Virus genome (UHGV): UHGV-0217911
Strand: one strand, 5' to 3'
Source of the DNA: a virus
Length of the DNA stretch: 43,385 bases
Shown here: positions 1-43,385 of the stretch, piece after piece
Position numbering within the stretch: the first letter of the stretch is position 1
Layout of the letters: each line of letters starts with the position of its first letter
Position numbers and translations under genes: made by a program
Notes under the pieces: model-generated
Told to the model about the DNA's origin: nothing
What the model saw: the letters and a program-made list of their open reading frames with translations, nothing else
Database searches by the model: none

Positions 1-1
1 C

Positions 2-475
2 GTTGCTGCTGCTATTGGTGGCGGAGCAATTGCTATAGCATCAGTGTTAATCACTGGCCCAAGTGGTAACGATGGTCTGGAAGGTGTCAGCTACATACCA
101 TACAAAGATATTGTTGGTGTATGGACTGTATGTCACGGGCATACAGGAAAAGACATCATGCTCGGTAAAACGTATACCAAAGCAGAATGCAAAGCCCTCC
201 TGAATAAAGACCTTGCCACGGTCGCCAGACAAATTAACCCGTACATCAAAGTCGATATACCGGAAACAATGCGCGGCGCTCTTTACTCATTCGTTTACAA
301 CGTGGGTGCTGGCAATTTCAGAACATCGACGCTTCTTCGCAAAATAAACCAGGGCGATATCAAAGGCGCATGTGATCAGCTACGTCGCTGGACATATGCT
401 GGCGGTAAGCAATGGAAAGGTCTCATGACTCGTCGTGAGATTGAGCGTGAAATCTGTTTGTGGGGTCAGCAATGA
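2..475 (+). CDS. Phage endolysin (lysozyme) with N-terminal signal-anchor-release (SAR) segment; 5' end truncated by the window edge
   Basis: The frame is open from base 2. The N-terminal [18 protein letters not shown] hydrophobic Gly/Ala stretch is followed by a lysozyme-like domain, and the gene sits immediately upstream of Rz/Rz1. Confidence 0.8.
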
Positions 476-939
476 ACAGAGTAACCGCGATTATCTCCGC
501 TCTGGTTATCTGCATCGTCGTCTGCCTGTCATGGGGTGTTAATCATTACCGTGATAACGCCATCGCTTACAAAGAACAGCGTGATAAAAAAGTCAGTGAG
601 CTGAAGCAGGCGACCGCCACCATTACTGACATGCAGCAACGCCAGCGTGCTGCTGATGCACTCGATGCTAAATACACGAAGGAGTTAGCTGATGCGAAAG
701 CTGAAAATGATGCTCTTCGGCGCAAGCTTGATAATGGTGGCCGGGTGCTCGTCAAAGGAAAATGCCCTATGCCATCCTCAGCCGAAACCTCCGGCGCCTC
801 CGGCATGGGCAATGATGCCACCGTCGAACTCTCTCCAGTTGCTGGACGAAACGTTCTCGGTATCCGGGACGGAATCATCAGCGACCAAACAGCACTGAGA
901 ACGCTTCAGGAATACATCAGGACGCAATGCCTTCGATGA
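472..939 (+). CDS. Rz-like inner-membrane spanin (i-spanin)
   Basis: ATG at 472 overlaps the endolysin stop (ATGA). The product has an N-terminal TM segment then a charged coiled-coil region, and contains an embedded Rz1 frame. Confidence 0.8.
692..898 (+). CDS. Rz1-like outer-membrane lipoprotein spanin (o-spanin), embedded in Rz in another frame
   Basis: MRKLKMML... signal peptide with lipobox VAGC, followed by a proline-rich mature peptide, lying wholly inside the Rz ORF. Confidence 0.75.
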
Positions 940-1114
940 TAGCGATAATTTTACTCATCATCCTTCACATCTGGCTCTGTAGACAGGGTGGTGATCACTT
1001 CTGGAGTGAATCTAGATTAAACATCTCATTGCTGATGCTTGATATTGAGCATCTGGCGCGCGGTAAGGGGCCGCGTTGAGATAAGAGCCAGTCATCACAA
1101 ACACCAGGATTTAG

Positions 1115-1139
1115 CCTCGCATTCGCGGGGTTTTTTATT
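1115..1139 (+). terminator. Rho-independent terminator-like hairpin plus T-run downstream of the lysis cassette
   Basis: CCTCGC-attc-GCGGGG stem followed by TTTTTTATT. Confidence 0.4.
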
Positions 1140-1160
1140 CCCAACTCCATAGGTAATTTT

Positions 1161-1640
1161 ATGACCCAGCATATTGGCGTAAAACTGATTAACGCCTTTC
1201 CGATGACGAGACAGGCATATAACGATTTTCGTGGCTGGCAGCTTCCTGCCGGAGAAAACGGCGAGGACGAAGGCTATCTGGTTGAATATCTGGATGGCGG
1301 AAAACCTAACACCGATCGCTTTGATGGCTACGTTAGCTGGAGTCCAAAAGAAGTATTCGAAAAGGCTTATCGTCCGGTATCAGGGTTAAGTTTCGGCCTT
1401 GCCATGGAAGCGTTAAAACAGGGCAAAAGTTTGCAGCGGGCAGGATGGAATGGGAAAGACCAGTTTGTTTATCTCGTGAAAGGGGAAAAATTAGCGTCTG
1501 CGTTGGGTTATGGCTTTGGCGAATATGTTGGCGAGCCAACTTTCAATGACACGCTTGTATTGAAAAACTCACAGAGCCGCCTTGCTACATGGGTTCCATC
1601 CATTGGCGACCTGATGGCTGAAGACTGGCAAACCATTTAA
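1161..1640 (+). CDS. Hypothetical phage accessory protein with a DUF2829-like motif (Tad2-like candidate)
   Basis: 159-aa ORF in the moron position between lysis genes and terminase. The internal motif ALKQGKSLQRAGWNGKDQFVYLV resembles the DUF2829 signature as recalled from memory. Confidence 0.6.
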   Translation: MTQHIGVKLINAFPMTRQAYNDFRGWQLPAGENGEDEGYLVEYLDGGKPNTDRFDGYVSWSPKEVFEKAYRPVSGLSFGLAMEALKQGKSLQRAGWNGKDQFVYLVKGEKLASALGYGFGEYVGEPTFNDTLVLKNSQSRLATWVPSIGDLMAEDWQTI

Positions 1641-2001
1641 CCATGTAGGCATTACAAAGCCCATCTACGGGTGGGCTTGATAATGAAACCGTGATTTACA
1701 TCCCTCACAATCCAGGTATGTAAAAGCTGGATCATGCGAGAACGGATTTAACTAAATCTGTGCACCACCAGTTACGGCAGTACAGCGAAACAACCCAAGC
1801 CAGTAAGTGGGGAAATAACACTGGCAGCCACTGAAAGATGAACCTCCAGCCTTATGGCAAAAAAGATTCTTTGTGGTGGCGGGCTGATGGAAAGACATCG
1901 GTTATTGCAGAGACCATTCAATGAGTGGTCTCGACAATGGCTTATACCCTACACGGGATAACTTAACTGATATCCCTTTTAACGGATAAACGGAGCCAAC
2001 A

Positions 2002-2244
2002 ATGGCAGAGATTATTCCCATGACTGAAGAACAGAAATTCCAGTTAGAGATTTACAAGCTGGTCATGAACCAGAACGCAGCCGCAGAGGAAGCATTTCAG
2101 TTCATTGGCACTGACGAACTGAAGCTTGAGCTATTCAAAATTCACTTCCAGTCAGGCGGCGCTAATTCAGATATCACGACCCGCACTATCGAAGCGGTGC
2201 GTAAATCGAAGGAAGCGTTAGACCTGTTTACTACCGGAGCATAA
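2002..2244 (+). CDS. Small hypothetical phage protein
   Basis: 80-aa ORF with good coding appearance upstream of the small terminase; no recognizable motif. Confidence 0.45.
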   Translation: MAEIIPMTEEQKFQLEIYKLVMNQNAAAEEAFQFIGTDELKLELFKIHFQSGGANSDITTRTIEAVRKSKEALDLFTTGA

Positions 2245-2323
2245 ACATGGCAACTCAAGGTTTCGACAACCCATCCAAATTCCGCGATGAATGGGATAAG
2301 CAAGCAGAAGGGAAATAATCAAT

Positions 2324-2749
2324 ATGGCGACTGAGAAAAAGAAAGGTGGTCGCCCCTCTGATTATATGCCGGAGGTGGCTAATGACATTTGCGCATTGCT
2401 TTCCTCCGGTGAGAGTCTGCGCAAAGTTTGCGAACGCCCAGGAATGCCGAGCAAAACATCAGTTTTTCGCTGGCTGGCTGAACATCAGGAGTTTCGTGAC
2501 CAGTACGCGAAGGCAACAGAGACTCGGGCCGACTCTATTTTCGAAGAGATATTCGAAATTGCTGACGACGTAATCCCTGATGCCGCCGAGGTGGCAAAGG
2601 CAAGACTTCGCGTTGATACCCGCAAATGGGCGCTGGCCAGAATGAATCCCCGTAAGTATGGCGACAAGGTAACTAATGAGCTTGTCGGCAAAGACGGCGG
2701 CGCAATCCAGATTGAAACATCACCGATGAGCACTCTGTTCGGAAAATGA
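2324..2749 (+). CDS. Terminase small subunit (Sf6 gp1-like)
   Basis: 141 aa, MATEKKKGGRPSDYMPEV... N-terminal HTH-like region, immediately upstream of and overlapping the large terminase. Confidence 0.85.
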   Translation: MATEKKKGGRPSDYMPEVANDICALLSSGESLRKVCERPGMPSKTSVFRWLAEHQEFRDQYAKATETRADSIFEEIFEIADDVIPDAAEVAKARLRVDTRKWALARMNPRKYGDKVTNELVGKDGGAIQIETSPMSTLFGK

Positions 2750-4161
2750 CCTCGATTAATCCTATCTTTGAACCGTTCATTGAGGCGCATCGCTACAAAG
2801 TCGCCAAAGGCGGTCGAGGTAGCGGTAAGTCATGGGCAATTGCGAGGCTGCTTGTTGAAGCGGCGCGTCGGCAGCCTGTGCGCATCCTCTGTGCTCGTGA
2901 ACTGCAAAACAGTATCAGCGATTCGGTAATCCGGTTGCTTGAAGACACCATCGAGCGGGAAGGGTATTCGGCTGAGTTTGAAATTCAGCGTTCAATGATT
3001 CGTCATCTCGGAACGAATGCTGAATTCATGTTCTACGGCATCAAAAACAACCCGACGAAGATTAAATCGCTAGAAGGCATTGATATTTGCTGGGTGGAAG
3101 AAGCGGAAGCGGTAACGAAGGAATCATGGGATATCCTGATACCAACCATCCGTAAGCCGTTCTCTGAAATATGGGTGAGCTTTAACCCGAAAAACATCCT
3201 CGACGATACCTATCAGCGATTCGTAGTAAACCCTCCCGATGATATTTGTCTGCTGACGGTGAACTACACCGACAACCCGCACTTTCCTGAAGTTCTCCGT
3301 CTGGAGATGGAAGAGTGCAAACGCAGAAATCCGACACTGTATCGTCACATCTGGCTTGGTGAGCCGGTAAGCGCAAGTGATATGGCAATCATCAAACGAG
3401 AATGGCTTGAAGCTGCAACCGATGCGCACAAGAAACTCGGATGGAAAGCGAAAGGCGCTGTTGTCTCTGCGCATGACCCATCAGATACAGGGCCAGATGC
3501 TAAAGGTTACGCATCGCGTCACGGTTCGGTAGTTAAGCGCATTGCTGAAGGTCTGCTGATGGACATCAACGAGGGGGCTGACTGGGCTACTTCGCTGGCG
3601 ATTGAAGACGGTGCTGACCACTACTTGTGGGATGGTGATGGTGTCGGTGCAGGGCTACGCAGACAGACAACGGAAGCGTTCTCCGGTAAGAAAATCACCG
3701 CCACGATGTTCAAGGGCAGCGAATCGCCATTTGATGAAGATGCACCGTATCAGGCCGGAGCATGGGCTGATGAAGTCGTACAGGGTGACAACGTTCGTAC
3801 TATTGGCGATGTATTCCGCAATAAGCGAGCGCAATTCTATTACGCGCTGGCTGACAGGCTGTATCTGACATATCGGGCGGTTGTCCACGGTGAGTATGCA
3901 GACCCCGACGACATGCTGAGTTTCGACAAAGAAGCAATAGGCGAGAAGATGCTGGAGAAGCTGTTTGCAGAACTGACGCAGATTCAGCGCAAATTCAATA
4001 ATAACGGGAAGCTGGAGCTTATGACTAAGGTCGAAATGAAGCAGAAGCTCGGTATTCCATCTCCTAACCTGGCTGATGCGTTGATGATGTGTATGCATTG
4101 CCCGGAGTCGGCTGCGCAACCCGACTATTCCAGTTACTCAATTCCTTGTGGTGTGGGTTGA
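2746..4161 (+). CDS. Terminase large subunit (ATPase/nuclease)
   Basis: Walker A motif GGRGSGKS near the N-terminus, 471 aa, positioned between small terminase and portal. Confidence 0.9.
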   Translation: MTSINPIFEPFIEAHRYKVAKGGRGSGKSWAIARLLVEAARRQPVRILCARELQNSISDSVIRLLEDTIEREGYSAEFEIQRSMIRHLGTNAEFMFYGIKNNPTKIKSLEGIDICWVEEAEAVTKESWDILIPTIRKPFSEIWVSFNPKNILDDTYQRFVVNPPDDICLLTVNYTDNPHFPEVLRLEMEECKRRNPTLYRHIWLGEPVSASDMAIIKREWLEAATDAHKKLGWKAKGAVVSAHDPSDTGPDAKGYASRHGSVVKRIAEGLLMDINEGADWATSLAIEDGADHYLWDGDGVGAGLRRQTTEAFSGKKITATMFKGSESPFDEDAPYQAGAWADEVVQGDNVRTIGDVFRNKRAQFYYALADRLYLTYRAVVHGEYADPDDMLSFDKEAIGEKMLEKLFAELTQIQRKFNNNGKLELMTKVEMKQKLGIPSPNLADALMMCMHCPESAAQPDYSSYSIPCGVG

Positions 4162-4162
4162 T

Positions 4163-6361
4163 ATGGCAGAAAAAAAGATGACTGACTGGCATCGCAAGGT
4201 GCTGTGCAACTTTGATAATGCCTGGTCAGCAACGCAGGATATGCGTGAGCAGATTATTGAGGCTCAACGTTTCGTCCGGGTGTCCGGCGCACAGTGGGAA
4301 GGCAGCACAAACGCTGGTTACTCATTTGATGAAGGCAGGTTTGAGCATTACCCGCGCTTTGAACTGAATAAGATTTCCCGTGAATGTGATCGCATCATTG
4401 GCGAGTATCGACAGAATCGCATCAGCGTTAAATTCAGGCCGAAGGACGATAAGGCATCGGAAGCGTTAGCCGAAAAGATGAACGGCAAATTCCGCGCTGA
4501 CTATCAGGAAACATCCGGTGGCGAAGCGTGTGATAACGCATTTGATGATGCTGTAACAGGCGGATTCGGTTGTTTCCGCATGTGTGCCGATTACGAAGAT
4601 GAAATGGACCCAAGTAACGAGCAGCGACGCATCAGCCTTCTTCCTGTTTACGACCCAGCGACATGCGTCTTCTTCGATCAGGACAGCAAGCAATATGACC
4701 GCTCTGATGCTATGTGGGCTATGGAAATGTTCTCCATGACGCCTAAAGCGTTCGAGGCTGAATACCCTGACTCCATCGCGGCAAGTCTTTCTCGTGATGA
4801 CACTGGTACTCAGTATGACTGGTCAACGCCCGATGCCATCTATGTTGGACGTTACTACGAAGTCCGAATAGAGAAGGTGAAGCTCACAGCATGGCGTAAC
4901 CCTGTCAGCGGAGAAACGGCAATCTATGATGAAGAGCAAATCAAAGATATTGTCGACGAGCTAACCGATGGCGCATTCGAACTGATTGGCGAGCGGACAG
5001 TGAAGAAACGCCGAGTTTGTTGCGGTCTTCTTTCTGGCGCTGAATGGCTGGAAGAACCGAAGCGTATTCCTGGCGAACATATTCCTCTCATCCCGGTATA
5101 TGGGCGTCGCTCATTTGTTGATAATCAGGAGCGAATCGAAGGCCACGCTGCAAAAGCGATGGATGCACAGCGTCTTGAGAACCTGATGGTTTCCATGATT
5201 GCAGATAACGCTACTCAGGCTGGCGGTGATGGCATTCCTATCGTGGATGTTGATTTCATTCCCGGTCCATTAATGAATCACTGGGCAGAGAGGAATAAGA
5301 AAAGACCTGCAGTTCTTCCCATGACCAGCAAGAAGGACAAAAACGGAACGGTCATTTCAGAGGCTCAGGTTGCTGGCTGGACACCTCCGACACAAATGCC
5401 TCCTGCTCTTGCCGGGCTATTGCAGTACACCGGAACGGCTATTCAGCAAATTACAGGTGCGTCGCAGCTTGAGAACATGCCGAGCAACGTCGCCACCGAT
5501 ACCGTTGATAGCATTTTTAACCGGATGGACACGCAGTCCTATATCTACATGGACAACATGGCTAAATCCATGCGTCGCGCTGGCGTTGTGTGGCTTTCTA
5601 TGGCGCGTGAGGTCTATGGAAGTGATACGCCGATGCGTATCGTTAATGAGGACGGCAGCGATGACGTGGCGCTGATGACTGGTGAAGTGGTTGACCGTCA
5701 GACAGGGCAGGTTATCGCTCTTAACGACCTTTCGCAGGGTAACTATGAAGTGACTGTCGATGTTGGTCAGTCGTTCGCTACTCGCCGTGATGCAACGGTT
5801 AAGTCGTTACTTTCCATGCTGGCACTTATCCCACCGGGAACGCCGAAGCATGACCTTGTATCGTCTCTTATTCTCGACAATATGGACGGCGAAGGGATGG
5901 AAGACCTGAAAGAATACAACCGCAATCAGTTGCTTCTGTCTGGAGTTATCAAGCCGAGAACACCAGAAGAACAGCAGATGGTTGAGCAGGCGAAACAACA
6001 ACAGGCCAGTCAGCCGGATCCGGCTATGGTTGCAGCGCAAGGTCAGCTTCTGGCTGGTCAGGCTGAATTGCAGAAAGCGCGGAACGAACAGGCAGCCATT
6101 CAGGTTAAAGCATTCCAGGCACAGACTGATGCTCAGGTTGCTGCGGCAAATGTTGTGAAAATCCTCGCATCTGCCGATAGTCAGCAGAAATCTGATATCC
6201 GCGAGGCTCTGAAACTGCTCGGACAGTTCCAGCAACAGCAAGGAGACAATGCCCGTGCTGATGCAGAGCTTGTCCTGAAGAGTCAGGCGCAGGGCCATGC
6301 GCAGCGCATGGACATCAACAGCATCTTGCAAAAATCAACTCAGCAACAACCACAGCAGTAA
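4163..6361 (+). CDS. Portal protein (P22 gp1-like)
   Basis: About 730 aa with P22-portal-like blocks (GEHIPLIPVYG, IKDIVDELTDGAF) and a long C-terminal Q/A-rich helical barrel region. The likely start is the ATG at 4163, just after the terminase stop. Confidence 0.9.
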   Translation: MAEKKMTDWHRKVLCNFDNAWSATQDMREQIIEAQRFVRVSGAQWEGSTNAGYSFDEGRFEHYPRFELNKISRECDRIIGEYRQNRISVKFRPKDDKASEALAEKMNGKFRADYQETSGGEACDNAFDDAVTGGFGCFRMCADYEDEMDPSNEQRRISLLPVYDPATCVFFDQDSKQYDRSDAMWAMEMFSMTPKAFEAEYPDSIAASLSRDDTGTQYDWSTPDAIYVGRYYEVRIEKVKLTAWRNPVSGETAIYDEEQIKDIVDELTDGAFELIGERTVKKRRVCCGLLSGAEWLEEPKRIPGEHIPLIPVYGRRSFVDNQERIEGHAAKAMDAQRLENLMVSMIADNATQAGGDGIPIVDVDFIPGPLMNHWAERNKKRPAVLPMTSKKDKNGTVISEAQVAGWTPPTQMPPALAGLLQYTGTAIQQITGASQLENMPSNVATDTVDSIFNRMDTQSYIYMDNMAKSMRRAGVVWLSMAREVYGSDTPMRIVNEDGSDDVALMTGEVVDRQTGQVIALNDLSQGNYEVTVDVGQSFATRRDATVKSLLSMLALIPPGTPKHDLVSSLILDNMDGEGMEDLKEYNRNQLLLSGVIKPRTPEEQQMVEQAKQQQASQPDPAMVAAQGQLLAGQAELQKARNEQAAIQVKAFQAQTDAQVAAANVVKILASADSQQKSDIREALKLLGQFQQQQGDNARADAELVLKSQAQGHAQRMDINSILQKSTQQQPQQ

Positions 6362-6451
6362 TTAACCCATAACGTGCAATGGCTGTCTTTATGAGGCCTG
6401 GCACCCTATTGCCTTCCGATGGGCTGAACATCGAGTAAACAGGGGTAACAA

Positions 6452-7345
6452 ATGGACCAGATGGCAGAAAACACACCAGAAGTTGAAATCGAAACCGATA
6501 CATCAGAGCAGATTCCTGATGATGTCGAACTGGCTGAAGAAGTCGAAACAGAAGATGGCAGTGAGTCCTCCGGCAATGATGCAGAGGAAGCTACTGAAAC
6601 TGATGACGACGAATCAGAACAGGAATTCTACTTTGGTGACGAAAAGCTGGATTCGCCAACCAGCGAAGATGGCGCAGAGCATGGACTGGTAAAACACCTG
6701 CGCAAGACGATTAAAGAGAAAGACCGTGAGCTGAAAGAGCTGATGCGTCAGTCCCAGAAACCCGTCGAGCAGCAGCCGGTAATCACTCAACCACCGCGAA
6801 TGCCAAAACTGGATGATGAGGACATCGGTTTCGATGAAGAAATCTACCAGCAACGCATGGCTAAGTGGGCAGAGGATAACGGAAAGTACCAGCAACAGGA
6901 GATGGCTCGCAAGCAGAAGGAGCAGGAGCTTCAGGCTGCTTATCAAGAGCGATTATCCAAATATCAGCAACGTGTTAAGGCTCTCAAGGTTCCTGGCTAT
7001 CAGGAAGCAGAACAGGCCGTACTCGAGGAAATCCCCATCGAGACACAAAACGCGATCCTGTTTGAGTCAGAGAAGCCGGAAATCGTTGTTCTGGCGCTTG
7101 GTCGCAACGCTGAACTGCGCAAGCAACTGGCAGAAGCTACCAACCCCGTAGCAATTGGTCGTCTGCTGGAACGTATCGAATCTAAGGCCAGAATCATGCC
7201 AAAAGCAAAAACCACGGCAGCCACAACCCCGACAGTTAAGGGGAGCAACGGCGCAGTAATCAATAACCTCGACAAACTGAAAGCCAAGGCGCTGGAAACT
7301 GGTGACTGGACGCCGTATTTCGCCGCTAAAAAGGCAAAAAAATAA
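6452..7345 (+). CDS. Scaffolding protein
   Basis: Acidic N-terminus, a helical K/E/Q-rich body and a basic C-terminal helix-turn-helix-like tail (…DWTPYFAAKKAKK), located between portal and coat. Confidence 0.8.
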   Translation: MDQMAENTPEVEIETDTSEQIPDDVELAEEVETEDGSESSGNDAEEATETDDDESEQEFYFGDEKLDSPTSEDGAEHGLVKHLRKTIKEKDRELKELMRQSQKPVEQQPVITQPPRMPKLDDEDIGFDEEIYQQRMAKWAEDNGKYQQQEMARKQKEQELQAAYQERLSKYQQRVKALKVPGYQEAEQAVLEEIPIETQNAILFESEKPEIVVLALGRNAELRKQLAEATNPVAIGRLLERIESKARIMPKAKTTAATTPTVKGSNGAVINNLDKLKAKALETGDWTPYFAAKKAKK

Positions 7346-7363
7346 CCTATCGGAGCATTAAGC

Positions 7364-8617
7364 ATGGCTAACCAATTAGCAAAAGACCTTGAAATCATGT
7401 TCGAAAACTACGTTGAAGGCTTTGAGGCCGCCTGCGTAGTTTCCCGTAACGCTAAAAAATTCCGTCCCGGTGATACAGCAATGCAGCGAGCAGGTGATGT
7501 TCTGTATCGTCCGCAGCATTACCACATGAACATTGAGGAAGGCCTCGATCTCAGCAGCAAAACGCCAACAGCACTGGTTCAGCGCCTTGTTCCTTCTGTG
7601 TTCAAGGAGCCGAAAAACATTCTGTACACTCTGGATGCGCGTGAAATGCGTGACCCGGAACATAAAACTGAAGCTGGTCGAGCCGCAGGTATGCGCCTTG
7701 CTGCACAGATTGACTCTGACCTGATTTCCATGGTTACGCAGCGTGCTACTAACGTGATCACGATGGCTGACTCAACCACAGGTACACAGGGCCGTGATTT
7801 GTGGAACTGTGCGGCAGGTATTGATGCCACCATGACGGCGATAGGTGTACCGCAGGGTATCAACCGTCGCTCTTTCTGGAACCCCTTCAACTACAAAGAC
7901 CTTGCTGGCGAGCTTGGTCACCGTGCCTATGCTCAGGGCGCAACCCTGACAGCATACGAAAAAGCGCAGATCCCTCCGGTTGCGTCCTTTGATAGCTACA
8001 AGACCGATATTTCTGGTCGATTACCGAAAGGAAGCACTGAATCCTTGACAGTATCAGGCCAACCTGAACACAAGGTTGAAGCGAAAGATTCAAATGGTAT
8101 GCCAGTTGATAACCGACAGGGGACTATTACGGTATCTGCATCTGGCTTGCAGGTTGGTGATGCGTTCACCATTGCCGGTGTGAATTCCGTACACCAGATC
8201 ACAAAAGATACCACCGGGCAACCGCAGGTATTCCGTGTTCTGGCTGTTAGCGGAACTACCGTAACAATCTCTCCAAAGATTCTCCCTGTTGAAAATGCCG
8301 ATGTTGCGAGTCGTCCATATGCAAACGTCGATGCCAAACCGGCAGCATCAGCAGCAATCACCATTCTCAACAAGAACGCAGCACCTGCTAACCTGTTCTG
8401 GGCTGATGGTTCTGTTGAGCTGATGTACGGCAAACTGGCGTTCCCGACTGGTCAGGGTCCACAGGTAATGACAGCAACCACCGAGCAGGGCGCTACGCTG
8501 ATCATGTCTTACGCCTTCGACCACATCAAAGGCGTAACCACTGCTCGTTTCACCACTCTGTACGGTTGCTCTGTACTTGTTCCTGAATATACGGGCATCG
8601 TTATTGCCGGGCAGTAA
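7364..8617 (+). CDS. Major capsid (coat) protein, P22 gp5-like
   Basis: 417 aa, position after scaffold, P22-coat-like C-terminal blocks, and a strong terminator immediately downstream. Confidence 0.85.
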   Translation: MANQLAKDLEIMFENYVEGFEAACVVSRNAKKFRPGDTAMQRAGDVLYRPQHYHMNIEEGLDLSSKTPTALVQRLVPSVFKEPKNILYTLDAREMRDPEHKTEAGRAAGMRLAAQIDSDLISMVTQRATNVITMADSTTGTQGRDLWNCAAGIDATMTAIGVPQGINRRSFWNPFNYKDLAGELGHRAYAQGATLTAYEKAQIPPVASFDSYKTDISGRLPKGSTESLTVSGQPEHKVEAKDSNGMPVDNRQGTITVSASGLQVGDAFTIAGVNSVHQITKDTTGQPQVFRVLAVSGTTVTISPKILPVENADVASRPYANVDAKPAASAAITILNKNAAPANLFWADGSVELMYGKLAFPTGQGPQVMTATTEQGATLIMSYAFDHIKGVTTARFTTLYGCSVLVPEYTGIVIAGQ

Positions 8618-8623
8618 TTTTGG

Positions 8624-8648
8624 TGGGGCTTCGGCCCCATTTTTATTG
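8624..8648 (+). terminator. Rho-independent terminator after the coat gene
   Basis: GGGGC-ttcg-GCCCC hairpin followed by TTTTTATT. Confidence 0.6.
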
Positions 8649-8658
8649 GGAGAAGACA

Positions 8659-8847
8659 ATGGCACAAACAATGCTCTATAAGCCTGGAAACATGATCACC
8701 TGTGGTCAGTTTGCTGTCGATTACATCATTGTTGATGACGAAGAAGTTAAATCTCACCTGAAAAAAGGTTGGGTAAAAACTCCTGAAGAAACCGCAACGA
8801 AGCAAAAAGTGGCTAAGGCGGAAGAAGATGGCGAAAACGAAGGGTGA
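8659..8847 (+). CDS. Small hypothetical protein between coat and gp4
   Basis: ATG preceded by GGGAG; the track ORF begins upstream, but that start would lie inside the terminator hairpin, so the internal ATG is preferred. Confidence 0.45.
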   Translation: MAQTMLYKPGNMITCGQFAVDYIIVDDEEVKSHLKKGWVKTPEETATKQKVAKAEEDGENEG

Positions 8848-9289
8848 TCTCGTTCTTAAGGCTTTACGAAAAGCCGGGCTGTATTCCAATGCCACGTTGA
8901 CAGATGCTGACCCTCAGGCAATTGAAGATGCCATTAATGACCTCGAAGACATGATGGCAGCATGGCAGGCTAAAGGTATCGAGCTTGGATATCAGTTTGC
9001 TGATACAGAAAACGGCATCATGCCGTTACCTGACGATGATTCAGGTATCCCTGCATGGGCAAATGATGGCGTCGCTTTGAAACTCGCTGTGCAAGTGTGC
9101 ATGGATAACGTCATTCAGCCGTCAGACGCTCTCCTTACCGCTGCTGACAGTGCATATCAGACAATCTGTATCGCTTTAACCAAAATACCACCACTTGAGC
9201 GACGAAATGACATGCCTCGCGGGGCGGGGTTAAAAAGCGCGTTTACGTGGAATCGGTTTTACATCGAGAAAGATGATCCGAGTACGTGA
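8828..9289 (+). CDS. Head completion / tail adaptor protein (P22 gp4-like)
   Basis: MAKTKGDLVLKALRKAG...TLTDADPQAIEDAINDLEDMMAAW matches the gp4 N-terminal pattern as recalled. Confidence 0.8.
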   Translation: MAKTKGDLVLKALRKAGLYSNATLTDADPQAIEDAINDLEDMMAAWQAKGIELGYQFADTENGIMPLPDDDSGIPAWANDGVALKLAVQVCMDNVIQPSDALLTAADSAYQTICIALTKIPPLERRNDMPRGAGLKSAFTWNRFYIEKDDPST

Positions 9290-9298
9290 GGTGAATAA

Positions 9299-10717
9299 AT
9301 GCCGATTCAGCAACTTCCGCTTATGAAAGGTGTCGGCAAAGATTTCAGAAACGCCGACTATATCGACTATCTGCCAGCGAATATGTTGGCTACACCCAAA
9401 GAAATCCTTAACAGCAGCGGATATCTTCGCTCATTCCCGGGCATTGCCAAACGTTCTGATGTGAATGGTGTATCGCGCGGTGTCGAGTACAACATGGCGC
9501 AGAATGCTGTTTATCGCGTTTGCGGTGGCAAGTTGTATAAGGGCGAAAGCGAGGTCGGTGATGTTGCCGGAAGTGGTCGCGTATCAATGGCGCATGGTCG
9601 AACATCTCAGGCGGTAGGCGTTAACGGGAAACTGGTCGAGTATCGCTATGATGGCACGGTTAAAACCGTCTCAAACTGGCCTACAGACAGCGGATTCACG
9701 CAGTATGAGTTAGGTTCTGTTCGTGACATTACGCGCTTACGCGGGCGTTATGCGTGGTCAAAAGACGGTACTGATTCATGGTTCATCACTGACCTTGAAG
9801 ACGAATCGCATCCTGACCGATACAGCGCACAATACCGCGCAGAATCACAGCCGGACGGAATCATCGGCATAGGTACATGGCGAGACTTCATCGTCTGCTT
9901 TGGTTCATCGACGATTGAATATTTCTCCCTGACTGGTGCAACCACAGTTGGTGCTGCTTTGTATGTCGCACAGCCATCGCTGATGGTGCAGAAAGGCATT
10001 GCCGGGACTTACTGCAAAACGCCATTCTCTGATTCATATGCGTTCATCAGCAATCCGGCAACAGGTGCGCCGTCTGTGTACATCATCGGCTCCGGTCAGG
10101 TATCACCAATCGCCAGCGCGAGCATTGAGAAAATTCTTCGCACCTACACTGCTGATGAACTGGCTGATGGCGTAATGGAGTCTCTGCGATTTGATGCGCA
10201 TGAGCTGCTGATTATCCATCTTCCGCGCCATGTCCTCGTATACGACGCATCTTCAAGCGCCAATGGTCCGCAATGGTGTGTGCTGAAAACAGGCCTGTAT
10301 GACGATGTGTACCGCGCTATCGACTTCATTTACGAAGGCAATCAGATAACGTGCGGCGATAAGCTGGAATCTGTTACCGGGAAACTGCAGTTCGATATAT
10401 CTTCACAATACGAAAAACAACAAGAGCATATTTTATATTCCCCTCTAATAAAGGCAGATAACGCTTTAATAAATGACCTTGAATTAGAAGCATCGGGCGG
10501 CGTGTGTGATAGAATAGATAAAATATTTATATCAGCCACTACAGATGGAATTAGTTACGGTCGTGAGCAAATGGTCGTATTACAAAAAACATTTGTATAT
10601 GACAATCGCGTTTTATGGCGAAAGGTTGGTCGAGTTAGACGCCTCATTGGATTTAAATTCAGAGTTATTGCAAAAGGTCCTGTCACATTATCAGGCCTTT
10701 CTATTCGTGTAACATAA
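9299..10717 (+). CDS. Tail hub / packaged-DNA stabilization protein (P22 gp10-like)
   Basis: 472 aa with near-identical blocks to P22 gp10 (MPIQQLP..KGVGKDF.NADYIDYLP, RGVEYN.AQNAVYRVCGGKLYKGESEVGDVAGSGRVSMAHGR). Confidence 0.85.
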   Translation: MPIQQLPLMKGVGKDFRNADYIDYLPANMLATPKEILNSSGYLRSFPGIAKRSDVNGVSRGVEYNMAQNAVYRVCGGKLYKGESEVGDVAGSGRVSMAHGRTSQAVGVNGKLVEYRYDGTVKTVSNWPTDSGFTQYELGSVRDITRLRGRYAWSKDGTDSWFITDLEDESHPDRYSAQYRAESQPDGIIGIGTWRDFIVCFGSSTIEYFSLTGATTVGAALYVAQPSLMVQKGIAGTYCKTPFSDSYAFISNPATGAPSVYIIGSGQVSPIASASIEKILRTYTADELADGVMESLRFDAHELLIIHLPRHVLVYDASSSANGPQWCVLKTGLYDDVYRAIDFIYEGNQITCGDKLESVTGKLQFDISSQYEKQQEHILYSPLIKADNALINDLELEASGGVCDRIDKIFISATTDGISYGREQMVVLQKTFVYDNRVLWRKVGRVRRLIGFKFRVIAKGPVTLSGLSIRVT

Positions 10718-10738
10718 ATCGAAACTCAAGGAGTAGAT

Positions 10739-11272
10739 ATGTTAAGTGAAAACGCAAAAGATATCGAAGGATATGAAGGACTGTACGCCATCACTAATGA
10801 TGGTAGAGTTTACTCGCATTCAAGAGTAAATTTGAGGGGACGTCTTATTAAGGGTAGGTGGCTGAAGCATAATCATAACGTAAATGGATATAAGTATGTG
10901 TGTTTATATAAGGATGGCGTAAAAAAGAACATACTAATACATAAGCTTGTTGCATCTCACTTTGTTGGTGGATTTGCTGAAGGGTTACAGGTAAATCATA
11001 TAGATGGTGATAAATACAATAATAACTATCTAAATCTTGAATGGGTTACTCCATCAGGAAACATCTCACACTCATATGGATTGGAGTCGAGAGGTAATGT
11101 AAAAGGAGAAAGGAATGGTAATTCTAAAATATCTAATGATGATGTCATAAAGATAAAAGAAATGGTTGCCAATGGATTTCCTCAGTGTGAAGTTGCTAAA
11201 TTATTTGGAATTCACAATTCAAAGGTTAGTAGAATTGTAAATGGCAAGGCATGGAGGCATGTTAATGGCTGA
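10739..11272 (+). CDS. HNH homing-type endonuclease (NUMOD4-like N-terminus, HNH core, C-terminal HTH)
   Basis: [17 protein letters not shown] motif, a NHIDGDK...N...LEWVT HNH core, and a C-terminal HTH ([17 protein letters not shown]). The gene is AT-rich and inserted between gp10 and the needle. Confidence 0.8.
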
Positions 11273-12218
11273 TTCGAATCTCAATACACCTGTTATTGTT
11301 CAGGCGACGCGGCTCGATACATCAATCCTTCCACGCAATATCTTCTCGCAGTCATATCTGCTTTACGTTATCGCACAGGGCACTGATGTTGGTAACGTGG
11401 CTAACAAGGCCAACGAAGCAGGGAAGGGGGCTTATGATGCACAGGTGAAGAATGATGAGCAGGATGTCACCCTTGCAGACCATGAATCCAGAATTGCTGC
11501 TGCTGAAGCAACTCTCGTCAATCATGAACATAGAATCGCAGCAGCGGAAAGCACTCTTGCAGATCATGAAACAAGGATTACTGCTGCCGAAACAGAGCTG
11601 GCTGATCACGAGACGCGAATTGCTGCCAATGAATCTGAGTTAGCAAACCATGATGCGCGAATAACTCAGAATACAACCGATATCAACGCACTTGATACCA
11701 GGCTCACAGCGGCAGAGGGAAGTATTTCGACGCTACAAAGCACAGTTGGTGATCACTCAACAAGAATATCTGCGCTTGAGTATGCCACCACGCGCAAGAA
11801 ATCAGAGGTTGTTTACTCTGGCGTATCTGTAACCATTCCGACAGCGCCGACCAACCTTGTTAGCCTGCTGAAAACGCTCACGCCGTCATCCGGCTCGTTG
11901 GCACCATTCTTCGACACCGTTAACAACAAGATGGTTGTGTTCAACGAGAACAAAACCTTGTTCTTCAAGCTGTCGATTGTCGGGACGTGGTCCAGCGGAA
12001 CTGCTAACAGATCAATGCAGCTAACATTTTCCGGCTCTGTTCCTGACACACTGGTTAGCAGTCGTAATGCGGCAACAACAACCGACAACATCCTGTTAGC
12101 TACGTTCTTCAGCGTGGATAAAGACGGCTTTCTTGCCACAAATGGCAGTACGTTAACCATTCAGTCAAATGGTGCGGCGTTTACTGCCACAACCATCAAA
12201 ATCATTGCGGAGCAGTGA
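11265..12218 (+). CDS. Tail needle (P22 gp26-like) with extended C-terminal domain
   Basis: N-terminus [43 protein letters not shown] (gp26-like), followed by four or five tandem 14-residue coiled-coil repeats (LADHE.RIAAAE..) and a C-terminal domain of about 150 aa. Confidence 0.8.
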
Positions 12219-12697
12219 TGGAAATAAAGCTCATCGATAATCCGGTGAAGCTTGCAGAATTCCTCAACAACCCGGCAAACACGGGAAATATCGTAGACAG
12301 TGGAGACAAATACTACATCAAGCCTGATGCGGTATACCTCGGCATCTACGAAGGACTGATGCTGGTCGGAGTGCATGAAGTGCGTAACTTCTGGCATAGC
12401 GTTGTTGAATGCCATGCGGTGTACGACCCCGGATTCCGTGGCGAATATGCACTGCAAGGGCATCGATTATTCTGCAAATGGCTTCTCGAAAACTCACCAT
12501 TCCTTAACAGCATCACTATGGTTCCTGACACCACGAAATACGGACGGGCAATTATCCGTTTGCTTGGCGCTACCCGTGTTGGTCACCTTGATGATGCTTA
12601 TACCAGCAATGGAAAGCCTGTAGGCATCACGATTTATCAGTTACCGCGCTCAAAATACGAGGAGCTAAAGAATGTTAATTTTCCAGATTGCCAATAA
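12218..12697 (+). CDS. Ejection/assembly protein (P22 gp14-position)
   Basis: 160-aa ORF whose ATG overlaps the needle stop (ATGA); the call is by synteny with 26-14-7-20-16. Confidence 0.6.
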   Translation: MEIKLIDNPVKLAEFLNNPANTGNIVDSGDKYYIKPDAVYLGIYEGLMLVGVHEVRNFWHSVVECHAVYDPGFRGEYALQGHRLFCKWLLENSPFLNSITMVPDTTKYGRAIIRLLGATRVGHLDDAYTSNGKPVGITIYQLPRSKYEELKNVNFPDCQ

Positions 12698-13346
12698 GCA
12701 CCTCAGCAAAGCTGTTTACTGCAAAGGTGGCAGTGATGGCGGTTCAAAAGCCCAGGCACGCGCAACTGAAAAAGGTATCGAACTGCAGCGTGAAATGTGG
12801 CAGACGAACATGCAGAACCTTGCACCGTTCACGCCACTCGCTCAGCAGTACGTATCACAGTTGCAGAATCTTTCCTCTCTTCAGGGGCAAGGTCAGGCGC
12901 TTAACCAGTATTACAACTCTCAGCAGTATAAAGACCTTGCAGGGCAGGCGCGCTATCAGAGTCTGGCAGCAGCAGAGGCAACGGGTGGATTAGGCTCTAC
13001 AGCAACCGGAAACCAGCTGGCAGCAATCGCGCCTACACTCGGTCAAAACTGGCTGTCAGGTCAGATGAATAACTACAACAATCTGGCAAATATCGGCCTT
13101 GGTGCTCTTACAGGTCAGGCAAACGCCGGGCAGAACTACGCCAACAACGTCAGCCAGTTGTATCAACAGCAGGCAGCAGCATCTGCGGCTAATGCTAACC
13201 GACCATCAGGACTGCAATCAGCCTTGGGAGGTGCCATGAGCGGTGCGGCATCAGGGGCGATGATTGGCTCTGTGGTACCTGGAATAGGTACAGCTGTTGG
13301 CGCTATTGGTGGCGGTATTATTGGTGGTCTTGGATCATTGTTTTAA
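12672..13346 (+). CDS. Ejection protein (P22 gp7-like), Gln/Ala/Gly-rich with C-terminal glycine-zipper
   Basis: 224 aa of low-complexity Q/N/A/G-rich sequence ending in GAMIGSVVPGIGTAVGAIGGGIIGGLGSLF, in the syntenic position. Confidence 0.7.
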   Translation: MLIFQIANKHLSKAVYCKGGSDGGSKAQARATEKGIELQREMWQTNMQNLAPFTPLAQQYVSQLQNLSSLQGQGQALNQYYNSQQYKDLAGQARYQSLAAAEATGGLGSTATGNQLAAIAPTLGQNWLSGQMNNYNNLANIGLGALTGQANAGQNYANNVSQLYQQQAAASAANANRPSGLQSALGGAMSGAASGAMIGSVVPGIGTAVGAIGGGIIGGLGSLF

Positions 13347-13355
13347 GGTGGGAAT

Positions 13356-14732
13356 ATGGCTACTTGGCAACAAGGAATCAACTCAGGCGGCTTTCTTGCT
13401 GGTATCGGTGGGCAAAACTCAAATGCGCCAAAGGCAAGTGATGTAAGTGAGGCGTTGGCCTATATTCGCCAGAACAACGAAATGGAGCGCTCAGGTCGCA
13501 ATAACATCGGCCTTCAGGCGTTGCAGGGACTTGGTAGTGTCGCTCAAACATATAAAGCCGCAAAGCAACAGGAAGCGGATGCTGCATTCCAAAAAGAATA
13601 TGCGGCAGCCATCCAGTCAGGTGATCGACAGCAGGTGCGAGATCTGATGACCAAATATCCTCGTCAATTAGAGAAGATTCAGTCTGGTATGAAGTGGGCA
13701 GACGAAGACCAGCGCAATTCTATCGGCACCTTAGCAGCTGGCGCACGCCTTGCGGCCTCGTCTCCAGAAGCAATGCAATCATGGCTGCAAAACAACGCCA
13801 AGGAACTGGCGCGCGTCGGCGTTGACCCTAACAACGTTGCTCAGATGTATCAGCAGAATCCTTCAGGATTTGGTGAGTTTGTTGATCACCTTGGAATGGC
13901 CGCGCTTGGTCCAATTGATTACTTCAATGTTCAGGACAAGATGGCTGGTCGTGAGATTGATCGCGGAAAACTTGCAGAGACAATCCGCAGCAATCAGGCT
14001 GGCGAGGCGCTAACAGCACGTGGTCAGAATATCACGATGCGCGGTCAGGATTTATCGATGCAGAGAGCATCAATGAAAGGATCGGTTGGGAATAATGAGC
14101 GTACAGTTCAGTTAGCAGATGGCAGAACTGTAACGGTAGGCGGGAAGCTTCACGGCGCTGGGGCTAATGCGTTCTACGAAGGTATCGACAACGAGGGGAA
14201 TATGGTTCGCGTCCCTGCTGGCTCTATTGCCGCTCCGGCTACATCGGCAGCAAGCGCGCAGAATTACGCAATGAAGAAAGATCTTGATGCAATTTCTGGT
14301 GCATCAATTGACGATCTTGGCTTCATGACTGGCATTACAGGCTCTTCAGGTTCTCCTGCTCTTGGTGCAGATATTCGTAGCCGTGCATCTGGTGGTGATC
14401 AGAGGAAACTATACAACGCTGCACAGCGAATCCAAGGAAAGATGCAGAATCAGGGCATTGCAGCAGCCAGAGACATGGGGGCATCCGGTATCAACACCGT
14501 TGCAGAAGCAAAGATGTATTTTCAAGGTATGCCACAGGTTGATTTCTCAAGCCCTGAAGCACTGCAACAATCAATGCGCGACATTCAGCAATATACCGAC
14601 AATTACAACCAGCAATATAACGTTAATGTCGGTAATGGAGGGAAGAAATCATCAATGCAACAGCCGCCTACTCAGCAATCAGCAGGAGGTAGCTACACGT
14701 CAAAATCAGGCATTCAATTTACGGTGGAATGA
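13356..14732 (+). CDS. Ejection protein (P22 gp20-like)
   Basis: 458 aa; synteny and composition. Confidence 0.7.
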
Positions 14733-16618
14733 TGAAAGTAACTGCAAACGGTAAGACATTTACCTTCCCTGATGGTACGAGCACGGAAGATATTGGCACC
14801 GCCATTGATGAGTATTTTGCTGGTCAGGCTGTTCAGCAACAAACAGTTAATCAGGCCAATAATGAACCAGCACGTGAAGAACCATCATTGATGCAACAAG
14901 CTGGCGATTGGCTCACAGGTGGTCAAAGTGCAGGGCAAATTGCAGAGCAGGCTGGTCGTGGTCTGGTAAACATACCATTTGACGTATTACAGGGTGGCGC
15001 AAGTCTGATTAATGCAATCAGTCAGGGGCTTGGTGGGCCAAAAGTATTGGATGATGTCTATCGTCCAGTCGATCGACCGACAGACTCTTACGCGCAAGCC
15101 GGTGAAACAATTGGTGGGTATCTCCTGCCAATTGGCACAGCGGCAAAAGCTGCTGGAGCGACAGCAAAGCTCGCAGGAGACATCGGTTCCGCAGGAAACA
15201 TGATTGCAGGTTCTCTTGCTGATGCCGCAAATCAGAAAGGCGATTTCGCACAAAATGCAGCTAAAAATGCCGGAGTTAACCTTGCCGCTCAGGGTGTTCT
15301 TTCCGCAGCAGCAAAGGGAATAGGGCGTGGAATAACGGCTATAAAAGGTGATATTGCGCCAGAAGTGGCGAAGAAAATTGCCACATCAGAATCGATGGGC
15401 GTGACACCAATGACATCTGATGTTATCCCGCCGAAAAATGCTTTCACTCGTGGCCTTACTCAGGATGCCGAGGGTGCTTTGCTCGGGACAGGCTCAAAGC
15501 GAGCGGAGCAATATGCAACGCGTAGTAAACTGGTAAGCAATTATTTTGACCGTTTTGGTGAGTACAACCCTGATGATGTGGTGAAATCTCTTACCACCAC
15601 GTTAAGGGGGCGGAAGGATGCCGCTGGCGCTGTTATCAATGACGTCACCAATAAAATGGGTAATGCCGCAGTTGATACCACAAATACCATGAATGCTCTG
15701 AATACAGCGATCGCAAGACAGGAACGGCTTGGGACGTCTGCCAATCAAAGCCTGCTTACATCCTTGCGTAACCTACGTGAAGAATTAGCAAACCCTGCAA
15801 CTGATTTGGATGTTACGTTTGATCTCTTGCGTCAGCACAGAACAGCATTTAGATCTAATGTTCAGGGAGATGCTATGGTCTTCCCCAACCAGGCAAAAGC
15901 AGCTACCAATATGGTAGAGAATGCAATGTCAAAAGACCTTCGTAACGCAGTTGCTAAAAACCTCGGTGCATCAGACGCAGCAAAATACCTTAAAGCAAAT
16001 TCCGATTATGCAAACGTTTATAATAAGGTGCTTAATAAAAACATTGCCAACAAGCTCAACAAGGCAAGCAGTGAAGCCAGTCCTGAACTTATAAATACCG
16101 TTGTATTAAGCAGAAAACCATCTGACGTGAAACGAATCTGGAGCGCACTGGATGATAAGGGGAAAGATGCTATGCGTGCAGCTTACGTCAGCAAAATAGC
16201 GGAAAAGGCCGGTGACTCTCCAGCCAAGTTCATCACGGAAGTTAATAAGCTGAAATCTCAGTCAGGCGGTGAAATTTACAACACTATTTTTTCTGGAAAG
16301 CACATGAAAGAACTTGATGCTCTTCATGAAGTTCTACAGCAAACAGCAAGATCAGACACCGCAAATGTAGTAACTCAGACGGGGCAATCGCAAGCCAACA
16401 GGATAAGGACGATTGGCGCAACTACGACTCTTGGCGTATCAATGGGGCTTGAGGCTGGTTTCGGTGCAATGATGCGCTTGTATGAATCCAAAGCAGCAAG
16501 GAATGCGCTCTTACGTCTGGCAAACACTAAAGCTGGAACGCCAGCTTATGAAAGAGCGCTAAATCAGGCGGCTACTGCCGTGCGCCCGCTCTTAGTTAAC
16601 GAAGCTACCCGGCAGTAG
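14729..16618 (+). CDS. Ejection protein (P22 gp16-like)
   Basis: 629 aa; synteny and overlapping start with the upstream gene. Confidence 0.7.
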
Positions 16619-16640
16619 CACTGTAAGCCAAGGACGGCAT

Positions 16641-17135
16641 TTATTTTATAGTTTTTATGAATTCTTTATTAAATCCCTTCGCTTCTCCGGGGTATCTTCC
16701 GAAGACAATTTTTATAAAAACAGAAAAAATAAAGATAGCAACGCTTAACAACAATTGCAGTATCATTGGAACCCAAAGAACTACAGGCTCTATATTCATG
16801 AAACCAAATATTCTTCCGGCGATCATGGCGAAGTACCACACTGTTATCAGCAAACTTAGTGGCATATGAATTACTGATATTACCAATCCAAGAGCATCAG
16901 TAATTCTGTTTTCAAATTTTTCAGGGGAAAACTTTTCTTTAAGGTAATTCAGTGCGCAGGCCTCATTCTCTGGATTTTCAGCATTTTTCCCTATAGCAAT
17001 AGAAATCTCAGATATCCTTGATTCAATTCTTTTACGTTTAATAAAACTAGAAAAAAAGAACCACGCAATCTGCAACCCTATCCCCAGAAATAGAGTTGCG
17101 GCAACTAGCACAGCGTAACTCATAGAATCAGACAC
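16641..17135 (-). CDS. Multi-pass inner-membrane protein in the SieA position (candidate superinfection-exclusion protein)
   Basis: AT-rich minus-strand ORF with three or four hydrophobic helices, between the ejection genes and the immI region. A strong SD (AAGGAGG at 17141-17147) precedes an in-frame GTG at 17135; an ATG at 17123 is the alternative start. Confidence 0.55.
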
Positions 17136-17291
17136 ACCAACCTCCTTAGTTTTGCGCAGGATACCAGATGATAATGTGTAGTTGGAGTAGCGCGGTTGTA
17201 ATGCAAGCATTTTGTTTTGGTTTTATGCTTGCTTGTATGTGTGTACAGTGCATATAATGCAAGCATACATCACAATAAAGGTGCTTGCATT

Positions 17292-18278
17292 ATGACTGAA
17301 AAGAAAAGTGGCGAAGGGAAAGCTAAGGGCGGGATCGCTCGCGCAAAGTCGCTGACTAAAGAGCAGCGTTCTGAAATAGCAAAGAAAGCAGCGGCAAAAC
17401 GATGGGAAGGTAAGCCACTAAGAGCGATCAGAAAGGGTAACTTCATTGATGATTTCGGCATTGATGCAGAATGTTACGTACTTGATGATAATGATAAAAC
17501 GGTTGTAGTTAGTAAAACTGGTCTGGCTAAATTACTAGGAATCGGTGAGCATGGTAGGGATGTAGACCGTTTTCTAAATACGAATTATATGGCTGATTTT
17601 GTTGATCCATTTCTGCTAGAAAAATTCAAAAAACCTCTTATTTTTCAATGGAGAAGTCCGGTCCCAAACTCAGCCCCAAATCCACTCGCTGATGAGGCTC
17701 ATGGTTACGATATTGCCCTTATTGGTGATATAGCCACAGCAATGATTAATGCCGATCGAGCTGGCGCACTACCGCCTTCAAGATCAAAATCTGCCAGCCT
17801 TGCCCAAAGACTTGTTACCGCATCAATGAAAGCAGGGCTTAAAGGACTTGGTTATGCTATTGCAGGATATCGACCTGAAGTACAGGAGGTTATTGATTCC
17901 TTCAAGGCCTTTGTTCGTGAAGAGGCGAGGCAGTATGAAAAGGAATTTCCAGATGAGCTATATGAGGAGTGGTATCGACTGTACGGCCTGAACAGGCCAG
18001 AGAAAGGACGTCCAATTCGTTTTGGGCAACTAACCAACATGCAGATATACACTCCGCTAGCAAAGAGTAAAGGTAAAATCCTTGAACAGATTCGAGCCAG
18101 CCGAGACGAGAACGGAAAACAATCTGATAAGTTGCACCTGTTCCTTTCTGAAATTGGTGTCAAGGCTTTGCGTCAGCATATCGGTAAGCTTCTTGGTGTC
18201 GCAGCGATGAGCGAGACAAGAGAAGAATACGAAAAAGGAATAGAAAAGGTTTTTGGAAGAATAAAACCAGAAATCTAA
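17292..18278 (+). CDS. Hypothetical phage protein (hkcC-position of the immI region)
   Basis: ATG at 17292 lies behind a TATAAT box and repeated ATGCAAGCAT motifs; 328 aa with a basic N-terminus (GGIARAKSLTKEQRSEIAKKAAAKRW). Confidence 0.6.
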   Translation: MTEKKSGEGKAKGGIARAKSLTKEQRSEIAKKAAAKRWEGKPLRAIRKGNFIDDFGIDAECYVLDDNDKTVVVSKTGLAKLLGIGEHGRDVDRFLNTNYMADFVDPFLLEKFKKPLIFQWRSPVPNSAPNPLADEAHGYDIALIGDIATAMINADRAGALPPSRSKSASLAQRLVTASMKAGLKGLGYAIAGYRPEVQEVIDSFKAFVREEARQYEKEFPDELYEEWYRLYGLNRPEKGRPIRFGQLTNMQIYTPLAKSKGKILEQIRASRDENGKQSDKLHLFLSEIGVKALRQHIGKLLGVAAMSETREEYEKGIEKVFGRIKPEI

Positions 18279-18281
18279 TTA

Positions 18282-18309
18282 TAAAACCCACCGTCAGGTG
18301 GGTTTTTTG
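18282..18309. terminator. Bidirectional rho-independent terminator between the hypothetical gene and mnt
   Basis: ACCCACC-gtca-GGTGGGT stem flanked by an A-run and a T-run. Confidence 0.6.
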
Positions 18310-18533
18310 TTTTCTTGCATGTTCCTCAGCGTCTCAAGCAGCGCATCCCTGAATTTGTCAGCCTCTTTCTGAGCAAATTCATTGCTATTAAGCGATCTAC
18401 CACAAACAGCATCTTCGATAATCTGTATTATTTCAGCATTCATGGAACGCTTGTTATGTTGCGCCCTGGCTTTAACCTTTGCCTTTAACTCTTTGGAAAT
18501 CCTAATATTTATTTGCGGCTCTTCGCGTGACAT
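18294..18533 (-). CDS. mnt: Mnt-like ribbon-helix-helix repressor
   Basis: 79 aa; the N-terminal beta-strand/helix pattern INIRISKELKAKVKARAQHNKRSMNAEIIQIIEDAV is Arc/Mnt-like, and the gene is divergent from arc-ant. Confidence 0.7.
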   Translation of the reverse strand: MSREEPQINIRISKELKAKVKARAQHNKRSMNAEIIQIIEDAVCGRSLNSNEFAQKEADKFRDALLETLRNMQENKKPT

Positions 18534-18585
18534 ACCACCTCCATAGCATTTTGGTGATATTACTATTGCATCACTGCGATCACAA

Positions 18586-18604
18586 TGGTATAACGGTTAT
18601 ACCA
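18586..18604. promoter_or_regulatory. Perfect 19-bp palindrome TGGTATAACGGTTATACCA (candidate Arc/Mnt operator)
   Basis: Perfect 9-1-9 inverted repeat in the mnt/arc divergent intergenic region, about 18 bp upstream of the arc ATG. Confidence 0.5.
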
Positions 18605-18621
18605 AATTGATTGGAGGTAAT

Positions 18622-18795
18622 ATGATAGTCAAGTCAGACGCACCAAAGTACCCTTTGCGCATCCCATTAGAGGTTAAGTTAGCAATCGAGAAGTCAGCGA
18701 AAGAAAATGGTCGCTCAATAAATACCGAGATGGTAATGCGGTTGGTGGATAGTTTAAGGCGGGATAGTTCTAAAGGTAATCTAGCAAAAAGTTGA
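18622..18795 (+). CDS. arc: Arc-like ribbon-helix-helix repressor
   Basis: 57 aa; PLRIPLEVKLAIEKSAKENGRSINTEMVMRL matches the Arc RHH pattern, with GGAGG 5 nt upstream of the ATG. Confidence 0.7.
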   Translation: MIVKSDAPKYPLRIPLEVKLAIEKSAKENGRSINTEMVMRLVDSLRRDSSKGNLAKS

Positions 18796-18857
18796 AGCCC
18801 CAACTGCGGTAACAGTCAGGGCTTCGTTATCAACAAATCGGCTTAGGAAATATTGAC

Positions 18858-19736
18858 ATGAAAAGTATAGCAAAGGCACAAAACGATTTCACCATCTTCA
18901 AATTCGGCGACAGTGAAATCCGCGTCATCAACAAGTGCGGTGAGCCGTGGTTTGTAGCTAAAGATGTTTGTGATGCTTTAGCTTTGACTAACTCACGCAA
19001 GGCGCTTACTGCACTTGATGACGATGAAAAGGGAGTAACTTTAAGTTACACCCTTGGTGGTGAGCAGAATCTAAGCATTGTGAGCGAATCAGGTATGTAT
19101 ACATTGGTTCTGCGCTGCCGCGATGCAGTCAATAAAGGTTCAGTCCCACACAAATTCCGCAAGTGGGTAACAGCAGAAGTTCTGCCTTCAATTCGCAAAC
19201 ATGGCGAGTATGTTAAAGGAAAGAAAACCACTGTTGAGGAAAGAACACCGCTACGCGATGCAGTAAACATGCTGGTAGGAAAGAAAGGACTTCGCTATGA
19301 CGATGCATACAATATGGTTCATCAGCGTTTTGGTATTGACAGCATTGATGAACTTTCAATTGAACAAATCCCGCTGGCAGTAGAGTACATCCACAGGGTA
19401 GTGCTTGAAGGTGAATTTATCGGCAAACAAGAGAAGAAAACCAACGAGCTTTCTGCAAAAGAAGCAAACAGCCTTGTATGGTTATGGGATTATGCCAACC
19501 GCTCACAGGCATTATTCCGCGAACTGTATCTGGCGCTAAAACAAATTCAATCGAACTATTCCGGCAGATGCTACGACTATGGCCATGAGTTCTCGTATGT
19601 TATCGGAATGGCGAGAGACGTTTTAATCAATCACACACGAGATGTTGATATTAATGAGCCAGACGGACCAACGAATCTTTCCGCATGGATGAGACTTAAG
19701 AATAAAGAATTACCTCCTTCAGTACATAACTACTGA
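18858..19736 (+). CDS. ant: Antirepressor (Ant) with Bro-N/AntA-like N-terminal domain
   Basis: 292 aa; [15 protein letters not shown]...[18 protein letters not shown] is the Bro-N pattern, and the gene follows arc. Confidence 0.8.
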
Positions 19737-19754
19737 CAGATAACCAACGCAACG

Positions 19755-19779
19755 ACCCAGCTTCGGCTGGGTTTTTTTA
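19755..19779 (+). terminator. Rho-independent terminator after ant
   Basis: CCCAGC-ttcg-GCTGGG hairpin followed by TTTTTTT. Confidence 0.65.
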
Positions 19780-19836
19780 TGCCCAAAATTCATCGTAGCC
19801 ATGCTGCGGCGATTCCTTGTATCTGGAGCAAATTAA

Positions 19837-21915
19837 ATGACAGACATTACAGCTAATGTTGTAGTGAGTATGCCTTCGCAACTCTTCACTATGGCTCGTT
19901 CTTTTAAAGCGGTTGCCAATGGCAAAATTTATATCGGTAAAATTGACACTGACCCGGTAAATCCTGAAAACCAGATTCAGGTTTATGTGGAGAACGAAGA
20001 TGGTTCTCACGTTCCTGTTGCACAGCCAATCATCATTAACTCTGGCGGGTATCCTGTATATAACGGACAGATTGCCAAATTCGTTACCGTGCAAGGCCAT
20101 TCTATGGCTGTTTATGATGCATATGGTGCGCAGCAGTTTTATTTTCCTAATGTGCTGAAGTATGACCCTGATCAGTTTCAGAAGAGGTTGGCATCCTTTG
20201 ATGATGGTGATGGGGATGAATTAGTGTCGGTGAAACAACCATTCCCCGGAGCAGCAAATCAAACTCAACACCAAAAGAACCAACAAATCATTGATGTTCT
20301 TGACTTCGGTGCTCATCCATCGAATGCTGACAATAAAGTAGCTCTGCAATTTGCGCTAGATGCAATATATAGCATTGGAGGAGGTACACTACAGTTTTCA
20401 CTACCAGGCATATATACTTTGCTTTCTGAGTTGCAAATAAAATCAAATACTCACCTAAAGATGACTGATGGCGTAACCATTAAACGTAATTTTTCTAATG
20501 ACGTCATGCTGAGAATAAGCCCTAATACTGGCACTAACATTAAAATAACAGGCGGAATACTAGATGGAGGAGGACAAGACCACCCTACAGATCCTTTTGA
20601 CATCATTGCAGCCTCCTCACCAAGAAATCTTTCTATTGTTGGAGTAACATTTCTTGATGTAGTCGATTTTCATGCTGTAGATATTGCTGACGGGCAAGGG
20701 GTGATTATAAGAGACTGTAAGTTTCTTGGCTTCAAACCACTTTCCAACCGAAATTATTCAGAAGCGATCCAGTTAGATCCGGGGATTGAATCTCTTGGCG
20801 ATTATTACCCAAACATCAATGTTCTTGTTGATAACTGTTATTTTGGTTCAAATCCACAAAATACCACCACTGGGTTTGGGGCGTGGGGGGCGGGGGTTGG
20901 GAACCATGCTAATTCATATGGGAATCAGGACAAAAATATAAGGGTCATAAACTGCAGGTTCGATGGAATGCTCTTTGCCGGGGTAAGGGTTTTCAACTGG
21001 TATGATTGGGTGGTTAGCGGATGCTCTTTCTATAACAGTACCGCGCGAGGAGTTCATGTAACCCCATTCCCATCATCATCAAAACCACAGGGGGCAAGGA
21101 GGGGGCGCATTGTTGGCAATTATTTTGAAGGCGTTAGATCCCCGATTCTTCTGGCTGCACCTACATATCCATATACAGATACATCAGATGCATTTCATGA
21201 AGATATCGTAATATCCAACAATTCCATGTTTATTACAGAGTCTCAATCATATGCAGTAGACGCAAGATGGGTTTCAGGACTAACTGTCACTGGAAACACA
21301 GCAAGAGGAGGAATCGGTTTTTTCAAAGGTGATTTTATTAATAAATCAATCATCTCTAATAATGAATACGATTCAGGAACATCAAGTTCTTTATGGATTT
21401 CTGAAACTAATGCAGAAGAATTTATAGGGTCTGGTTTTTCGCATGATGTTGTAATTTCTAGCAACATCTTTAGAAACATTTCCCTGCATGGGATTCATAT
21501 TAATGGTAAATATTCAAATGTTACTATTCAATCAAACATTATAGTTGGGGTTTCTACCGCAGATAATAACCATAATGGCATACGAATTGACTCTGGTGCA
21601 GAAAATGTAATTGTTAGTTCAAATCAAATTCGTGATGGCGTTGCAAATAATAAACCATCAGTTGGTATATTTGCTACATCAAGCTGTAAGAGCGTGTCAT
21701 TTATAGGGAATGTTTCATTTGGAACATCAGCCACACAGAATAATCAAGCTACAGATAAAAGCTCACTTGTGATATTTGGGCAAGAAGGCAACCCAACATC
21801 TAGCGGAGTTGGAGCACCAGTTGGTTCTATTTACACTCGTTCTGATGGAGGTGGAAATACAGTACTTTATATAAAGGAAAGCAACACAAATGCTACAGGT
21901 TGGGTTAATAAGTAA
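19837..21915 (+). CDS. Tailspike protein: conserved P22-type N-terminal head-binding domain plus a divergent beta-helix receptor-binding domain
   Basis: The first ~110 aa ([13 protein letters not shown]...[25 protein letters not shown]...[24 protein letters not shown]) are P22 gp9-like. The remainder is AT-rich and unlike P22, with repetitive beta-helix-like segments. Confidence 0.85.
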
Positions 21916-22199
21916 AACCAGCATTTAAATACAATATATATCATAAAACTTACATAATAGTTATAACTATAATTCTTGCTTAAGAATTTATAAAAACTGA
22001 GACACACAAAGCTTTGCACTGGATTGCAAGGCTTTGTGCTCTTCTATGCTGAGTGGCTACATGTTTGAAGATCGTTGTGCCGTATTTGTGACATACACAT
22101 GACAACATCATGCATCAGCTTTCTGTTTGTGCCATCAACTATAGCTTAGTGAATGCGGTTAATGCTTGCTAAAACAGATAGTTATGATTGGTGCTACAG

Positions 22200-22245
22200 A
22201 TTCGTAATGCGAAGGTCGTAGGTTCGACTCCTATTATCGGCACCA
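22200..22245 (+). repeat. 46-bp copy of the tRNA-Thr (thrW-type) 3' end from anticodon loop to CCA; attR core of the P22-like prophage
   Basis: ATTCGTAATGCGAAGGTCGTAGGTTCGACTCCTATTATCGGCACCA carries the CGT anticodon loop, T-arm and acceptor 3' strand, but the 5' half of the tRNA is absent. Confidence 0.8.
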
Positions 22246-22849
22246 TTAAGAAAATCAATAACTTAGCTTAACTTCTCTAAGAAATTGTATCTTCTGTTAT
22301 CACTTACAAACGCCTATACGTTGTTATGGGCTTTGGTAGTGTAACACGTATGGGCGAGTAGTTCACAGGCTCAACCTCGTAACAAGTTCCTTTGAAGCTG
22401 GAAGACGTGCCACCGTCTCTAAACCTTCTACCAAAACTCTTAGCAAGATGTTCCACACCTGGCGCGGTGTCCAATGATGCTACACGTCGTGAGACGTTGC
22501 AGAGGATAAACAGGCTAAATGATGGGAAGAGTTTTAAGTGCATAGTGGATTAAAGCCCACCTCTTCAAAACCTAACTTGATCGGGAAAGAATCAAGCTCT
22601 AGCACGGTTTCGTCCACCGGAGTACAACGGGTGCCTGATAAGAGAAGAACTGCTAAGACTTCATAGCTTTTGTGAAAAAGCCCTTTTTAGTGGATACGCC
22701 TACGGCGCTTATTTTTTGGTATAACCATCAAAGGCGCTTTATGGCTCCTATTGTCTTGAAAATGTATCTTTACTTGTATTGTGTTTTATGCGTAGCCTTC
22801 CTGTGTAGTATGTAACTTGTTAATTTTCATATGAATACAGAGGCACACG

Positions 22850-23002
22850 ATGAAAAACATTGCAGCTATCAAACGTAATAACCGCAAGATTCACGCTCGT
22901 AAGTTCCTGTCTACGCCAGAAGGAAAAGCCTGGCTAGAGCGTAAACAGCGAGAGAACGAAGAAAGAAAACTCCTTAGTGAGTTGAAATGGCTTAAGGATT
23001 GA
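22850..23002 (+). CDS. Possible small basic protein (50 aa)
   Basis: ATG with GAGG 7 nt upstream; product MKNIAAIKRNNRKIHARKFLSTPEGKAWLERKQRENEERKLLSELKWLKD. Below the ORF-track length cutoff. Confidence 0.3.
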   Translation: MKNIAAIKRNNRKIHARKFLSTPEGKAWLERKQRENEERKLLSELKWLKD

Positions 23003-23567
23003 ATCACCAGTAGGCGCATAACACATCCAGCGATCAAAGATGTGTTTATGCACCTGATAGTGAAATTATTAAAGTCGTTTAGTTAACATCGCCATTGCTT
23101 GAGCAATAATTGCAACAGCGTCCATCTCTTCACTGGAAGCGATGCAAATGCGGTAACTAATAGCCACAACGAATACATCAATAACGAGAAAGTGAATAGT
23201 GTGAAGATGTTTTGAAAGTAAATGCATAACTTCCTCCGGTTTTACGATAGGAAGATTAGAACATGCATTAAATGATGTTACAAGGGTGGTAATTTACCCT
23301 AATAGTCTACTATTCACCTCAATCTACGTCAACCAATATTTGATGTAGATTTAATTTTCTTTTAAAAACAATGTGTTGCAATTTGTTGAATTTTGGGGTT
23401 AGGTTGTTTTTTGAACGTTTTCATCAAGTGTAAAGATACGTTTAGCCTTCATAGTGAGTTCAGTTACTGTCTTTTTCTCTGAAATCGGCGCAGACGTGAT
23501 CAATGTTTAACGCGAAGATCAGCGGCGTCAGGTCCACGCAGCGACAATTCTCAAATATCAGGAGGCA

Positions 23568-24125
23568 TTACGCTTCCTGCTCTTTCTTGATACGTTGCAC
23601 CGTCTGTGTGCTGACACTGAAATCTTTTGCTACGCTCCGAATTGATCCACCATTCGCGAGAGCGGCAACAATTCCCGCTCGATCAATTGCTTTTCCATTA
23701 CCACGTTTTGCTATACGTCCAGCGGCCTTAGCTGCGGCGATCCCCTCACGCTGCCGCTCAAGCATCATTTCACGTTCCATTTGTGCCACTGCTGCAAGCA
23801 CTGTGAGCATCATATTCCCTGCGGGAGAGTTCTTCCCTGTCTTAAAGTCTTCTTTATGGAAATGCACAGACACGCCGCGCTCTGTTAATTGCTCAACCGT
23901 TGCCAGTAGGTCGGCTGTATTACGGCAAAGTCGATCAATGCTGTGAACATGCAAAACATCACCTTCACGCACATAGTTCATCATTGCCTCAAACTGTGGG
24001 CGCTGGGTATTCTTGCCTGACGCTTTATCTTCAAAGACTTTATCAAGAGTTACTCCAGCTAATTGACGGTCTGTGTTTTGTTGGACAGTCGATACCCTAA
24101 TGTATCCAATATTAGCCATTTTCAT
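23568..24125 (-). CDS. Serine recombinase (resolvase/invertase family)
   Basis: 185 aa; N-terminal catalytic domain IGYIRVSTVQQNTDRQ with the active-site serine, and a C-terminal HTH (GGSIRSVAKDFSVSTQTVQRI). Confidence 0.85.
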   Translation of the reverse strand: MKMANIGYIRVSTVQQNTDRQLAGVTLDKVFEDKASGKNTQRPQFEAMMNYVREGDVLHVHSIDRLCRNTADLLATVEQLTERGVSVHFHKEDFKTGKNSPAGNMMLTVLAAVAQMEREMMLERQREGIAAAKAAGRIAKRGNGKAIDRAGIVAALANGGSIRSVAKDFSVSTQTVQRIKKEQEA

Positions 24126-24644
24126 TTTCCTTCTGTGTTGATTTGTGTGTAGTGATTATTGATCGTGTTGATTAGGTGTGTAAAGGACTTTTTTCACTAC
24201 GAAATTCGAAGGTTTTTAGTGTGGTGATTTAGCCTGCTTTATCACTACACGTCTTGCATGAGAATCATGTAGTTACGTTTTGGTAAAATTAGCAAGCTAT
24301 TAAATAGTGTGTTTATTTTGAAAAAATAATTTTTTGTTGCATTAAAGAAACTTGTTCGACAAATGATAGAACGTTTATTGAGCAACAATTTTGCAGTGAT
24401 GCGCTATATGCCGCATTACACAAGGCACAGCGAAAGTGATGTAAAAGTGAAGAAAGCTAACATTGCACTTTTAAGCTACTTTTCATTGAATTTTTACGTA
24501 GGAATTACACAGGGATTAATCATCAATTACATTGAATTTAAGCCTGTTTTAGATGTTTAATTTTGGTAGCAAGAAACACTTTTAGAAGATCATTGCACAG
24601 ATGTTATGTGATAAATGGATGTAACGGTAGGTCACTGTGAACTA

Positions 24645-24780
24645 CCCCCACAGAATTCTGTTATCCTTAACTTTTAAAGAAATATGCACCCTAACAGAAA
24701 ACTGTTACCCCAACCCTAACAGAATTATGTTAGACACCCCCACAGAAAACTGTTAGCCACCCCTACAGAATTTTGTTACC
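24645..24780. repeat. Five iterons (1 + 4 tandem, about 22-23 bp period), each containing the dyad AACAG-N4-CTGTT
   Basis: ACAGAA cores at 24650, 24694, 24719, 24742 and 24765; consensus CCCYWACAGAAWWYTGTTA, followed by an AT-rich stretch. Confidence 0.7.
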
Positions 24781-25742
24781 TATTAGATCAACTATCAAAC
24801 TACAATTAAATTATCTTTTATAAATTCTTTTATCTTTAAAGAATAATTAAGGGATACCCGTTAGGGAGTCTTCGACTATCCCTTAATCTATTGGCATTCG
24901 CCAGAACCTTGCACAAGTTAGAGTGTTAGTCGTTAGACTGCTTGTCATAACACATAGTTTTTTGTTTGTTGATGTTAGTTAGTAGATCTATGTTCGCTAA
25001 TGCCGCTCACAACGAATATGTAATCTACTATGTGCAAATAGCCTACGGCTTGCGTAAGGCTAAATAGTCTTGCGCTGTGCGCAGAACGATAATTAACTAA
25101 CTACCATCTAACGATTGAAATTTACTTGTGCAATAACCTGAGCGTAAGCGAATGGTTGTTAGTGTCTATGCGCTGTGCGCTTCAATAGTTCCATTGATGA
25201 GGCTTACGCCAATCTAACGATCATCAATCTATTTAAGAGAAAATCTATTGTGCAATACTCTGACGAGTGCAATAACCTTGTGTGCTACGCGTTAGCGATG
25301 TTAGCACACAGACAACAACCAACAACAAACAAAAAAGAAAGAATGGTTTTAGTAGTTGAAGGTTAAATAAGTTTCTACCGCTTAAATCAAGCCGTAGGCG
25401 AGCTAAACGTATATAAGGTAGGGAAACACTTAGCGGTAATAGATTAGCTCGTTATAGAGCTTCTGAGAGCTTTGCAGGTATTTTATAAGGTGTTTGAAAT
25501 CAGAGTTTATCTATCATCATCTTTCCATCATCTAACAAATACAAAATAAGCCCCTTAAACAAGCCTCTGACGAGATAAATAGCCTCTACATAAGGGAATG
25601 TCTTGTTTTTATCAAAACCTCGTCAGAATGCGATTGAGAGCGTTTTAGACAATAGTGGAGAATTGTACCAGATAAGATAGCACAAAAAGATAAGAAAAAT
25701 TATAAGAAATTGAAAAAGATCGTATTTTTTATGAAAGGGGGG

Positions 25743-25771
25743 TTGACAAAAGCCTCCATATGTAGTAAAGT
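25743..25771 (+). promoter_or_regulatory. Sigma70-like promoter candidate (TTGACA-17 bp-TAAAGT) for the downstream four-gene module
   Basis: Consensus -35 TTGACA with 17-bp spacing to a TAnnnT -10, about 120 bp upstream of the first ORF. Confidence 0.35.
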
Positions 25772-25891
25772 AAATGTGAGGGGTAAGAAAAGCATCTCCC
25801 CCATCTAAATAATCAAATCACAATACACTGCACTTTGAGCCGTCAGGCTGCAAGGTGTGTTTTTCTTTTATTTGAATAAGGAATTACAAAA

Positions 25892-26074
25892 ATGAAATGG
25901 TTTACACCAAATGACATTGTTTCTGCGTATCTCGCTGGTGAGATGACCCGCTACCAGGTTCGCCAGAATCGTAATACAGCCCGTCGCCGTGGCTACCCAG
26001 AGCGTGAAAAATGCTTTGACGACGCACTAAAAATTATTGATGAACTGCGTAAGGCAGAAGCAGAGAAAGAATAA
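25892..26074 (+). CDS. Small hypothetical protein (60 aa)
   Basis: ORF with AAGGAA 8 nt upstream; first gene of a tightly packed module. Confidence 0.45.
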   Translation: MKWFTPNDIVSAYLAGEMTRYQVRQNRNTARRRGYPEREKCFDDALKIIDELRKAEAEKE

Positions 26075-26095
26075 TAACAGGAGAAGGAGAAAACT

Positions 26096-26266
26096 ATGAG
26101 CGAAACTACAGAAAAGAAAAGACAACCACGCACTTGCTTTCATATTCCTGATGAAGTATTTCAGGTGTTGTTTAAAGAAGCCAGAAGTAAACGTATCACT
26201 GTTACAGATTACATTCTTGATATGTTGAAAAGAGAGGCTGAAACACTCTCAAACAAAAGCAAGTGA
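26096..26266 (+). CDS. Small ribbon-helix-helix-like DNA-binding protein (56 aa)
   Basis: GGAGAAGGAG SD; product MSETTEKKRQPRTCFHIPDEVFQVLFKEARSKRITVTDYILDMLKREAE has a beta-strand/helix/helix arrangement typical of CopG/Arc-type RHH proteins. Below the track cutoff. Confidence 0.5.
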   Translation: MSETTEKKRQPRTCFHIPDEVFQVLFKEARSKRITVTDYILDMLKREAETLSNKSK

Positions 26267-26319
26267 TTTTTATCACCATAGTAGCGCCGTAGAGCGTGAT
26301 TACATCAAGGAGATTTTTA

Positions 26320-26880
26320 ATGATTAATGAAGAACAATTTGTAAAAGTTCCTATGTGGATTCTAAAAATAAGCCAAGTAAACGGGCATAAATTTACAGAT
26401 AGTGCTAAAAACCTTTACTGCTATTTGAGAGGGTTTGATCGTGCATTTCCCTCTTACGCTAAGATAGGCGATGTTTTTGGCATAACACCAAGAGCAGCAG
26501 AAGAAAGGGTTAAGAAATTGCTCGAAATGGGATTAATTATAAAAGATGCACGACCAGGAAGCTCTAACCTTTATCGAGTGCTTGATATTCCAAAAGGAGA
26601 ATCATCACTACCTGATCCTTCTGAGAAAGAAAACGAATCTAATGAAATATTGAATGTTTCAGAAATCATCGTTGAAGAAGAAATACAGGAATCAGAGTTC
26701 CCTGAGCGGCCCGAAATTTTTACTTGGCTTCTTTCCCTTGATAAGAAGAAACCACCGCACGAAGAAACAGAAGACTACGAAGCATTAGAGCGTTATCGTG
26801 ATGAAGTGCTGACGCTCAAGACACCTTTTAACATCGTATTGAATATGATTAATGATGCATTACAAGGAGAAGCCGCATAA
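26320..26880 (+). CDS. Winged-HTH protein resembling phage/plasmid replication initiator N-terminal domains
   Basis: AAGGAG SD before the ATG at 26320. N-terminal NLYCYLRGFDRAFPSYAKIGDVFGITPRAAEERVKKLLEMGLI is a wHTH pattern seen in Rep/replisome-organizer proteins; the C-terminus is acidic. Confidence 0.55.
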   Translation: MINEEQFVKVPMWILKISQVNGHKFTDSAKNLYCYLRGFDRAFPSYAKIGDVFGITPRAAEERVKKLLEMGLIIKDARPGSSNLYRVLDIPKGESSLPDPSEKENESNEILNVSEIIVEEEIQESEFPERPEIFTWLLSLDKKKPPHEETEDYEALERYRDEVLTLKTPFNIVLNMINDALQGEAA

Positions 26881-27188
26881 TGGAAGAAGATATTAGCAAT
26901 GCAATGGAACAACTTTTAGATCTGACTATCTCACTACAAACAAGAATAAATCAAGCCTATTCAGATTTATGCGATTACACGCTCTCTCAATGCGTTATTA
27001 GCTTAATGAAGGTGAATGTAAGCCTTGACGATTTTATCTCTCTGGTGAGCGATTTAGAGCTAATTGAGGACGATGCCAAGATGTGCACTCAAACCATCAC
27101 AGACACCGCCAGCACGTTAAAGGCTGCAAGTGAAGAGATTCAGCAATTAGTAGATGATTTAGCAAAAAGTGCTATTTTCTCTAAATGA
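26880..27188 (+). CDS. Acidic hypothetical protein (102 aa)
   Basis: ORF with start overlapping the upstream stop (translational coupling). Confidence 0.5.
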   Translation: MEEDISNAMEQLLDLTISLQTRINQAYSDLCDYTLSQCVISLMKVNVSLDDFISLVSDLELIEDDAKMCTQTITDTASTLKAASEEIQQLVDDLAKSAIFSK

Positions 27189-27460
27189 TAATGAAAATTA
27201 TTTGCATTTATAACGATTTCATTATATAATAATATTAGGGGTAGATAAAAAGGTTTTGACTGGTGTTAATCCTTCTACTGTCATAAATCCCTGCATATGG
27301 AAGGTGATAGCCTCAAAGGTTGAGTGGCATTAACCTCTAACAAATATTACCTTCCATCCCCTCAAGAAGTTTTAGAATAATCATAACTCCCTCTTTGATT
27401 GTTGATTGTTTCTACGTTGTGTTGATGAATGTTGTTAGGCATTGTGCTTAATTTTGATAA

Positions 27461-27508
27461 AAGCGGGTAGGTGTTATCTCCTTGCCCTTCCCGCTTTTAT
27501 TTTTCATC
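27461..27508 (+). terminator. Terminator-like hairpin plus T-run
   Basis: AAAAGCGGG ... CCCGCTTTT stem with TATTTTT tail. Confidence 0.4.
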
Positions 27509-28182
27509 TATGCTTATCCTAAAGCTCCTTATTTTGTCCGAAAACATTAAAGAGCCTTACACTGATAGTTATATTTTATAACTATTTACTAACATCATTA
27601 AACTCTTATTTAATGACGGAAGTTAGTAACAGAATAATCTATTAAGTTGTTGTCAAAAACAATCATCTGCATAGCGTTAGCCGCAAGCAGAGAGAGTTTA
27701 GCTAAGAATTGTGCAATAACCTTTGGAAATATTGATAGCAAAACGGGTTTTATAGACTGCAAATCTATAATCTTTGGTTGTAAAAACGCTTTTTCTGAAA
27801 CGGTAGATTATTGTTGGTGTAGTTAATCCTATTAAAATTTAATCTGTGAGTAGATGAGAATTGGAATAGTGATTCCTTAAAGCCTTACTTTGTTGCATCC
27901 ACAGCAAAAACAGGCAGCGGTTAGCCACCGCATCCAGAATATCAGATCTTAGTGATTCCAGGGGCAACTCCTAAGAGCCTTCCTTCTAAGATCTGATATT
28001 CATCCTTTAAGCATATCATCAAGTATATTTAAAAAGTGTATTTGCTGATATGTTTAATCCTCTTATAGTTTAACTTATCAATTATGTAATTGCCCGCACG
28101 TTAAAGCCCCTTTGCTGGTCAGAATTAACCTCTTACGGCATTGGGGCTTTTTATTTGTCTGGCACTAACAGGAACGTTATTT

Positions 28183-28380
28183 ATGAAACAAGAAATGATT
28201 ATCAGCAAAGACGGGGAAACGATGATTGTTAGTGATGAAAACCTCATTAAGGTTGCCGCACTGTTGGGAGTTACTCCCGAAAGTCTTCGTTCTACCACTG
28301 CCCAATTATTTAAATCGGCTGATGCGGTTAGTCTTGCTGATGCCCTTAAATCTAAAATTAAACAACTGAAAGGAAAATAA
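28183..28380 (+). CDS. Small hypothetical protein (65 aa), first gene of a six-gene operon
   Basis: ATG at 28183 with AGGA upstream; the track ORF start at 28141 lies inside an upstream hairpin. Confidence 0.5.
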   Translation: MKQEMIISKDGETMIVSDENLIKVAALLGVTPESLRSTTAQLFKSADAVSLADALKSKIKQLKGK

Positions 28381-28384
28381 TCTT

Positions 28385-28768
28385 ATGGCTAACCCATATG
28401 GAAAATTAAAAGCAGTGAATGCGGATAATTCCCGTTCACGCTGTAAGGTAGTAGCTTACGCTGCTGATCCAGTGCTGCAAGATCGCCTCGTCAAACTGGC
28501 TTCACCTCTCACTGACGATCTTATTGTCGGGGCTTTGCTGAAAGCCGATGGCACCAAAGCAACAACTGCATCTGATATTGCTCACGTAGTAGTTGAACCG
28601 GCTTATGAAGGACAGGAAAGCGTAGTGGTTGCACATCCTACTTTCGTTATTCTGGCTGAAGATGGGATTGAATTTAACAGCATGGAAAAGGCAAGTGTTA
28701 TTGCAAAACTGCAATCTCTCGGCTTTGTAATTGCTGGTTATGAAGAACTTGCGATCCCTACGACTTAA
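28385..28768 (+). CDS. Hypothetical protein (127 aa)
   Basis: Tightly packed behind the preceding gene (4-bp gap); no motif recognized. Confidence 0.6.
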   Translation: MANPYGKLKAVNADNSRSRCKVVAYAADPVLQDRLVKLASPLTDDLIVGALLKADGTKATTASDIAHVVVEPAYEGQESVVVAHPTFVILAEDGIEFNSMEKASVIAKLQSLGFVIAGYEELAIPTT

Positions 28769-28782
28769 CAAGGAAAATAATA

Positions 28783-43385: not shown

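Follow-up and report, generated by a model that had tools for sequence, protein, structure and literature searches.

The DNA analysed here, a virus genome of 43,385 nucleotides (the window) from a P22/Sf6-like prophage, carries an AT-rich HNH endonuclease gene between gp10, which encodes the tail hub or "packaged DNA stabilization protein," and gp26, which encodes the tail needle. The question that this locus raises is what kind of element the gene belongs to, how much of the surrounding DNA belongs with it, and how it is maintained between two virion genes. From sequence comparisons, we believe that positions 10399 to 11264 are probably a free-standing I-HmuI-type homing-endonuclease cassette which spreads by intronless homing. 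The features of the locus are as follows.

9299 to 10398, + strand: native 5' part of gp10, codons 1-366, matching non-carriers
10399 to 10717, + strand: AT-rich 3' end of gp10, codons 367-472 plus stop, the nuclease-linked allele
10718 to 10738, + strand: 21-nt spacer with AAGGAG (10728-10733), the Shine-Dalgarno sequence of the HNH ORF
10739 to 11272, + strand: allele A of the free-standing HNH endonuclease gene, I-HmuI-like, encoding 177 aa (Pfam, PHROG, PADLOC, phmmer, Foldseek)
10757 to 10909, + strand: NUMOD4 N-terminal beta-sheet module, aa 7-57
10937 to 11071, + strand: HNH (beta-beta-alpha-metal) catalytic core, aa 67-111
11123 to 11248, + strand: putative C-terminal HTH-like DNA-binding module, aa 129-170
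11253 to 11272, + strand: last 20 nt of the HNH ORF, with the gp26 Shine-Dalgarno sequence GGAGG (11253-11257) and the 8-nt overlap ATGGCTGA
11265 to 12218, + strand: gp26 tail needle with Sf6-type knob (Pfam Phage_tail_NK, E=8e-106; GC 0.485)

GC content drops from ~0.50 to 0.33-0.39 across ~10400 to 11270, and the 866-bp block as a whole has a GC of 0.353 versus a mean of 0.500 (sd 0.017, minimum 0.440) for other 866-nt segments of the late operon. The change occurs inside gp10, whose first 1098 nt have a GC of 0.510 and GC3 of 0.522 and whose last 321 nt have values of 0.358 and 0.224, confirming the statement in the initial annotation that the gp10 3' end turns AT-rich. The native 5' part is 94% identical in nucleotides and 99% in amino acids to gp10 of JEP4, Sf6, and HK620, all of which are without the nuclease gene, while the AT-rich end is only 56% (nucleotides) and 64% (amino acids) identical to the common allele in JEP4. 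The reading frame is preserved to full length; the Pfam family Phage_stabilise covers the whole 472-aa product of 9299-10717 (E=1.5e-280), and gp10 is present in the solved tail structures 7SG7, 8TVR, and 8EAP. NCBIfam contained no model matching either gp10 allele or the HNH protein.

Alignment with relatives lacking the HNH gene, a comparison which the initial annotation had proposed and for which JEP4, Sf6, and HK620 served, puts the left edge of the block at ~10399 and shows that its right edge coincides exactly with the gp26 ATG. The extent first assigned to the insert, 10380-11272, therefore described a real block but started ~20 nt too early. The true start of gp26 is the ATG at 11265, and gp26 forms the right flank, outside the foreign block: its first ~22 nt (ATGGCTGATTCGAATCTCAA...) are near-invariant in E. 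coli- and Salmonella-type loci whether the nuclease gene is present or absent, and polymorphisms farther downstream are unlinked to the nuclease gene. In JEP4, Sf6, HK620, and UPF_BP1, gp10 is joined to gp26 directly with a 1-nt overlap, and the gp10-gp26 span measures 723 nt in non-carriers versus 1271-1283 nt in carriers. Because JEP4, Sf6, and HK620 have this direct junction, the alignments indicate that the block is a replacement of ~320 bp plus a net insertion of 548 bp and not a simple insertion. The junction is indeed interrupted, as the initial annotation had it, but the gp10 3' allele was replaced as well.

The block comprises the last 319 nt of gp10, the 21-nt spacer, which provides a separate ribosome-binding site, and an intact HNH ORF of 177 aa, whose ATG lies 5 nt past AAGGAG. 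The length of the spacer is constant in all carrier loci and its sequence near-identical in Escherichia, Citrobacter, and unassigned loci. At the other end, the HNH stop overlaps the gp26 start by 8 nt in ATGGCTGA; the motif TGGAGGCATGT(T/G)AATGGCTGA is kept in alleles A, B, and C, the Citrobacter allele, and locus L041, and in Providencia and locus L040, the HNH gene has an equivalent stop/start overlap with gp26. An Rfam scan of 9000-12500 matched zero families, group I introns included, and on this result we rejected a group I intron as the context of the gene. The gene is free-standing: it is an ORF with a ribosome-binding site of its own, placed between genes and in neither an intron nor an intein. 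No promoter-like or terminator-like site was found on the + strand in or beside the block, so expression of the HNH gene from a prophage via such signals of its own was dismissed.

Both domains on which identification of the nuclease depends scored above their Pfam cut-offs, in agreement with the initial annotation: NUMOD4 (PF07463, E=5e-13, 49.5 bits versus a cut-off of 23.4) and, at aa 67-108, HNH_3 (PF13392, E=5e-10, 39.3 bits versus 24.8). The protein also matched PHROG 59 HNH endonuclease (E=2e-49) and the PADLOC "homing endonuclease" model (E=1e-31), and its sequence equals that of the K_EC180 protein annotated WP_000947776.1. Phmmer aligned it end-to-end with I-HmuI (1U3E; aa 7-174, 31% identity, E=8e-21). 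An AlphaFold2 model (pLDDT 91) found 1u3e_M as its sole PDB match at E<=0.001 in Foldseek (E=6.3e-10, 178 aligned columns, TM 0.52). In this model, the NUMOD4 module has strands at residues 6-8, 16-19, 24-26, and 52-58 (pLDDT 85-97), and helices at 133-144, 149-156, and 160-167 (pLDDT >90) fall in the C-terminal region, which aligns with the I-HmuI C terminus. For this region, matches to HTH_23, HTH_38, and HTH_37 at aa 129-170 stayed below Pfam cut-offs (best 18.6 bits versus 24.6), and its isolated Foldseek matches were HTH domains, which is consistent with a putative HTH-like module.

The catalytic residues, whose absence the initial annotation had named as grounds for refuting its reading, are all present: 49 homologues share N86, H87, N99, N108, and H111 without exception. 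The first four align with I-HmuI D74, H75, N87, and N96, respectively, whose roles have been described (PMC2816704), and H87, N99, and N108 would supply the general-base His, the His-positioning Asn, and the metal-binding residue of an HNH core. At position 86, an Asn takes the place of Asp74, the metal ligand in I-HmuI; this Asn is invariant across the subfamily, and we found no characterised enzyme with Asn in place of that ligand. Within alleles A, B, and C, dN/dS is 0.04-0.07 (0.06-0.07 for allele A), and the alleles are under strong purifying selection.

The distribution of the cassette is sporadic. Among 5426 complete E. coli genomes, the gp10-gp26 region itself occurs in 913 to 1453 and the AT-rich gp10 end in 56; the cassette is found in one of ~130 related phage isolates, and ~94% of relatives are without the HNH gene. 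With 56 of at least 913 E. coli genomes carrying it and a strong GC contrast, the gene is not the universal, compositionally uniform one that the initial annotation had set against its own reading. The nearest non-carrier relative (96.6% identity) is as close as the nearest carrier (96.2%). Linkage of the two parts of the block is complete. In E. coli, the HNH gene adjoins the AT-rich gp10 end in 56 of 56 genomes (allele A in 36, B in 16, and C in 4), many of which are clonal (swine ETEC, O111) and thus represent fewer independent events than these counts suggest. In IMG/VR, the gene follows the gp10 stop in all 29 loci with an AT-rich-type gp10 C terminus and in 0 of 24 with other C termini; wherever the ORF start could be placed, it lies 22 nt past the gp10 stop, and one carrier locus has an extra insertion of ~780 nt. 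Such linkage is expected anyway, since the two parts are separated by 21 nt and a gp10 3' end as diverged as this one (56%) does not allow crossovers, and it is therefore no proof that the gp10 segment confers immunity.

Relative to its surroundings, the cassette behaves as a unit with a history of its own. It is 92.7-99.8% identical across loci in which the gp10 5' part is 83-94%, the gp26 5' part 72-94%, and gp4 74-98% identical, and its left junction exists in three or more haplotypes, whose two breakpoints lie near 10399 and 10429. Cassettes of this architecture recur at the same site in Citrobacter prophages (HNH 87% identical in amino acids to allele A), in two unassigned assemblies (60% and 52%), and in Providencia rettgeri (44%). 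In a neighbour-joining tree, the nuclease-linked gp10 C termini form one bipartition (bootstrap 88%, or 99.8% without Providencia), and the gp10 N-terminal parts of those carriers are 42-99% identical. The cassette is more conserved than its flanks and phylogenetically incongruent with them. Several HNH alleles, carriers in Citrobacter and Providencia, and a single gp10 C-terminal clade together indicate that the cassette as a unit is old and long-lived. The "recent invasion" of the initial annotation holds relative to the divergence of the backbone, and at most for arrival in the present one, but not for the cassette itself, several of whose HNH alleles are only 44-60% identical to the present one.

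We also tried to trace where the AT-rich 3' end of gp10 came from. A scan of species-representative genomes returned only ordinary Citrobacter gp10 at 64% identity, and tblastn against phages gave a best match, the carrier phage HZ41 aside, of 68% (Proteus phages). The nearest lineage is Providencia (70% of amino acids), whose GC3 of 0.48 is too high for a direct donor.

From these comparative data, we infer nuclease activity, a target site, and unidirectional conversion, along with homing, cleavage, and marker exclusion by the cassette. Free-standing phage endonucleases are known to spread by "intronless homing," in which flanks are co-converted and markers excluded (PMC2988022). On this model, the HNH gene would be transcribed along with the late operon, and the enzyme of a carrier would nick or cut a cassette-free P22-like genome replicating in the same cell, with candidate cuts either around the conserved gp10-stop/gp26-start junction or within the common gp10 3' end. 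Resection would strip the ~320 bp without usable homology to the carrier, and repair would then take the 866-bp block in its entirety from the carrier template, the crossovers falling in the conserved 5' part of gp10 and the first gp26 bases. The carrier itself would escape because the inserted DNA divides its junction and its gp10 3' end shares only 56% identity with the common allele. Among 24-mers, the gp10/gp26 junction ranks first in conservation (0.87 versus 0.79-0.86 elsewhere), a margin too small to count as evidence for the target site. Intact copies of the cassette also occur in badly decayed prophages such as K_EC180, where, given that decay, homing cannot act now.

A more specific version of homing, which we put forward tentatively, is a cleave-and-rescue drive in which the HNH enzyme targets the common gp10 3' allele and the linked diverged end serves as the cleavage-resistant rescue copy. 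If this were so, a foreign tail-hub C-terminal domain would have been forced through P22-like phages in several genera of enterobacteria. A paralogous nuclease may repeat this pattern at the gp10 5' end, which would leave gp10 under attack at each end.

We were concerned that the same observations could arise if the gp10 segment and HNH gene were a passive mosaic module, exchanged by general homologous recombination with a nuclease that no longer drives its own spread and an ORF kept open for other reasons, such as coupling of gp26 translation to the ORF 3' end. P22-like phages are highly mosaic, the gp4, gp10 5', and gp26 flanks also reassort, the lack of homology by itself accounts for the linkage, and overlap of the HNH stop with the gp26 start, with the gp26 Shine-Dalgarno sequence inside the HNH ORF, means that translation through the ORF could be under selection. 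However, such coupling would not keep dN/dS at 0.04-0.07 protein-wide or hold every catalytic residue invariant. The cassette is clearly more conserved than those flanks, and the family includes I-HmuI, with its solved DNA complex, and members with demonstrated marker exclusion; we consider a passive module unlikely. Somewhat less probable still is a domesticated exclusion factor, a nuclease retained mainly for the advantage that its phage or lysogen would gain when gp10, an essential gene, is damaged in co-infecting or superinfecting P22-like relatives, the cassette being copied only as a by-product. This idea overlaps with homing and differs mainly in the level of selection. It draws on the strong purifying selection, the long persistence of several alleles at one site, the documented marker exclusion by I-HmuI-type enzymes, and a putative target within or next to an essential virion gene. 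Against it stand the missing + strand promoter-like site for expression from a repressed prophage and the late-operon position, which argues against expression in lysogens. The PADLOC matches are to generic homing-endonuclease models only, and we likewise rejected membership of the HNH gene in a defence system.

P22-like phages package by a headful mechanism. Many phages encode HNH proteins on which their DNA packaging depends (PMC3592412, PMC5304195), and the present protein could in principle be a packaging-associated nuclease of the HK97 gp74 type, which partners terminase in cos phages. The gene, however, lies amid tail genes, with the large terminase ORF (2746-4161) ~6.6 kb upstream, and its product has an I-HmuI-like architecture of NUMOD4, HNH, and a putative HTH. 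The ~94% of relatives without the gene include the viable phages Sf6, HK620, and P22. We rejected a terminase-associated role on position and distribution, the latter effectively refuting it, and regard it as scarcely credible.

A mobile homing cassette remains our preferred reading, and if it is active, it would provide a homing system in the P22/Sf6/HK620 group, which is genetically tractable and structurally well characterised. Several natural nuclease alleles at one site and natural gene-free recipients are available, which would make marker exclusion, co-conversion, and the evolution of target specificity easy to study. The cassette accounts for one sharp mosaic boundary within an essential virion gene and for the different RefSeq naming of chimeric and ordinary gp10. 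It also suggests that a foreign stretch of protein, here the C-terminal 106 aa of the tail hub, can be moved between phage lineages by a selfish nuclease.

We found no description of a gp10|gp26 HNH cassette in the literature searched; Casjens and Thuman-Commike (2011, Virology 411:393) may mention it. Compared with known systems, this is a well-supported, fairly ordinary case of a known mobile-element type, and it leaves the current understanding of homing endonucleases unchanged. The closest characterised enzyme is I-HmuI of Bacillus phage SPO1 (PDB 1U3E; relatives I-HmuII, I-BasI, and I-TwoI), which is similar in size (174 versus 177 aa) and shares the module order of N-terminal beta-sheet/NUMOD4, HNH, and C-terminal HTH (putative in the present protein) as well as the general-base His and both Asn residues. 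The two differ in the metal ligand (Asp74 in I-HmuI, Asn86 here) and in setting: the I-HmuI gene is inside a group I intron of the SPO1 DNA polymerase gene, whereas the present gene is free-standing between two virion genes of a temperate enterobacterial podovirus.

Other HNH insertions are found elsewhere in P22-like phages: in SEN22 (terminase|portal), as a fusion with gene 31 in epsilon34, in N7 and ST-35, and at gp4|gp10 in UPF_BP1 and K56-43-un; those of SEN22 and epsilon34 have been reported (PMC5261728, PMC2629481). These paralogues are 43-48% identical in amino acids to the present protein and have a near-identical N terminus coding region, yet they occupy different insertion sites. 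At gp4|gp10, the paralogue is preceded by the same spacer and accompanied by a diverged first ~120 nt of gp10. In lactococcal Skunavirus phages, I-HmuI-like HNH genes occupy several intergenic sites, vary between isolates, cluster by insertion site, and cause experimentally demonstrated marker exclusion (PMC12724721). Hosts and phage group are different there, and the abstract of that work mentions no adjacent gene with a recoded end to which the nuclease is always tied.

The organisation also resembles that of the T-even SegA-G and MobA-E genes, which are also intergenic ORFs with their own ribosome-binding sites, sporadic in distribution and with co-travelling flanks (PMC2988022, PMC2790892), and localised marker exclusion would be the outcome predicted for the present cassette on that precedent. 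Seg proteins are GIY-YIG enzymes and Mob proteins are HNH enzymes with other DNA-binding parts, and both come from lytic phages. A further difference lies in what travels with the nuclease: in T-even phages, the flank is a variable tract of few polymorphisms, whereas here an essential gene contributes a 319-nt allele that is fixed and deeply diverged and forms its own clade across host genera.

The window carries the late operon of a Lederbergvirus (P22-like) prophage whose tail needle is of the Sf6 type, and a 177-aa ORF stands there between gp10 and gp26. Features are listed below.

7364-8617, coat protein
8828-9289, gp4
9299-10717, gp10
10739-11272, 177-aa ORF (HNH gene)
11265-12218, tail needle gp26 (11265 is its true start)
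from 12215, gp14, then the ejection proteins
23568-24125, minus strand, resolvase/invertase
32906-34270, minus strand, tyrosine integrase
35922-40052, minus strand, SPATE-type serine-protease autotransporter, 1376 aa

AAGGAG lies 5 nt upstream of the ORF's ATG, its stop overlaps the gp26 start by 8 nt (ATGGCTGA), and its last codons contain the gp26 Shine-Dalgarno sequence GGAGG. GC content falls from ~0.50 to 0.33-0.39 across ~10400 to ~11270; in the 866-bp block 10399-11264 it is 0.353, against a mean of 0.500 (SD 0.017, minimum 0.440) in other 866-nt late-operon windows. The last 321 nt of gp10 share this bias (GC 0.358 and GC3 0.224, vs. 0.510 and 0.522 in the remainder of the gene). GC profile and ORF thus confirm an AT-rich HNH gene between gp10 and the tail needle, with an AT-rich gp10 3' end, as the initial annotation had it; the block it began at 10380 is real, but the left edge lies ~20 nt further right.

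Elsewhere in the window, the ejection genes and the tailspike are separated by an immI-like region usual for P22-like phages (17217-19736), which encodes a P63C-domain protein at 17217-18278 and, at 18858-19736, an antirepressor-like protein of the Bro-N/P22_AR_C type. Past the tailspike (19837-21915) the DNA is AT-rich (21000-28000 and 32000-43385) and resembles prophage cargo or an island next to the prophage; several ORFs (28783-29814, 30200-32101) had no match in Pfam.

Comparison with relatives lacking the insert, a check suggested at the outset, defined the insertion point. Up to ~10398, the window is ~94% identical to phages JEP4, Sf6, HK620, and UPF_BP1, in which the gp10 stop and the gp26 start share one base (TAATG). 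From ~10399, the last 106 codons of gp10, in frame and full length, retain 56% nucleotide and 64% amino acid identity to those phages, and the usual similarity returns exactly at the gp26 ATG. The same interval measures 1271-1283 nt in carriers vs. 723 nt in non-carriers. Because ~320 bp of diverged gp10 end is joined to extra DNA before the gp26 ATG, the element is a ~320-bp replacement plus a 548-bp net insertion. Two left breakpoints (near 10399 and near 10429) and three left-junction haplotypes (EK, DK, and the Sf6-like GL) show crossovers into different recipient backbones.

The encoded protein is already in RefSeq (WP_000947776.1, "NUMOD4 domain-containing protein"). Pfam placed NUMOD4 at aa 7-57 and HNH_3 at aa 67-108, each above its curated cut-off, so the NUMOD4-like module claimed previously stands. 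For the HTH module, matches at aa 129-170 fall under the cut-offs, and the same stretch holds confidently modelled helices that align with the I-HmuI C-terminus. PHROGs returned HNH endonuclease families (best E=2e-49), and PADLOC matches were limited to generic "homing endonuclease" models (E=1e-31). Searching PDB sequences with phmmer aligned residues 7-174 to positions 4-163 of I-HmuI, the homing endonuclease of Bacillus phage SPO1 (1U3E; E=8e-21). An AlphaFold2 model (49 homologues as input; mean pLDDT 91) has a beta sheet at the N-terminus, a beta-beta-alpha core, and three helices at the C-terminus, and 1U3E was its sole significant PDB match (178 columns, E=6e-10). The catalytic residues are retained: N86, H87, N99, N108, and H111 are invariant in a 49-sequence alignment, as are Y16, G22, and H68. 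The phmmer alignment pairs H87, N99, and N108 with I-HmuI H75, N87, and N96, of which H75 is the general base and N96 a metal ligand (PMC2816704). Unlike I-HmuI, which has the ligand Asp74, this protein has N86 at that position, Asn being the rule in its subfamily. Rfam found no RNA family in 9000-12500, and thus no group I intron; the HNH gene is the only one of its family in the window.

Among 5426 complete E. coli genomes, 913 matched a 1.2-kb junction query and 1453 the 6-kb region. The AT-rich gp10 end occurred in 56, and the HNH gene adjoined it in every one, as allele A (177 aa, the window's own; 36 genomes), B (181 aa; 16), or C (181 aa; 4). With 56 carriers vs. 913-1453 genomes holding the region, and GC of 0.353 vs. 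0.500, the gene is neither universal nor without compositional contrast; independent events are fewer than 56, since clonal lineages (swine ETEC, O111) account for many of the carriers. The window's nearest relative without the gene (BEN2908) is 96.6% identical to it, and the nearest carrier 96.2%. Escherichia phage HZ41 (allele B) was the sole carrier in the phage records searched. In IMG/VR, the HNH gene lay downstream in 29/29 loci with a nuclease-type gp10 C-terminus (79-98% identity), 22 nt past the gp10 stop in all cases with an assignable ORF start, and in 0/24 loci with other gp10 C-termini, where the GC contrast was absent too.

Insertion sequences interrupt three E. coli cassette copies. 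Three independent insertions were seen in the AT-rich cassette, at L034 3365-4062 (M160133), L035 3909-5137 (ETEC6333, ETEC6334), and L059; an IS1 has entered the spacer, an element of the IS3 family disrupts the 5' end of the HNH gene, and in the IMG/VR locus L059 a ~780-nt insert separates the gp10 stop from the HNH gene. Swine ETEC strains (K_EC180, L002 10793-16864) keep an intact cassette although most of the surrounding P22-like prophage has been deleted; what is left of terminase, gp4, and the needle is fused, so that gp10 and the HNH gene alone are whole. The RefSeq product name in E. coli is "packaged DNA stabilization protein gp10" for ordinary gp10 but just "packaged DNA stabilization protein" for the chimeric, nuclease-linked form, so this name by itself flags carriers.

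The cassette appears to travel as a unit. Allele-A loci are 92.7-99.1% identical to the window in the gp10 3' end and 96.0-99.8% in the HNH gene, vs. 83-94% in gp10 5', 72-94% in gp26, and 74-98% in gp4. Distant P22-like prophages have the same architecture, left edge, and HNH-stop/gp26-start overlap.

Cassette loci compared with the window (HNH identity; gp10 5' or N-terminal identity; GC of gp10 5', gp10 3', HNH)
Citrobacter sp. C411 (L039): 87%; 73% nt; 0.52, 0.35, 0.36
Unassigned assembly L040: 60%; 69.5% nt; 0.54, 0.39, 0.38
Unassigned assembly L041: 52%; 92% aa; 0.51, 0.36, 0.38
Providencia rettgeri (L042): 44%; 42% aa; 0.44, 0.43, 0.39 (GC contrast absent)

Neighbour-joining on 34 gp10 C-termini placed all nuclease-linked sequences in a single bipartition (bootstrap 88%, or 99.8% when Providencia was omitted), their matching N-terminal parts being only 42-99% identical; Proteus phage Brookers, without the gene, clustered with other non-carriers. 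Given this clade, the occurrence in Citrobacter and Providencia, and the divergent alleles, the "recent" invasion of the initial annotation can describe at most the arrival in a given backbone, the element itself being old.

Pairwise identity among alleles A, B, and C is 45-50%, and the alleles are mosaic (window 10739-10880 compared with L003, L007, L039, and L041). All alleles at this site have the first ~29 residues and the last 6 aa (WRHVNG in A, B, and C) in common. In Citrobacter, an otherwise A-type allele contains a segment of type B, VVKASHGSTQLRKGRWLK. This mosaicism suggests that nuclease paralogues occupying different sites have recombined.

An HNH paralogue of 194 aa occupies a second site, between gp4 and gp10, in E. 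coli K56-43-un (L007 2833-3625), Salmonella phage UPF_BP1 (L038 1249-2100), and IMG/VR loci L048, L053, and L060; the window lacks it. Its N-terminal 47 aa nearly equal allele B (two substitutions). Upstream are the spacer known from the gp10-gp26 site (AAATCGAAACTTTAAGGAGTAGATATG) and 93 nt left over from the original start of gp10; the downstream gp10 is diverged over its first ~120 nt (50-73% identity, GC 0.42), then ~100% identical. Because some prophages have both cassettes, gp10 can be nuclease-flanked on both sides.

We infer nuclease activity, a target, and drive of the cassette. The HNH gene would be expressed with the late operon and nick or cut a co-replicating genome without the cassette, and resection would be followed by repair copied from the carrier. 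Since the gp10 3' ends are only 56% identical, the crossover points must lie within conserved gp10 5' sequence and at the gp26 start, so the whole 866-bp block would be inherited in one piece. One candidate target is the gp10-stop/gp26-start junction (consensus TGAGGATTGAATAATGGCTGATGA), which the insertion splits and which is, marginally, the most conserved 24-mer near the site (0.87 vs. 0.79-0.86 in 26 distinct non-carrier sequences). The other is the common gp10 3' end, for which the linked divergent allele would serve as a resistant rescue copy. Complete linkage fits both equally, because missing homology enforces it in either case.

A passive mosaic block with a non-driving nuclease is unlikely: strong purifying selection runs along the whole protein (dN/dS 0.04-0.07 within each allele), and the cassette is more conserved than its flanks. 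Less probable still is an exclusion factor kept for the benefit of its own phage, an idea that overlaps with homing; expression from a repressed prophage is unlikely because no promoter-like site was found on the plus strand. Position and distribution exclude a packaging-type HNH protein, which we consider highly improbable. Under homing, marker exclusion would be an expected by-product, and I-HmuI-like enzymes from Skunavirus phages have been shown to cause it (PMC12724721).

No description of the gp10-gp26 cassette, its allelic series, or its obligatory pairing with a separate clade of gp10 C-termini was found in the accessible literature. The cassette gives a clear reason for the mosaic joint within an essential gene and is a tractable experimental system; P22-like phages are known to carry HNH insertions at other sites (PMC5261728, PMC2629481).

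Follow-up and report, generated by a model that had tools for sequence, protein, structure and literature searches.

Autoregulation through several operators embedded in one promoter is classically represented by lambda cI at OR/PRM and by P22 Mnt/Arc at Pant/Pmnt. Insertion sequences of the IS1 family can carry passenger genes, and the IS1 protein InsA represses the transposase promoter. The DNA-based self-immunity element of BstA, aba, is 63 bp long and lies across the start codon of bstA itself (PMC8585504). Type A SieA is a polytopic inner-membrane protein with three predicted transmembrane helices and a cytoplasmic motif, FxRYPxEAxxFNK, and blocking of DNA injection by P22-like phages with normal adsorption was shown experimentally for the SieA proteins of P22 and HS1 only (PMC10883804).

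Here, we analyzed a stretch of 43,385 nucleotides of viral DNA (UHGV-0217911), referred to below as the window, in which a leftward sieA gene and a rightward gene for a P63C-domain protein flank an array of four short repeats.

Four alternating decamers overlap the promoter of the P63C gene

Site 1 (17201..17210) and site 3 (17257..17266) are exact forward copies of ATGCAAGCAT on the plus strand, and site 2 (17225..17234) and site 4 (17281..17290) are in reverse orientation, reading ATGCTTGCTT and GTGCTTGCAT, respectively, on the plus strand and each matching at 9 of 10 positions. The order of the sites is forward, reverse, forward, reverse, with start-to-start spacings of 24, 32, and 24, and the consensus site TGCAAGCA is directional, the orientation of its central AA/TT being fixed. 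A preliminary description of this DNA had listed four repeats in alternating orientation; the copies are real and their orientation was given correctly, but the third lies at 17257-17266 and not at 17267-17276, which was off by ten. With one mismatch allowed at most, the 43-kb window contains five decamers versus 6.3 expected, and the count alone is therefore not significant. Four of the five are located within 90 bp, with approximately 0.013 expected per 90 bp (Poisson P ~1e-9), and no pair of decamers was found elsewhere in the 43-kb window.

The core promoter elements of the P63C gene coincide in part with the sites, a geometry kept in 45/80 loci found through the protein. The -35 element TTGCTT (17229..17234) is the 3' part of site 2, and its TTGC is invariant (45/45). 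The -10 element TATAAT (17253..17258, plus strand) shares its last two bases with the first two of site 3, which takes in the last bases of the -10 as well as the expected start of transcription; the earlier observation of a TATAAT box overlapping a repeat just upstream of the ATG at 17292 was thus borne out. The promoter spacer is 18 nt long in the window, and across loci the distance between sites 2 and 3 is kept at 30 to 33, which gives spacers of 16 to 19 nt. Among the loci found through the protein, the -10 hexamer reads TAnAAT (T in 32/45, A in 37/45, any base, A in 27/45, A in 36/45, T in 40/45), and no equivalent conservation was seen before site 1. Further downstream, a Shine-Dalgarno (SD) sequence, AAAGG (17277-17281), is followed by site 4 and then by the ATG at 17292. 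Such a purine-rich SD is present in the spacer between sites 3 and 4 in 37 of 45 loci, and site 4 either touches the start codon or includes it, the latter (TGCTTGCATG) in 19 of the 50 distinct viral upstream regions with all four sites. The P63C gene (17292..18278, plus strand; 328 amino acids [aa]) is followed by a hairpin (18283..18306) that lies between an A-run and a T-run, likely a bidirectional terminator, which closes both the P63C cassette and a converging mnt-like gene (18533->18294).

The array recurs at homologous genes in very distant genomes

The decisive support for the array is comparative, since the four sites recur at P63C homologues in very distant genomes while the spacers have fully diverged. 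When viral contigs were scanned at the DNA level only for ATGCAAGCA-N10-22-TGCTTGCAT, about 100 of the 120 loci had a P63C homologue abutting the match, the protein identities ranging from 100% to 23%. As this viral set was chosen through one site pair, the conservation of that pair within it is circular, a problem from which the protein-first set is free. The latter comprised 80 homologue loci in bacterial genomes, collected without bias as to DNA sites and covering Proteobacteria, Acidobacteriota, Myxococcota, Firmicutes, and Chloroflexi. We observed four sites in 45/80 of these loci and three in 12/80, and decamers were absent upstream of 18/80 homologues. Of the distinct viral upstream regions, 50/64 had site 1 conserved at the head of the array, as did 45/80 protein-found genomic loci. 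In the protein-first set, site density was 13.3 per kb upstream of the gene versus 0.22 elsewhere, a 60-fold enrichment. Between loci, the spacer sequences are unrelated and the spacings are kept.

The cassette was found in three types of context, namely, downstream of cI in ST104-like phages, in immI in the window, and as a passenger in IS1-family elements. In ST104-like phages, four sites with the same spacings as in the window and with unrelated spacers lie upstream of a 32%-identical P63C gene, which is located just past the cI terminator with no sieA nearby. In IS1-like elements, the array is a control region for both directions: the opposite strand of site 1 reads TTGCAT there, and 17 nt separate it from a hexamer of the divergent transposase gene that resembles a -10. 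We infer that P63C may have a regulatory role in transposition. Many E. coli prophages with different leftward genes share the segment 17133-18278 at 99% identity, and homology with P22, which has no decamers, ends at window position 17166. The comparison shows that small envelope genes are swapped in P22-like prophages around a conserved unit, which is the intergenic region and not sieA.

Judged from these comparisons, the array is very widely conserved as a control element in the P63C promoter, and the four decamers are to be assigned to the rightward P63C gene, not to sieA, Mnt, or Arc. The repeats are real, and they are almost certainly operators that bind a protein and overlap a promoter. 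The notion of operator control put forward in the preliminary description is thus partly supported, but the repeats are not a feature of sieA, given that P22 lacks them.

The leftward gene is a close allele of P22 sieA

The leftward gene (16641..17135, minus strand) is a type A sieA orthologue, an ordinary copy of the known P22 exclusion gene, whose product is an inner-membrane protein. The window protein and P22 SieA are identical at 152/164 residues (93% aa identity, all 164 aligned, E=3e-114), the two genes share 93.5% nucleotide identity, and the protein matches PHROG 7745, "SieA-like" (E=3e-106). Hydrophobic blocks are present at residues 5-32 and 78-150, as is the FxRYPxEAxxFNK motif as defined previously (PMC10883804). 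Gene order (gp20, 13356-14732; gp16, 14729-16618; sieA; immI genes; tailspike, 19837-21915) places sieA between the homologues of gene 16 and gene 9 (tailspike) of a P22-like prophage, which is the type A location. The sieA region has a GC content of 36-39%, compared with 41-48% for the late genes on its left. The initial impression of an AT-rich minus-strand gene was therefore correct, and its candidacy as an exclusion gene, at first made on position, is now backed by sequence identity as well. From homology with P22 SieA, the protein would reside in the inner membrane and stop DNA delivery by incoming P22-like phages, presumably by interfering with the gp20/gp16 ejection-protein conduit, a mechanism described previously (PMC10883804). 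As a close allele of a characterized gene, this sieA was already known and adds nothing new.

The full minus-strand open reading frame (ORF) spans 16641-17210. The real start of sieA is most likely the GTG at 17135, since it lies 5 nt past the SD AAGGAGG (17147->17141) and yields a product of 164 aa, as in P22; an alternative start is the ATG at 17123. A start at the ATG at 17210, inside site 1 (189-aa ORF), was rejected in view of this strong SD, of the length of P22 SieA, and of the unrelated leftward genes, which diverge exactly past the GTG. The SD belongs to a conserved leftward leader (17136..17166, minus strand) common to P22 sieA and at least eight unrelated leftward genes of other prophages, which are identical up to the GTG and unrelated in the coding sequence beyond.

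No consensus sigma-70 promoter for sieA was detected at the scan threshold in 17124-17300, and a relaxed scan returned weak candidates only. By comparison with prophage HS1, which retains ACACATTATCATC with TTGATA-17-CATTAT at that position, CATTAT at 17171..17176 (minus strand) is a candidate -10 of a likely leftward sieA promoter, the -35 zone of which (17191-17201) is weak and abuts site 1. In HS1, 106 bp upstream of sieA were sufficient for exclusion (PMC10883804). HS1, from E. coli HS, was considered as a test of whether sieA expression needs the array and was set aside: it has a different upstream neighbor and no array, and it is thus informative on the shared -10 and leader only. The four-site array possibly also controls sieA, since site 1 abuts the leftward -35 zone and is the -35 of the divergent promoter in IS1-like elements.

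The P63C protein as putative binder of its own operators

The P63C protein matches Pfam PF10546 over residues 205-292 (52.3 bits with a cut-off of 26.1; E=9e-14) and PHROG 2384 (E=1e-92), and 1422 homologues were found. It carries an N-terminal basic motif, GKAKGGIARAKSLTKEQRSEIAKKAAAKRW, at residues 9-38. The confidence of the AlphaFold model is moderate, with a pLDDT of 74 overall and of 58-71 across the motif, and no solved structural relative of it was found. When the N-terminal motif alone and the central domain alone were searched against Pfam, no family was matched, apart from a sub-threshold resemblance to a KGG repeat. Neither a helix-turn-helix (HTH) nor a ribbon-helix-helix domain was recognized in the protein, and PADLOC, NCBIfam, and PHROG gave no defense family or function label for it. 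No literature on P63C function was found, and the decamer was encountered only in unrelated primer or oligonucleotide contexts. Among homologues, the N-terminal motif behaves as a free-standing module that is sometimes present in tandem and is fused once to a Cro/C1 HTH.

The P63C product is the putative binder because its gene is the only one common to the immI, immC, and IS contexts and because motif and operator change together: P63C proteins with different operator repeats carry a different variant of the N-terminal motif, a covariation seen in a single clear subgroup. We therefore favor, as the probable though by no means certain reading, a control region that separates two divergent accessory genes of a P22-like prophage, at the immI end, and in which the array is an autoregulatory operator for the P63C protein. 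The rightward unit would be a self-contained "moron" cassette consisting of the four decamers, the promoter, the P63C-domain gene, and the terminator. The sites would be bound by the P63C protein, probably via its N-terminal basic two-helix motif (GGxARAxxLxxExRxEIAxKAAxxRW), and each inverted pair would take one P63C dimer. RNA polymerase would be kept out by occupation of sites 2 and 3, with added cooperativity from sites 1 and 4, such that the P63C gene would keep its own level low and steady in the lysogen. Through site 1, which touches the weak leftward -35 zone, the P63C protein may also modulate sieA.

A more far-reaching version, which we regard as rather unlikely, holds that the cassette is a previously unrecognized self-contained mobile module, that a new basic DNA-binding motif of ~30 residues in its product (GGxARAxxLxxExRxEIAxKAAxxRW) recognizes TGCAAGCA, and that the array has a dual role as operator and "self" mark. 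The module would then occupy phage immC/immI regions and IS1-family elements across several phyla, with the array serving as operator both for the P63C gene and for its divergent neighbor (the transposase in IS elements, sieA in the window) and, in addition, as a DNA "self" mark that, like aba for BstA, would tune an activity directed against phages or mobile elements.

Alternative readings of the array

The preliminary description had pointed to Mnt, Arc, or a host factor as candidate binders of the repeats, which would then coordinate lysogen expression of sieA and its neighbor. The array does lie in immI, beside mnt-like (18294-18533) and arc-like (18607-18795) genes, and site 1 abuts the putative leftward -35 zone. 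However, the Mnt/Arc control region of the window phage itself (18534-18606) is unrelated in sequence, with a different palindrome, GGTATAACGGTTATACC, at 18587-18603 and no decamer. Moreover, ST104-like phages have an identical array beside cI, and it is also present within IS1-like elements of Acidobacteriota, Alphaproteobacteria, and others, in each case without adjacent mnt or arc; one host factor common to such different phyla is implausible. With the decamers conserved in other phyla, Mnt and Arc are unlikely binders, and we give this reading as a whole very little credence. Still less credible is a recombination or transposition site that moves the P63C cassette between genomes, even though at least three unrelated settings harbor the cassette and their similarity to one another starts near site 1. 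In IS1-like elements, the array is internal, and target-site duplications accompany the element ends, which are other inverted repeats of 19-22 bp (GGTAGTG..TCAGTTTGAA). The joint of recombination in enteric prophages is at the leftward start codon and not at the decamers. The cassette boundaries in the cases examined do not coincide with the decamers, and no recombinase signature was recognized in the P63C protein.

The inverted repeats could instead act as nucleic-acid structure, either in the mRNA, where hairpins would conceal the SD and AUG and so give translational control or attenuation, or in the DNA, as cruciforms. Sites 3 and 4 can form a hairpin of -16.4 kcal/mol (z = -4.2) with the SD in its loop and the AUG at the foot of its stem, and 17195-17300 as a whole folds into a nested hairpin of -46.8 kcal/mol (z = -6.8). 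Nevertheless, the conserved -10 ends in site 3, which places the expected transcript start at the 3' end of that site and leaves the 5' arm out of the transcript; the RNA from that start onward is unstructured (z = +1.3). The arms are invariant over enormous divergence rather than covarying; base-pair covariation at the sole variable arm position (site 3 position 10 with site 4 position 1) was unsupported, since nonpairing C/A combinations occur. Base pairing alone does not need the fixed orientation of the central AA/TT, the nested spacer complementarity of the window is absent in ST104, and a search of 17124-17300 against Rfam gave no family, only a sub-threshold plant microRNA match (24.6 bits versus a gathering score of 105). 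We thus consider a structural role improbable. Somewhat less so, but still doubtful, is that the array is a DNA "self" element like aba, instead of or besides an operator, and that P63C is an anti-phage effector borne by prophages and IS elements, in which case amplified array copies on the element's own replicating DNA would titrate P63C or switch it off. Such a role is in line with the frequent location of the P63C gene directly after a cI-type repressor gene, where bstA and rexAB are also positioned, with the span of sites 3 and 4 over the start codon in the window, as aba spans that of bstA, and with the moron architecture of the cassette, which has its own promoter and terminator. In contrast, the P63C protein had no match in PADLOC, no KilA-N domain in a Pfam search, and no similarity to BstA; the IS-element setting is not obviously defensive, and plain autoregulation already accounts for the promoter overlap.

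Comparison with known systems

The repeats matter mainly for the P63C family, which is large (>1,400 homologues) and uncharacterized and which gains a precise, testable cis-element: a 10-bp motif in four copies and fixed geometry, from enteric prophages to Acidobacteriota. The element raises the questions of whether P63C is a DNA-binding autoregulator, whether its basic N-terminal motif is a new DNA-binding module, and whether an exchangeable exclusion-gene slot, occupied here by sieA, is coregulated by one control region.

Like lambda cI at OR/PRM and P22 Mnt/Arc at Pant/Pmnt, the locus has several short near-palindromic sites over the -35 and -10 elements in a divergent intergenic region next to prophage-expressed genes. 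Unlike those operators, the sites of the window are 10-bp directional units arranged as two inverted pairs, 22-25 bp center to center; one of them covers the start codon. The site sequence is, unusually for phage operators, conserved across phyla. IS1-family elements offer a second parallel, in that many bacterial P63C cassettes lie between terminal inverted repeats, with the array overlapping a divergent transposase promoter, but the window has no transposase and the cassette is here a phage moron.

On the leftward side, the 93%-identical P22 SieA (Leavitt et al. 2024, PMC10883804) shares with the window the location between gene 16 and the tailspike gene, the SD and leader, and FxRYPxEAxxFNK. 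The two differ in that the P22 sequence above 17166, including its annotated PsieA, is replaced in the window by the P63C control region, and the right-hand neighbor is the P63C gene in the window but a different ORF and orf59a in P22. Similarly to BstA/aba of prophage BTP1 (Owen et al. 2021, PMC8585504), the cassette consists of an accessory gene of a prophage, a terminator of its own, and a short, repeat-bearing DNA element over the start codon. BstA is KilA-N-like, however, and the P63C protein has a P63C domain, with no sequence or domain relationship between them, and aba carries terminal direct CCCGCC repeats, in contrast to the four inverted decamers of the window.

The P63C gene is preceded by four decameric repeats

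Positions 13356-21915 cover the immI region of a P22-like prophage together with the right end of its late operon. It contains gp20 (13356-14732), gp16 (14729-16618), the membrane gene sieA on the minus strand from GTG 17135, a plus-strand gene for a 328-aa P63C-domain protein (17292-18278), an Mnt-like ribbon-helix-helix gene (18533->18294), an Arc-like gene (18607-18795), a full-length sar antisense RNA on the minus strand (18790-18856; Rfam RF00262, 70 bits), Ant (18858-19736), and the tailspike (19837-21915). Four decamers precede the P63C gene: site 1 at 17201-17210 (ATGCAAGCAT), site 2 at 17225-17234 (ATGCTTGCTT, reverse orientation, 9/10), site 3 at 17257-17266 (ATGCAAGCAT), and site 4 at 17281-17290 (GTGCTTGCAT, reverse orientation, 9/10). 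All four repeats reported in the preliminary description were present, its third copy (17267-17276) having been placed ten nucleotides off; the TATAAT box that it saw overlapping a repeat ahead of the ATG at 17292 was indeed found at 17253-17258, overlapping site 3. Over the whole window, the decamer count was not above chance (5 observed versus 6.3 expected); four copies within 90 bp were far above the ~0.013 expected from our own arithmetic on the window count. As judged from sequence, the four repeats are certainly real and functional.

The array is conserved with the P63C gene across phyla

The 328-aa protein matched Pfam P63C (PF10546) with 52.3 bits (cutoff, 26.1). At the DNA level, 17224-17299 gave a weak match to ST104-like Salmonella phages, in which orf23, located directly after the cI terminator and between cI and gene 24, is a P63C gene (32% identical). 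Upstream of this orf23, we observed ATGCAAGCAC-N14-ATGCTTGCTT-N22-ATGCAAGCAC-N15-GTGCTTGCAT-A-ATG, with the same four sites and spacings as in the window and unrelated spacer sequences.

A DNA-only scan of viral contigs with the pattern ATGCAAGCA-N10-22-TGCTTGCAT returned at least 120 loci. Among the matches listed, a P63C homologue (100% to 23% identity) began right beside the pattern in ~100/120 loci, and all four sites were present at ≥8/10 in 50 of the 64 distinct viral upstream regions, a figure that includes the site pair not used in this search. A few pattern loci were without a P63C gene (L007, L059, L095; L013, L120; L037, L105, L106; L099). Some were AT-rich contigs with an inverted pair beside other genes, one such pair looking Gram-positive and having TTGACA in its loop; these loci could reflect chance or unrelated operators.

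To remove ascertainment bias, loci were then fetched by protein, with one genome per species. The resulting 80 loci came from Gamma-, Beta-, Alpha-, and Deltaproteobacteria, Acidobacteriota, Myxococcota, Firmicutes, Chloroflexi, and others. Four sites were found in 45/80 loci, in the canonical forward, reverse, forward, reverse chain, three in 12/80, one in 5/80, and none in 18/80. Within 210 bp around the start, sites occurred at 13.3 per kb, against 0.22 per kb elsewhere, a figure close to the random expectation. The core TGCAAGCA was essentially invariant, and the central orientation was fixed, with AA in sites 1 and 3 and TT in sites 2 and 4. The repeats had been tied to sieA, which proved to be a misassignment, since P22 lacks the decamers and the array is kept with the P63C gene across phyla. 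For the P63C gene, they form a signature promoter-operator array, which is kept across phyla and seems not to have been described in the literature.

The array has a built-in promoter

The hexamer whose last base is position 2 of site 3 (T, 32/45; A, 37/45; n; A, 27/45; A, 36/45; T, 40/45) is a putative -10 element. Positions 5 to 10 of site 2 read TTGC(A/T)(T/A), with TTGC in 45/45 loci of the protein-first set, and are the predicted -35 element. Sites 2 and 3 kept a separation of 30 to 33 bp, corresponding to a promoter spacer of 16 to 19 nt, while the remaining two site spacings were looser (20 to 25 bp). The A conserved three bases ahead of site 3 had no counterpart ahead of site 1. Moreover, a purine-rich Shine-Dalgarno (SD) sequence lay between sites 3 and 4 in 37/45 loci, and the start codon was located 0 to 2 nt past site 4 or within it (TGCTTGCATG). 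In the window, -35 TTGCTT (17229-17234) is followed by an 18-nt spacer, -10 TATAAT (17253-17258), a predicted transcript start near 17265, and SD AAAGG (17277-17281) ahead of ATG 17292; a hairpin flanked by A- and T-runs (18283-18306) closes the cassette. With promoter, gene, and terminator, the cassette has the classic "moron" anatomy. This kind of element is familiar, and it gives a concrete experimental handle on the large uncharacterized P63C family.

sieA occupies an exchangeable leftward slot

The AT-rich membrane gene noted at the sieA position was borne out by a GC content of 36-39% (versus 41-48% for the late genes on its left) and by SieA homology. Its DNA was 93.5% identical to P22 sieA, the protein matched PHROG 7745 "SieA-like" (E=3e-106), and 152/164 residues read from GTG 17135 were identical to P22 SieA. 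This start is preferred because AAGGAGG lies 5 nt upstream and because unrelated genes in other prophages diverge exactly after that GTG. The protein also carries the cytoplasmic motif FxRYPxEAxxFNK, the best-conserved feature among SieA types A to C (Leavitt et al., PMC10883804). P22 SieA is a protein of the inner membrane, necessary and sufficient for blocking DNA injection by P22-like phages, and mutations escaping it fall in C-terminal parts of gp16 and gp20 (PMC10883804). The membrane gene is sieA; the preliminary description was right on this point, which was already known.

Homology with P22 ended at 17166, 31 bp upstream of the sieA GTG; beyond it, P22 has its annotated PsieA and none of the decamers. 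An unannotated 121-aa P22 ORF with an HExxH motif (HECAH; BK000583 13861-14226, plus strand; 3150-3515 of compared locus L001) begins exactly at the end of this homology and overlaps the annotated sieA promoter. Many E. coli prophages with a different leftward gene share the leader, intergenic region, and rightward gene (17133-18278) at 99% identity, so the conserved unit is the control region with the rightward gene. In different prophages, at least eight unrelated small leftward genes followed an identical leader (17136-17166), SD, and GTG, the start codon being the recombination joint (loci compared: L002, L004, L008, L020, L058, L076, L080, L093, L101, and L117). Most of these genes encode proteins that are membrane-bound or secreted; among the products are SieA type A, SieA type B (212 aa, 28% identical), proteins with one or several TM segments, and one protein with a signal peptide. 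sieA thus occupies an exchangeable slot, which looks like a site for envelope or exclusion genes.

No leftward consensus sigma-70 promoter was detectable upstream of sieA. The leader of prophage HS1 (E. coli HS) matches the window from ACACATTATCATC onward and has TTGATA-17-CATTAT in the shared-leader region. Moreover, 106 bp upstream of HS1 sieA is enough for exclusion (Leavitt et al., PMC10883804). On these grounds, CATTAT (17176->17171) is likely the -10 element of the sieA promoter. The matching -35 zone (17201->17191) is a weak one that borders on site 1; coregulation of sieA by the array, in either direction, is plausible.

IS1-family elements carry the cassette

An IS1-family DDE transposase (PF03400) was present in 37/80 bacterial loci, divergent and just upstream of site 1 in ~20 of them. 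In five elements of ~2.5 to 2.8 kb (L137, 2035-4561; L149, 2001-4519; L153, 777-3534; L163, 1590-4279; L172, 1671-4306), terminal inverted repeats of 19 to 22 bp (GGTAGTG..TCAGTTTGAA) enclose the transposase, the array, the P63C gene, and a 270- to 550-bp tail, and candidate target-site duplications were found, e.g., 8 bp (AAGACCCG) in L153. The tail, 3' of the P63C gene, holds a small convergent passenger ORF (67 to 78 aa) whose C terminus reads GGxARA...IAxKAAxxRW, as in the P63C N terminus. Other loci adjoin SWIM plus DDE_Tnp_1 transposases. The cassette is therefore a transposable-element passenger as well as a phage moron. In L134, L137, L143, L165, L170, L185, and L200, exactly 17 nt separate site 1 on the other strand (TTGCAT) from a -10-like hexamer of the divergent transposase gene, so that in these IS1-like elements, at least, the array is a bidirectional control region; several of these transposase transcripts would be leaderless.

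Candidate binder of the sites and alternative explanations

It is rather likely that the P63C protein autoregulates, and cocontrol of the divergent gene is possible. Indeed, no gene other than P63C is shared by all the contexts, namely, immI, where the leftward neighbor varies, immC, behind cI-like repressor genes (recurrently found beside P63C in viral loci), and bacterial IS elements, and one host factor acting across these phyla is implausible. Self-regulation is also suggested by the unrelated sequence of this phage's Mnt/Arc control region (18534-18606), which has a 17-bp palindrome, GGTATAACGGTTATACC, at 18587-18603 that differs from the Mnt operator of P22. Furthermore, decamer-less P63C subgroups have other repeats overlapping the promoter. 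In Acidobacteriota (L144, L146, L150, L151, L156, L158, L161, L162, L166, and L193), these are TATACTTGCYCGGGCA ... CTCGGGCAAGTATA over the promoter, with inner GAAGTCAAG / CTTGACTTC, and the N-terminal motif is a distinct variant, KGGEARA..LS.ERRREIARAAIQARWEKAGK; a second subgroup of three loci (L131, L177, and L199) has ATGCTTGACA / TGTCAAGCAT with GCTAAGCAT. Finally, the N-terminal motif, GGxARAxxL[ST]xExRxEIAxKAAxxRW (residues 9-38 of the window protein), is a free-standing module, which also points to self-regulation. It occurs in ~188 representative clusters, mostly of 50- to 130-aa proteins; among the examples (P0123, P0129, P0136, and P0124), some have two tandem copies and one is a Cro/C1 HTH fusion. 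No Pfam model covers this ~30-residue motif, a search of the P63C protein for known DNA-binding folds or families detected none, and its structure model is of only moderate confidence.

The repeats could instead act as RNA or DNA structure through pairing of their arms. The hairpin of sites 3 and 4 reaches -16.4 kcal/mol (z -4.2), and the single strand of 17195-17300 forms a nested hairpin, site 1 with 4 and site 2 with 3 (-46.8 kcal/mol, z -6.8), the spacers of the window array being partly complementary to each other. However, the ST104 spacers lack such complementarity, and the conserved -10 puts the transcript start inside site 3, so that the 5' arm would lie outside the mRNA. Instead of covarying, the arms are invariant, their one variable position shows nonpairing combinations, pairing does not need the fixed AA/TT orientation, and the array had no Rfam match. 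Together, these features argue for probable protein recognition of duplex DNA. A recombination site is unlikely, since element and mosaic boundaries fall elsewhere. An attractive analogy is a self-immunity element like that of BstA: aba is a 63-bp DNA-based element across the bstA start codon, and the bstA gene follows cI (PMC8585504). The P63C protein, however, has no BstA homology and no PADLOC match. Such a BstA/aba-like role would be compatible with autoregulation by the P63C protein.

Follow-up and report, generated by a model that had tools for sequence, protein, structure and literature searches.

The open reading frame at positions 19837..21915 (+) of the virus genome stretch that we analysed (UHGV-0217911, 43,385 nucleotides, hereafter the window) encodes the intact tailspike of a P22-like (Lederbergvirus-type) E. 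coli prophage integrated at thrW. This tailspike is a mosaic, and its receptor domain occurs in genomes that have the K2 capsule genotype in common. The tailspike architecture is nearly certain. We consider it likely that the K2 capsule is the target, and the reading taken whole, that of a prophage tailspike that targets the K2 capsule, is in our judgement probable, if held a little less firmly than the identity of the target.

The gene begins with ATG, encodes 692 amino acids, and has exactly the coordinates assigned to it in the initial annotation. It is the last gene of the prophage and lies where the late region ends, past the ejection-protein genes and the immI block (arc/mnt/ant), which is the position that tailspike genes take in P22-like phages. 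From the map of open reading frames and the Pfam matches, the late genes upstream in the window encode the terminase, portal, coat, gp4/gp10, needle and ejection proteins; the neighbouring structural genes are all intact, the late genes share 93–96% DNA identity with those of Kapi1, CUS-3, Sf101 and HK620-like phages, and the prophages of E. coli strains 755, 4433 and 317 have the same gene layout. The immI-like block (16641–19736) holds a SieA-like superinfection-exclusion gene on the minus strand, a gene with a P63C domain, two repressor genes of Arc/Mnt type, one on each strand, and an antirepressor gene of the Bro-N/P22_AR_C type; its content varies among prophages that have the receptor domain in common. 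Records of the exact protein come from just two sources, a metagenome scaffold and a Logan contig, and no NCBIfam model matches it.

Upstream of the tailspike gene, and 3' of the antirepressor gene, a consensus scan predicts a terminator-like hairpin with a T-run (19754..19773, +; 8-bp stem with five GC pairs). The 43 nt directly before the start codon (19794..19836, +) form a conserved leader, as seen in a pairwise DNA alignment with E. coli 755, in which a different gene lies upstream: columns 1–14 of the alignment diverge, and identity holds from column 15. Because similarity to the 755 prophage begins at 19794, we set the left boundary of this module there; the annotation of CUS-3 has a ‘boundary sequence’ at the place equivalent to this leader. 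On the other side of the gene, about 125 nt past the stop codon move together with the receptor domain, being common to 755 until about the position of a second predicted terminator-like hairpin (22005..22038, +; found by scan) and divergent beyond it. The right end of the prophage is a 3' fragment of tRNA-Thr that represents attR at thrW (22200..22245, +): prophage-free E. coli genomes match the window from 22200, have a tRNA-Thr annotated at the corresponding position, and show that chromosomal sequence starts approximately 300 nt downstream of the tailspike stop codon. The window contains no complete tRNA. The flank is matched at 100% by prophage-free genomes such as those of D8, a dog isolate, and of an O4:H5 strain, and the vat island, with the vacuolating autotransporter toxin gene vat at 35922–40052 (−), follows directly after attR. 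Many P22-like and Sf6-like prophages carry O-antigen modification genes (gtrABC, acetyltransferase) between the tailspike gene and the attachment site; in the window, there are none in this interval (21916–22199), which fits a phage whose receptor is something other than the O-antigen.

The first 113 residues (19837..20175, +) constitute the virion-anchoring, head-binding domain typical of P22-like tailspikes, and they match the complete profile of Pfam PF09008 (Head_binding; positions 1–113 of 113, E = 1.5e-66). In the PDB, 7sg7, 2vky and 1lkt match this domain. Its description in the initial annotation as nearly P22 gp9-like was roughly right, in that it is 73.7% identical to P22 gp9, but P22-like phages of E. 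coli and Shigella are closer: identity reaches 89.6% to Sf6 gp14 (7sg7), and at the DNA level the closest relatives of the head-binding part are Gally (95.9%) and HK620 (91.7%). We assigned the domain from its identity to solved structures and not from the AlphaFold model, in which its pLDDT falls below 50 because the alignment is shallow there. The spike of P22-like phages is a homotrimer present in six copies per virion, and it is established for this family that the domain docks it to the hub of the tail; the 74–90% identity suggests that the domain would do the same here. An antisense open reading frame of 107 aa (19777–20100, −) overlaps the head-binding codons and is probably a chance reading frame in a conserved region.

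After a short linker, the protein continues, as P22-like tailspikes do, as a right-handed parallel beta-helix, and the receptor module as a whole comprises an N-terminal cap, a beta-helix of about 14 coils and a small conserved C-terminal module. The cap (aa 118–186; 20188..20394, +), a helix-loop-helix whose helices lie at 125–128, 144–157 and 167–179 in the AlphaFold model, is distantly similar to the equivalent region of the Sf6 tailspike (PDB sequence matches 2vbe/4urr, E = 8e-10). The beta-helix (aa ~183–625; 20383..21711, +), the receptor-binding and presumed depolymerase body, was first described on the basis of repeats in the sequence, and this is borne out by a Pfam PF13229 match in the region after the head-binding domain and by an alignment-based AlphaFold model, computed as a monomer, that forms a right-handed beta-helix with pLDDT above 90 over aa ~150–600. 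When this model was compared with a viral structure library, the tailspike of phage LL11 was recovered at a TM score of 0.92, and most of the next neighbours came from Gram-positive phages, as spikes or pre-neck appendages. The C-terminal module (aa 626–692; 21712..21912, +), recognised from the family alignment, carries the motif G.P..A.VGS..TR.DGG..T.LYVKESGT..TGWV.K, which is conserved throughout the family; from A.VGS onward (aa ~647–692; 21775–21912) it is kept even in members that are only ~30% identical overall. Neither Pfam nor the PDB yields a sequence match for the C-terminal 68 residues, and the module, modelled at pLDDT 48–84, possibly serves in trimer assembly, folding or stability.

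In sequence, this receptor domain is unrelated to the P22 endorhamnosidase, as had been proposed: every P22 chain in the PDB aligns with aa 1–115 alone, the PDB sequence search detected no similarity between the beta-helix and the P22 enzyme, and the protein falls outside the P22 gp9 endorhamnosidase family as defined by beta-helix similarity and an alignable Asp/Asp/Glu triad. It is instead distantly homologous to the pneumococcal protein PfbA and to tailspikes of Gram-positive phages. An exhaustive HMMER search among 1.84 billion proteins recovered 1496 cluster representatives with E ≤ 1e-3, of which 63 had E ≤ 1e-30, and the 90% cluster of the domain numbers 336 sequences; none of the sequenced phages in the collection has a receptor domain of more than 50% identity.

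The exchange of receptor domains among tailspikes is textbook knowledge, and the mosaic is in itself ordinary. For Lederbergvirus in particular, both the modularity of the spike and its transfer across genera are well documented (PMC10408124). In the present protein, similarity to other phages breaks at the linker and module junction (aa 114–125; 20176..20211, +, delimited by megablast end points and allele differences): matches to 27 phage records at 84–96% identity, among them Gally, HK620, CUS-3 and Sf6, all end at nt 339–345 of the gene (20175–20181; aa 113–115), and the AlphaFold model has a helix at aa 111–119. Besides this break, three independent lines of evidence demonstrate the mosaicism. 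The first is uneven divergence from the 755 allele, which has 23 of its 27 nucleotide differences within the first 345 nt (all before nt 286; 6.7% divergence) and only four in the remaining 1734 nt (0.23%), indicating that the receptor part recombined onto diverged head-binding alleles. The second is the variety of backbones, in that the receptor domain is 99.1–99.8% identical among prophages that are integrated at dacD, argW, ybhB-bioA and, in the window, thrW, and that differ in their immI blocks; such conservation over differing backbones and four attachment sites requires recent horizontal spread and not descent. The third is the variety of anchors, since at least three further N-terminal parts occur with the receptor family in other phages, and the family is found fused to a head-binding domain in a Rahnella protein, to the Pfam Tail_spike_N domain in others and to a short anchor in Vectrevirus. 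The proposal that the gene is a mosaic produced by horizontal exchange is therefore upheld.

These patterns also bear on whether the tailspike still has a function. The window holds only the late half of a prophage, and one carrier genome, A1.S1.18, annotates the gene in two pieces, as might be expected if it were a decaying remnant of a defective prophage whose host distribution merely reflects clonal descent. Yet the 692-aa reading frame and the structural genes around it are intact, the domain is conserved at the level given above across different backbones and attachment sites, and three of the four receptor-domain differences from the 755 allele are synonymous, such that we regard decay as very improbable.

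Base composition is a poorer guide to the junction than had been supposed. The receptor part was initially annotated as AT-rich and compositionally distinct, and it does lie below the structural-gene backbone (39.7% vs. 49.0% GC; z = -7.4), but so does the head-binding part (42.3%), and the difference between the two parts is not significant (z = 0.91). The sole markedly AT-rich part is the last third, aa 463–692, with 36% GC and a GC3 of ~20%. GC content is uneven within the receptor domain (20761–21915), where aa 309–462, the most conserved core, has 45% GC vs. the 36% of aa 463–692 (z = 3.15); this could stem from an older internal recombination or from differing constraints.

To what surface structure is the receptor domain directed? 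Full-length copies are present in 24 of 5426 complete E. coli genomes, and we asked which surface loci accompany them by using chimeric queries, each consisting of the receptor domain and a marker gene, and counting the match places per genome. The O25b marker was the wzy gene of a labelled ST131 genome; the K2 marker was a 1.5-kb piece of the TagF-like CDP-glycerol glycerophosphotransferase gene in kps region 2 of the ST131 strain 4433.

Our first hypothesis was that the spike is an endoglycosidase of the O25b O-antigen, following the classical pattern of P22, Sf6 and HK620. The O25 wzy gene is found in 22 of the 24 carriers vs. 462 of the 5426 genomes overall (Fisher p = 4e-22), three carriers are labelled O25b:H4-ST131, and the spikes of Lederbergvirus prophages usually match the O-type of the host (PMC10408124). 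In addition, LL11-like phages, when exposed to one panel of strains, infected only the ST131 strain EC958 (PMC10433417). But all 22 O25 genomes reduce to two insertions, at dacD and argW, within a single clone, ST131. The carriers outside ST131, strains 755 and 317, lack O25 wzy, so that no one O-antigen cluster is common to all carriers, and O25 wzy is likewise absent from all 13 genomes that match the 3-kb flank of the window at 99.9–100%. Moreover, the O-antigen cluster of strain 755 (read at L010 24576–32657) is not O25: it contains no rml genes, its flippase gene wzx is truncated by IS1, and its polymerase gene is split, so this strain may make little or no O-antigen. On these grounds we rejected O25b specificity as the main explanation, and consider it improbable.

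The K2 locus, in contrast, accounts for every carrier. The region-2 gene is present in all 24, including 755 and 317 (in the canine strain 317, as deduced solely from the second match place), but in just 141 of the 5426 genomes overall (Fisher p = 1e-39). Most carriers are clonal ST131 and the association rests on four or five independent acquisitions; when it is counted as four independent events, p is ~5e-7. If the K2 background were merely permissive, the far more numerous other genomes should also carry the domain, and yet it is in none of the 5285 without the K2 region-2 gene. That the locus is K2 is evident from strain 4433, whose five region-2 proteins carry accessions identical to those in the K2 reference strain CFT073, and over 7633 nt region 2 is identical to that of CFT073 at 99.97% in 4433 and 99.96% in 755, in which the kps locus is intact. 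The carriers thus have a single kps region 2 genotype in common, as expected of a capsule-specific spike, and the view in the initial annotation that the exchanged domain is specific for an O-antigen finds no support and is probably wrong. Because the window derives from a metagenome scaffold, the K2 association is drawn from other carrier genomes and not from its own host; D8, the best match to its 21-kb flank, is positive for the K2 gene. Counting against K2 as target, only four of the 17 genomes that share the flank of the window at 99.9–100% have this gene. A further counter-point is that a virion would still face the O-antigen beneath the capsule, and a single spike would not clear both.

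In strains 4433 and 755, the K2 kps locus is situated at the edge of a pheV-type island that also contains ag43, iha, sat and iuc/iutA. The two strains have the sat-iutA-iuc segment in opposite orientations, and 755 has pap and hly as well.

A literature search returned no direct characterisation of an O25b- or K2-specific tailspike or of the specificity of LL11-type second spikes. Strain EC958 is presumably not K2. Because it is infected by LL11-like phages, and because the Vectrevirus homologues are less than 50% identical to the receptor domain, specificity is not transferable from those phages to the tailspike in the window. An independent hint towards K2 comes from the Vectrevirus phage vKMB47, which possesses a K5 lyase spike and a second spike, was propagated on CFT073 and produces haloed plaques; its sibling vKMB14, which shares the K5 lyase and differs in the second spike, did not infect CFT073 (PMC11162368). 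The second spike of vKMB47 is a 48%-identical homologue of the receptor domain.

If the spike recognises the K2 capsule, its family alignment offers a candidate for the site at which it does so. Among 24 sequences, H279, D282, Q312 and H357 are invariant, and R305, E309 and D314 are 92–96% conserved. These residues (20671..20907, +) make up a polar centre that aligns one-to-one with H293/Q296/Q331/E333/H377 of PfbA, and this pattern (H..(Q/D), Q.(E/D), G.H), along with sequence and fold, places the domain in the PfbA-like family. We view the polar centre as a candidate active or ligand site, and, going by the PfbA alignment, its residues would cluster in space.

Homology to PfbA raises the alternative that the spike binds without cutting. 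PfbA of Streptococcus pneumoniae (3zpp, 4mr0), the closest solved relative, is a cell-wall-anchored adhesin; Suits and Boraston likened its centre to a metal site with basic residues on its flanks, yet detected neither lyase activity nor glycan binding and saw ‘no obvious catalytic machinery’ (PMC3718772). No enzymatic activity has been demonstrated for any member of this beta-helix family, which is unclassified in CAZy. The centre in the tailspike family is, however, more acidic than that of PfbA, with D282 in place of Q296, D314 in place of E333, and an additional, near-invariant E309 together with R305, as one would expect of an enzyme; and vKMB47, which has a homologue, makes haloed plaques, although its K5 lyase could also be their cause. 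A related alternative is that the spike targets some other surface structure inherited together with the K2 kps locus, given that this locus resides on a large pheV island that also encodes Ag43, Iha, Sat and further surface factors. Against this, the content and order of the island differ between 4433 and 755, but region 2 has nearly the same sequence, that of CFT073, in both. We consider an adhesin-type spike or a co-inherited target, taken together, to be unlikely, though less so than O25b specificity.

Under the K2 reading, the receptor would be the polysaccharide that forms the K2 capsule of extraintestinal E. coli. This teichoic-acid-like polymer of galactosyl-glycerol-phosphate would be bound lengthwise in the groove of the beta-helix and, by analogy with other tailspikes, cut at the conserved His/Asp/Gln/Glu centre, such that the virion could tunnel through the capsule and reach the outer membrane. 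The K2 polymer is not known to contain uronic acid, which makes beta-elimination an unlikely mechanism, and cleavage by a glycosidase or a phosphodiesterase is possible. The receptors of Gram-positive phages are typically wall teichoic acids, and the kinship of the domain with the spikes of these phages is circumstantial evidence that fits a teichoic-acid-like substrate. The teichoic-acid-like nature of K2 is itself attributed to Jann et al. 1980 (as cited in PMC13171606). Capsule-specific phage depolymerases listed for E. coli are directed at K1, K3, K5, K7, K12, K20 and others, and K2 is absent from the list (PMC12488582). More tentatively, and with far less confidence than we have in K2 as target, we raise the possibility that this spike is the first identified E. 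coli K2 depolymerase, neither a classical glycosidase nor a lyase but an enzyme of teichoic-acid type that would act on a phosphodiester or glycosyl-glycerol linkage through a centre of two histidines and acidic residues.

The K2 capsule is that of CFT073/ST73 and of a subset of the pandemic ST131, and a K2-specific spike, if confirmed, would be of use as a reagent in typing, as a candidate anti-virulence enzyme and as a building block in the engineering of phage host range. Because the fold family has no assigned chemistry, its biochemistry could define a new class of enzyme. Should the activity prove to be of teichoic-acid type, it would suggest a function for the entire PfbA-like family, including the spikes of Bacillus and other Gram-positive phages, the second spikes of Vectrevirus and possibly PfbA, and the module might have evolved against the wall teichoic acids of Gram-positive bacteria before being recruited against teichoic-acid-like capsules of Gram-negative pathogens. 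The case also indicates that inferring an O-type from the spike of a Lederbergvirus prophage can mislead in encapsulated ExPEC.

Among known systems close to this tailspike are the second tailspikes of Vectrevirus (LL11 gp053, vKMB47, 101101UKE1 and K-01), which are homologous to the receptor module over its full length, with 46–49% identity over aa 113/116–692. In these phages, the homologue is the exchangeable spike and adjoins a K5-lyase spike, as it does in LL11. Unlike the prophage protein, these spikes have a short or otherwise different N-terminal anchor and no head-binding domain, and they belong to lytic, T7/SP6-like viruses; at less than 50% identity, their specificity need not equal that of the tailspike described here.

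With the spikes of P22 (gp9), Sf6 (gp14) and HK620 (gp9), the tailspike shares its head-binding domain (74–90% identity), the position of its gene, which follows immI and closes the late region, and its general plan of anchor, linker, right-handed beta-helix and C-terminal module. Past the Sf6-like cap, however, the catalytic beta-helices of these spikes have no sequence similarity to it, and their catalytic acid pairs cannot be aligned. Furthermore, those three spikes cut O-antigens, whereas the present one tracks capsule type.

A precedent for a capsule-directed spike on this backbone is CUS-3, a P22-like prophage of K1 E. coli whose spike acts against a group 2 capsule and not against an O-antigen. 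Its head-binding part is 91% identical in DNA sequence to that in the window, and the junction and the ‘boundary sequence’ are in the same places. The receptor domain of CUS-3 is an endosialidase from another fold family, and its substrate is the polysialic acid of K1, as opposed to the glycerol-phosphate polymer of K2. By analogy, then, the tailspike in the window would work most like that of CUS-3, though with an unrelated receptor module.

Follow-up and report, generated by a model that had tools for sequence, protein, structure and literature searches.

A gene for a small serine recombinase lies on the minus strand of the analyzed viral DNA (the window below is the whole stretch, 43,385 nt), preceded by a cluster of short direct and inverted repeats. 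The gene and the features assigned to its upstream region are as follows.

23568..24119, minus strand: serine recombinase (resolvase) gene, 183 aa, PF00239 plus helix-turn-helix (HTH); alternative upstream ATG at 24125.
24134..24156: candidate res site III region, same-orientation half-sites 24134-24142 and 24148-24156, beside the Shine-Dalgarno sequence.
24155..24184, minus strand: predicted sigma-70 promoter of the recombinase gene, -35 TTTACA (24184-24179), 18-nt spacer, -10 AATAAT (24160-24155).
24164..24201: candidate accessory res site II, half-sites 24164-24172 and 24193-24201, 20-bp spacer with the -35 hexamer.
24220..24249: res site I, candidate crossover site, TGTGGTGAT-N12-ATCACTACA, a 9-N12-9 inverted repeat of 30 bp.

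The maximal open reading frame in the ORF list (23568..24125, minus strand) encodes 185 aa. The true start is probably 24119, yielding 183 aa, since all relatives of the recombinase have the N-terminus MANIGY and a GAAGGA Shine-Dalgarno sequence (24128-24133) is located 8 nt ahead of the second ATG. The 183-aa protein is identical to RefSeq WP_001273869.1 and consists of the Pfam Resolvase catalytic domain (PF00239, E 1e-38) and a C-terminal HTH (HTH_23, residues 146-182). Among proteins of solved structure, the Tn3 and gamma-delta resolvases are its closest matches (E 1e-27), with 67 of 175 aligned residues (38%) identical in the case of Tn3 resolvase; in the comparison with solved structures, YIRVSTVQQ of the recombinase aligns with YARVSTSQQ. 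Gin invertase follows close behind Tn3 resolvase (E 7e-25), similarity to Sin is weaker than to Tn3 (E 1e-18 to 1e-11), and the protein also matches PHROG_125, labelled 'DNA invertase' (E 2e-62). The catalytic residues Arg10, Ser12, Arg65 and Arg68 are invariant in an alignment of 21 sequences. Hence both features of small serine recombinases, the catalytic domain with its Ser and Arg residues and the HTH in a protein of about 180-200 aa, are found here, and by these features the protein is an intact member of the resolvase/invertase family with the catalytic residues present. This agrees with the earlier note, which described such a recombinase without an adjacent transposase: no Tn3-type transposase (an ORF of about 1000 aa) was found next to the gene in the window, nor was there one at 15 related loci.

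Comparison with the copy from an island of the same family inserted at the thiM riboswitch (see below) reveals 30 nucleotide differences, with 26 synonymous and 3 non-synonymous codon changes, which indicates strong purifying selection on the gene. Of 5426 complete E. coli genomes, 296 contain the module comprising the gene and its res (at least 80% of the module in 294), and the recombinase is annotated as intact in every match listed among these 296 genomes.

Six copies of a 9-bp TGTAGTGAT-like motif occupy 116 bp (24134-24249) upstream of the recombinase, namely 24134-24142, 24148-24156, 24164-24172, 24193-24201 (reverse), 24220-24228 and 24241-24249 (reverse). In particular, copies of GTGTTGATT are found at 24135-24143 and 24165-24173, GTAGTGA at 24149-24155, and TCACTAC at 24195-24201 and 24243-24249, so the direct and inverted repeats reported previously are indeed present. 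Their parsing into sites I-III is our own prediction. The putative crossover site of two inverted half-sites (24220-24249) is unique in the window; four further half-sites stand beside it at conserved distances, the last two being direct repeats with predicted boundaries. The centre-to-centre spacing of sites I and II is 52 bp. The predicted promoter matches the consensus in 10 of 12 positions and is embedded in sites II/III, and thus the recombinase is expected to repress its own promoter. No divergent promoter was predicted.

The pattern TGTDKTGAT has five exact matches in the 43-kb window, four of them inside the 116-bp stretch and the only other one isolated, at 27418. TGTRGTGAT-N12-ATCACYACA occurs in the window once with no mismatches, at 24220-24249 (0.09 occurrences expected). 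As for local counts, the 160 nt upstream of the gene contain six copies of one 9-mer, which is equalled by 5 of 100 shuffles, and a 9-N12-9 inverted repeat with 8 of 9 matches, equalled by 13 of 500 shuffles. Repeat statistics in the window alone are therefore only marginally above chance.

The comparative evidence, on the other hand, is strong. It comes from 20 other loci on small plasmids and islands of other Enterobacterales, with recombinases 54-94% identical. These relatives have a common layout at the same distances from the start codon, the half-site sequences being lineage-specific. Site I has its forward half-site at about -130 and the reverse one 21 nt further on (30 bp in total); site II has the forward half-site at about -80 and the reverse one 24-30 nt further on, with TTGAY or the -35 TTTACA in the spacer (TTGAT or TTGAC being found at the -35 position in the relatives); and the remaining two half-sites lie around -37 and -23. 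Of the 21 sequences tested, 11 have the 9-N12-9 inverted repeat 124-156 nt ahead of the start codon, and most relatives have a forward/reverse half-site pair at the site-I spacing. The 14-15 bp register of the site III half-sites is also kept in most lineages, although the pair is inverted in the L003 and L011-L014 lineages and direct in the lineage of the window. When repeat counts were compared with shuffled sequences, all 16 loci tested were at or above approximately the 90th percentile, and 8 of them exceeded all 100 shuffles.

Moreover, the half-site sequence co-varies with the predicted recognition helix of the recombinase. Seven half-site variants are distinguished by lineage (TGTAGTGAT, TGTAGCGAT, TGTATTCAT, CGTACCGAT, TGTTGTAAT, TGTATCGAT and TGTAGTAAT), the predicted recognition helices being VSTQTVQRIK, VSTNTISRIK, VAPSTVQRIK, VAKSTVQRIK, VSTRTVMNIK, VSLNTVYRVQ and ISTRTVQNIK. 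The binding-site sequences thus appear to match protein specificity. Since the layout is conserved and protein and DNA co-vary, we read the repeats as real binding sites, and the suggestion that they resemble a multi-subsite res is supported by the layout kept in 20 relatives and by half-sites that track the recognition helix.

The closest relatives reside on small plasmids of 2-6 kb recorded as circular, among them a 5.7-kb Klebsiella plasmid and E. coli plasmids of 2 kb and 5.5-5.8 kb, one of which is ColE1-like; two further contigs, of 4.9 and 5.4 kb, are circular by terminal overlap. The closest plasmid relatives are the sole recombinases of their plasmids, with one site each. Other relatives are found in chromosomal or small integrase-bearing islands of other Enterobacterales, and proteins at 45-50% identity are annotated as TnpR on Acinetobacter plasmids.

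The recombinase had been noted as having no obvious cognate cargo. Its cargo is the surrounding 12.1-kb integrative element (22248-34346), which is more unusual than the recombinase itself and contains, in addition to the features listed above, the following.

22222..22247, plus strand: attL core, formed by the 3' end of tRNA-Thr thrW; the neighbouring P22-like prophage shares it as part of its attR.
24643..24781, plus strand: five iterons spaced by 23 bp, each with the palindrome TAACAG-N4-CTGTTA; candidate replication origin.
26296..26880, plus strand: initiator-like protein, winged-helix HTH_36, O-like PHROG matches; RefSeq start 26320.
28783..29814, plus strand: major-capsid-protein homologue; relatives 42-49% identical with PF03864 are named major capsid protein.
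30200..32101, plus strand: tape-measure-protein homologue (Phi92_gp134, E 1e-48), 32% identical to the Mt1B1_P17 tape measure.
32175..32831, plus strand: Dit-like/tube-initiator homologue (Phi92_gp135, E 2e-68), 64% identical to Mt1B1_P17 gp134.
32906..34270, minus strand: tyrosine integrase of the island (maximal ORF; 425 aa as called in RefSeq).
34321..34346, plus strand: attR core, 24 of 26 positions identical to attL; delimits the 12.1-kb island.

The island is bounded by 26-bp repeats of the thrW 3' end (24/26 identical). From left to right it carries the resolvase with its res, a 1.6-kb stretch with no annotated genes that holds the iterons, the initiator, the capsid, tape-measure and tube-initiator homologues, and the integrase. 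The five iterons, the A+T-rich stretch that follows them (about 24782-24850) and the O-like initiator form a candidate replication module; loci with the same initiator N-terminal domain also have the iterons (L001, L006, L008). A search of 21900-35000 against Rfam yielded nothing credible in the 1.6-kb non-coding gap, PADLOC matched no defence system among the island proteins, and no portal, terminase or lysis genes were recognized in the island. An integrase with att repeats, small size and an incomplete set of virion genes, by which satellites are recognized, are all observed here.

The first 22 kb of the window are late genes of a P22-like prophage, which ends with the tailspike gene (19837-21915, Head_binding domain) followed by an attR resembling thrW. 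In genomes without this prophage, the island adjoins tRNA-Thr directly. Elsewhere, members of the island family have other integrases and are inserted at tRNA-Gly or, in a 7.6-kb version, at the thiM riboswitch; one more is located inside an IncF plasmid, and in a homologous Klebsiella island a 186-aa tyrosine recombinase takes the slot of the resolvase. The integrative elements of this modular family measure 7-12 kb and are widespread, occurring in about 5% of complete E. coli genomes as well as in other Enterobacterales. Two described groups were considered as the identity of the island, PIMEs (bioRxiv 10.64898/2026.01.12.698999) and the PICI EcCIMP1, which also resides at thrW (PMC11773190), and both are different elements.

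We consider it likely that the gene encodes an active Tn3/gamma-delta-type resolvase, that 24134-24249 is its cognate res, and that it monomerises island multimers, as the earlier note had proposed for a plasmid-like form of the island; the plasmid relatives, att repeats, integrase, iterons and initiator all favour this reading, as does the small tyrosine recombinase that takes the same slot in the Klebsiella island. Binding, catalysis, autoregulation, circular multimers and the life-cycle stage of resolution, as well as the monomerising of multimers of the excised island, are inferred. The predicted attP junction had no matches in IMG/VR and JGI metagenomes in a search of limited power that covered exact matches only, and public viral and metagenome contigs revealed neither a circular nor a multimeric form of the island. 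A 5.6-kb Logan contig (L094) was considered as a possible episome and rejected, its ends being the att repeats of an integrated copy. Against multimer resolution, there exist island variants lacking the recombinase (strain 3R and L008), and therefore it is dispensable for persistence of the island. The direct orientation of the site III half-sites and the marginal repeat statistics of the window likewise count against this reading.

The same gene-less variants are compatible with a domesticated resolvase acting mainly as a DNA-binding regulator, the sites being operators at its own promoter or at the origin and early transcription, with no relevant recombination. The promoter embedded in sites II/III fits this explanation too, as does the presence of only one res per chromosome copy. 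Still, a protein acting only as a repressor could dispense with the catalytic Ser and Arg residues, yet these are invariant in 21 diverse relatives. Moreover, site I, which is situated about 60 bp upstream of the promoter, has kept crossover-type geometry in most lineages, and no divergent promoter was predicted; we regard a purely regulatory role as unlikely.

A relic of a Tn3-family transposon, that is, tnpR and res left after the loss of tnpA and having no present role, would account for the Tn3-like geometry of the res, the 38% identity to Tn3 TnpR and the TnpR annotation of the Acinetobacter plasmid relatives at 45-50% identity. It would not account for the module remaining constant in plasmids and islands across genera, nor for the strong purifying selection on a gene that appears intact in about 296 carrier E. 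coli genomes, and the absence of an adjoining transposase ORF in the window and the 15 related loci also argues against it. This origin seems very improbable.

Inversion of a segment that switches expression of neighbouring genes, a possibility raised in the earlier note, would make the protein an invertase of the Hin/Gin/Cin type; this reading is not supported, its probability being close to negligible. It draws on the PHROG_125 label, on similarity to Gin that is nearly as close as to Tn3 resolvase, and on the large non-coding regions on both sides of the gene. An inversion, however, requires a partner site, and no second site I was found on either strand of the 43-kb window with up to 3 mismatches, while the half-site motif is limited to the 116-bp cluster, except for the isolated match at 27418. 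No inverted isoform was observed either: 104 complete E. coli genomes are collinear over 22200-28400 (6.2 kb), and a scan of 22300-25900 revealed no conspicuous opposite-strand arrangement. The hix and gix sites are simple 26-bp sites, and accessory subsites are typical of resolvases; unlike hix/gix, the region here has putative accessory subsites and a 12-bp spacer. Moreover, each of the 2-6 kb plasmids with the closest relatives has only this one recombinase and a single site. The hix/gix-like core AAACC-NN-GGTTT and the local 'AAGGTTTTTAGTG' were considered as invertase sites and rejected, as their counts are at chance level and they have no partner. Since neither a second site I in 43 kb, nor a Tn3-type transposase, nor an inverted isoform in about 100 collinear E. 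coli genomes was found, the gene is read as that of a resolvase and not an invertase.

The role of an integrase or excisionase of the island or a sub-element can hardly be entertained, even though serine recombinases can be integrases and the gene is only about 1.3 kb from attL, because the island is bounded by 26-bp repeats of the thrW 3' end accompanied by an intact tyrosine integrase, site I has no resemblance to either end, the same resolvase is combined with different tyrosine integrases in family members at thrW, tRNA-Gly and thiM, and the 183-aa protein lacks the large C-terminal domain of serine integrases.

Two other uses of the res were considered and rejected. Resolvase-mediated cointegrate formation with a helper phage is not favoured, as site-I-like sequences in the phage are no better than 4 mismatches; neither is res-mediated exchange of modules, as similarity breakpoints between island variants do not coincide with site I.

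Under the resolvase reading, dimers of the protein would bind the crossover site I and the accessory sites II and III, binding at the latter repressing the synthesis of the resolvase itself. The single res of the integrated island would be inert. The situation may change once the tyrosine integrase has excised the island and it replicates from the iterons, or if it enters a cell in multi-copy form. A supercoiled circle with directly repeated res sites, formed as a replication multimer or by recircularisation of multi-copy DNA after transfer, would then undergo recombination at site I, producing monomers that could be inherited, packaged or integrated as single copies. Plasmid-like maintenance, the steps preceding integration and the period after injection are candidate stages. 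A resolvase would make sense in the island if the excised form replicates as a circle. Should concatemers be the substrate of island packaging, resolving them beforehand would be counter-productive, and the timing would need control.

A further feature, located directly 3' of the resolvase stop codon, may link the island to large phages.

23482..23564: non-coding block 3' of the recombinase gene, homologous to the unique/terminal-repeat boundary of Phapecoctavirus; candidate packaging-site mimic.

This block of about 80 nt matches a non-coding block in about 65 genomes of Phapecoctavirus (phi92-like phages), where it is usually within a few hundred bases of the record end. In the record of Mt1B1_P17, a virulent 151-kb phage of this genus, the termini are exact 328-bp repeats, and the match to the island block extends across the unique/repeat boundary; direct terminal repeats are reported as typical of the phage subfamily containing Phapecoctavirus (PMC12695924). 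Even next to recombinases with only 63% identity, the 23-mer core of the block (23527-23549) shows no change at all and is therefore under selection. The block can be regarded as a candidate mimic of the phage packaging end; the res is approximately 625-740 bp from the candidate terminal-repeat boundary at 23509.

Mt1B1_P17 shares more than this block with the island, as its tube initiator and tape measure are 64% and 32% identical, respectively, to the island homologues. In addition, the first domain of its protein gp053 is 100% identical to the N-terminus of the island initiator, the second domain has 79% identity to the thiM-island initiator, and the C-terminal region resembles MUG113/T5orf172, just below the Pfam threshold. 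No iteron array was found in the Mt1B1_P17 phage. The architecture of gp053 is shared with Odn of ICP1, an origin-directed nuclease acting against PLE satellites (PMC8263062). The literature search yielded no paper on satellites of Phapecoctavirus or on this family of resolvases.

The island looks like an undescribed parasite (satellite) of large virulent E. coli phages. As a more tentative proposal, which we favour less than the resolvase assignment and hold to be possible at somewhat below even chances, the mimic, the resolvase and the res (23482-24249) may together form a DNA-processing module of undescribed satellites of phi92-like phages. Such a satellite would be excised, replicate from the iterons and be packaged from the mimicked end; the resolvase would act after injection or after replication on multi-copy or terminally redundant DNA and, similarly to Cre-lox, produce monomer circles ready for integration. 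Some helper phages would counter it with an Odn-like gp053, which might be two satellite-initiator DNA-binding domains fused to a GIY-YIG-like region.

Among known systems, a close parallel is the res of Tn3/gamma-delta. The protein family is the same, the 116-bp site region is immediately upstream of the gene, the crossover-type inverted repeat is farthest from the gene, there are two putative accessory regions, and the predicted promoter is inside them. Sites I and II are 52 bp apart here and 53 bp apart in gamma-delta res, and Tn3 resolvase autoregulates. The differences are that neither a transposase nor transposon ends were noted here, that site I is 30 bp and not 28 bp long, that the site III half-sites are direct, and that the host is an integrative island or a small plasmid, not a transposon. 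In the latter respect the module resembles plasmid resolvases (ParA-res of RK2/RP4, Sin and the beta recombinase), in which a resolvase and a multi-subsite res serve a replicon and not a transposon; the closest relatives here also reside on 2-6 kb plasmids, and Sin has directly repeated half-sites in its accessory site. Unlike these, the island copy is chromosomally integrated; the sequence comparison within this group covered Sin. Hin, Gin and Cin share with the recombinase its size and domain architecture, in line with the Gin similarity (E 7e-25) and the 'DNA invertase' label, but here putative accessory sites are present, and there is no inverted partner site or orientation polymorphism.

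Cre-lox of P1 cyclises injected DNA and resolves dimers. As in P1, the recombination site of the island would be near the packaging start of a concatemer-packaged replicon, the packaging start here being a candidate. Cre, however, is a tyrosine recombinase that acts on a simple site and needs no supercoiling. Finally, the island resembles PLE of Vibrio cholerae, a satellite of ICP1, and PICMI in being a small integrase-bearing element with an iteron origin (here a candidate) and an initiator (PMC8263062, PMC10803314). Moreover, in both the PLE/ICP1 pair and the present case, a protein of the helper phage, or here of the putative helper, has the DNA-binding domain of the satellite initiator fused to a T5orf172-like region (Odn and gp053, respectively). 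PICMI is packaged as concatemers (PMC10803314). The island differs from PLE and PICMI in that it also has capsid, tape-measure and tube-initiator homologues and that its dependence on a helper is putative; a resolvase is mentioned in neither the PLE (PMC8263062) nor the PICMI (PMC10803314) paper.

The recombinase can thus be treated as an ordinary resolvase with its res, and there is no longer reason to suppose that a phase-variation switch adjoins the vat toxin island. The seven natural pairs of recognition helices and half-sites provide a specificity table for the engineering of small serine recombinases, while the gene itself marks a modular family of elements inserting at thrW, tRNA-Gly and thiM. 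If it is true that satellites monomerise their packaged or replicated DNA by a resolvase, this would be a life-cycle step that is absent from the satellite papers examined. The links to phi92-like phages, which are of the type used in therapy, suggest an E. coli counterpart of the arms race between ICP1 and PLE.

The stretch downstream of the prophage carries further insertions, and the arrangement of elements around thrW is as follows.

1-22247, late genes of a P22-like prophage, with the tailspike and then attR at the end
19837-21915, tailspike (692 aa) with a P22 head-binding domain and a beta-helix
22248-34346, thrW island (12.1 kb) with integrase, iterons, O-like initiator and homologues of capsid, tape-measure and tube-initiator proteins
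34499-34837, truncated second integrase (Arm-binding fragment), past the island attR
within 34499-40052, MarR-family regulator, past the island attR
35922-40052, minus strand, vat, vacuolating autotransporter toxin gene, past the island attR

The attR of the P22-like prophage is a duplicate of the thrW 3' end, and the prophage and the island are tandem insertions; therefore, no complete tRNA is found in the window by ARAGORN. The integrase fragment, the MarR-family regulator and vat (34499-40052) constitute the classical VAT pathogenicity island, and thus at least three elements are stacked at thrW. Relatives of the thrW island occupy tRNA-Gly (L178) and thiM (L009, 7.6 kb); one is carried by an IncF plasmid (L007), and another comes from Klebsiella (L179).

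The resolvase slot of the island is exchangeable. In E. coli strain 3R it is occupied by a gene on the opposite strand (L008 10325-10876), whose 183-aa product has no Pfam match at all, and in the Klebsiella island by a 186-aa tyrosine recombinase (L179 3835-4395). A 69%-identical relative of the resolvase is also encountered alone: it is the sole annotated gene of complete 2-kb plasmids from E. coli and Salmonella (L003, that is, NZ_AP027492, 1952 bp; NZ_CP130129; NZ_CP116175), each having three inverted-repeat subsites and short CCTAAGTAACC-like repeats upstream. Rfam detects no RNAI in L003.

Two non-coding regions flank the resolvase and its res site.

23482-23564 (core 23527-23549), block 3' of the resolvase, similar to a phage terminal-repeat boundary
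24643-24781, five palindromic iterons with 23-bp spacing
25097-25141 and 25203-25263, further paired repeats
TTGACA at ~25744 and TAAAGT at ~25767, good predicted sigma-70 promoter, directed toward the operon at 25892

The last three lie within 24260-25890, a 1.6-kb stretch without annotated genes in RefSeq genomes and without Rfam matches, which also contains an A+T-rich run and, among the paired repeats, two copies of GCGCTGTGCGC. A gap of comparable size is present in every island variant.

The block at 23482-23564 is 81-87% identical to sequences of phage Mt1B1_P17 and ~65 related phages, where its counterpart is the junction of unique sequence with the 328-bp direct terminal repeat. Its core is kept exactly beside diverged recombinases. 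Strain 3R lacks the phage-like core downstream of its slot. This block is a candidate packaging-site mimic.

Phage Mt1B1_P17 encodes gp053 (L175 20722-21708) with two winged-helix domains, one being 100% identical to the N-terminus of the island initiator (window 26296-26631), and the other, 79% identical to the initiator of the thiM island. Its C-terminus weakly matches the T5orf172/MUG113 (GIY-YIG-like) region, and gp053 shares its domain architecture with Odn, the anti-satellite nuclease of ICP1. The thrW island looks like one of a so far undescribed family of satellites of virulent phages of the phi92-like type (Phapecoctavirus).

Follow-up and report, generated by a model that had tools for sequence, protein, structure and literature searches.

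Candidate replication origin in a phage-satellite-like island of Escherichia coli: an iteron array that is exchanged together with the DNA-binding domain of an initiator-like protein

The window (the whole stretch of 43,385 nt that was analysed) carries an island of 12.1 kb, located at 22227-34346 and integrated at thrW in E. coli. From left to right, the island consists of small ORFs, a serine recombinase gene, a gap that harbours a repeat array, an operon that encodes a wHTH protein, a second gap, the genes of a 343-aa, a 633-aa and a 218-aa protein, and an integrase gene. Its principal features are:

22227-22247 (+): left copy of the 21-bp direct repeat ACTCCTATTATCGGCACCATT; it forms the 3′ end of a partial copy of thrW at 22200-22245
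23568-24125 (−): small serine recombinase of the resolvase/invertase type
24126-25891: ORF-poor gap of 1.77 kb that contains the array
25743-25771 (+): promoter-like site TTGACA-17-TAAAGT upstream of the wHTH operon, a consensus match only
26096-26266 (+): 56-aa RHH-like protein
26320-26880 (+): initiator-like wHTH protein of 186 aa, within an operon of small genes
26762-26774 (+): deletion junction, at which ~770 bp between two GAAACAGAAGA repeats were lost relative to two related loci (L004 and L007)
30200-32831 (+): adjacent genes of the 633-aa and the 218-aa (Dit-like) proteins
32906-34270 (−): tyrosine integrase of the island
34326-34346 (+): second, right-hand copy of ACTCCTATTATCGGCACCATT (21 bp), which marks the island end

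The island thus combines the features of a phage satellite, namely a length of 12.1 kb, a tyrosine integrase, flanking 21-bp repeats, a putative origin/Rep module and only two to three structural-like genes. The 343-aa protein resembles a ‘major head' protein and was not called a capsid, as its PHROG match is weak (E 1e-4) and no tblastn match was found in phages. A second ORF-poor gap of ~950 nt (27189-28140) separates the initiator operon from the structural-like genes. No recognisable gene for a helicase, primase, loader or polymerase was found in the island using Pfam and PHROGs, and searches of NCBIfam and PADLOC with the island proteins returned no hits.

Just upstream of the partial thrW copy are a sar RNA (Rfam RF00262, 70 bits; 18790-18856) and a 692-aa ORF (19837-21915), which suggests that the island is accompanied at thrW by a P22-like prophage integrated in tandem. 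Correspondence with NZ_CP082776 places the gene of the vat autotransporter toxin and a MarR-like neighbour just right of the island (~35272-40052, −); as the vat genes adjoin it, the island is part of the VAT-PAI at thrW, where a vat island is already known (PMC6956023). An IS009 RNA match (42782-42982) lies further right, and no intact tRNA was found in the window.

A match to the array region is present in ~600 of 5,426 complete E. coli genomes; ~25 complete genomes have a region at least 99% identical to that of the window. Of 574 places in E. coli genomes where the element was found, 572 are chromosomal integrations. The island is located directly at tRNA-Thr beside proA in some other strains and at tRNA-Gly beside actS in others. 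A copy of the type-C island (types are defined below), interrupted by three IS3-family insertions, is carried near sopAB by the IncF plasmid pEND_Eco 19019-1 (NZ_CP126938), while no autonomous plasmid carrying this origin/initiator module was found in PLSDB. Outside Escherichia, a scan of GTDB species revealed the initiator family in a single MAG contig and no further distant types; this contig (JAEWTL010000083.1, ‘MAG: Bacillota bacterium') harbours a type-C island whose array pattern, initiator length (226 aa) and tail are those of the E. coli type-C loci, and it is probably a mis-binned Escherichia contig.

Within the first gap, five direct repeats of ~23 nt each (type A hereafter) were found at 24643-24780 (+) by a repeat search, by TRF and by direct reading. 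The array and its immediate surroundings are:

24628-24644 (+): single repeat of type E, TAGGTCACTGTGAACTA, just upstream of the type-A array
24643-24665, 24687-24709, 24712-24734, 24735-24757 and 24758-24780 (+): the five type-A units of 23 nt
24650, 24694, 24719, 24742 and 24765 (+): starts of the type-A cores, ACAGAA-N3-TGTTA
24782-24846: A+T-rich stretch of 65 nt (85% A+T), a candidate DNA-unwinding element
24846-24887: inverted repeat ATTAAGGGATA / TATCCCTTAAT with an 11-bp stem and two small inner hairpins, directly after the A+T-rich stretch

The unit starts determined by the repeat search with a 24-nt unit (24643, 24687, 24712, 24735 and 24758) correspond to spacings of 44, 25, 23 and 23 nt, and the tandem part (24687-24778) was reported by TRF with periods of 23 and 48 (scores from 78 to 131). 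Four tandem units plus one upstream copy, with a period of about two helical turns, had been described in the first-pass annotation, and this layout was independently recovered by the repeat search, its tandem part also by TRF. The core ACAGAANNNTGTTA (one mismatch at most) occurs seven times in the 43-kb window, six of them inside 24650-24778, while ~1.18 matches are expected by chance; as seven occurrences were reached in none of 100 shuffles, a chance origin of the array is excluded. The internal dyad proved looser than initially read: the form AACAG-N4-CTGTT, which had been assigned to each unit, is exact in copy 2 only, whereas ACAG-N4-CTGT is found in three copies and ACA-N6-TGT in all five. 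The E-type copy at 24628-24644, which the first-pass annotation had not mentioned, belongs to a conserved leader, and lone non-cognate repeats precede the cognate array in many relatives; the most upstream A copy (24643) persists as a lone A copy in relatives that have B, D or E initiators.

The A+T-rich stretch that had been seen after the array is delimited by the coordinates above, with the lowest G+C content after the array (13%) over the 60 nt at 24790-24849. As single-stranded DNA, the inverted repeat that follows (24846-24887) folds into a small three-way structure (−11.1 kcal/mol; z = −4.3). This hairpin is conserved in one island lineage and deleted in some copies, and a G+C-rich segment of ~170 nt takes its place in the other lineage. 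After the hairpin come ~850-900 nt of conserved non-coding DNA (24890-25740), where TGCGCTGTGCGC is found at 25071 and 25169 (it occurs in the other island lineage as well), GTGCAATAACCT-like motifs at 25128, 25250 and 25267, and long-range inverted repeats ~330 nt apart.

That no coding sequence explains the array also held up, as the only ORF across it is a 39-aa GTG ORF and RefSeq annotates nothing there. The DnaA box TTWTNCACA is absent from the gap, and neither a DnaA box with up to one mismatch nor the IHF consensus was found in 24500-25000. DnaA boxes and IHF sites are frequent at iteron origins, though not obligatory. They are missing as well from the descriptions of ori-lambda and of the PLE origin (PMC7466680, PMC7145576, PMC8263062).

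The array was compared among 33 related Escherichia island loci, which represent two backbone lineages. The flanks of the array are conserved among these relatives, while the array itself is swapped for unrelated repeats, so that five types are distinguished:

Type A: ACAGAA-N3-TGTTA
Type B: TAGGAAATGAGTTCCTA
Type C: GTAACGAT-N2-GTTACA
Type D: CCCCTATCAA-N3-TGATAC
Type E: GGGGGTAGGTCA-N2-GTGARCTA

In all 33 relatives, whichever the type, the repeats feature an internal dyad, are arranged in a same-orientation tandem array and are followed by a stretch of 77-95% A+T. The wHTH protein varies as well: five versions of its N-terminal ~90-120 aa were found, with 20-30% mutual identity, plus two versions of the linker and C-terminal part. 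The multi-copy array that abuts the A+T-rich stretch matched the type of the N-terminal domain one to one in all 33 loci and for all five types; types A, B and E were each found on both backbone lineages, giving eight domain-by-backbone combinations. Four apparent exceptions were caused by a loosely matching ‘B' site ~500 nt downstream, which was rejected as spurious (three mismatches and no GGAAAT/ATTTCC core).

Pairwise comparison of near-identical backbones revealed exactly two non-homologous cassettes, one being the iterons and the other starting with the 56-aa gene and including the DNA-binding domain. These cassettes lie 1.0-1.4 kb apart, with homologous DNA between them. As two separated segments always change together, they appear to encode a cognate protein/site pair that is matched by selection; an operator, a packaging site or a recognition site would co-vary equally. 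Two other island proteins were considered as binder and rejected, as neither co-varies with the repeat type. One is the RHH-like protein (26096-26266), which the first-pass annotation had offered as an alternative: its gene lies inside the swapped cassette in some locus pairs, and the same 56-aa allele (WP_000005056) was found with A, C and E arrays. The other is the serine recombinase, the same allele of which (WP_001273867) accompanies type A and type C arrays, and type-A arrays persist in islands without a recombinase (L004 and L006). On this comparison of loci, the repeats are very probably the cognate binding sites of the wHTH domain.

In every locus, those with stacked arrays included, the cognate array is the last one, directly beside the A+T-rich stretch. 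For example, one stacked locus features C, E, A and D repeats, then B repeats with their own A+T-rich stretch, and then E repeats with theirs. As stacked arrays each have their own A+T-rich stretch, the repeats and this stretch behave as a module, and the stacking suggests repeated capture of cassettes via recombination at the putative origin. Stacked or fossil cassettes were located in relatives at L014:2890-3310, L015:2850-3300 and L009:3050-3300, only the last cassette matching the resident initiator.

The initiator-like gene is 1.54 kb away from the array, consistent with the Rep-like wHTH gene that had been noted ~1.5 kb downstream. Residues 1 to ~90 of its product form the type-A wHTH domain, which is followed by an acidic disordered linker. 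All five versions of the N-terminal domain match PHROGs annotated as replication initiation protein, O-like or DnaD-like helicase loader (E values down to 1e-10). In Pfam, HTH_36 exceeded the cutoff with type D and with the phage fusion described below and stayed under the gathering score with type A, and two further families were matched by the type-B domain only, namely DnaD_N (weak; E 0.06) and Phage_rep_O (E 0.014, below the cutoff). A PDB profile search with the five domains returned generic wHTH regulators only, with TubR among the weak hits (E 0.0078), and homologues are labelled in RefSeq as ‘transcriptional regulator' or ‘LexA family'. The AlphaFold model of the 186-aa protein was poor (mean pLDDT of 50, with 59-80 in the N-terminal domain). 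On this poor model, Foldseek found generic wHTH matches (E ≥ 0.015), among which the longest alignments were with the RepA_N N-terminal domains 4pta and 4pql (105-106 columns; E 0.03-0.06).

The C-terminal tail of the family is short and conserved: it reads YDS[IL]PF in 91 and DFD[IL]PF in 11 of 120 database homologues, so that nearly every full-length homologue has one of the two motifs (see also L006:4843-5496), and the tail is kept on both of the dissimilar C-terminal versions. In E. coli SSB, the C-terminal tip is DDDIPF and mediates the protein contacts of SSB (PMC5872125). The ..DFDIPF and ..YDSIPF tails of the homologues resemble this tip, and such a tail might recruit an SSB-partner protein of the host or of a helper to the origin. 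In the window, the deletion at 26762-26774 joined the initiator gene in frame to that of a 67-aa protein further downstream, so that residue ~152 is now followed by the final 34 aa of the latter. The initiator thereby lost 37 aa at its C-terminus, the ..IPF tail among them, and a 127-aa gene was removed as well (26762-26880 of the window compared with L004:4512-5857). The deleted allele (186 aa, 100% identical) is also present in E. coli CU532-9 (L002) and in an IMG/VR contig (L016). As the tail was lost by deletion while the iterons are intact, the window would hold an intact origin with a probably crippled initiator, and its island copy may replicate only when a type-A initiator is provided in trans.

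The same domain types were found in virulent phages of the Stephanstirmvirinae. Over 353 nt, the type-A domain gene shares 99.2% identity with a gene that belongs to one of them, Mt1B1_P17 (Phapecoctavirus). The product of that phage gene (QNJ49226; MT496970 20722-21708, L003:4042-5028) is 328 aa long and consists of a type-A domain, a type-B domain and a C-terminal endonuclease domain of ~95 aa. The C-terminal domain matches PHROG 681 ‘endonuclease' (E 2.4e-18) and, below the Pfam cutoff, MUG113 (E 4e-4) and T5orf172 (E 0.04); ORFs of other phages that are annotated as homing endonuclease or GIY-YIG were matched as well. The same A+B arrangement is present in phage BI-EHEC (L037:301-1266), and in phage inny (Justusliebigvirus; L036:238-1341) a C and a B domain are joined to the same nuclease domain. 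The phage-borne domains are 92-100% identical to those of the islands. No A, B, D or E site was found in the 150 kb of Mt1B1_P17 that were scanned, so QNJ49226 is without a cognate target there. By their domain composition, these phage proteins look like a dual-specificity analogue of ICP1 Odn, with cleavage predicted. The annotated SSB of the same phage (QNJ49289, L034:5862-6794) reads ..PPMDFDDDIPF followed by 15 residues, APIGLQYGRNFLHCF, before the stop; because of these residues the usual tip is internal as annotated.

A further connection to phages is provided by the 633-aa and 218-aa proteins of the island, which are 32-34% and 61-65% identical, respectively, to the products of two adjacent tail genes that are found almost only in Stephanstirmvirinae-like phages of ~150 kb. 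This similarity, to phAPEC8-like phages among others, points to Stephanstirmvirinae as the helper or target group of the island. Together with the phage nucleases, it suggests for the island a role as satellite or antagonist of Stephanstirmvirinae and that the iterons could be a critical cis element worth attacking.

The array is interpreted as the initiator-binding part of the replication origin of the phage-satellite-like integrative island, with a probability of roughly 0.7. The basis of this reading is that the repeats always swap with the DNA-binding domain of the initiator and that virulent phages carry nucleases of those very domains. Five dyad-bearing repeats at 23-25-nt spacing, the 65 nt of 85% A+T and a stable inverted repeat make up the anatomy of the putative origin. 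An origin bound by a Rep protein had been proposed in the first-pass annotation; the co-variation in 33 of 33 loci, the matches to initiator PHROGs and the constant stretch of 77-95% A+T all argue for it.

The main rival is an array of operators, with the wHTH protein acting as a transcription regulator (for example, a master repressor or activator) of the recombinase gene or of a transcript from the gap, since co-variation alone cannot separate operator from origin: a regulator and its operator would co-vary just as strictly. It accords with the names that RefSeq gives to the homologues, with the mostly repressor-type wHTH proteins returned by the fold and PDB searches, and with a weak minus-strand promoter-like site (24798-24770) that overlaps the array end. 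However, ~520 nt lie between the array and the start of the recombinase gene, and the promoter-like site of the wHTH operon is ~960 nt downstream of the array; no extra type-A site was found near that promoter-like site, and neither promoter has one. Moreover, a run of four to five equally oriented sites ahead of a stretch of 13% G+C is typical of origins, every domain type matches initiator PHROGs, stacked arrays each retain an A+T-rich stretch, and the conserved SSB-tip-like tail would be unexplained for a repressor. An operator array is thus considered unlikely.

Less probable still, by about half, is a pac-like site at which the wHTH protein marks the island DNA for helper capsids. Satellites need a packaging signal in cis, and pac sites can have repeats that are bound by small DNA-binding proteins; in addition, a phage nuclease that cuts such a site would also cripple the island. 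Yet the protein is without similarity to small terminases and finds its best family matches among initiators, and an A+T-rich element of the unwinding type is no feature of pac.

A partition centromere bound by a TubR-like wHTH or a ParR-like RHH adaptor, the alternative named in the first-pass annotation, is very improbable. A period of about two helical turns would fit it too, TubR is among the weak PDB profile hits (E 0.0078), and the plasmid-borne copy is near sopAB. However, no NTPase of the ParA, ParM or TubZ type was found among the island proteins searched (Pfam, PHROGs, NCBIfam and PADLOC), sopAB are IncF backbone genes that the left end of the island separates from it, the element is chromosomal at nearly all places found (572 of 574), and the RHH-like protein does not co-vary with the repeats.

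Two further readings have hardly any probability. For a res-like accessory or crossover site of the neighbouring serine recombinase, a resolvase-type gene 520 nt away and an inverted sub-repeat in every repeat could be adduced, but a dyad of 12-14 bp is too short for a resolvase dimer site, and recombinase alleles are shared between A and C arrays or missing altogether beside type-A arrays, as described above. Membership in a structured, conserved ncRNA, which the first-pass annotation had named as the finding that would overturn an origin, could draw on the ORF-poor gap of 1.77 kb and on the single-strand fold of the array (z = −3.9, as for any set of dyads), but Rfam has no match in the gap (window, gap and three relatives searched), the centroid structure is empty, and unrelated repeats in the same slot between conserved flanks run counter to what conservation of an RNA structure would produce. 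A repeat that arose by chance or is decaying belongs to the same improbable reading, and the shuffles exclude chance.

Regarding the origin, the anatomy, the strict iteron/domain co-variation, the homology of the domains to phage initiators and the phage nucleases of the same domains are observed, and from them we infer a course of binding, unwinding and replication with dependence on a helper and a role for the tail. Dimers of the N-terminal wHTH domain (26320-26880) would occupy the five semi-palindromic type-A iterons, whose spacing is about two helical turns, and the nucleoprotein complex would then destabilise the adjoining 65-nt A+T-rich stretch. As no recognisable helicase, primase or polymerase is encoded in the island, the replisome components would have to be supplied by the host or by a helper phage during infection, the latter probably belonging to the Stephanstirmvirinae. 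Their recruitment might proceed via the acidic linker of the initiator and its SSB-tip-like ..DFDIPF or ..YDSIPF tail.

An iteron origin served by a wHTH initiator is a textbook arrangement, and the island shares helically phased repeats of ~20 nt, an unwinding element (here a candidate) and a wHTH initiator with iteron plasmids of the RepA, pi, RepE and TrfA type; unlike these, it lacks a DnaA box and a second wHTH domain and is integrated in the chromosome. SaPI and PICI elements have their own iteron origin with an A+T-rich region and an island-specific Rep, which in SaPI is a helicase coupled to a primase. The present element likewise is an integrative satellite-like island in which iterons are combined with an A+T-rich region and Rep specificity varies from island to island, yet its protein has no helicase or primase domains.

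In ori-lambda, the iterons are 19-bp imperfect inverted repeats with an adjoining A+T-rich region (PMC7466680). Both systems feature four to six iterons that are imperfect inverted repeats beside an A+T-rich region, and an initiator that binds via its N-terminal domain (as predicted here), the O-like PHROG matches of the island domain indicating distant relatedness only. Three differences were found: the lambda origin is inside the O gene whereas the putative origin of the island precedes the initiator gene by 1.5 kb, the island does not encode a P-like helicase loader, and the island protein is much shorter with an unrelated C-terminal part.

The closest architectural parallel is found between PLE of Vibrio and its phage ICP1. 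PLE RepA is without helicase and primase activities, and a helper phage is needed for PLE replication (PMC7145576); ICP1 Odn mimics the specificity of RepA and cuts the PLE origin at the iterons, an attack that is believed to favour the swapping of origin and RepA N-domain modules (PMC8263062). PLE and the island have in common a non-coding origin (putative in the island) of semi-palindromic direct repeats (PMC7145576, PMC8263062), an initiator that has its DNA-binding domain at the N-terminus and is devoid of helicase and primase, and the exchange of origin and N-terminal domain together as modules between variants; Odn and the coliphage proteins both join an initiator DNA-binding domain to a GIY-YIG/T5orf172-type domain in a virulent phage. 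On the other hand, host and phages are Escherichia and Stephanstirmvirinae here, five specificity types are found as compared with two, two DNA-binding domains in tandem are present in the coliphage nucleases, and a tyrosine integrase at tRNA genes takes the place of the large serine recombinase of PLE. The likeness to PLE RepA is one of architecture; the RepA_N fold is only hinted at, and the initiator here ends in an SSB-tip-like tail. Neither this island family nor a coliphage analogue of Odn was found described in the literature.

The kind of element is classical, and what sets it apart is the modular system of five types, the tail and the mirrored phage nucleases. As a broader and more tentative reading, for which the odds are slightly short of even, the island could be the Escherichia counterpart of Vibrio PLE/ICP1: a satellite of Stephanstirmvirinae with at least five shuffled specificities, under attack by dual-specificity nucleases, in which an SSB-tip mimic replaces a helicase, loader or primase domain.

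In E. coli, the island family is common and in some strains neighbours the vat toxin locus; except for its recombinases it is unannotated. Its domain types are mirrored in the nucleases of virulent coliphages in use in phage-therapy collections. If the reading is true, the island would provide a tractable E. coli model of the arms race between satellite and phage, which is known in detail mainly from Vibrio cholerae, and would explain some of the differences in host range between phages of the phAPEC8-like and phi92-like kinds. A minimal initiator with an SSB-tip-like tail would also make the recruitment of a replisome by helicase-less initiators directly testable.

Follow-up and report, generated by a model that had tools for sequence, protein, structure and literature searches.

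A duplicated, hairpin-rich non-coding region beside the replication origin of a capsid-gene-carrying island of Escherichia coli

The window analysed here is the whole 43,385-nucleotide stretch of the virus genome UHGV-0217911. It contains a 12.1-kb E. coli island that carries a capsid gene and is integrated at thrW, and the repeat region is located inside this island. The att repeats at the island ends are 26 nt long, share 92% identity and are separated by 12,099 bp. In the carrier strain D8, NZ_CP010151, the position of attL holds an intact tRNA-Thr. The features of the locus, in window coordinates, are as follows.

22222–22247, plus strand: attL, the 3′ end of tRNA-Thr thrW, a 26-nt direct repeat with 34321–34346
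23568–24125, minus strand: serine recombinase, Hin-like invertase/resolvase (PF00239, E = 1e-38; phrog_125, DNA invertase)
24643–24781, plus strand: five iterons (CCCnACAGAAnnnTGTTA), direct repeats mostly 23 bp apart
24782–24850, no strand assigned: A+T-rich tract by composition (85.5% A+T) with a GATC site, the presumed unwinding element
24850–24883, plus strand: hairpin H1 (from folding), outer stem AGGGAT/ATCCCT around CCC-GTTA-GGG and AGTC-TTC-GACT
24894–24945, minus strand: left arm of a long imperfect inverted repeat (pairs I4 and I5), containing the inverted motif copy CTTGTGCAAGG in the minus-strand reading
25003–25009, plus strand: CCGCTCA block, conserved across genera, about 70–130 nt upstream of GCGCTGTGCGC
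25069–25166, plus strand: repeat unit A, with the palindrome TGCGC-TGT-GCGCA (25071–25083), ATCTAACGAT, TTGTGCAATAACCT (25126–25139) and a hairpin AATAACC...GGTTGTT
25167–25290, plus strand: repeat unit B, with TGCGCTGTGCGC, ATCTAACGAT, ATTGTGCAATA (25247–25257) and GTGCAATAACCTT (25267–25279)
25280–25309, plus strand: hairpin GTGTGCTA-CGC-GTTA-GCG-ATGT-TAGCACAC (from folding)
25310–25340, plus strand: C/A-rich, G-poor tract, complementary to the T/G-rich 24958–24980
25378–25585, plus strand: second repeat pair, ACCGCTTAAATCAAGCCGTAGGCGAGCTAAAC and GCCCCTTAAACAAGCCTCTGACGAGATAAAT, with the intervening sequence deleted in four alleles
25679–25686, minus strand: inverted motif copy TAGCACAA, whose AGCAC core is kept in every genus
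25743–25771, plus strand: sigma-70 type promoter (TTGACA, 17 nt, TAAAGT) of the early operon, from the promoter scan
25776–25872, plus strand: leader with a covarying hairpin followed by an intrinsic terminator (stem 25830–25857 and U-tract) just before the first ORF
25892–26880, plus strand: early operon, encoding p60 (25892–26074), a 56-aa RHH protein (26096–26266) and an O-like replication initiator (26296–26880)
27709–27722, plus strand: fourth copy of TTGTGCAATAACCT, an exact 14-mer, in a second conserved non-coding region
34321–34346, plus strand: attR of the 12.1-kb island, a direct repeat with attL

The island genes include those for a lambda E-type capsid protein and tail-like genes, and there is no terminase among them. 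Neither a primase nor a helicase was recognised in the island ORFs with Pfam and PHROGs, nor does the island encode a recognisable P-like helicase loader. The island is carried by 352–564 of 5,426 complete E. coli genomes, about 6–10%, and its relatives occur in Klebsiella, Raoultella, and Leclercia. A scan of the genome collection with a 29-mer returned E. coli only, plus one probably mis-binned MAG. The capsid protein matched, among viral contigs, only provirus calls from isolate genomes, which therefore provide no evidence of packaging. Two records of the plasmid collection gave a match: one is chromosome-sized (4.9 Mb), and the other covers the right half only. Searches of the literature for thrW satellites, for new satellite families, and for the exact motif strings returned no description of the island or of the region.

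The repeat region is flanked by the iterons with their A+T-rich tract on one side and by the conserved p60/RHH/Rep operon promoter on the other. The iteron copies are 23–24 nt long, with spacings of 44, 25, 23, and 23 bp, and are dyad-symmetric (TAACAG-N4-CTGTTA). Three unrelated types of iteron were seen at this position in other alleles, and the A+T-rich tract is conserved beside all iteron types. Between alleles, only the iteron segment and the 5′ part of rep fail to align. The initiator matches O-like/HTH_36 replication initiator families. The locus is an iteron-type origin: it has five direct repeats at about helical-turn multiples, an adjacent A+T-rich tract, and an initiator that changes together with the iterons. 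Although the flanking iterons and rep are unrelated, positions 24794–25082 retain 87–96% identity in the compared alleles. The p60 protein is conserved family-wide and contains an invariant Arg-rich segment. It folds as a three-helix bundle for which the PDB offers no meaningful match; at the sequence level PDB, Pfam, and PHROGs returned nothing, and a DNA-binding fold was not detected. Every intact family member has the promoter word TTGACAAA, and the leader downstream of the promoter folds with an energy of −28.1 kcal/mol (z −2.65).

A preliminary description of the sequence had pointed to a repeat-rich non-coding region with a recurring motif, and the counts bear this out. The motif GTGCAATAAC occurs exactly at 25128, 25267, and 27711, three times against 0.18 expected, a number reached by 1 of 100 shuffles. 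These are the copies previously placed near 25127, 25267, and 27709, whereas the one reported near 25248 reads ATTGTGCAATACT and departs from the proposed pattern in its last base. Longer exact words are shared by 25126 and 27709 (TTGTGCAATAACCT) and by 25267 and 27711 (GTGCAATAACCTT), and the fourth TTGTGCAATAACCT copy is located upstream of the second operon. The degenerate word YGTGCWA has 28 copies in the window, seven of them within 890 bp, or 2% of the window length, and across the family it is strand-biased (183 plus, 48 minus). A motif common to both non-coding regions was found in E. coli only; a candidate 10-mer in Klebsiella was rejected as a coincidence inside a hairpin. A cluster of DnaA boxes was also rejected, as one-mismatch matches to TTWTNCACA number 88 in the window against 107 expected. 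The motif read on the other strand, TATTGCACA, is one mismatch from TTWTNCACA, and its Klebsiella variants are two mismatches away.

The imperfect duplication of about 110 bp and its two anchors in the same order are likewise confirmed. GCGCTGTGCGC and ATCTAACGAT are each present twice, in the same order in both units, with TGCGCTGTGCGC at 25071–25082 and 25169–25180 and ATCTAACGAT at 25106–25115 and 25212–25221. The collinear anchors are spaced by 98, 106, and 122 bp, corresponding to a unit of about 100–120 bp with indels. Global alignment of units A and B gives 76 identities over 92 aligned positions (130 alignment columns) and a score of 37, compared with −13.8 ± 8.5 for shuffled sequences, and 0 of 500 shuffles scored as well. 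Tandem Repeats Finder made no call for 25069–25290; the units are degenerate and do not reach head-to-tail identity of at least 70%. Unit B also contains the right arm of the long inverted repeat (25205–25270).

About two-thirds of the sampled E. coli alleles contain one repeat unit only, and most lack unit A. Since the crossover junctions of the single-unit alleles differ, units A and B are true homologues and the duplication is a copy-number polymorphism. Judged from these alleles, the extra module is a dispensable copy-number variant and not a required feature. Klebsiella has its own duplication of a unit of about 115 bp. All 15 distinct aligned E. coli alleles are collinear, and alleles without any recombinase still carry the region.

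The region is rich in sequences that can form hairpins. In allele L003, H1 is a perfect 15-bp palindrome. The hairpin at 25280–25309 is replaced in other alleles by GCGTTA-CCCC-TTT-GGGG-ATGC-TAACGC, which has the same shape and a different sequence, and the segment 25244–25312 folds with −22.9 kcal/mol (z −2.8). In an alignment of the three-way hairpin module, 94.5% of the cells are paired, compared with 30–43% in slid controls; both sides have changed in 8 of 15 pairs, and among about 146 stem cells of the covarying stems there are no one-sided or G-U changes. More than 20 variants of the module have all stems Watson-Crick paired, and their loops are not conserved (GTGA, GTTA, GAAT, TGAAA). 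Runs of palindromes with 6-bp stems and 3-nt loops have been exchanged wholesale between lineages. Such compensatory change is equally expected for DNA hairpins and for structured RNA.

Pairing also extends over longer distances. The inverted repeat I1, formed by 25310–25340 and 24958–24980, is 23 nt long and 87% complementary. In single-unit alleles such as L016, the inverted-repeat arms are 34 nt long, 88% complementary, and 229 nt apart. The long inverted repeat displays no compensatory change in E. coli: its right arm has drifted to 18 of 23 in the window, and its left arm is invariant. RNA folding is better than that of shuffled sequences on both strands (z −3.4 plus, −4.8 minus), indicating that folding selects neither the strand nor the molecule. 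Attempts to choose the strand from minimum free energies or from counts of G-T versus A-C mismatches were uninformative because of base composition and a confounding AT microsatellite.

The region is not annotated in RefSeq. A GTG-start ORF of 63 aa (25175–25366) overlaps it; alleles delete its sequence or alter it by indels of 2, 4, 6, and 7 nt, and it is therefore not conserved coding sequence, in line with the earlier statement that no ORF accounts for the repeats. Rfam 15, searched at the gathering threshold and at E ≤ 5, has no match in 24100–28400 at the gathering threshold, and only chance-level hits to snoRNA and sraA (E 0.02–4) otherwise. In the family alignments of E. coli and Klebsiella, the region is not bracketed by a conserved promoter at its left edge or a terminator at its right edge; the promoter scan places the 25743 promoter only downstream of it. 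The pattern TTGCGCTGTGCGCRNRAYG was found among viral contigs in E. coli islands only, plus chance matches in GC-rich coding DNA.

The key motifs are conserved in related islands and in other genera, the opposite of what the preliminary description had named as grounds for abandoning its reading. The order of iterons, A+T-rich tract, structured region, TTGACAAA promoter, and p60 is constant in Klebsiella, Raoultella, and Leclercia. Of 82 distinct sequences, 71 contain GCGCTGTGCGC, and its 13-bp palindrome is almost invariant. Sequence blocks and hairpin shapes persist across genera in which the protein of the neighbouring gene has about 60–70% identity. Other alleles have small tyrosine recombinases or different genes in place of the serine recombinase. 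The region thus persists through exchanges of the iterons, the initiator, the small regulator, and the neighbouring recombinase, which implies that something in it is needed in cis by the whole family.

The earlier proposal was either a cluster of regulator binding sites or a structured RNA. Compensatory hairpins fit a structured element, and the strand-biased motifs and conserved palindrome fit binding sites; the origin context had been missed, and there is no sign that an RNA is made. The reading that we prefer, tentatively, is that of modular, hairpin-forming, cis-acting DNA attached to the replication origin of an integrative, satellite-like island, with the hairpins forming when the origin opens. 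In its favour are the position beside the iterons and the A+T-rich tract, the constant order of elements across genera, the compensatory change in the hairpins, the strand bias and enrichment of YGTGCWA, the modular build, and the precedent of the RSF1010 oriV. The modules each combine a short perfect palindrome or a three-way hairpin with a YGTGCWA word; one is duplicated here and single in most strains. Binding of the O-like initiator to the iterons would open the A+T-rich tract, and the motif-carrying strand would become single-stranded. The palindromes could then fold into hairpins that expose or rebuild the TGCGC-TGT-GCGCA and GTGCWA sites. By analogy with the ssi sites of plasmid origins, the exposed sites may provide start or assembly signals for DNA synthesis, with a host factor, or else a conserved factor of the island such as p60, possibly recognising them. 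Gain and loss of modules by unequal crossing-over would alter the dose and not the function. From the missing G-U and one-sided changes, the lack of an Rfam match, and the lack of a promoter or terminator at the edges, we infer DNA rather than RNA. Several observations count against the ssi-like DNA reading: the island has no recognisable primase or helicase, no sequence similarity to a known ssi site was found, and the region spans about 500–900 bp, whereas known ssi signals are 40–140 nt long. The lack of compensatory change in the E. coli long inverted repeat and the better-than-shuffled folding of both strands as RNA also count against this reading.

For the inverted AGCAC copy, which in all genera precedes the −35 hexamer by about 55 bp, a transcription-factor site is at least as good an interpretation. 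This copy belongs to a possible though less probable explanation, in which a conserved protein, p60 or a host factor, binds YGTGCWA and the palindrome TGCGC-TGT-GCGCA in double-stranded DNA and controls the 25743 promoter, or origin firing, copy number, or partition, as in the RHH and handcuffing arrays of plasmids. The cross-genus conservation and local enrichment of YGTGCWA, the palindrome in 71 of 82 sequences, the exact 14-mer upstream of the second operon, and the family-wide p60 with its invariant Arg-rich segment are all consistent with such an array. The neighbouring RHH protein was rejected as the binder because at least three unrelated types of small protein accompany the same motif sets. 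That p60 lacks a detectable DNA-binding fold, and that no motif is common to the two non-coding regions of Klebsiella elements, also speak against the array. The inverted halves are spaced variably, by about 24 to 31 nt, and the covarying inner stems have no conserved sequence, which argues for hairpins rather than dimer sites. The repeats could alternatively be modules of a structured non-coding RNA transcribed from the plus strand, such as a long leader, a protein sponge, or an immunity RNA like P4 CI. We consider this rather unlikely, although the covarying stems and the folding scores would suit it, some plus-strand loops are GNRA-like (GTGA, GTAA), a few G-T wobbles are compatible with the plus strand only (GTTC-TGGC-GAAT in L016, TAGCGC in L017), and the plus strand carries the C/A-rich, G-poor linkers. 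RNA-level control also appears elsewhere in the island, in the leader hairpin and terminator and in a promoter–terminator pair of the second non-coding region. Against an RNA stand the Rfam result, even at E ≤ 5, the missing edge signals in both E. coli and Klebsiella, loops that are not conserved above stems free of one-sided and G-U changes, and the 3-nt loops of most stems, which are unusual for functional RNA. A broader view, that the region is a recognition platform of undescribed capsid-gene-carrying satellites of about 12 kb in Enterobacteriaceae, is unlikely in our judgement; it would be a DNA signal for packaging or helper sensing, or a long structured RNA, whose modules are read by the Arg-rich p60 and whose copy number tunes induction, replication, or transfer.

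It is improbable that the region is a pac- or cos-like site for loading island DNA into capsids, with the modules as terminase-binding sites. The island has capsid and tail-like genes and no terminase, so that the terminase would have to be borrowed; the repeated sites in the same orientation, with the symmetric core TGCGC-TGT-GCGCA, resemble the arrangement of cosB/cosN. However, neither the repeat region nor the second non-coding region has similarity in a collection of 50,697 phage records, where no known cos or pac site was matched. An exact 20-mer shared by T5-like phages and the 45-nt GCGCTGTGCGC consensus was dismissed as chance, being located in a tRNA cluster, without the palindrome, at E 0.2. 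Moreover, E. coli and Klebsiella have the same core, whereas sites specific for a helper would be expected to differ; the usual place of packaging sites is next to the head genes, where the other non-coding region is found here; and a pair of cos cores separated by 98 bp would be awkward. Functionless spacer in which slippage or unequal crossing-over has left neutral debris is a still more improbable account. The freely varying copy number and the dispensable extra unit would agree with it, but not the 87–96% identity beside unrelated iterons and rep or the blocks and hairpin shapes that persist across genera at about 60–70% identity of the neighbouring protein. An invertible switch on which the neighbouring invertase acts, or an insertion of MITE type with the 23–34-bp inverted repeats at its ends, is the least credible and very unlikely to be correct. 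About 0.8 kb away there is a Hin-like serine invertase, in place of which relatives have FimB-sized tyrosine recombinases, and inverted repeats of 23–34 nt flank 229–333 bp, but chimeric inverted-junction queries for both repeat pairs, with a match required over at least 80% of their length, found the inverted junction in 0 of 352 carrier genomes; the median of two places per genome represents the two halves of the chimeric query. The 15 distinct E. coli alleles are collinear, and alleles lacking a recombinase keep the region. The arms occur inside islands only, with no outside copies, and have therefore not spread like a MITE.

The longest non-coding region of the island has remained unannotated, although about 6–10% of complete E. 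coli genomes carry the island. Should it be an origin-activation or priming zone, this would account for the start of DNA synthesis in a minimal replicon that has only an O-like initiator, and would offer a handle for mini-replicon and satellite–helper experiments. If the region is instead an RNA or serves in packaging, satellite biology would gain a new element. Because of the copy-number and deletion polymorphisms, assemblies and typing schemes may err at this region.

The oriV of RSF1010 (IncQ) contains two hairpin ssi sites on opposite strands, which are exposed when the initiator-bound origin is unwound; the two copies form an inverted repeat, and primers are begun at a GTG that immediately follows the hairpin on its 3′ side (PMC8567376). 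Like the oriV with ssiA and ssiB, the island has iterons, an A+T-rich tract, and then hairpin-forming sequence, its hairpins are followed by (Y)GTGC words, and E. coli islands also have inverted copies. In contrast, the RSF1010 ssi sites are 40 nt long, one per strand, and depend on the RepB′ primase, whereas the island region is 0.5–0.9 kb long, comprises several modules, and has no sequence similarity to them and no recognisable primase. The G4- and phiX174-type ssi signals of F, R1/R100, R6K, and ColE2 are origin-proximal, strand-specific, hairpin-based DNA signals that host primase or PriA reads. Under the preferred reading the island region would be of a similar kind; the known signals are single units of 55–140 nt. 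The immunity system of the satellite P4, with its CI RNA and seqA-seqB-seqC, resembles the island in having complementary repeats upstream of an early or replication operon and a leader terminator. Unlike for P4 CI RNA, there is no Rfam match to C4/CI-type RNAs, a promoter that transcribes the repeats was not found, and in E. coli no compensatory changes preserve the complementarity. P4 crr and pSC101 par are accessory cis regions, near or partnered with an origin, with direct repeats of about 100–120 bp, and in par also inverted repeats, of variable copy number. The island region would likewise be accessory and cis-acting; it adjoins an origin and contains repeats of about 100–120 bp. However, crr contains the origin octamer bound by the alpha protein, whereas the island motifs are unrelated to the iterons and stay constant when the iterons change. 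The origin of phage lambda combines the O protein, dyad-symmetric iterons, an A+T-rich tract, and a flanking palindrome. The island shares the O-like initiator, the dyad-symmetric iterons, the A+T-rich tract, and the palindromes; whereas the lambda origin is inside the O gene, that of the island is positioned 1.5 kb upstream of rep, with the repeat region in between.

The region at 24900-25400 contains two copies of one unit, 25069-25166 and 25167-25290. The anchor repeats are collinear, with TGCGCTGTGCGC at 25071 and 25169 and ATCTAACGAT at 25106 and 25212, at spacings of 98, 106, and 122 bp. Global alignment of the units gives 76 identities in 92 aligned positions and a score of 37, compared to -13.8 ± 8.5 for shuffled sequences, none of which (0/500) scored as high, and the proposed duplication of about 110 bp with conserved element order is therefore real. 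The unit pair is absent from the Tandem Repeats Finder output. The motif GTGCAATAAC occurs at 25128, 25267, and 27711, three matches against 0.18 expected, a number reached in one of 100 shuffles. The copies reported in the preliminary description at about 25127, 25267, and 27709 are exact; the one near 25248 is ATTGTGCAATACT, one base off the proposed pattern. The shared exact words are longer than reported: TTGTGCAATAACCT is common to 25126 and 27709, and GTGCAATAACCTT to 25267 and 27711. Of the 28 YGTGCWA copies in the window, seven fall within 24850-25740, a stretch that makes up 2% of the window. The region was described as not accounted for by any ORF, and this holds: the stretch of an overlapping 63-aa ORF with a GTG start (25175-25366) contains deletions and frame-breaking indels among alleles, and RefSeq has no annotation over the region. 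The preliminary observation as a whole is confirmed.

The region is physically linked to an iteron origin, on its unwinding side. Adjoined by the origin on the left and by the promoter and early operon on the right, it constitutes the left half of a non-coding block of about 0.9 kb between the following features.

Features flanking the region
24643-24781: five iterons of 24 nt each, mostly 23 bp apart, on the left
24782-24850: A+T tract (85.5% A+T) with a GATC site, on the left
25743-25771: sigma-70 type promoter, on the right
25830-25872: leader hairpin and intrinsic terminator (-28.1 kcal/mol), followed by the first ORF at 25892

The hairpin of the early-operon leader (25776-25872) covaries across alleles and genera, and the terminator is directly 5' of the first ORF. 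This arrangement implies that p60, the first protein of the operon, the 56-aa ribbon-helix-helix (RHH) protein, and the initiator rep may be controlled by attenuation or antitermination. The second conserved non-coding region of the island, which holds the 27709 motif copy, has a promoter rated good (TTTGCA and TATAAT separated by 18 nt, 27201-27230) followed by an intrinsic terminator at 27456-27505 that is strong (z -5.0), from which a non-coding RNA of about 270 nt is predicted; it has no Rfam match. A minus-strand terminator is located at 27931-27914.

The region is conserved and modular. Its 561-bp core is present in 352 of 5,426 complete E. coli genomes, unannotated in all, and a 1.3-kb query matched 564 genomes. 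Among 40 evenly spaced hits, 12 are two-unit alleles (one uninterrupted match to 93% or more of the query), 27 are single-unit or shorter deletion alleles (72-86% in two pieces), and the remaining one covers only 12% of the query. The duplication is thus a dispensable module copy. Alignment of 15 distinct alleles shows several different single-unit junctions, one made by a deletion exactly between the two GCGCTGTGCGC copies and others at ATCTAACGAT or elsewhere, as expected of unequal crossing-over between homologous units. Blocks 24794-25082 (87-96% identity) and 25164-26114 (78-88%) are common to all alleles; no alignment between alleles is obtained for the segment holding the iterons (about 24650-24790) or for the 5' part of rep. 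Other alleles have the unrelated iterons CCTAGGAAATGAGTTCC or GTAACGAnnnGTTACA at the same spot, followed by the same A+T-rich tract. The origin is thereby confirmed as a genuine iteron origin whose specificity can be swapped, and the region is retained whichever specificity is present. The recombinase upstream varies as well, being of the serine or the small tyrosine type or replaced by other genes.

The modules exchanged among these E. coli alleles (24643-24781 and 26096-26600) are the iterons, of three types, the small RHH-type protein, of at least three types, and the 5' portion of rep; p60 and the non-coding block, which lie between these modules, remain unchanged. A second direct-repeat pair of about 32 nt is positioned at 25378-25409 and 25550-25585, and its first copy holds CAAGCCGTAGGC, exactly complementary to GCCTACGGCTTG at 25041-25052. 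This pair follows the pattern of the units: in four alleles (L006, L011, L016, and L018) the 25378 and 25550 blocks are fused and the intervening sequence of about 173 bp is lost. The L018 contig (JAEWTL010000083.1), from a metagenome-assembled genome labelled 'Bacillota bacterium', carries the E. coli island region at 96% identity, and the label is probably a binning error.

Homologues of p60 with 58-78% identity are found in E. albertii, Klebsiella, Raoultella, and Leclercia. Their loci share an order of small tyrosine recombinase, often a Dam methylase, iterons, A+T tract, about 600 bp of non-coding DNA, TTGACAAA promoter, p60, small protein, initiator, and capsid gene. Only the promoter and leader are aligned by BLAST across genera; other blocks recur in order, namely CCGCTCA, a (T/C)GTGC... 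element, TTGCGCTGTGCGC, sometimes CCATCTAACGAT, and several (C/T)GTGC(A/T)A words. With the family set enlarged by 66 metagenome loci, 71 of the 82 distinct upstream regions contain GCGCTGTGCGC. The structured zone of 76 distinct sequences has 183 copies of YGTGCWA on the plus strand versus 48 on the minus strand, and the previously noted TGTGCAATAACC is the E. coli form of this family-wide word. Modular repetition is a family trait: Klebsiella elements have their own unit duplication of about 115 bp, TTGCGCTGTGCGC duplicated 189 bp apart, and a (AATCAATT)n run of variable length. In Klebsiella variicola CP182933 (L023, 4241-4323) this microsatellite has about 10 copies inside the homologous region, and the number differs in L024, L036, and L037. 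About 1-2 kb upstream of p60, in the place of the E. coli serine recombinase, the Klebsiella and Raoultella loci L019-L039 encode a tyrosine recombinase of 186-205 aa and a Dam methylase of phage type (PF05869); GATC is recurrent both within the A+T-rich tract and a short distance 5' of the early promoter.

Hairpin formation in the region is under selection. The Klebsiella-type module (TTGTGCM, hairpin a, hairpin b, KGCACAA) gives a three-way junction-like fold with pairing in 94.5% of cells among ten variants; eight of 15 pairs are changed on both sides and none on one side only, and slid controls pair at 30-43%. In the enlarged set, with more than 20 variants, Watson-Crick stems are kept and loops differ (GTGA, GTTA, GAAT, TGAAA). 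Between this module and GCGCTGTGCGC, each lineage has one to three palindromes with 6-bp stems and 3-nt loops, wholly unlike in sequence (for example TATGCC-TAC-GGCATA, TTACGC-GTT-GCGTAA, and TTCGCC-TTG-GGCGAA).

Comparable hairpin elements of E. coli
24850-24883: three-way-shaped element, a perfect 15-bp palindrome in one allele
25280-25309: hairpin GTGTGCTA-CGC-GTTA-GCG-ATGT-TAGCACAC, swapped in other alleles for GCGTTA-CCCC-TTT-GGGG-ATGC-TAACGC
24894-24945 with 25205-25270: long inverted repeat

In single-unit alleles the long inverted repeat has 34-nt arms that are 88% complementary; in the window it has decayed to 18/23, and its left arm is invariant, without compensation. Folded as RNA, both strands of 24880-25420 are more stable than shuffles (z -3.4 and -4.8).

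The 56-aa neighbour is, according to its structure model (pLDDT 89), an RHH protein. The top PDB fold matches are mostly Arc, CopG, AmrZ, ParG, and RHH antitoxins, with probabilities of about 0.9-0.99 and E-values of only 0.05-0.8 because the protein is small; a PHROG hit, also Arc-like, is weak. Identical motif sets occur with at least three unrelated types of the small RHH protein, which excludes this protein as the reader of the motifs. The p60 model is a confident three-helix bundle (pLDDT 90.6) without an informative structural match; an Arg-rich stretch of the protein (RNTARRRGYP) is invariant.

The sequence of the window is from an E. coli chromosome. Positions 1 to about 22,200 make up the right portion of a P22-like prophage, as indicated by sar RNA (18790-18856) and the ORF reading (probable ant, tailspike). 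The adjacent 12.1-kb island (22248-34320), which in strain D8 directly adjoins tRNA-Thr (thrW), has the following features.

Features of the island
22222-22247 and 34321-34346: 26-nt direct repeat, 12,099 bp apart, bounding the island
23568-24125, minus strand: serine invertase or resolvase
25892-26880: p60, 56-aa protein, and O-like/HTH_36 initiator
343-aa protein: Klebsiella and Leclercia counterparts at the same position match PF03864 (lambda E capsid family)
633-aa protein: matches a "tape measure" PHROG
Dit-like protein: encoded in the island
32906-34270, minus strand: tyrosine integrase

No terminase, portal, or primase gene was found in the island, which resembles a phage satellite of a kind not represented by the four SatelliteFinder families. 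It occurs in 352-564 of the 5,426 E. coli genomes and has relatives in Klebsiella, Raoultella, and Leclercia. As a possible capsid-encoding satellite family, it is a more interesting lead than the repeat region. A 127-aa island gene product is possibly decoration-like. Three mobile elements are in tandem at thrW: the prophage (1-22247), the island (22248-34346), and a vat autotransporter island (34347 to about 41000) with a truncated integrase and vat at 35922-40052. ARAGORN detected no intact tRNA in the window, and a full-length Rfam IS009 match (197 bits) is located outside the island at 42782-42982. Five independent p60-bearing metagenome contigs (L073, L074, L105, L106, and L129) are 12,583-12,773 nt long, approximately the size of the island, and in two of them, from food metagenomes, p60 is equally far from one end. 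Such contigs may represent the island as an excised circle or as a packaged genome.

The region matches no Rfam family, and a collection of 50,697 phage records contains neither it nor the second non-coding region. An invertible switch was rejected, as chimeric inverted-junction queries for both repeat pairs matched 0/352 genomes over 80% of their length; a dispersed MITE was ruled out by genome search, and a DnaA-box cluster was also ruled out.

The signals of the region would act at the DNA level, since the stems lack wobble pairs, the loops are unconserved and as short as 3 nt, and no promoter and terminator bracket them. Tentatively, the preferred reading is that they are ssi-like and would become active once opening of the origin exposes the strand. 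A structured RNA made from the plus strand is improbable on the same grounds, even with GNRA-like loops, C/A-rich linkers, and a few wobbles that fit the plus strand alone in its favor. An array of regulator sites, to which the inverted AGCAC conserved ahead of the early promoter points, is somewhat less doubtful than the RNA and still unlikely, and a packaging signal is very improbable.

No description of the region or, as far as searched, of the island family was found in the literature and databases. Accessory repeated or hairpin DNA beside an iteron origin is of an already known kind; the architecture, sequence motifs, and host element of the region appear to be new. Other plasmids carry host-primase and PriA signals, to which the putative strand-exposed signals can be likened. 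The ssi sites of the RSF1010 oriV (PMC8567376) are similarly comparable to the signals proposed here, which would act once origin opening exposes the strand.

Follow-up and report, generated by a model that had tools for sequence, protein, structure and literature searches.

A candidate replication and regulation operon, partly deleted, in a tRNA-integrated Escherichia coli island that shares DNA-binding domains with phage nucleases

Introduction

The window, that is, the whole 43,385-nucleotide stretch of virus genome UHGV-0217911 analysed here, carries four short genes behind a promoter-like site between positions 25743 and 27188. The question raised by this locus is what such a module does, and for which genetic element. 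A sequence-only reading had offered three options: a replication and maintenance cassette of an island, a regulator, or a toxin-antitoxin-like module. The first of these is now the best supported. With moderate confidence, the module is considered to be the early operon, for replication and regulation, of a tRNA-integrated island that is satellite-like with respect to the Stephanstirmvirinae (the phAPEC8 group of phages), an operon that is partly deleted in this copy. In the proposed mechanism, the binding domain of a winged-helix protein would recognise cognate semi-palindromic iterons beside an A+T-rich stretch about 1.6 kb upstream, which would be the island origin. An acidic tail similar to that of SSB may recruit replication proteins of the host or of a helper phage, a ribbon-helix-helix (RHH) protein and a leader terminator would limit expression until a phage signal, and some phages may respond with a nuclease bearing copies of the island DNA-binding domains.

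Anatomy and distribution of the island

The four genes are part of an island of 12.1 kb (22222-34346) that has inserted at tRNA-Thr, the gene that it directly adjoins in strain D8. Its borders and main genes outside the module are as follows.

22222..22247, plus strand: left attachment repeat, 3' end of tRNA-Thr (GTTCGACTCCTATTATCGGCACCATT), a 26-nt direct repeat with 34321-34346
28183..32831, plus strand: structural-type operon for proteins of 65 aa, 127 aa, 343 aa (capsid-E-like), 65 aa, 633 aa (tape-measure-like) and 218 aa (Dit-like)
32906..34270, minus strand: tyrosine integrase of the island, with Pfam Phage_integrase, DUF6538 and SAM-like domains
34321..34346, plus strand: right attachment repeat

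The gene order is the same in copies inserted at tRNA-Thr, tRNA-Gly or a third chromosomal site and in a copy carried by an IncF plasmid. The integrase, the attachment sites and the several insertion sites are those of a mobile island, and island-related DNA is present in 707 of 5,426 complete E. coli genomes (about 13%). In intact copies the operon comprises, in order, the genes for a 60-aa basic protein, the RHH protein, the winged-helix protein, two conserved small proteins of 89-92 aa and 127-136 aa, and cargo specific to the backbone. Genes for a helicase, primase or polymerase are absent from the island, and the proteins scanned include none of the primase-helicase, AlpA, Psu/Sid/Delta, portal, protease or small-terminase type; Rfam gave no credible match across the island. 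A free contig of 12 kb was looked for in viral collections (IMG/VR) and not found; there, the capsid-like gene occurs only inside larger prophage-type contigs, and a scan of species-representative genomes with the capsid-like protein returned nothing.

The operon and its leader

The four ORFs and the promoter-like site described in the sequence-only reading are all present. The two shortest ORFs had been regarded as genes that standard cut-offs would miss, a concern removed by RefSeq, in which all four are already annotated.

25743..25771, plus strand: sigma-70-like promoter, TTGACA-17-TAAAGT, placed alike and with the same -35 hexamer in 8 island copies
25830..25869, plus strand: leader hairpin GCACUUUGAGCC-GUCA-GGCUGCAAGGUGU followed by a U-run, a candidate intrinsic terminator or attenuator from the leader fold and its conservation
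25892..26074, plus strand: 60-aa basic protein (pI 8.9) with an arginine-rich centre, found in every island copy examined
26096..26266, plus strand: 56-aa RHH protein, allele 1 of three, from an AlphaFold2 model, Foldseek and a weak PHROG match
26320..26880, plus strand: 186-aa fusion ORF from ATG, joining residues 1-152 of a type A winged-helix protein to the last 34 residues of a 67-aa gene (an alternative GTG start at 26296 would give 194 aa)
26880..27188, plus strand: 102-aa acidic helical protein with a pI of 4.05, confined to this island backbone

The promoter is supported because it is conserved among island copies, where the -10 hexamer is TAAAGT or AATAAT, and not because of the motif match, which by itself is not above chance (8 promoter-like matches against 15.2 +/- 4.1 in shuffles). 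The operon had been called promoter-driven, which is true of the conserved site and too simple for the operon as a whole, since a conserved hairpin and T-run are placed between the promoter and the first gene. The leader folds with -29.4 kcal/mol (z = -2.65), and in the seven copies compared the 12-13-bp stem is invariant and the loop variable. Translational coupling of all four genes was likewise an overstatement: only the last pair overlaps (TAATG), the other gaps being 21 nt and 53 nt. The acidity noted for the last two products is real, with a pI of 4.75 for the 186-aa protein, whose "acidic tail" is nevertheless partly foreign. The leader terminator, the deletion and the phage link described below had not been seen in the earlier reading.

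No significant family was found in Pfam, PHROGs, PADLOC or NCBIfam for the 60-, 56-, 102-, 89-, 128- or 67-aa proteins. An exhaustive search of 1.84 billion representatives with the 102-aa protein retrieved its own cluster, fragments and a single relative with 64% identity, so that it has almost no kin beyond this island; the 112-aa protein that takes its place in backbone 2 is unrelated.

The winged-helix protein

The intact winged-helix protein has three parts, a DNA-binding domain being followed by an acidic, disordered linker and by a short tail whose last residues are ...D-x-[IL]-P-F. In structure the domain may resemble the N-terminal domains of RepA_N and DnaD proteins, by a small margin only, and its structural neighbours are initiators, not terminases. 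In sequence it is similar over about 95 residues to PHROGs 270, 678, 8540 and 391 and to HTH_36, of lambda O and DnaD type (E = 1e-8 to 1e-4), and of the PHROG matches, the 11 to which a function is assigned are all replication initiators or loaders. Type A scores below the Pfam HTH_36 cut-off (19.9 bits, cut-off 25), and the 186-aa ORF described as initiator-like is itself a deletion fusion. Pfam RepA_N (PF06970) gave no match at E <= 1 with the window protein or at E <= 0.1 with the homologues. It has been reported that the RepA protein of PLE has no primary-sequence similarity by BLASTP to staphylococcal RepA proteins (PMC7145576).

The tail motif [ILT]PF ends 94 of 110 full-length homologues (for example VYEDFDIPF) and, as a motif match, resembles the C-terminal tip of SSB, DDDIPF (PMC5872125).

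A domain followed by a linker and a terminal tail also invites comparison with packaging proteins. Proteins of the lambda Nu1 type have an N-terminal winged helix, a linker and a short C-terminal interaction tail. By this likeness of layout the winged-helix protein could be a packaging-specificity factor, similar to a small terminase, that binds pac-type repeats and passes them to the large terminase of a helper by means of its tail; satellites often redirect packaging with a small terminase of their own, and the island has capsid-like genes and no terminase. Such a role is nevertheless very unlikely, given that no terminase family was matched in Pfam, PHROGs or NCBIfam, that the protein has no oligomerisation domain (residues 92-150 are predicted to be disordered), that its structural neighbours are initiators, and that an A+T-rich stretch beside the repeats is better suited to an origin.

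A deletion fusion in the window

The 186-aa ORF is, from base-by-base comparison with an otherwise identical island (FDAARGOS_1259, L017), no native protein: a 1,021-bp deletion between two 13-nt repeats has joined the initiator-like protein in frame to the 67-aa gene. The SSB-like ...IPF tail and two conserved downstream genes were lost in the event. The junction is marked by the remaining repeat.

26762..26774, plus strand: junction of the deletion, where one copy of the 13-nt repeat (AAGAAACAGAAGA) is left, from the comparison with FDAARGOS_1259 (L017)

The deletion form is in the minority, with at most 33 of 5,426 genomes collinear across the junction. No fewer than 13 complete genomes carry it at 99.9-100% identity, their sources being dogs, pigs, humans, a whale and wastewater. 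The window copy probably still binds its iterons and is probably defective for replication.

These properties bear on whether the window copy is an inert remnant, a module that is of no further use to the island or the cell. The loss of a conserved tail together with two conserved genes, and the rarity of the form, are what a remnant would show, whereas the fusion is in frame, the sequence is otherwise intact and near-identical copies occur in genomes from several sources. Occupancy of the iterons, for example as a shield against a phage nuclease, would still be possible because both the DNA-binding domain and the iterons are intact. An inert remnant is on balance quite unlikely; it would concern the window copy only and is compatible with an early operon in the family as a whole.

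The repeat array and candidate origin

A non-coding region about 1.6 kb upstream of the winged-helix gene contains an array of repeats with the following components.

24616..24648, plus strand: vestigial iterons, half of a type D and one type C (TGGATGTAACGGTAGGTCACTGTGAACTA), upstream of the type A array, with the type C core match at 24630
24643..24781, plus strand: five type A iterons (CACCCnnACAGAAnnnTGTTAnCC), candidate origin-binding sites, spaced 23-25 nt after a first interval of 44 nt
24782..24850, strand not applicable: A+T-rich stretch (85.5% A+T), a candidate DNA-unwinding element directly after the last iteron
25097..25278, plus strand: conserved repeated motifs, CTAACTACCATCTAACGAT twice, and TTGTGCAATAACC with two variants

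The type A iterons are 23-24 nt long and semi-palindromic, with an internal dyad ACAG-N-CTGT; the iterons of all types measure 22-24 nt. A+T content in the 1.77-kb intergenic region peaks in a 60-nt window at 24790, with 86.7% compared with 59% in the island. Cognate semi-palindromic repeats and an adjoining A+T-rich region, as would be expected of an iteron-based origin, are both present, and binding and origin firing are predicted from them. No DnaA boxes or IHF sites were found near the iterons. The CTAACTACCATCTAACGAT and TTGTGCAATAACC motifs occupy the same positions in backbone-1 islands irrespective of iteron type. The TTGTGCAATAACC motif was considered as a phage promoter element and rejected, being absent from phage Mt1B1_P17.

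Specificity is suggested by the distribution of types. Five winged-helix domain types (A-E) pair one-to-one with five iteron types among 14 island copies, a correspondence that cannot be given a probability because the sampled copies are not independent lineages. Moreover, L015 (type A) and L018 (type E), two islands with a common backbone, share 96-100% identity everywhere except in two patches, one being the iteron array and the other the RHH gene with the binding domain. The winged-helix protein thus appears, from these sequence patterns, to bind the island's own repeat array.

Two other roles for the repeats were discarded. The serine recombinase has an identical protein accession in a type A copy and in the type D copy, and the iterons are therefore not the sites on which it acts. 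The type A dyad is not that of a LexA box, in which the arrangement is CTGT-N8-ACAG.

Domain/repeat pairing demonstrates specificity, not replication, and would be consistent with an operator array. The winged-helix protein could then regulate transcription of the island, as an immunity repressor or as an activator, and the phage nucleases would use the same domains to locate and destroy the island. RefSeq indeed names the protein 'transcriptional regulator' or 'LexA family', and master repressors are common among satellites. The position of the array is difficult to reconcile with this role: the array sits some 960 nt ahead of the operon promoter, and some 520 nt separate it from the start codon of the recombinase; it covers no recognisable promoter and adjoins the most A+T-rich stretch of the region. 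When the uniformly initiator or loader identity of the functional PHROG matches and an SSB-like acidic tail, which is no repressor feature, are also considered, a regulator becomes unlikely and the origin-binding initiator is the preferred reading.

The RHH protein and its 60-aa neighbour

The 56-aa protein had been proposed to be of RHH type, and this holds at the level of the predicted fold. Its AlphaFold2 model (pLDDT 89) has two helices following an extended N-terminus, the strand being absent from the monomer model because it forms only in the dimer. Nearly all of the top Foldseek matches are Arc, CopG, AmrZ or RHH antitoxins, with target-normalised TM of 0.7-0.8, and CopG and ORF56 are among the structural matches. 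Sequence matches are below threshold: comparison with curated RHH sequence families gave weak similarity only (PHROG Arc-like, E = 0.011; for allele 3, FitA-like RHH, E = 0.089), and PDB sequence searches with the single proteins and an RHH profile gave nothing significant. The protein is a probable transcriptional regulator of the operon.

The 60-aa and 56-aa proteins could also form a toxin-antitoxin or abortive-infection module in which the antitoxin is the RHH protein. RHH is a common antitoxin fold, and the structural matches include Rv0298, KacA, AtaR and VapB12. The three RHH alleles, however, combine freely with variants of the 60-aa protein, which gives no indication that the two evolve as a pair; conservation of the 60-aa protein persists when its partner is exchanged, and neither protein matches a toxin family or a defence system. 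In copG-repB operons an RHH gene stands directly ahead of the initiator gene, and the RHH gene here directly precedes the initiator-like gene in the same manner. A toxin-antitoxin function is accordingly highly improbable, and the third option of the sequence-only reading is set aside. The alleles were also compared with iteron type and promoter type and track neither.

Phage nucleases with island binding domains

Four Stephanstirmvirinae phages encode a protein composed of two winged-helix domains followed by a T5orf172/MUG113 nuclease. The two domains are of types A then B in Mt1B1_P17 and BI-EHEC, D then B in inny and E then B in muut, and they are 85-100% identical to those of island types A, B, D and E. 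In the window the similarity extends to the DNA.

26279..26631, plus strand: DNA-binding domain segment (residues 1-104 and about 40 nt upstream), 99.2% identical in DNA to the Mt1B1_P17 gene QNJ49226

Assignment of the nuclease domain is borderline by profile: the MUG113 scores are 22.5 bits for muut, 22.3 for inny and 21.2 for Mt1B1_P17 (cut-off 22.3), and a homologous T5-like endonuclease passes T5orf172 with 20.3 against 20. The C-terminal domain also has tblastn matches to phage endonucleases annotated as homing or GIY-YIG; a word-indexed search with the nuclease domain gave no match. The gene is missing from most related phages. A search for iteron arrays through the 150 kb of Mt1B1_P17 and through 50,697 phage records found none. 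The type E case had been predicted before it was confirmed.

Additional ties to this phage group come from the structural genes. For the tape-measure-like island protein, all matches are to records of Stephanstirmvirinae type (E 1e-52 to 1e-57), and homologues of the Dit-like protein are mainly in Stephanstirmvirinae records, where it is 61-65% identical to the product of the neighbouring gene. Structural homologues and common binding domains both connect the island with these phages as a possible helper group. By analogy with known chimeric nucleases, the phage proteins appear to target the island through copied binding domains. Alternatively, they could be homing endonucleases of the ordinary kind, with some other cause behind the binding domains that they have in common with the island.

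Comparison with known systems

The closest parallel is PLE of Vibrio cholerae, a satellite with RepA (RepA_N family) and an iteron origin, which is also a chromosomal island with an initiator-like protein and neither helicase nor primase (PMC7145576, PMC8263062). The N-terminal domain may be RepA_N-like in structure, the PLE RepA-NTD (4RO3) being among the top matches by a small margin; the semi-palindromic iterons lie in a non-coding region away from the gene; and initiator specificity and iterons are replaced as a unit. The present island differs in its host, E. coli, and in its phages, which are Stephanstirmvirinae myoviruses; it integrates at tRNA genes by a tyrosine integrase and not by a large serine recombinase, has no detectable match to Pfam RepA_N and bears an SSB-like tail on the initiator-like protein. 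The phage side resembles Odn, the origin-directed nuclease by which ICP1 counters PLE, a lytic-phage chimera of an initiator DNA-binding domain and a T5orf172-type nuclease that is found in only some isolates. In contrast to Odn, the E. coli phage proteins have two tandem binding domains, the first being swapped among A, D and E, and identity to the island domain is 85-100% compared with 42% between Odn and RepA.

Other parallels are more limited. A small RHH protein encoded directly upstream of an initiator gene in one operon recalls copG-repB of pMV158-type plasmids and ORF56 of Sulfolobus pRN1, but the initiator here is a winged-helix candidate iteron binder, not a rolling-circle nuclease, and the RHH alleles do not track promoter variants. 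Sequence similarity of the winged-helix domain to lambda O and DnaD makes iteron binding the expected mode of action, yet only the binding domain of about 95 residues is in common: the C-terminal domains of O and DnaD are absent and the island iterons lie outside the gene. P4-like satellites, PICI and capsid-forming PICI of E. coli are likewise small tRNA-integrated islands with an integrase and phage-type structural genes; those genes are here capsid-E-like, tape-measure-like and Dit-like, and the phage links point to virulent 150-kb myoviruses and not to temperate helpers. No described E. coli satellite of Stephanstirmvirinae or rV5-type phages was found in the open-access literature.

The sharing of domains between the island and nucleases of lytic coliphages suggests a phage-versus-island arms race in E. 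coli that has not been described. A broader proposal can be put forward only tentatively: widespread, undescribed satellite-like islands of E. coli might parasitise or interfere with virulent phAPEC8-type phages, a RepA_N-like initiator with a mimic of the SSB tail recruiting proteins of the replisome or primosome. Initiator domain and iterons would be swapped together, time and again, to escape nucleases, and the phages would stack two captured domains per nuclease against several island types. If the proposed nuclease targeting holds, conflict of the PLE-ICP1 type is not peculiar to Vibrio, and the same logic operates in E. coli. The arms race between PLE and ICP1-Odn would then have a second, independent and more modular counterpart in a model organism; the phage group involved includes isolates from clinical and veterinary E. 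coli. Co-evolution of initiator and origin specificity under nuclease pressure would become testable with the five matched pairs in hand, as would recruitment of a replisome by an initiator that has neither helicase nor primase, for which the SSB-tail mimic offers a concrete hypothesis. It could equally be tested whether the islands limit the host range of phAPEC8-group phages.

The gene labels 'hypothetical', 'LexA family' and 'transporter' are uninformative or misleading for these proteins, and the window gene is to be read as a deletion fusion.

Organisation of the module

Among the readings offered for the module at 25743-27188, that of a replication cassette is the best supported. We lean towards a model in which a satellite-like island, with ties to phages of the phAPEC8 type (Stephanstirmvirinae coliphages), encodes an iteron-specific, RepA_N-like origin-binding protein in its early operon, and in which phage nucleases have copied its binding domain, each functional step being drawn from sequence, covariation and predicted structure. 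No description of an E. coli element of this kind was found in the open-access literature searched.

Features of the module (coordinates, strand, feature)
25743-25771 (+), promoter-like TTGACA-17-TAAAGT
25830-25869 (+), hairpin of 12-13 bp, then a T-run, between promoter and 60-aa gene
25892-26074 (+), 60-aa ORF
26096-26266 (+), 56-aa ORF
26320-26880 (+), 186-aa ORF (counted from ATG)
26880-27188 (+), 102-aa ORF

The four ORFs and the promoter-like site reported by the sequence-only reading are real, but the cassette has to be corrected with respect to coupling, leader terminator, existing annotation and the fusion described below. Strict translational coupling, claimed for all four genes, is confined to the last pair (intergenic distances of 21 nt and 53 nt, then a 1-nt overlap), and the short ORFs were not overlooked, since RefSeq already annotates all four genes. 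The description as promoter-driven is sustained in part. Eight element copies retain the -35 hexamer in the same position, with TAAAGT or AATAAT as -10; however, a TTGACA-type match is by itself insignificant (8 sites/5 kb vs 15.2 ± 4.1 in shuffles), and the leader hairpin intervenes. The latter has an invariant stem and a variable loop in the 7 copies compared. It is a candidate terminator, and module expression therefore probably requires read-through.

The 56-aa protein (model pLDDT 89) matches almost exclusively ribbon-helix-helix (RHH) proteins: Arc, CopG, AmrZ, NikA, the copy-control protein ORF56 and several antitoxins. Since its position directly ahead of an initiator-like gene recalls copG-repB operons, the most economical reading, by analogy, is that of an operon regulator. 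Three RHH alleles occur, without correlation to iteron type, promoter variant or 60-aa-protein variant. The third is an uncalled 42-aa ORF of type B islands, missed by gene callers; in the L004 island copy this ORF (MNINFDSATYNALLNRAKAEGKSIPKLVNELLITVLTKEELN) lies at the RHH-gene position, 6877-7005, with a weak FitA-like RHH match (E = 0.089). The basic 60-aa protein is present in every island copy examined and belongs to no recognisable family. A search of 1.84 billion representatives yielded practically no relatives of the acidic 102-aa protein, whose place is filled by an unrelated 112-aa protein in backbone 2, the second of the two island backbones. Nothing was found in support of the toxin-antitoxin function also suggested for the module.

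A deletion fusion in the winged-helix gene

The commoner form of the operon is longer; its products are, in order, the 60-aa protein, an RHH protein of small size, the winged-helix protein (189-226 aa) and proteins of 85-92, 127-136, 67 and 99-102 aa. The island of strain FDAARGOS_1259 is 100% identical to the window over the aligned 2.1 kb, save a 1-nt G-run difference upstream of the -35, and comparison of the two shows that 1,021 bp are missing from the window between two copies of AAGAAACAGAAGA (junction at 26762-26774). Winged-helix residue 152 is thereby followed, in frame, by the 34 C-terminal residues of the 67-aa protein, which makes the 186-aa protein a deletion fusion. The native C-terminal tail is lost, as are an 89-aa and a 127-aa gene that are conserved (E = 6e-9 and 1e-15) between the two island backbones. 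The same layout is found in at least 13 complete genomes, and no more than 33 genomes show collinearity over the junction. With the tail and two conserved genes gone, the window copy is probably defective for replication.

An AlphaFold2 model of the 186-aa protein, built with a 31-sequence alignment, comprises a winged helix (residues 6-91, pLDDT 75-87), a disordered acidic linker (residues 92-150; 19 Asp/Glu vs 6 Lys/Arg) and two low-confidence helices, both from the part derived from the 67-aa gene. PHROG matches of the winged-helix domain are replication initiators (1e-8 to 1e-4). The modelled fold may resemble RepA_N, though only by a small margin; because of this margin, and because Pfam RepA_N is not matched, membership of that family is taken as unproven.

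The C-terminus [ILT]PF is found in 94 of 110 full-length homologues (e.g. IYDSLPF, VYEDFDIPF, ERFGTPF) and is absent from the fusion protein of the window. E. coli SSB binds many replication and repair proteins through its conserved tip, DDDIPF (PMC5872125). From this motif resemblance, the intact winged-helix protein would recruit replication factors by its ...PF tail. In the SSB of phage Mt1B1_P17 (QNJ49289; 5862-6794 of locus L030), the canonical motif ...PPMDFDDDIPF is internal, with 15 residues beyond (APIGLQYGRNFLHCF).

Binding-domain types and iterons

Homologues of the winged-helix protein combine a conserved acidic linker and tail with exchangeable N-terminal domains of five types. 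Each island carries, about 1.6 kb upstream of the winged-helix gene, an array of 22-24-nt semi-palindromic repeats.

Domain types (representative homologue) and repeats
Type A (window), CACCCnnACAGAAnnnTGTTA
Type B (P0044), ACCTAGGAAATGAGTTCCTA
Type C (P0061), GGTAGGTCACTGTGAGCTAG
Type D (P0053), GGTAGTAACGAnnCGTTACAT
Type E (P0124), TACCCCTATCAAnnTTGATA

Repeat type pairs one-to-one with domain type in 14/14 copies examined, type A occurring on two different backbones. Identity between L015 (type A) and L018 (type E), two islands with the same backbone, is 96-100% outside the array and the RHH gene plus binding domain. The type A array of the window (24643-24781) follows vestigial type D and type C repeats and runs up to the region's peak in A+T content (86.7% over 60 nt). 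Neither a DnaA box nor an IHF site was found in the window's iteron region. The number of type C iterons varies, from about 10 perfect 22-nt copies in island copy L007 (5260-5501) to 3 in L009.

The possibility that the iterons are sites of the serine recombinase was rejected: the same accession of this protein occurs in a type A copy and in the type D copy, and the iterons are therefore not its sites.

Phage nucleases carrying the same domains

Positions 26279-26631 (the first 104 codons and about 40 nt upstream) share 99.2% DNA identity with a gene of Mt1B1_P17, a virulent phage of the genus Phapecoctavirus. In its 328-aa product, a type A domain is followed by a type B domain and, C-terminally, by a domain whose Pfam score for MUG113/T5orf172 (GIY-YIG clan) reaches the cut-off or lies close to it; this last domain is homologous to annotated homing/GIY-YIG endonucleases of other phages. 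It is possible that the gene is an ordinary homing endonuclease sharing binding domains by chance. Of 86 related phage records, with flanks 91-96% identical, most lack the nuclease gene. Relatives in phages BI-EHEC, inny and muut keep domain B and the nuclease and differ in the first domain, which is type A in BI-EHEC (92% identical), type D in inny (88% identical) and a fifth type (E) in muut. This fifth type was predicted to exist in islands, and proteins 97-100% identical were found at the same position in the same island family; the islands concerned carry a fifth iteron type. A search of 50,697 phage records, and of 150 kb of Mt1B1_P17, gave no iteron array.

The proposed copying of island binding domains by phage nucleases has a parallel in Odn, the origin-directed nuclease of Vibrio cholerae phage ICP1, which in its N-terminal domain shares 42% identity with RepA of the satellite PLE and which cuts only with PLE iterons (PMC8263062). 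The nucleases described here share its architecture and logic, and cleavage of iteron-bearing DNA is predicted by this likeness.

The island and its ties to Stephanstirmvirinae phages

Features of the island (coordinates, feature)
22222-22247 and 34321-34346, 26-nt direct repeat (tRNA-Thr 3' end), island bounds
32906-34270, tyrosine integrase

The island is 12.1 kb long. Immediately to its left, from 1 to about 22000, a P22-like prophage contributes its late genes (for terminase, portal, coat, ejection proteins and tailspike), with an HNH/NUMOD4 endonuclease gene (10739-11272) inserted amid the tail genes. To the right of the island lie the vat autotransporter toxin gene and a MarR-type neighbour; prophage, island and vat region stand in tandem at the tRNA-Thr (thrW) locus. 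The island comprises a small serine recombinase gene, 1.77 kb of non-coding DNA, the module, about 1 kb of non-coding DNA and a structural-type operon with capsid-E-like, tape-measure-like and Dit-like genes. Module-related DNA was found in 707 of 5,426 complete E. coli genomes. The element is mobile, since the same gene order occurs at tRNA-Thr, tRNA-Gly and a third chromosomal site and on an IncF plasmid.

The 185-aa serine recombinase (23568-24125, -) is an invertase/resolvase-type protein by its matches in Pfam (Resolvase, 1e-38) and PHROG (DNA invertase, 5e-62), and lies at the left of the island, the tyrosine integrase being at the right end. In the L006 copy, a 183-aa recombinase gene is called on the strand opposite to the module.

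The tape-measure-like and Dit-like genes lie within 28783-32831. The 633-aa tape-measure-like protein (match to a tape-measure PHROG, 1e-71) has phage homologues only in 134 Stephanstirmvirinae-type records (32-34% identity, E = 1e-52 to 1e-57); the identity to the tape-measure protein of phAPEC8-type phages is that of its C-terminal 400 residues. The Dit-like protein and the product of the gene adjoining the tape-measure gene in the same phages share 61-65% identity. A tblastn search gave no phage match for the capsid-E-like protein. Alteration or hijacking of helper tails by the island is possible.

Non-coding features elsewhere in the island

Between module and structural operon, a long-range stem, in which ATGGAAGGT at 27297 pairs with ACCTTCCAT at 27349, lies beyond a sigma-70-like promoter (TTTGCA-18-TATAAT, 27201-27230, +) and ahead of an intrinsic terminator (AAAGCGGG...CCCGCTTTTATTTTT, about 27459-27505, +). 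This arrangement (27201-27505), which has no Rfam match, could represent a small RNA gene of about 270 nt.

A hairpin and T-run (AAAGCCCC...GGGGCTTTTTATTT, 28104-28157, +) lie just 5' of the structural operon, whose first ORF starts with the ATG at 28183. This putative second leader-terminator-like element suggests that both island operons may depend on antitermination. A minus-strand terminator-like hairpin (27931 to 27914) stands beside a perfect 16-nt inverted repeat (27937-27952, 27986-28001) in non-coding DNA.

The 12-mer TTGTGCAATAACC, absent from phage Mt1B1_P17, occurs with variants upstream of the module (25126, 25248, 25265) and between the two operons (27709); its positions are shared by other backbone-1 islands, and in backbone 2 it takes the form TTGTGTAATTAC.

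Follow-up and report, generated by a model that had tools for sequence, protein, structure and literature searches.

The window, that is, the whole stretch of 43,385 nt analysed here (UHGV virus genome UHGV-0217911), is E. coli DNA. The late region of a P22-like prophage, with the sar RNA and a tailspike-sized ORF (Table 1), occupies positions 1 to ~22000, and the prophage is followed by a satellite-like island of ~11 kb. The island encodes a serine recombinase and several small ORFs, one of them Arc-like (56 aa, 26096-26266) and a candidate DNA-binding protein, as well as a 194-aa protein with a weak match to replication initiators of the O type. Its capsid module starts with a 65-aa ORF, continues with genes for a decoration-like protein and a major capsid protein of the lambda E type, and is followed on the 3' side of the capsid gene by tape-measure (TMP)-like and Dit-like genes and then by a tyrosine integrase. 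Judged from these sequences, the gene content looks like that of a phage satellite. In strain D8 (NZ_CP010151), which is 100% identical to the window over a 1031-bp query (27150-28180), the island directly adjoins tRNA-Thr (thrW), followed by an integrase, a MarR-family gene, and vat. In the window, the island adjoins the vat toxin gene at thrW. In a literature search, the thrW/vat region was found described only as a pathogenicity island of ~20 kb, and descriptions of the leader analysed below, or of this island type as a satellite, were not found.

A gene-free gap of 994 bp separates the capsid module from the preceding ORF for a 102-aa acidic protein. Within this gap, an earlier note had flagged positions 27256-27508 as a promoter, an inverted repeat, and a terminator-like hairpin, and had suggested either a small RNA of about 200 nt or a cis-regulatory leader. 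The features of the gap and its surroundings are collected in Table 1.

Table 1. Features of the gap upstream of the capsid module and of its surroundings (window coordinates)
Feature	Position	Strand	Remarks
sar RNA	18790-18856		within late region of P22-like prophage; Rfam
Tailspike-sized ORF	19837-21915		in P22-like prophage part
102-aa acidic protein	26880-27188		ORF directly before the gap
Gene-free gap, 994 bp	27189-28182		between 102-aa ORF and capsid module
Likely leader promoter	27201-27230	+	-35 TTTGCA (27201-27206), 18-nt spacer, -10 TATAAT (27225-27230)
Operator-like palindrome, copy 1	27211-27224		TAAC-N6-ATTA in promoter spacer; imperfect form of TAAC-N6-GTTA
5' domain I	27237-27292	+	MFE and centroid folds; predicted 5' end AGGGGU
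Domain I, nested stems	27237-42/27287-92, 27244-47/27279-82, 27250-53/27271-74	+	
Domain I, small hairpin	27256-60/27265-69	+	holds the TTGACT of the earlier note
H1, outer stem	27297-27309/27345-27357	+	13 bp with one G-U
H1, inner hairpin	27317-23/27330-36	+	7 bp; internal loops GCCUCAA and CUAACAAA
Hairpin with CU-rich loop	27373-27412	+	loop ..CUCCCUCUU..; from folds
Small hairpin AGGC-AUUGU-GCUU	27437-27449	+	GCAUUGUGCUU common to L013, L059, L063
Predicted intrinsic terminator T1	stem 27457-27471/27486-27500	+	U-tract TTTTATTTTT to 27505
Rest of leader	27506-28102	+	no ORF annotated in any RefSeq record examined
Palindromic hairpin	27565-27585	+	perfect palindromes
Hairpin GCGGU-UAGCC-ACCGC	27917-27931	+	
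Long hairpin	27937-28001	+	loop motifs GAUUCC and CUCCUAAGAG
Predicted intrinsic terminator T2	28103-28157	+	AAAGCCCC...GGGGCUUU, then UUUAUUU
Operator-like palindrome, copy 2	28166-28179		TAACAGGAACGTTA; overlaps Shine-Dalgarno region of ORF at 28183
65-aa ORF, first of capsid module	28183-28380	+	
Decoration-like protein, 127 aa	28385-28768	+	
Major capsid protein, lambda-E-type, 343 aa	28783-29814	+	homologues carry PF03864

The gap is present at 88-100% identity in 282 of the 5426 complete E. coli genomes. A further lineage within this species, referred to below as L044-type, comprises 68 genomes, and its capsid protein and gap are 56% and ~60% identical to those of the window, respectively. 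Scans of other genomes and of metagenomes with capsid-protein alignments yielded 90 further loci; ten genome loci belong to Citrobacter, Kluyvera, Kosakonia, Phytobacter, Buttiauxella, Scandinavium, and Raoultella, and protein matches also name Klebsiella, Enterobacter, Cronobacter, and Pluralibacter. After removal of near-duplicates, 52 representative relatives were retained, and a promoter was called with confidence in 38 of them, at the same position and with scores of 9.5-11 of 12. All 38 have the same architecture: a near-consensus promoter is followed by 0.36-0.95 kb without a conserved ORF, and then by a small ORF, a decoration-like gene, and the capsid gene.

Neither the coding potential nor the database searches connected the gap with a known gene or RNA. 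The statement of the earlier note that the only ORF in the flagged stretch has 8 codons is right for ATG-started ORFs on the plus strand (ATG at 27297 to TGA at 27323); TTG- and GTG-started ORFs of 25-36 aa are also present there. The 8-codon ORF was considered as a leader peptide and rejected, as it is absent from the L044-type islands, and no CDS is annotated in the gap in any of the 13 RefSeq records examined. At the gathering score of Rfam 15, only sar and IS009 (42782-42982) pass in the window. When 27100-28250 was searched with E up to 10, the best match was a nematode snoRNA model (26 bits vs a gathering score of 48). Among six relatives, Rfam matched only a TPP riboswitch located elsewhere, and nothing in the gap of L014. 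A comparison with 50,697 phage genomes in near and distant modes detected no similarity in the gap, lambda cos included; thus, there is no sequence support for a cos site or for a copied phage late promoter.

The promoter of the flagged stretch was relocated. A site was accepted as a sigma-70 promoter when two hexamers lay 16-18 nt apart and were conserved in relatives. The TTTGCA-18-TATAAT site at 27201-27230, with 10 of 12 consensus matches, is the best promoter-like site found by the consensus scan in 26000-29000; it has both the spacing and the conservation, and on this sequence evidence it is likely the sigma-70 promoter of the leader. In the relatives, the promoter mostly reads TTGACA-17-xAxxAT and is located right after the upstream ORF. 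Moreover, 27182-27250 is the sole part of the gap matched by blastn in other genera, including the Citrobacter and Scandinavium relatives, so that at this level nothing but the promoter and the ~15 bases at the start of the transcript is conserved between genera; beyond this segment, shorter common motifs are visible by eye. The earlier note had instead placed a promoter (TTGACT-17 bp-CATAAAT) at 27256-27290. This candidate was rejected on both spacing and conservation: the elements at 27256-27261 and 27282-27288 are in fact 20 nt apart, the presumed -35 is TTAGTT in the E. coli variants L003, L004, and L008, and its TTGAC forms the 5' arm of the small hairpin of domain I. It is also missing from the list of the consensus scanner, and the better site lies 55 bp upstream.

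The spacer of the likely promoter holds a palindrome, a second copy of which is located between the last terminator and the start codon of the capsid module. Many relatives have a perfect TAAC-N5-7-GTTA palindrome in the promoter spacer, and many have TAAC(A)-N5-6-GTTA before the first ORF of the capsid module, at the same place as the second copy in the window. Because the first copy is not transcribed, the two look like a pair of DNA operators, and we infer from their sequence and position that they are protein-binding sites. Such an operator-like pair points to repression of the promoter while the island is at rest.

For the predicted 269-nt RNA (27237-27505), folding of the plus strand gave -75.6 kcal/mol (z -3.9), and folding of its complement on the minus strand gave -59.5 kcal/mol (z -2.5). 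Independent folds of the window-type and L044-type RNAs gave the same layout, which consists of a nested 5' domain, the hairpin H1, a hairpin with a CU-rich loop, and a terminator. The predicted 5' end of domain I has its counterpart in most of the 38 relatives, where AGGG(G/T) starts 6-9 nt past the -10 hexamer. The 9-bp inverted repeat of the earlier note (27298-27355) is real and corresponds to the outer stem of H1, the stem being larger (13 bp) and its limits one base off; H1 alone folds at -24.3 kcal/mol (z -5.6), and none of 200 shuffles folds as well. The 3' arm of the CU-loop hairpin contains a duplicated TTGATTG repeat (27395-27408), which occurs in two or three copies among the variants. 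In the L044-type, the counterpart of this hairpin closes the loop UCCCUC with a 9-bp stem that differs in sequence (GAAAUUGUU/AAUAGUUUC). The counterpart of the small hairpin at 27437-27449 varies in other relatives from AGAGC/GCUCU to AAAGC/GCUUU, with a boxA-like GCUCUUUA in its 3' arm.

Intrinsic terminators were recognized as a GC-rich stem-loop directly followed by a U-tract on the transcribed strand, and two elements of the gap, T1 and T2, have this form. T1 corresponds to the terminator hairpin with a T-run noted earlier at 27461-27508, which was confirmed at 27457-27505 by folding and shuffling. It has a 12-bp stem with the base GCGGG/CCCGC, followed by UUUUAUUUUU, and its folding energy is -21.6 kcal/mol (z -6.5); owing to a loop longer than 8 nt, it escaped the consensus scanner. 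T2 folds at -23.0 kcal/mol (z -4.4), and for both elements none of 200 shuffles folds as well. The two are ~650 nt apart, and the U-tract of T2 ends 26 nt upstream of the first ORF of the capsid module. Between T2 and this start codon in the window there is no promoter match and no room for one. The L044-type has a terminator of unrelated sequence at the relative place of T1, ~260 nt past the -10 hexamer; T1 is present only in the E. coli lineages, and the relatives in other genera are without it. Most of the relatives printed have a GC hairpin with a T-run at most 62 nt before the first start codon of the capsid module. From these sequence features, transcription would be expected to terminate at both T1 and T2.

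Comparison of the E. coli lineages indicates that it is the pairing in these stems that is kept. The L044-type H1 stem has 13 bp in six of seven sequences, and 10 of its 13 positions differ on both sides from the window-type stem; among the L044-type sequences, G-C pairs are exchanged for G-U and U-A pairs for U-G, and the loop motifs CCUCAA and CUAAC are kept across both E. coli lineages. The small hairpin of domain I reads UUAGU in place of UUGAC in L003, L004, and L008, where all five pairs are still possible via G-U or A-U; this pairing works on the plus strand only, since on the other strand the G-U pairs would be A-C mismatches. The 5' stem of the L044-type occurs as GAAUCG/CGAUUC, GAAUAG/CUAUUC, and AAUCU/AGAUU. 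Further downstream, the hairpin at 27917-27931 alternates between GCGGU/ACCGC, GCGAU/AUCGC, and GCGAU/GUCGC. The long hairpin at 27937-28001 forms 16-17 bp in each of the 15 E. coli-type sequences; its stem comes in three unrelated versions, and its loop motifs GAUUCC and CCUAAG are kept despite the stem replacement; a hairpin with a CCUAAGA loop also precedes the last terminator in L010, L014, L017, and L074. Stems that change on both sides and tolerate G-U pairs favor the plus strand and thus identify an RNA structure, and the conserved loop motifs point to a role of this RNA beyond that of a terminator carrier.

The range of these comparisons is two or three lineages. As MAFFT shifted the 3' arm of H1, its pairs were tabulated directly, and the comparison was complemented by a covariance model. 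Built from the L044-type H1 only, the model found the window H1 (27300-27354, plus strand) weakly, with 14.7 bits and an E value of 0.0019 in 994 nt, and gave an E value of 2.5 on the minus strand of the gap; in a search of 207 kb it gave an E value of 0.16 for L002 and L005, and the window H1 was not reported. A family-wide MAFFT alignment of all leaders, which are too divergent and modular, yielded no consensus structure with RNAalifold, so that the covariation described here is that of the E. coli-type lineages. Because essentially two lineages are compared, the covariation in H1 may reflect one replacement event, and several of the double changes in the main comparisons may likewise be single replacements. 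Within this range, structure covariation in related islands, which the earlier note had proposed as a check, was observed in the form of compensatory stem changes in two or three lineages.

When seven mosaic E. coli variants were compared with the window, the 5' domain proved to be the most evenly conserved segment (97-99% identity). The upstream modules are unrelated (29-56% in a forced alignment), and L006-L008 have another allele of the entire capsid module (41-51%). A block that extends from the 102-aa gene through the promoter and the 5' domain into the middle of the leader moves as one, and the recombination breakpoints are located in the 3' part of the leader; L005 has a 15-nt indel and rearrangements in the gap. 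Conservation among related islands, on which the earlier note had made its candidate depend, was thereby found in the E. coli variants, where the region is kept.

We propose that the flagged stretch represents the domain nearest the promoter in a cis-acting untranslated leader of ~950 nt that by default stops transcription at T1 and gates the capsid genes, a reading that in our judgement has about an even chance of being correct. Under this model, (i) transcription would start at ~27237 from the promoter at 27201-27230, (ii) the RNA would fold into domain I, H1, and the CU-loop hairpin, (iii) transcription would stop by default at T1 (~27503) and release a non-coding RNA of ~265-270 nt, (iv) polymerases that pass T1 would meet T2, and those stopping there would leave an RNA of ~920 nt, and (v) the capsid genes would be transcribed only on read-through of both terminators. 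The genes at 28183-29814 are apparently controlled by the leader. Of the two alternatives offered by the earlier note, a non-coding RNA with a plus-strand fold, bounded by a promoter and a terminator, was retained, and the leader is favored over a discrete small RNA gene because the other genera, which are without T1, keep the leader and mostly a terminator before the ORF. The proposed size of about 200 nt gives way to ~265-270 nt, as the promoter lies 55 bp further upstream, and the stretch appears not as a free-standing unit but as the first domain of a structured leader of ~950 nt running to T2.

The need for a double read-through implies a polymerase that becomes terminator-resistant during growth of the helper phage or induction of the island; both the start site and this requirement for antitermination are deduced from sequence. 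No Q-, N-, or RfaH-like match came up when ten island proteins were scanned against Pfam and PHROGs, and the remaining island ORFs are at most 79 aa long or antisense to the recombinase gene. Thus, the read-through factor would come from the helper phage, or the RNA itself would provide the function. A classical attenuator was considered and rejected: in three sequences from two lineages compared with shuffled controls, pairing of the H1 3' arm with the T1 5' arm, or of the H1 5' arm with the T1 3' arm, was no better than in shuffles, which makes a simple attenuator unlikely. Since the promoter may be repressed in the resting island, the terminators could also block polymerases arriving from upstream genes. 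A point against the proposal is that transcription of upstream genes on the same strand could also extend into the capsid genes. In a stronger form of the proposal, the leader would be a large structured RNA (0.36-0.95 kb) of a new class, specific to a hitherto undescribed family of satellite-like islands that encode capsids in Enterobacteriaceae, and it would actively decide on capsid expression; we regard this extension as unlikely. The same low expectation applies jointly to its two variants, in which the RNA either confers resistance to T1 and T2 on polymerases that started at its own, repressor-controlled promoter, in the manner of put or EAR but on a larger scale, or senses a factor of the helper phage via its conserved CU-rich loops.

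The same observations were weighed against three other explanations. The RNA could be an independent trans-acting non-coding RNA, either the ~270-nt unit from the promoter to T1 or the whole transcript from the promoter to T2, with the terminators just setting the 3' ends; its possible roles include an immunity RNA like P4 CI, a regulator of helper-phage mRNAs, and a protein sponge acting via CU-rich loops. The presence of its own promoter and terminator fits this idea, as do the loops that are conserved while the stems vary (CCUCAA, CUAAC, UCCCUC, GAUUCC, and CCUAAG), which is typical of RNAs contacting a partner, the five occurrences of a TTAAYCCTNYTA-like motif in the gap, and the 5' domain, which stays linked to the 102-aa gene in islands with an exchanged capsid module. 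However, in all 38 relatives with a confident promoter the element lies directly 5' of the capsid module on the same strand, the absence of T1 outside E. coli means that the ~270-nt unit is not the conserved entity, and no target complementarity was identified. We therefore consider a trans-acting RNA possible but rather improbable. The least credible explanation in our view, with hardly any weight, is that nothing in the stretch is functional and that a promoter, a hairpin, and a terminator coincide by chance in AT-rich DNA, T1 ending the upstream operon. T1 is indeed located ~270 nt 3' of the 102-aa ORF and could end its operon, the region is AT-rich, and the scanner found fewer promoter-like sites than in shuffles (3 vs 8.9); yet chance is hard to reconcile with the 97-99% conservation across the mosaic variants, the architecture kept in several other genera of Enterobacteriaceae, the fold z-scores of -3.9 to -6.5, and the compensatory changes.

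Alternatively, the gap could work at the level of DNA, as a replication origin, a packaging site (cos or pac), or a cluster of protein-binding sites, the repeats being sites or cruciforms. Its location after an ORF weakly similar to O-type replication initiators and just 5' of the head genes, where lambda has cos, is suggestive, and the tandem TTGATTG repeats, the perfect palindromes at 27565-27585, and the TAAC-N6-GTTA pair with one untranscribed copy are of the kind expected for such a region. On the other hand, stems that keep pairing via G-U correspond to A-C mismatches on the other strand, which would be irrelevant to duplex DNA; the stems are long (13-17 bp) and enclose loops of 33-45 nt of conserved sequence; islands with unrelated replication modules on the upstream side share this gap; and no phage genome, lambda cos included, shows similarity to it. 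Taken together, a purely DNA-level element appears quite improbable, and some DNA sites, e.g. the palindromes, may well coexist with the RNA. Two specific candidates of this kind were set aside. An iteron origin matched to the 194-aa O-like protein is unlikely, as the same gap follows unrelated upstream modules, and GGGGGCGACCTCC of the L044-type, which resembles lambda cosN, belongs to a segment that is replaced by unrelated sequence in the L002-type. The cis-acting leader upstream of the capsid genes remains our preferred reading.

Phage satellites must time the switch-on of structural genes to the cycle of their helper, and for most satellite families the switch is unknown. The island family considered here occurs in 282 + 68 of the 5426 complete E. 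coli genomes, as well as in other genera of Enterobacteriaceae, and a conserved folded leader with terminators before the capsid genes offers a testable handle on their silencing and induction. It also adds an RNA family that is missing from Rfam. Should the RNA itself make polymerases resistant to terminators or sense the helper, a new case of RNA-based control of transcription elongation would be at hand.

Several known systems resemble the proposed leader in part. In the late leader of lambda, transcription from PR' yields the 6S RNA (~200 nt) ending at tR', and expression of the late genes needs read-through mediated by Q. The island leader is similar in that a strong promoter 5' of structural genes would give a short terminated non-coding transcript (~270 nt here), and in that several hundred untranslated bases precede the first late gene, so that by analogy read-through would be needed. 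Unlike in lambda, no Q gene was found among the ten scanned island proteins, and the comparison with phage genomes gave no recognizable Q-binding element; a Q protein encoded by the helper may act on the leader. Further differences are the leader structure conserved by covariation, which is no known feature of the lambda 6S region, the repressor-type palindrome in the promoter spacer, and the presence of two terminators. The promoter itself has no similarity to any phage late promoter, and its spacer holds the palindrome.

The put RNAs of HK022 and the EAR RNA of Bacillus, ~70 to 120 nt long, mediate processive antitermination by a specific fold that renders RNA polymerase terminator-resistant with no dedicated protein, and in these systems terminators block only polymerases from non-cognate promoters. 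As in put and EAR, a structured RNA is located just 3' of the promoter and terminators follow further down the operon, and the logic of these systems, likened here by description, would fit a repressor-controlled promoter combined with two terminators; the island leader is far larger (0.36-0.95 kb). In P4, whose immunity relies on premature termination, the promoter-proximal untranslated leader ends early, and the small stable CI RNA, which derives from this leader, acts through complementary repeats (seqA and seqC vs seqB). The island likewise looks like a satellite with an untranslated leader that would end prematurely, whereas the genes putatively controlled are those for the capsid and not for replication, and there is no sequence similarity and no Rfam match. 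Within the gap, 27403-27411 and 27657-27665 are perfectly complementary over 9 nt, along with weaker matches, without an L044-type equivalent by eye; a listing of self-complementarity with a visual check of the L044-type revealed no conserved long-range complementarity like that of P4.

The leader was also compared with the boxA elements of Nus-factor antitermination in rrn leaders, lambda nut sites, and CRISPR leaders. Most E. coli variants have CGCUCUUA in the 3' arm of T1. A boxA-like GCUCUU(U)A(C/U) is present at +205 to +273 in 20 of the 38 relatives; the copy of the window itself is degenerate (CGCUUUUA vs the GCUCUUUA type). L010 has UCAGACAAUCU and CUCGAAGAU in common with the E. coli rrn leader, and similarity to that leader exceeds shuffles only in L010 (z 3.5). 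Kinship with the rrn leader, based on boxA and a downstream block, was therefore rejected for the window, being convincing in L010 alone. The invariable location of the boxA-like motif in the 3' arm of a covarying hairpin argues for a structural role over that of a single-stranded boxA.

The large structured non-coding RNAs GOLLD and ROOL of phages and prophages are several hundred nt long. The leader resembles them in its location on a mobile element, its many covarying stems, and its conserved loops; it differs in matching none of the 4227 Rfam families, theirs included, in its fixed position as an operon leader, and in its predicted terminator ends. We thus classify it as a terminator-containing leader of the late operon of a mobile element, built from a previously undescribed family of structured RNA.

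The leader, a predicted structured RNA of ~950 nt that precedes the capsid module, is flanked by two copies of the palindrome TAAC-N5-7-GTTA, and the same two copies per element were found in the window and in L010, L044, L054, L055, L057 and other related island loci. Lying ~950 bp apart at the positions listed in the table, the two palindromes look like an operator pair for some DNA-binding protein.

Features of the leader, the island and the remainder of the window
Feature	Position in the window	Strand	Remarks
sar RNA	18790-18856	-	Rfam match, 70 bits; in the P22-like prophage
Island	22000-34270		~11 kb, beside thrW
Second long island stretch without a substantial ORF	24126-25891		~1.7 kb; flanked by the serine recombinase gene on one side and the small regulatory- or replication-module ORFs on the other
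25-mer shared with phages	27153-27177		3' end of the 102-aa ORF
Palindrome copy 1	27211-27224		in the spacer of the leader promoter, untranscribed
Tandem TTGATTG repeat	27395-27408		in a GU-rich stretch
T1 stem	27457-27500		
Degenerate boxA-like site	27492-27499		in the T1 3' arm
Long 3' hairpin	27937-28001		perfect 16-bp stem
Palindrome copy 2	28166-28179		after the last terminator and upstream of the first capsid-module ORF, ahead of its start codon and overlapping its Shine-Dalgarno region
IS009	42782-42982	+	Rfam match, 197 bits; close to the right-hand edge of the window

Comparison of the leaders revealed a likeness between two differently placed hairpins. The stem of T1, the first predicted intrinsic terminator, reads AAAAGCGGGUAGG / CCUUCCCGCUUUU in the window and is closely similar in sequence to that of hairpin H1 from the second E. 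coli lineage, GAAAGCGGGGUAG / CUACCCCGCUUUC (L044, 1142-1194); the covariance model of the latter matches the window T1 with an E value of 1.7e-5 in a search space of the 994-nt gap. The two elements could share a common origin or a common binding partner. The T1 3' arm of most E. coli variants contains the lambda boxA core, CGCTCTTA, in place of which the window has CGCTTTTA. Of the 38 relatives with a confident leader-promoter call, 20 carry GCTCTT(T)A(C/T) at positions +205 to +273 of their leaders, as the 3' arm of a covarying small hairpin, and TCAGACAATCT and CTCGAAGAT are common to L010 (270-335 of the gap) and the E. coli rrn leader.

Three alleles of the long 3' hairpin are seen (window; L002-L008, L044, L045, L111-L115): their stems are unrelated in sequence but equal in length (16-17 bp), and all of them keep the loop motifs GAUUCC and CCUAAG. 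In the loop, (A)CUCCUAAG is similar to the anti-Shine-Dalgarno end of 16S rRNA. The window has two tandem copies of TTGATTG and L003 has three, a difference in copy number that suggests slippage; distant relatives are GU-rich at this place too. In L009 (E. coli HH107, 2248-3505), an IS1 insertion has removed the leader promoter and the 5' domain, leaving the leader from the equivalent of window position ~27644 onward and the capsid module. This natural deletion could serve as a control strain.

An identical copy of the 25-mer is found in the P22-like phage vB_SemP_Emek, where it is unannotated and intergenic, between a Sf6 gene-38-like gene and orf149; matches were also obtained in phages phiv205-1, E212 and EC.P3. 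The window holds no other copy, not even in the P22-like prophage that it contains. The IS009 and sar RNA matches both lie outside the leader region.

The island encodes (i) an integrase and a serine recombinase, (ii) an O-like initiator, and (iii) a lambda-E-type capsid protein together with decoration-like, tape-measure-like and Dit-like proteins; portal and terminase are absent from its gene content. The same capsid module is present in relatives from several other Enterobacteriaceae genera. The make-up of the island is that of a phage satellite and, to our knowledge, it is unlike the gene sets described for P4, PICI, cfPICI or PLE.
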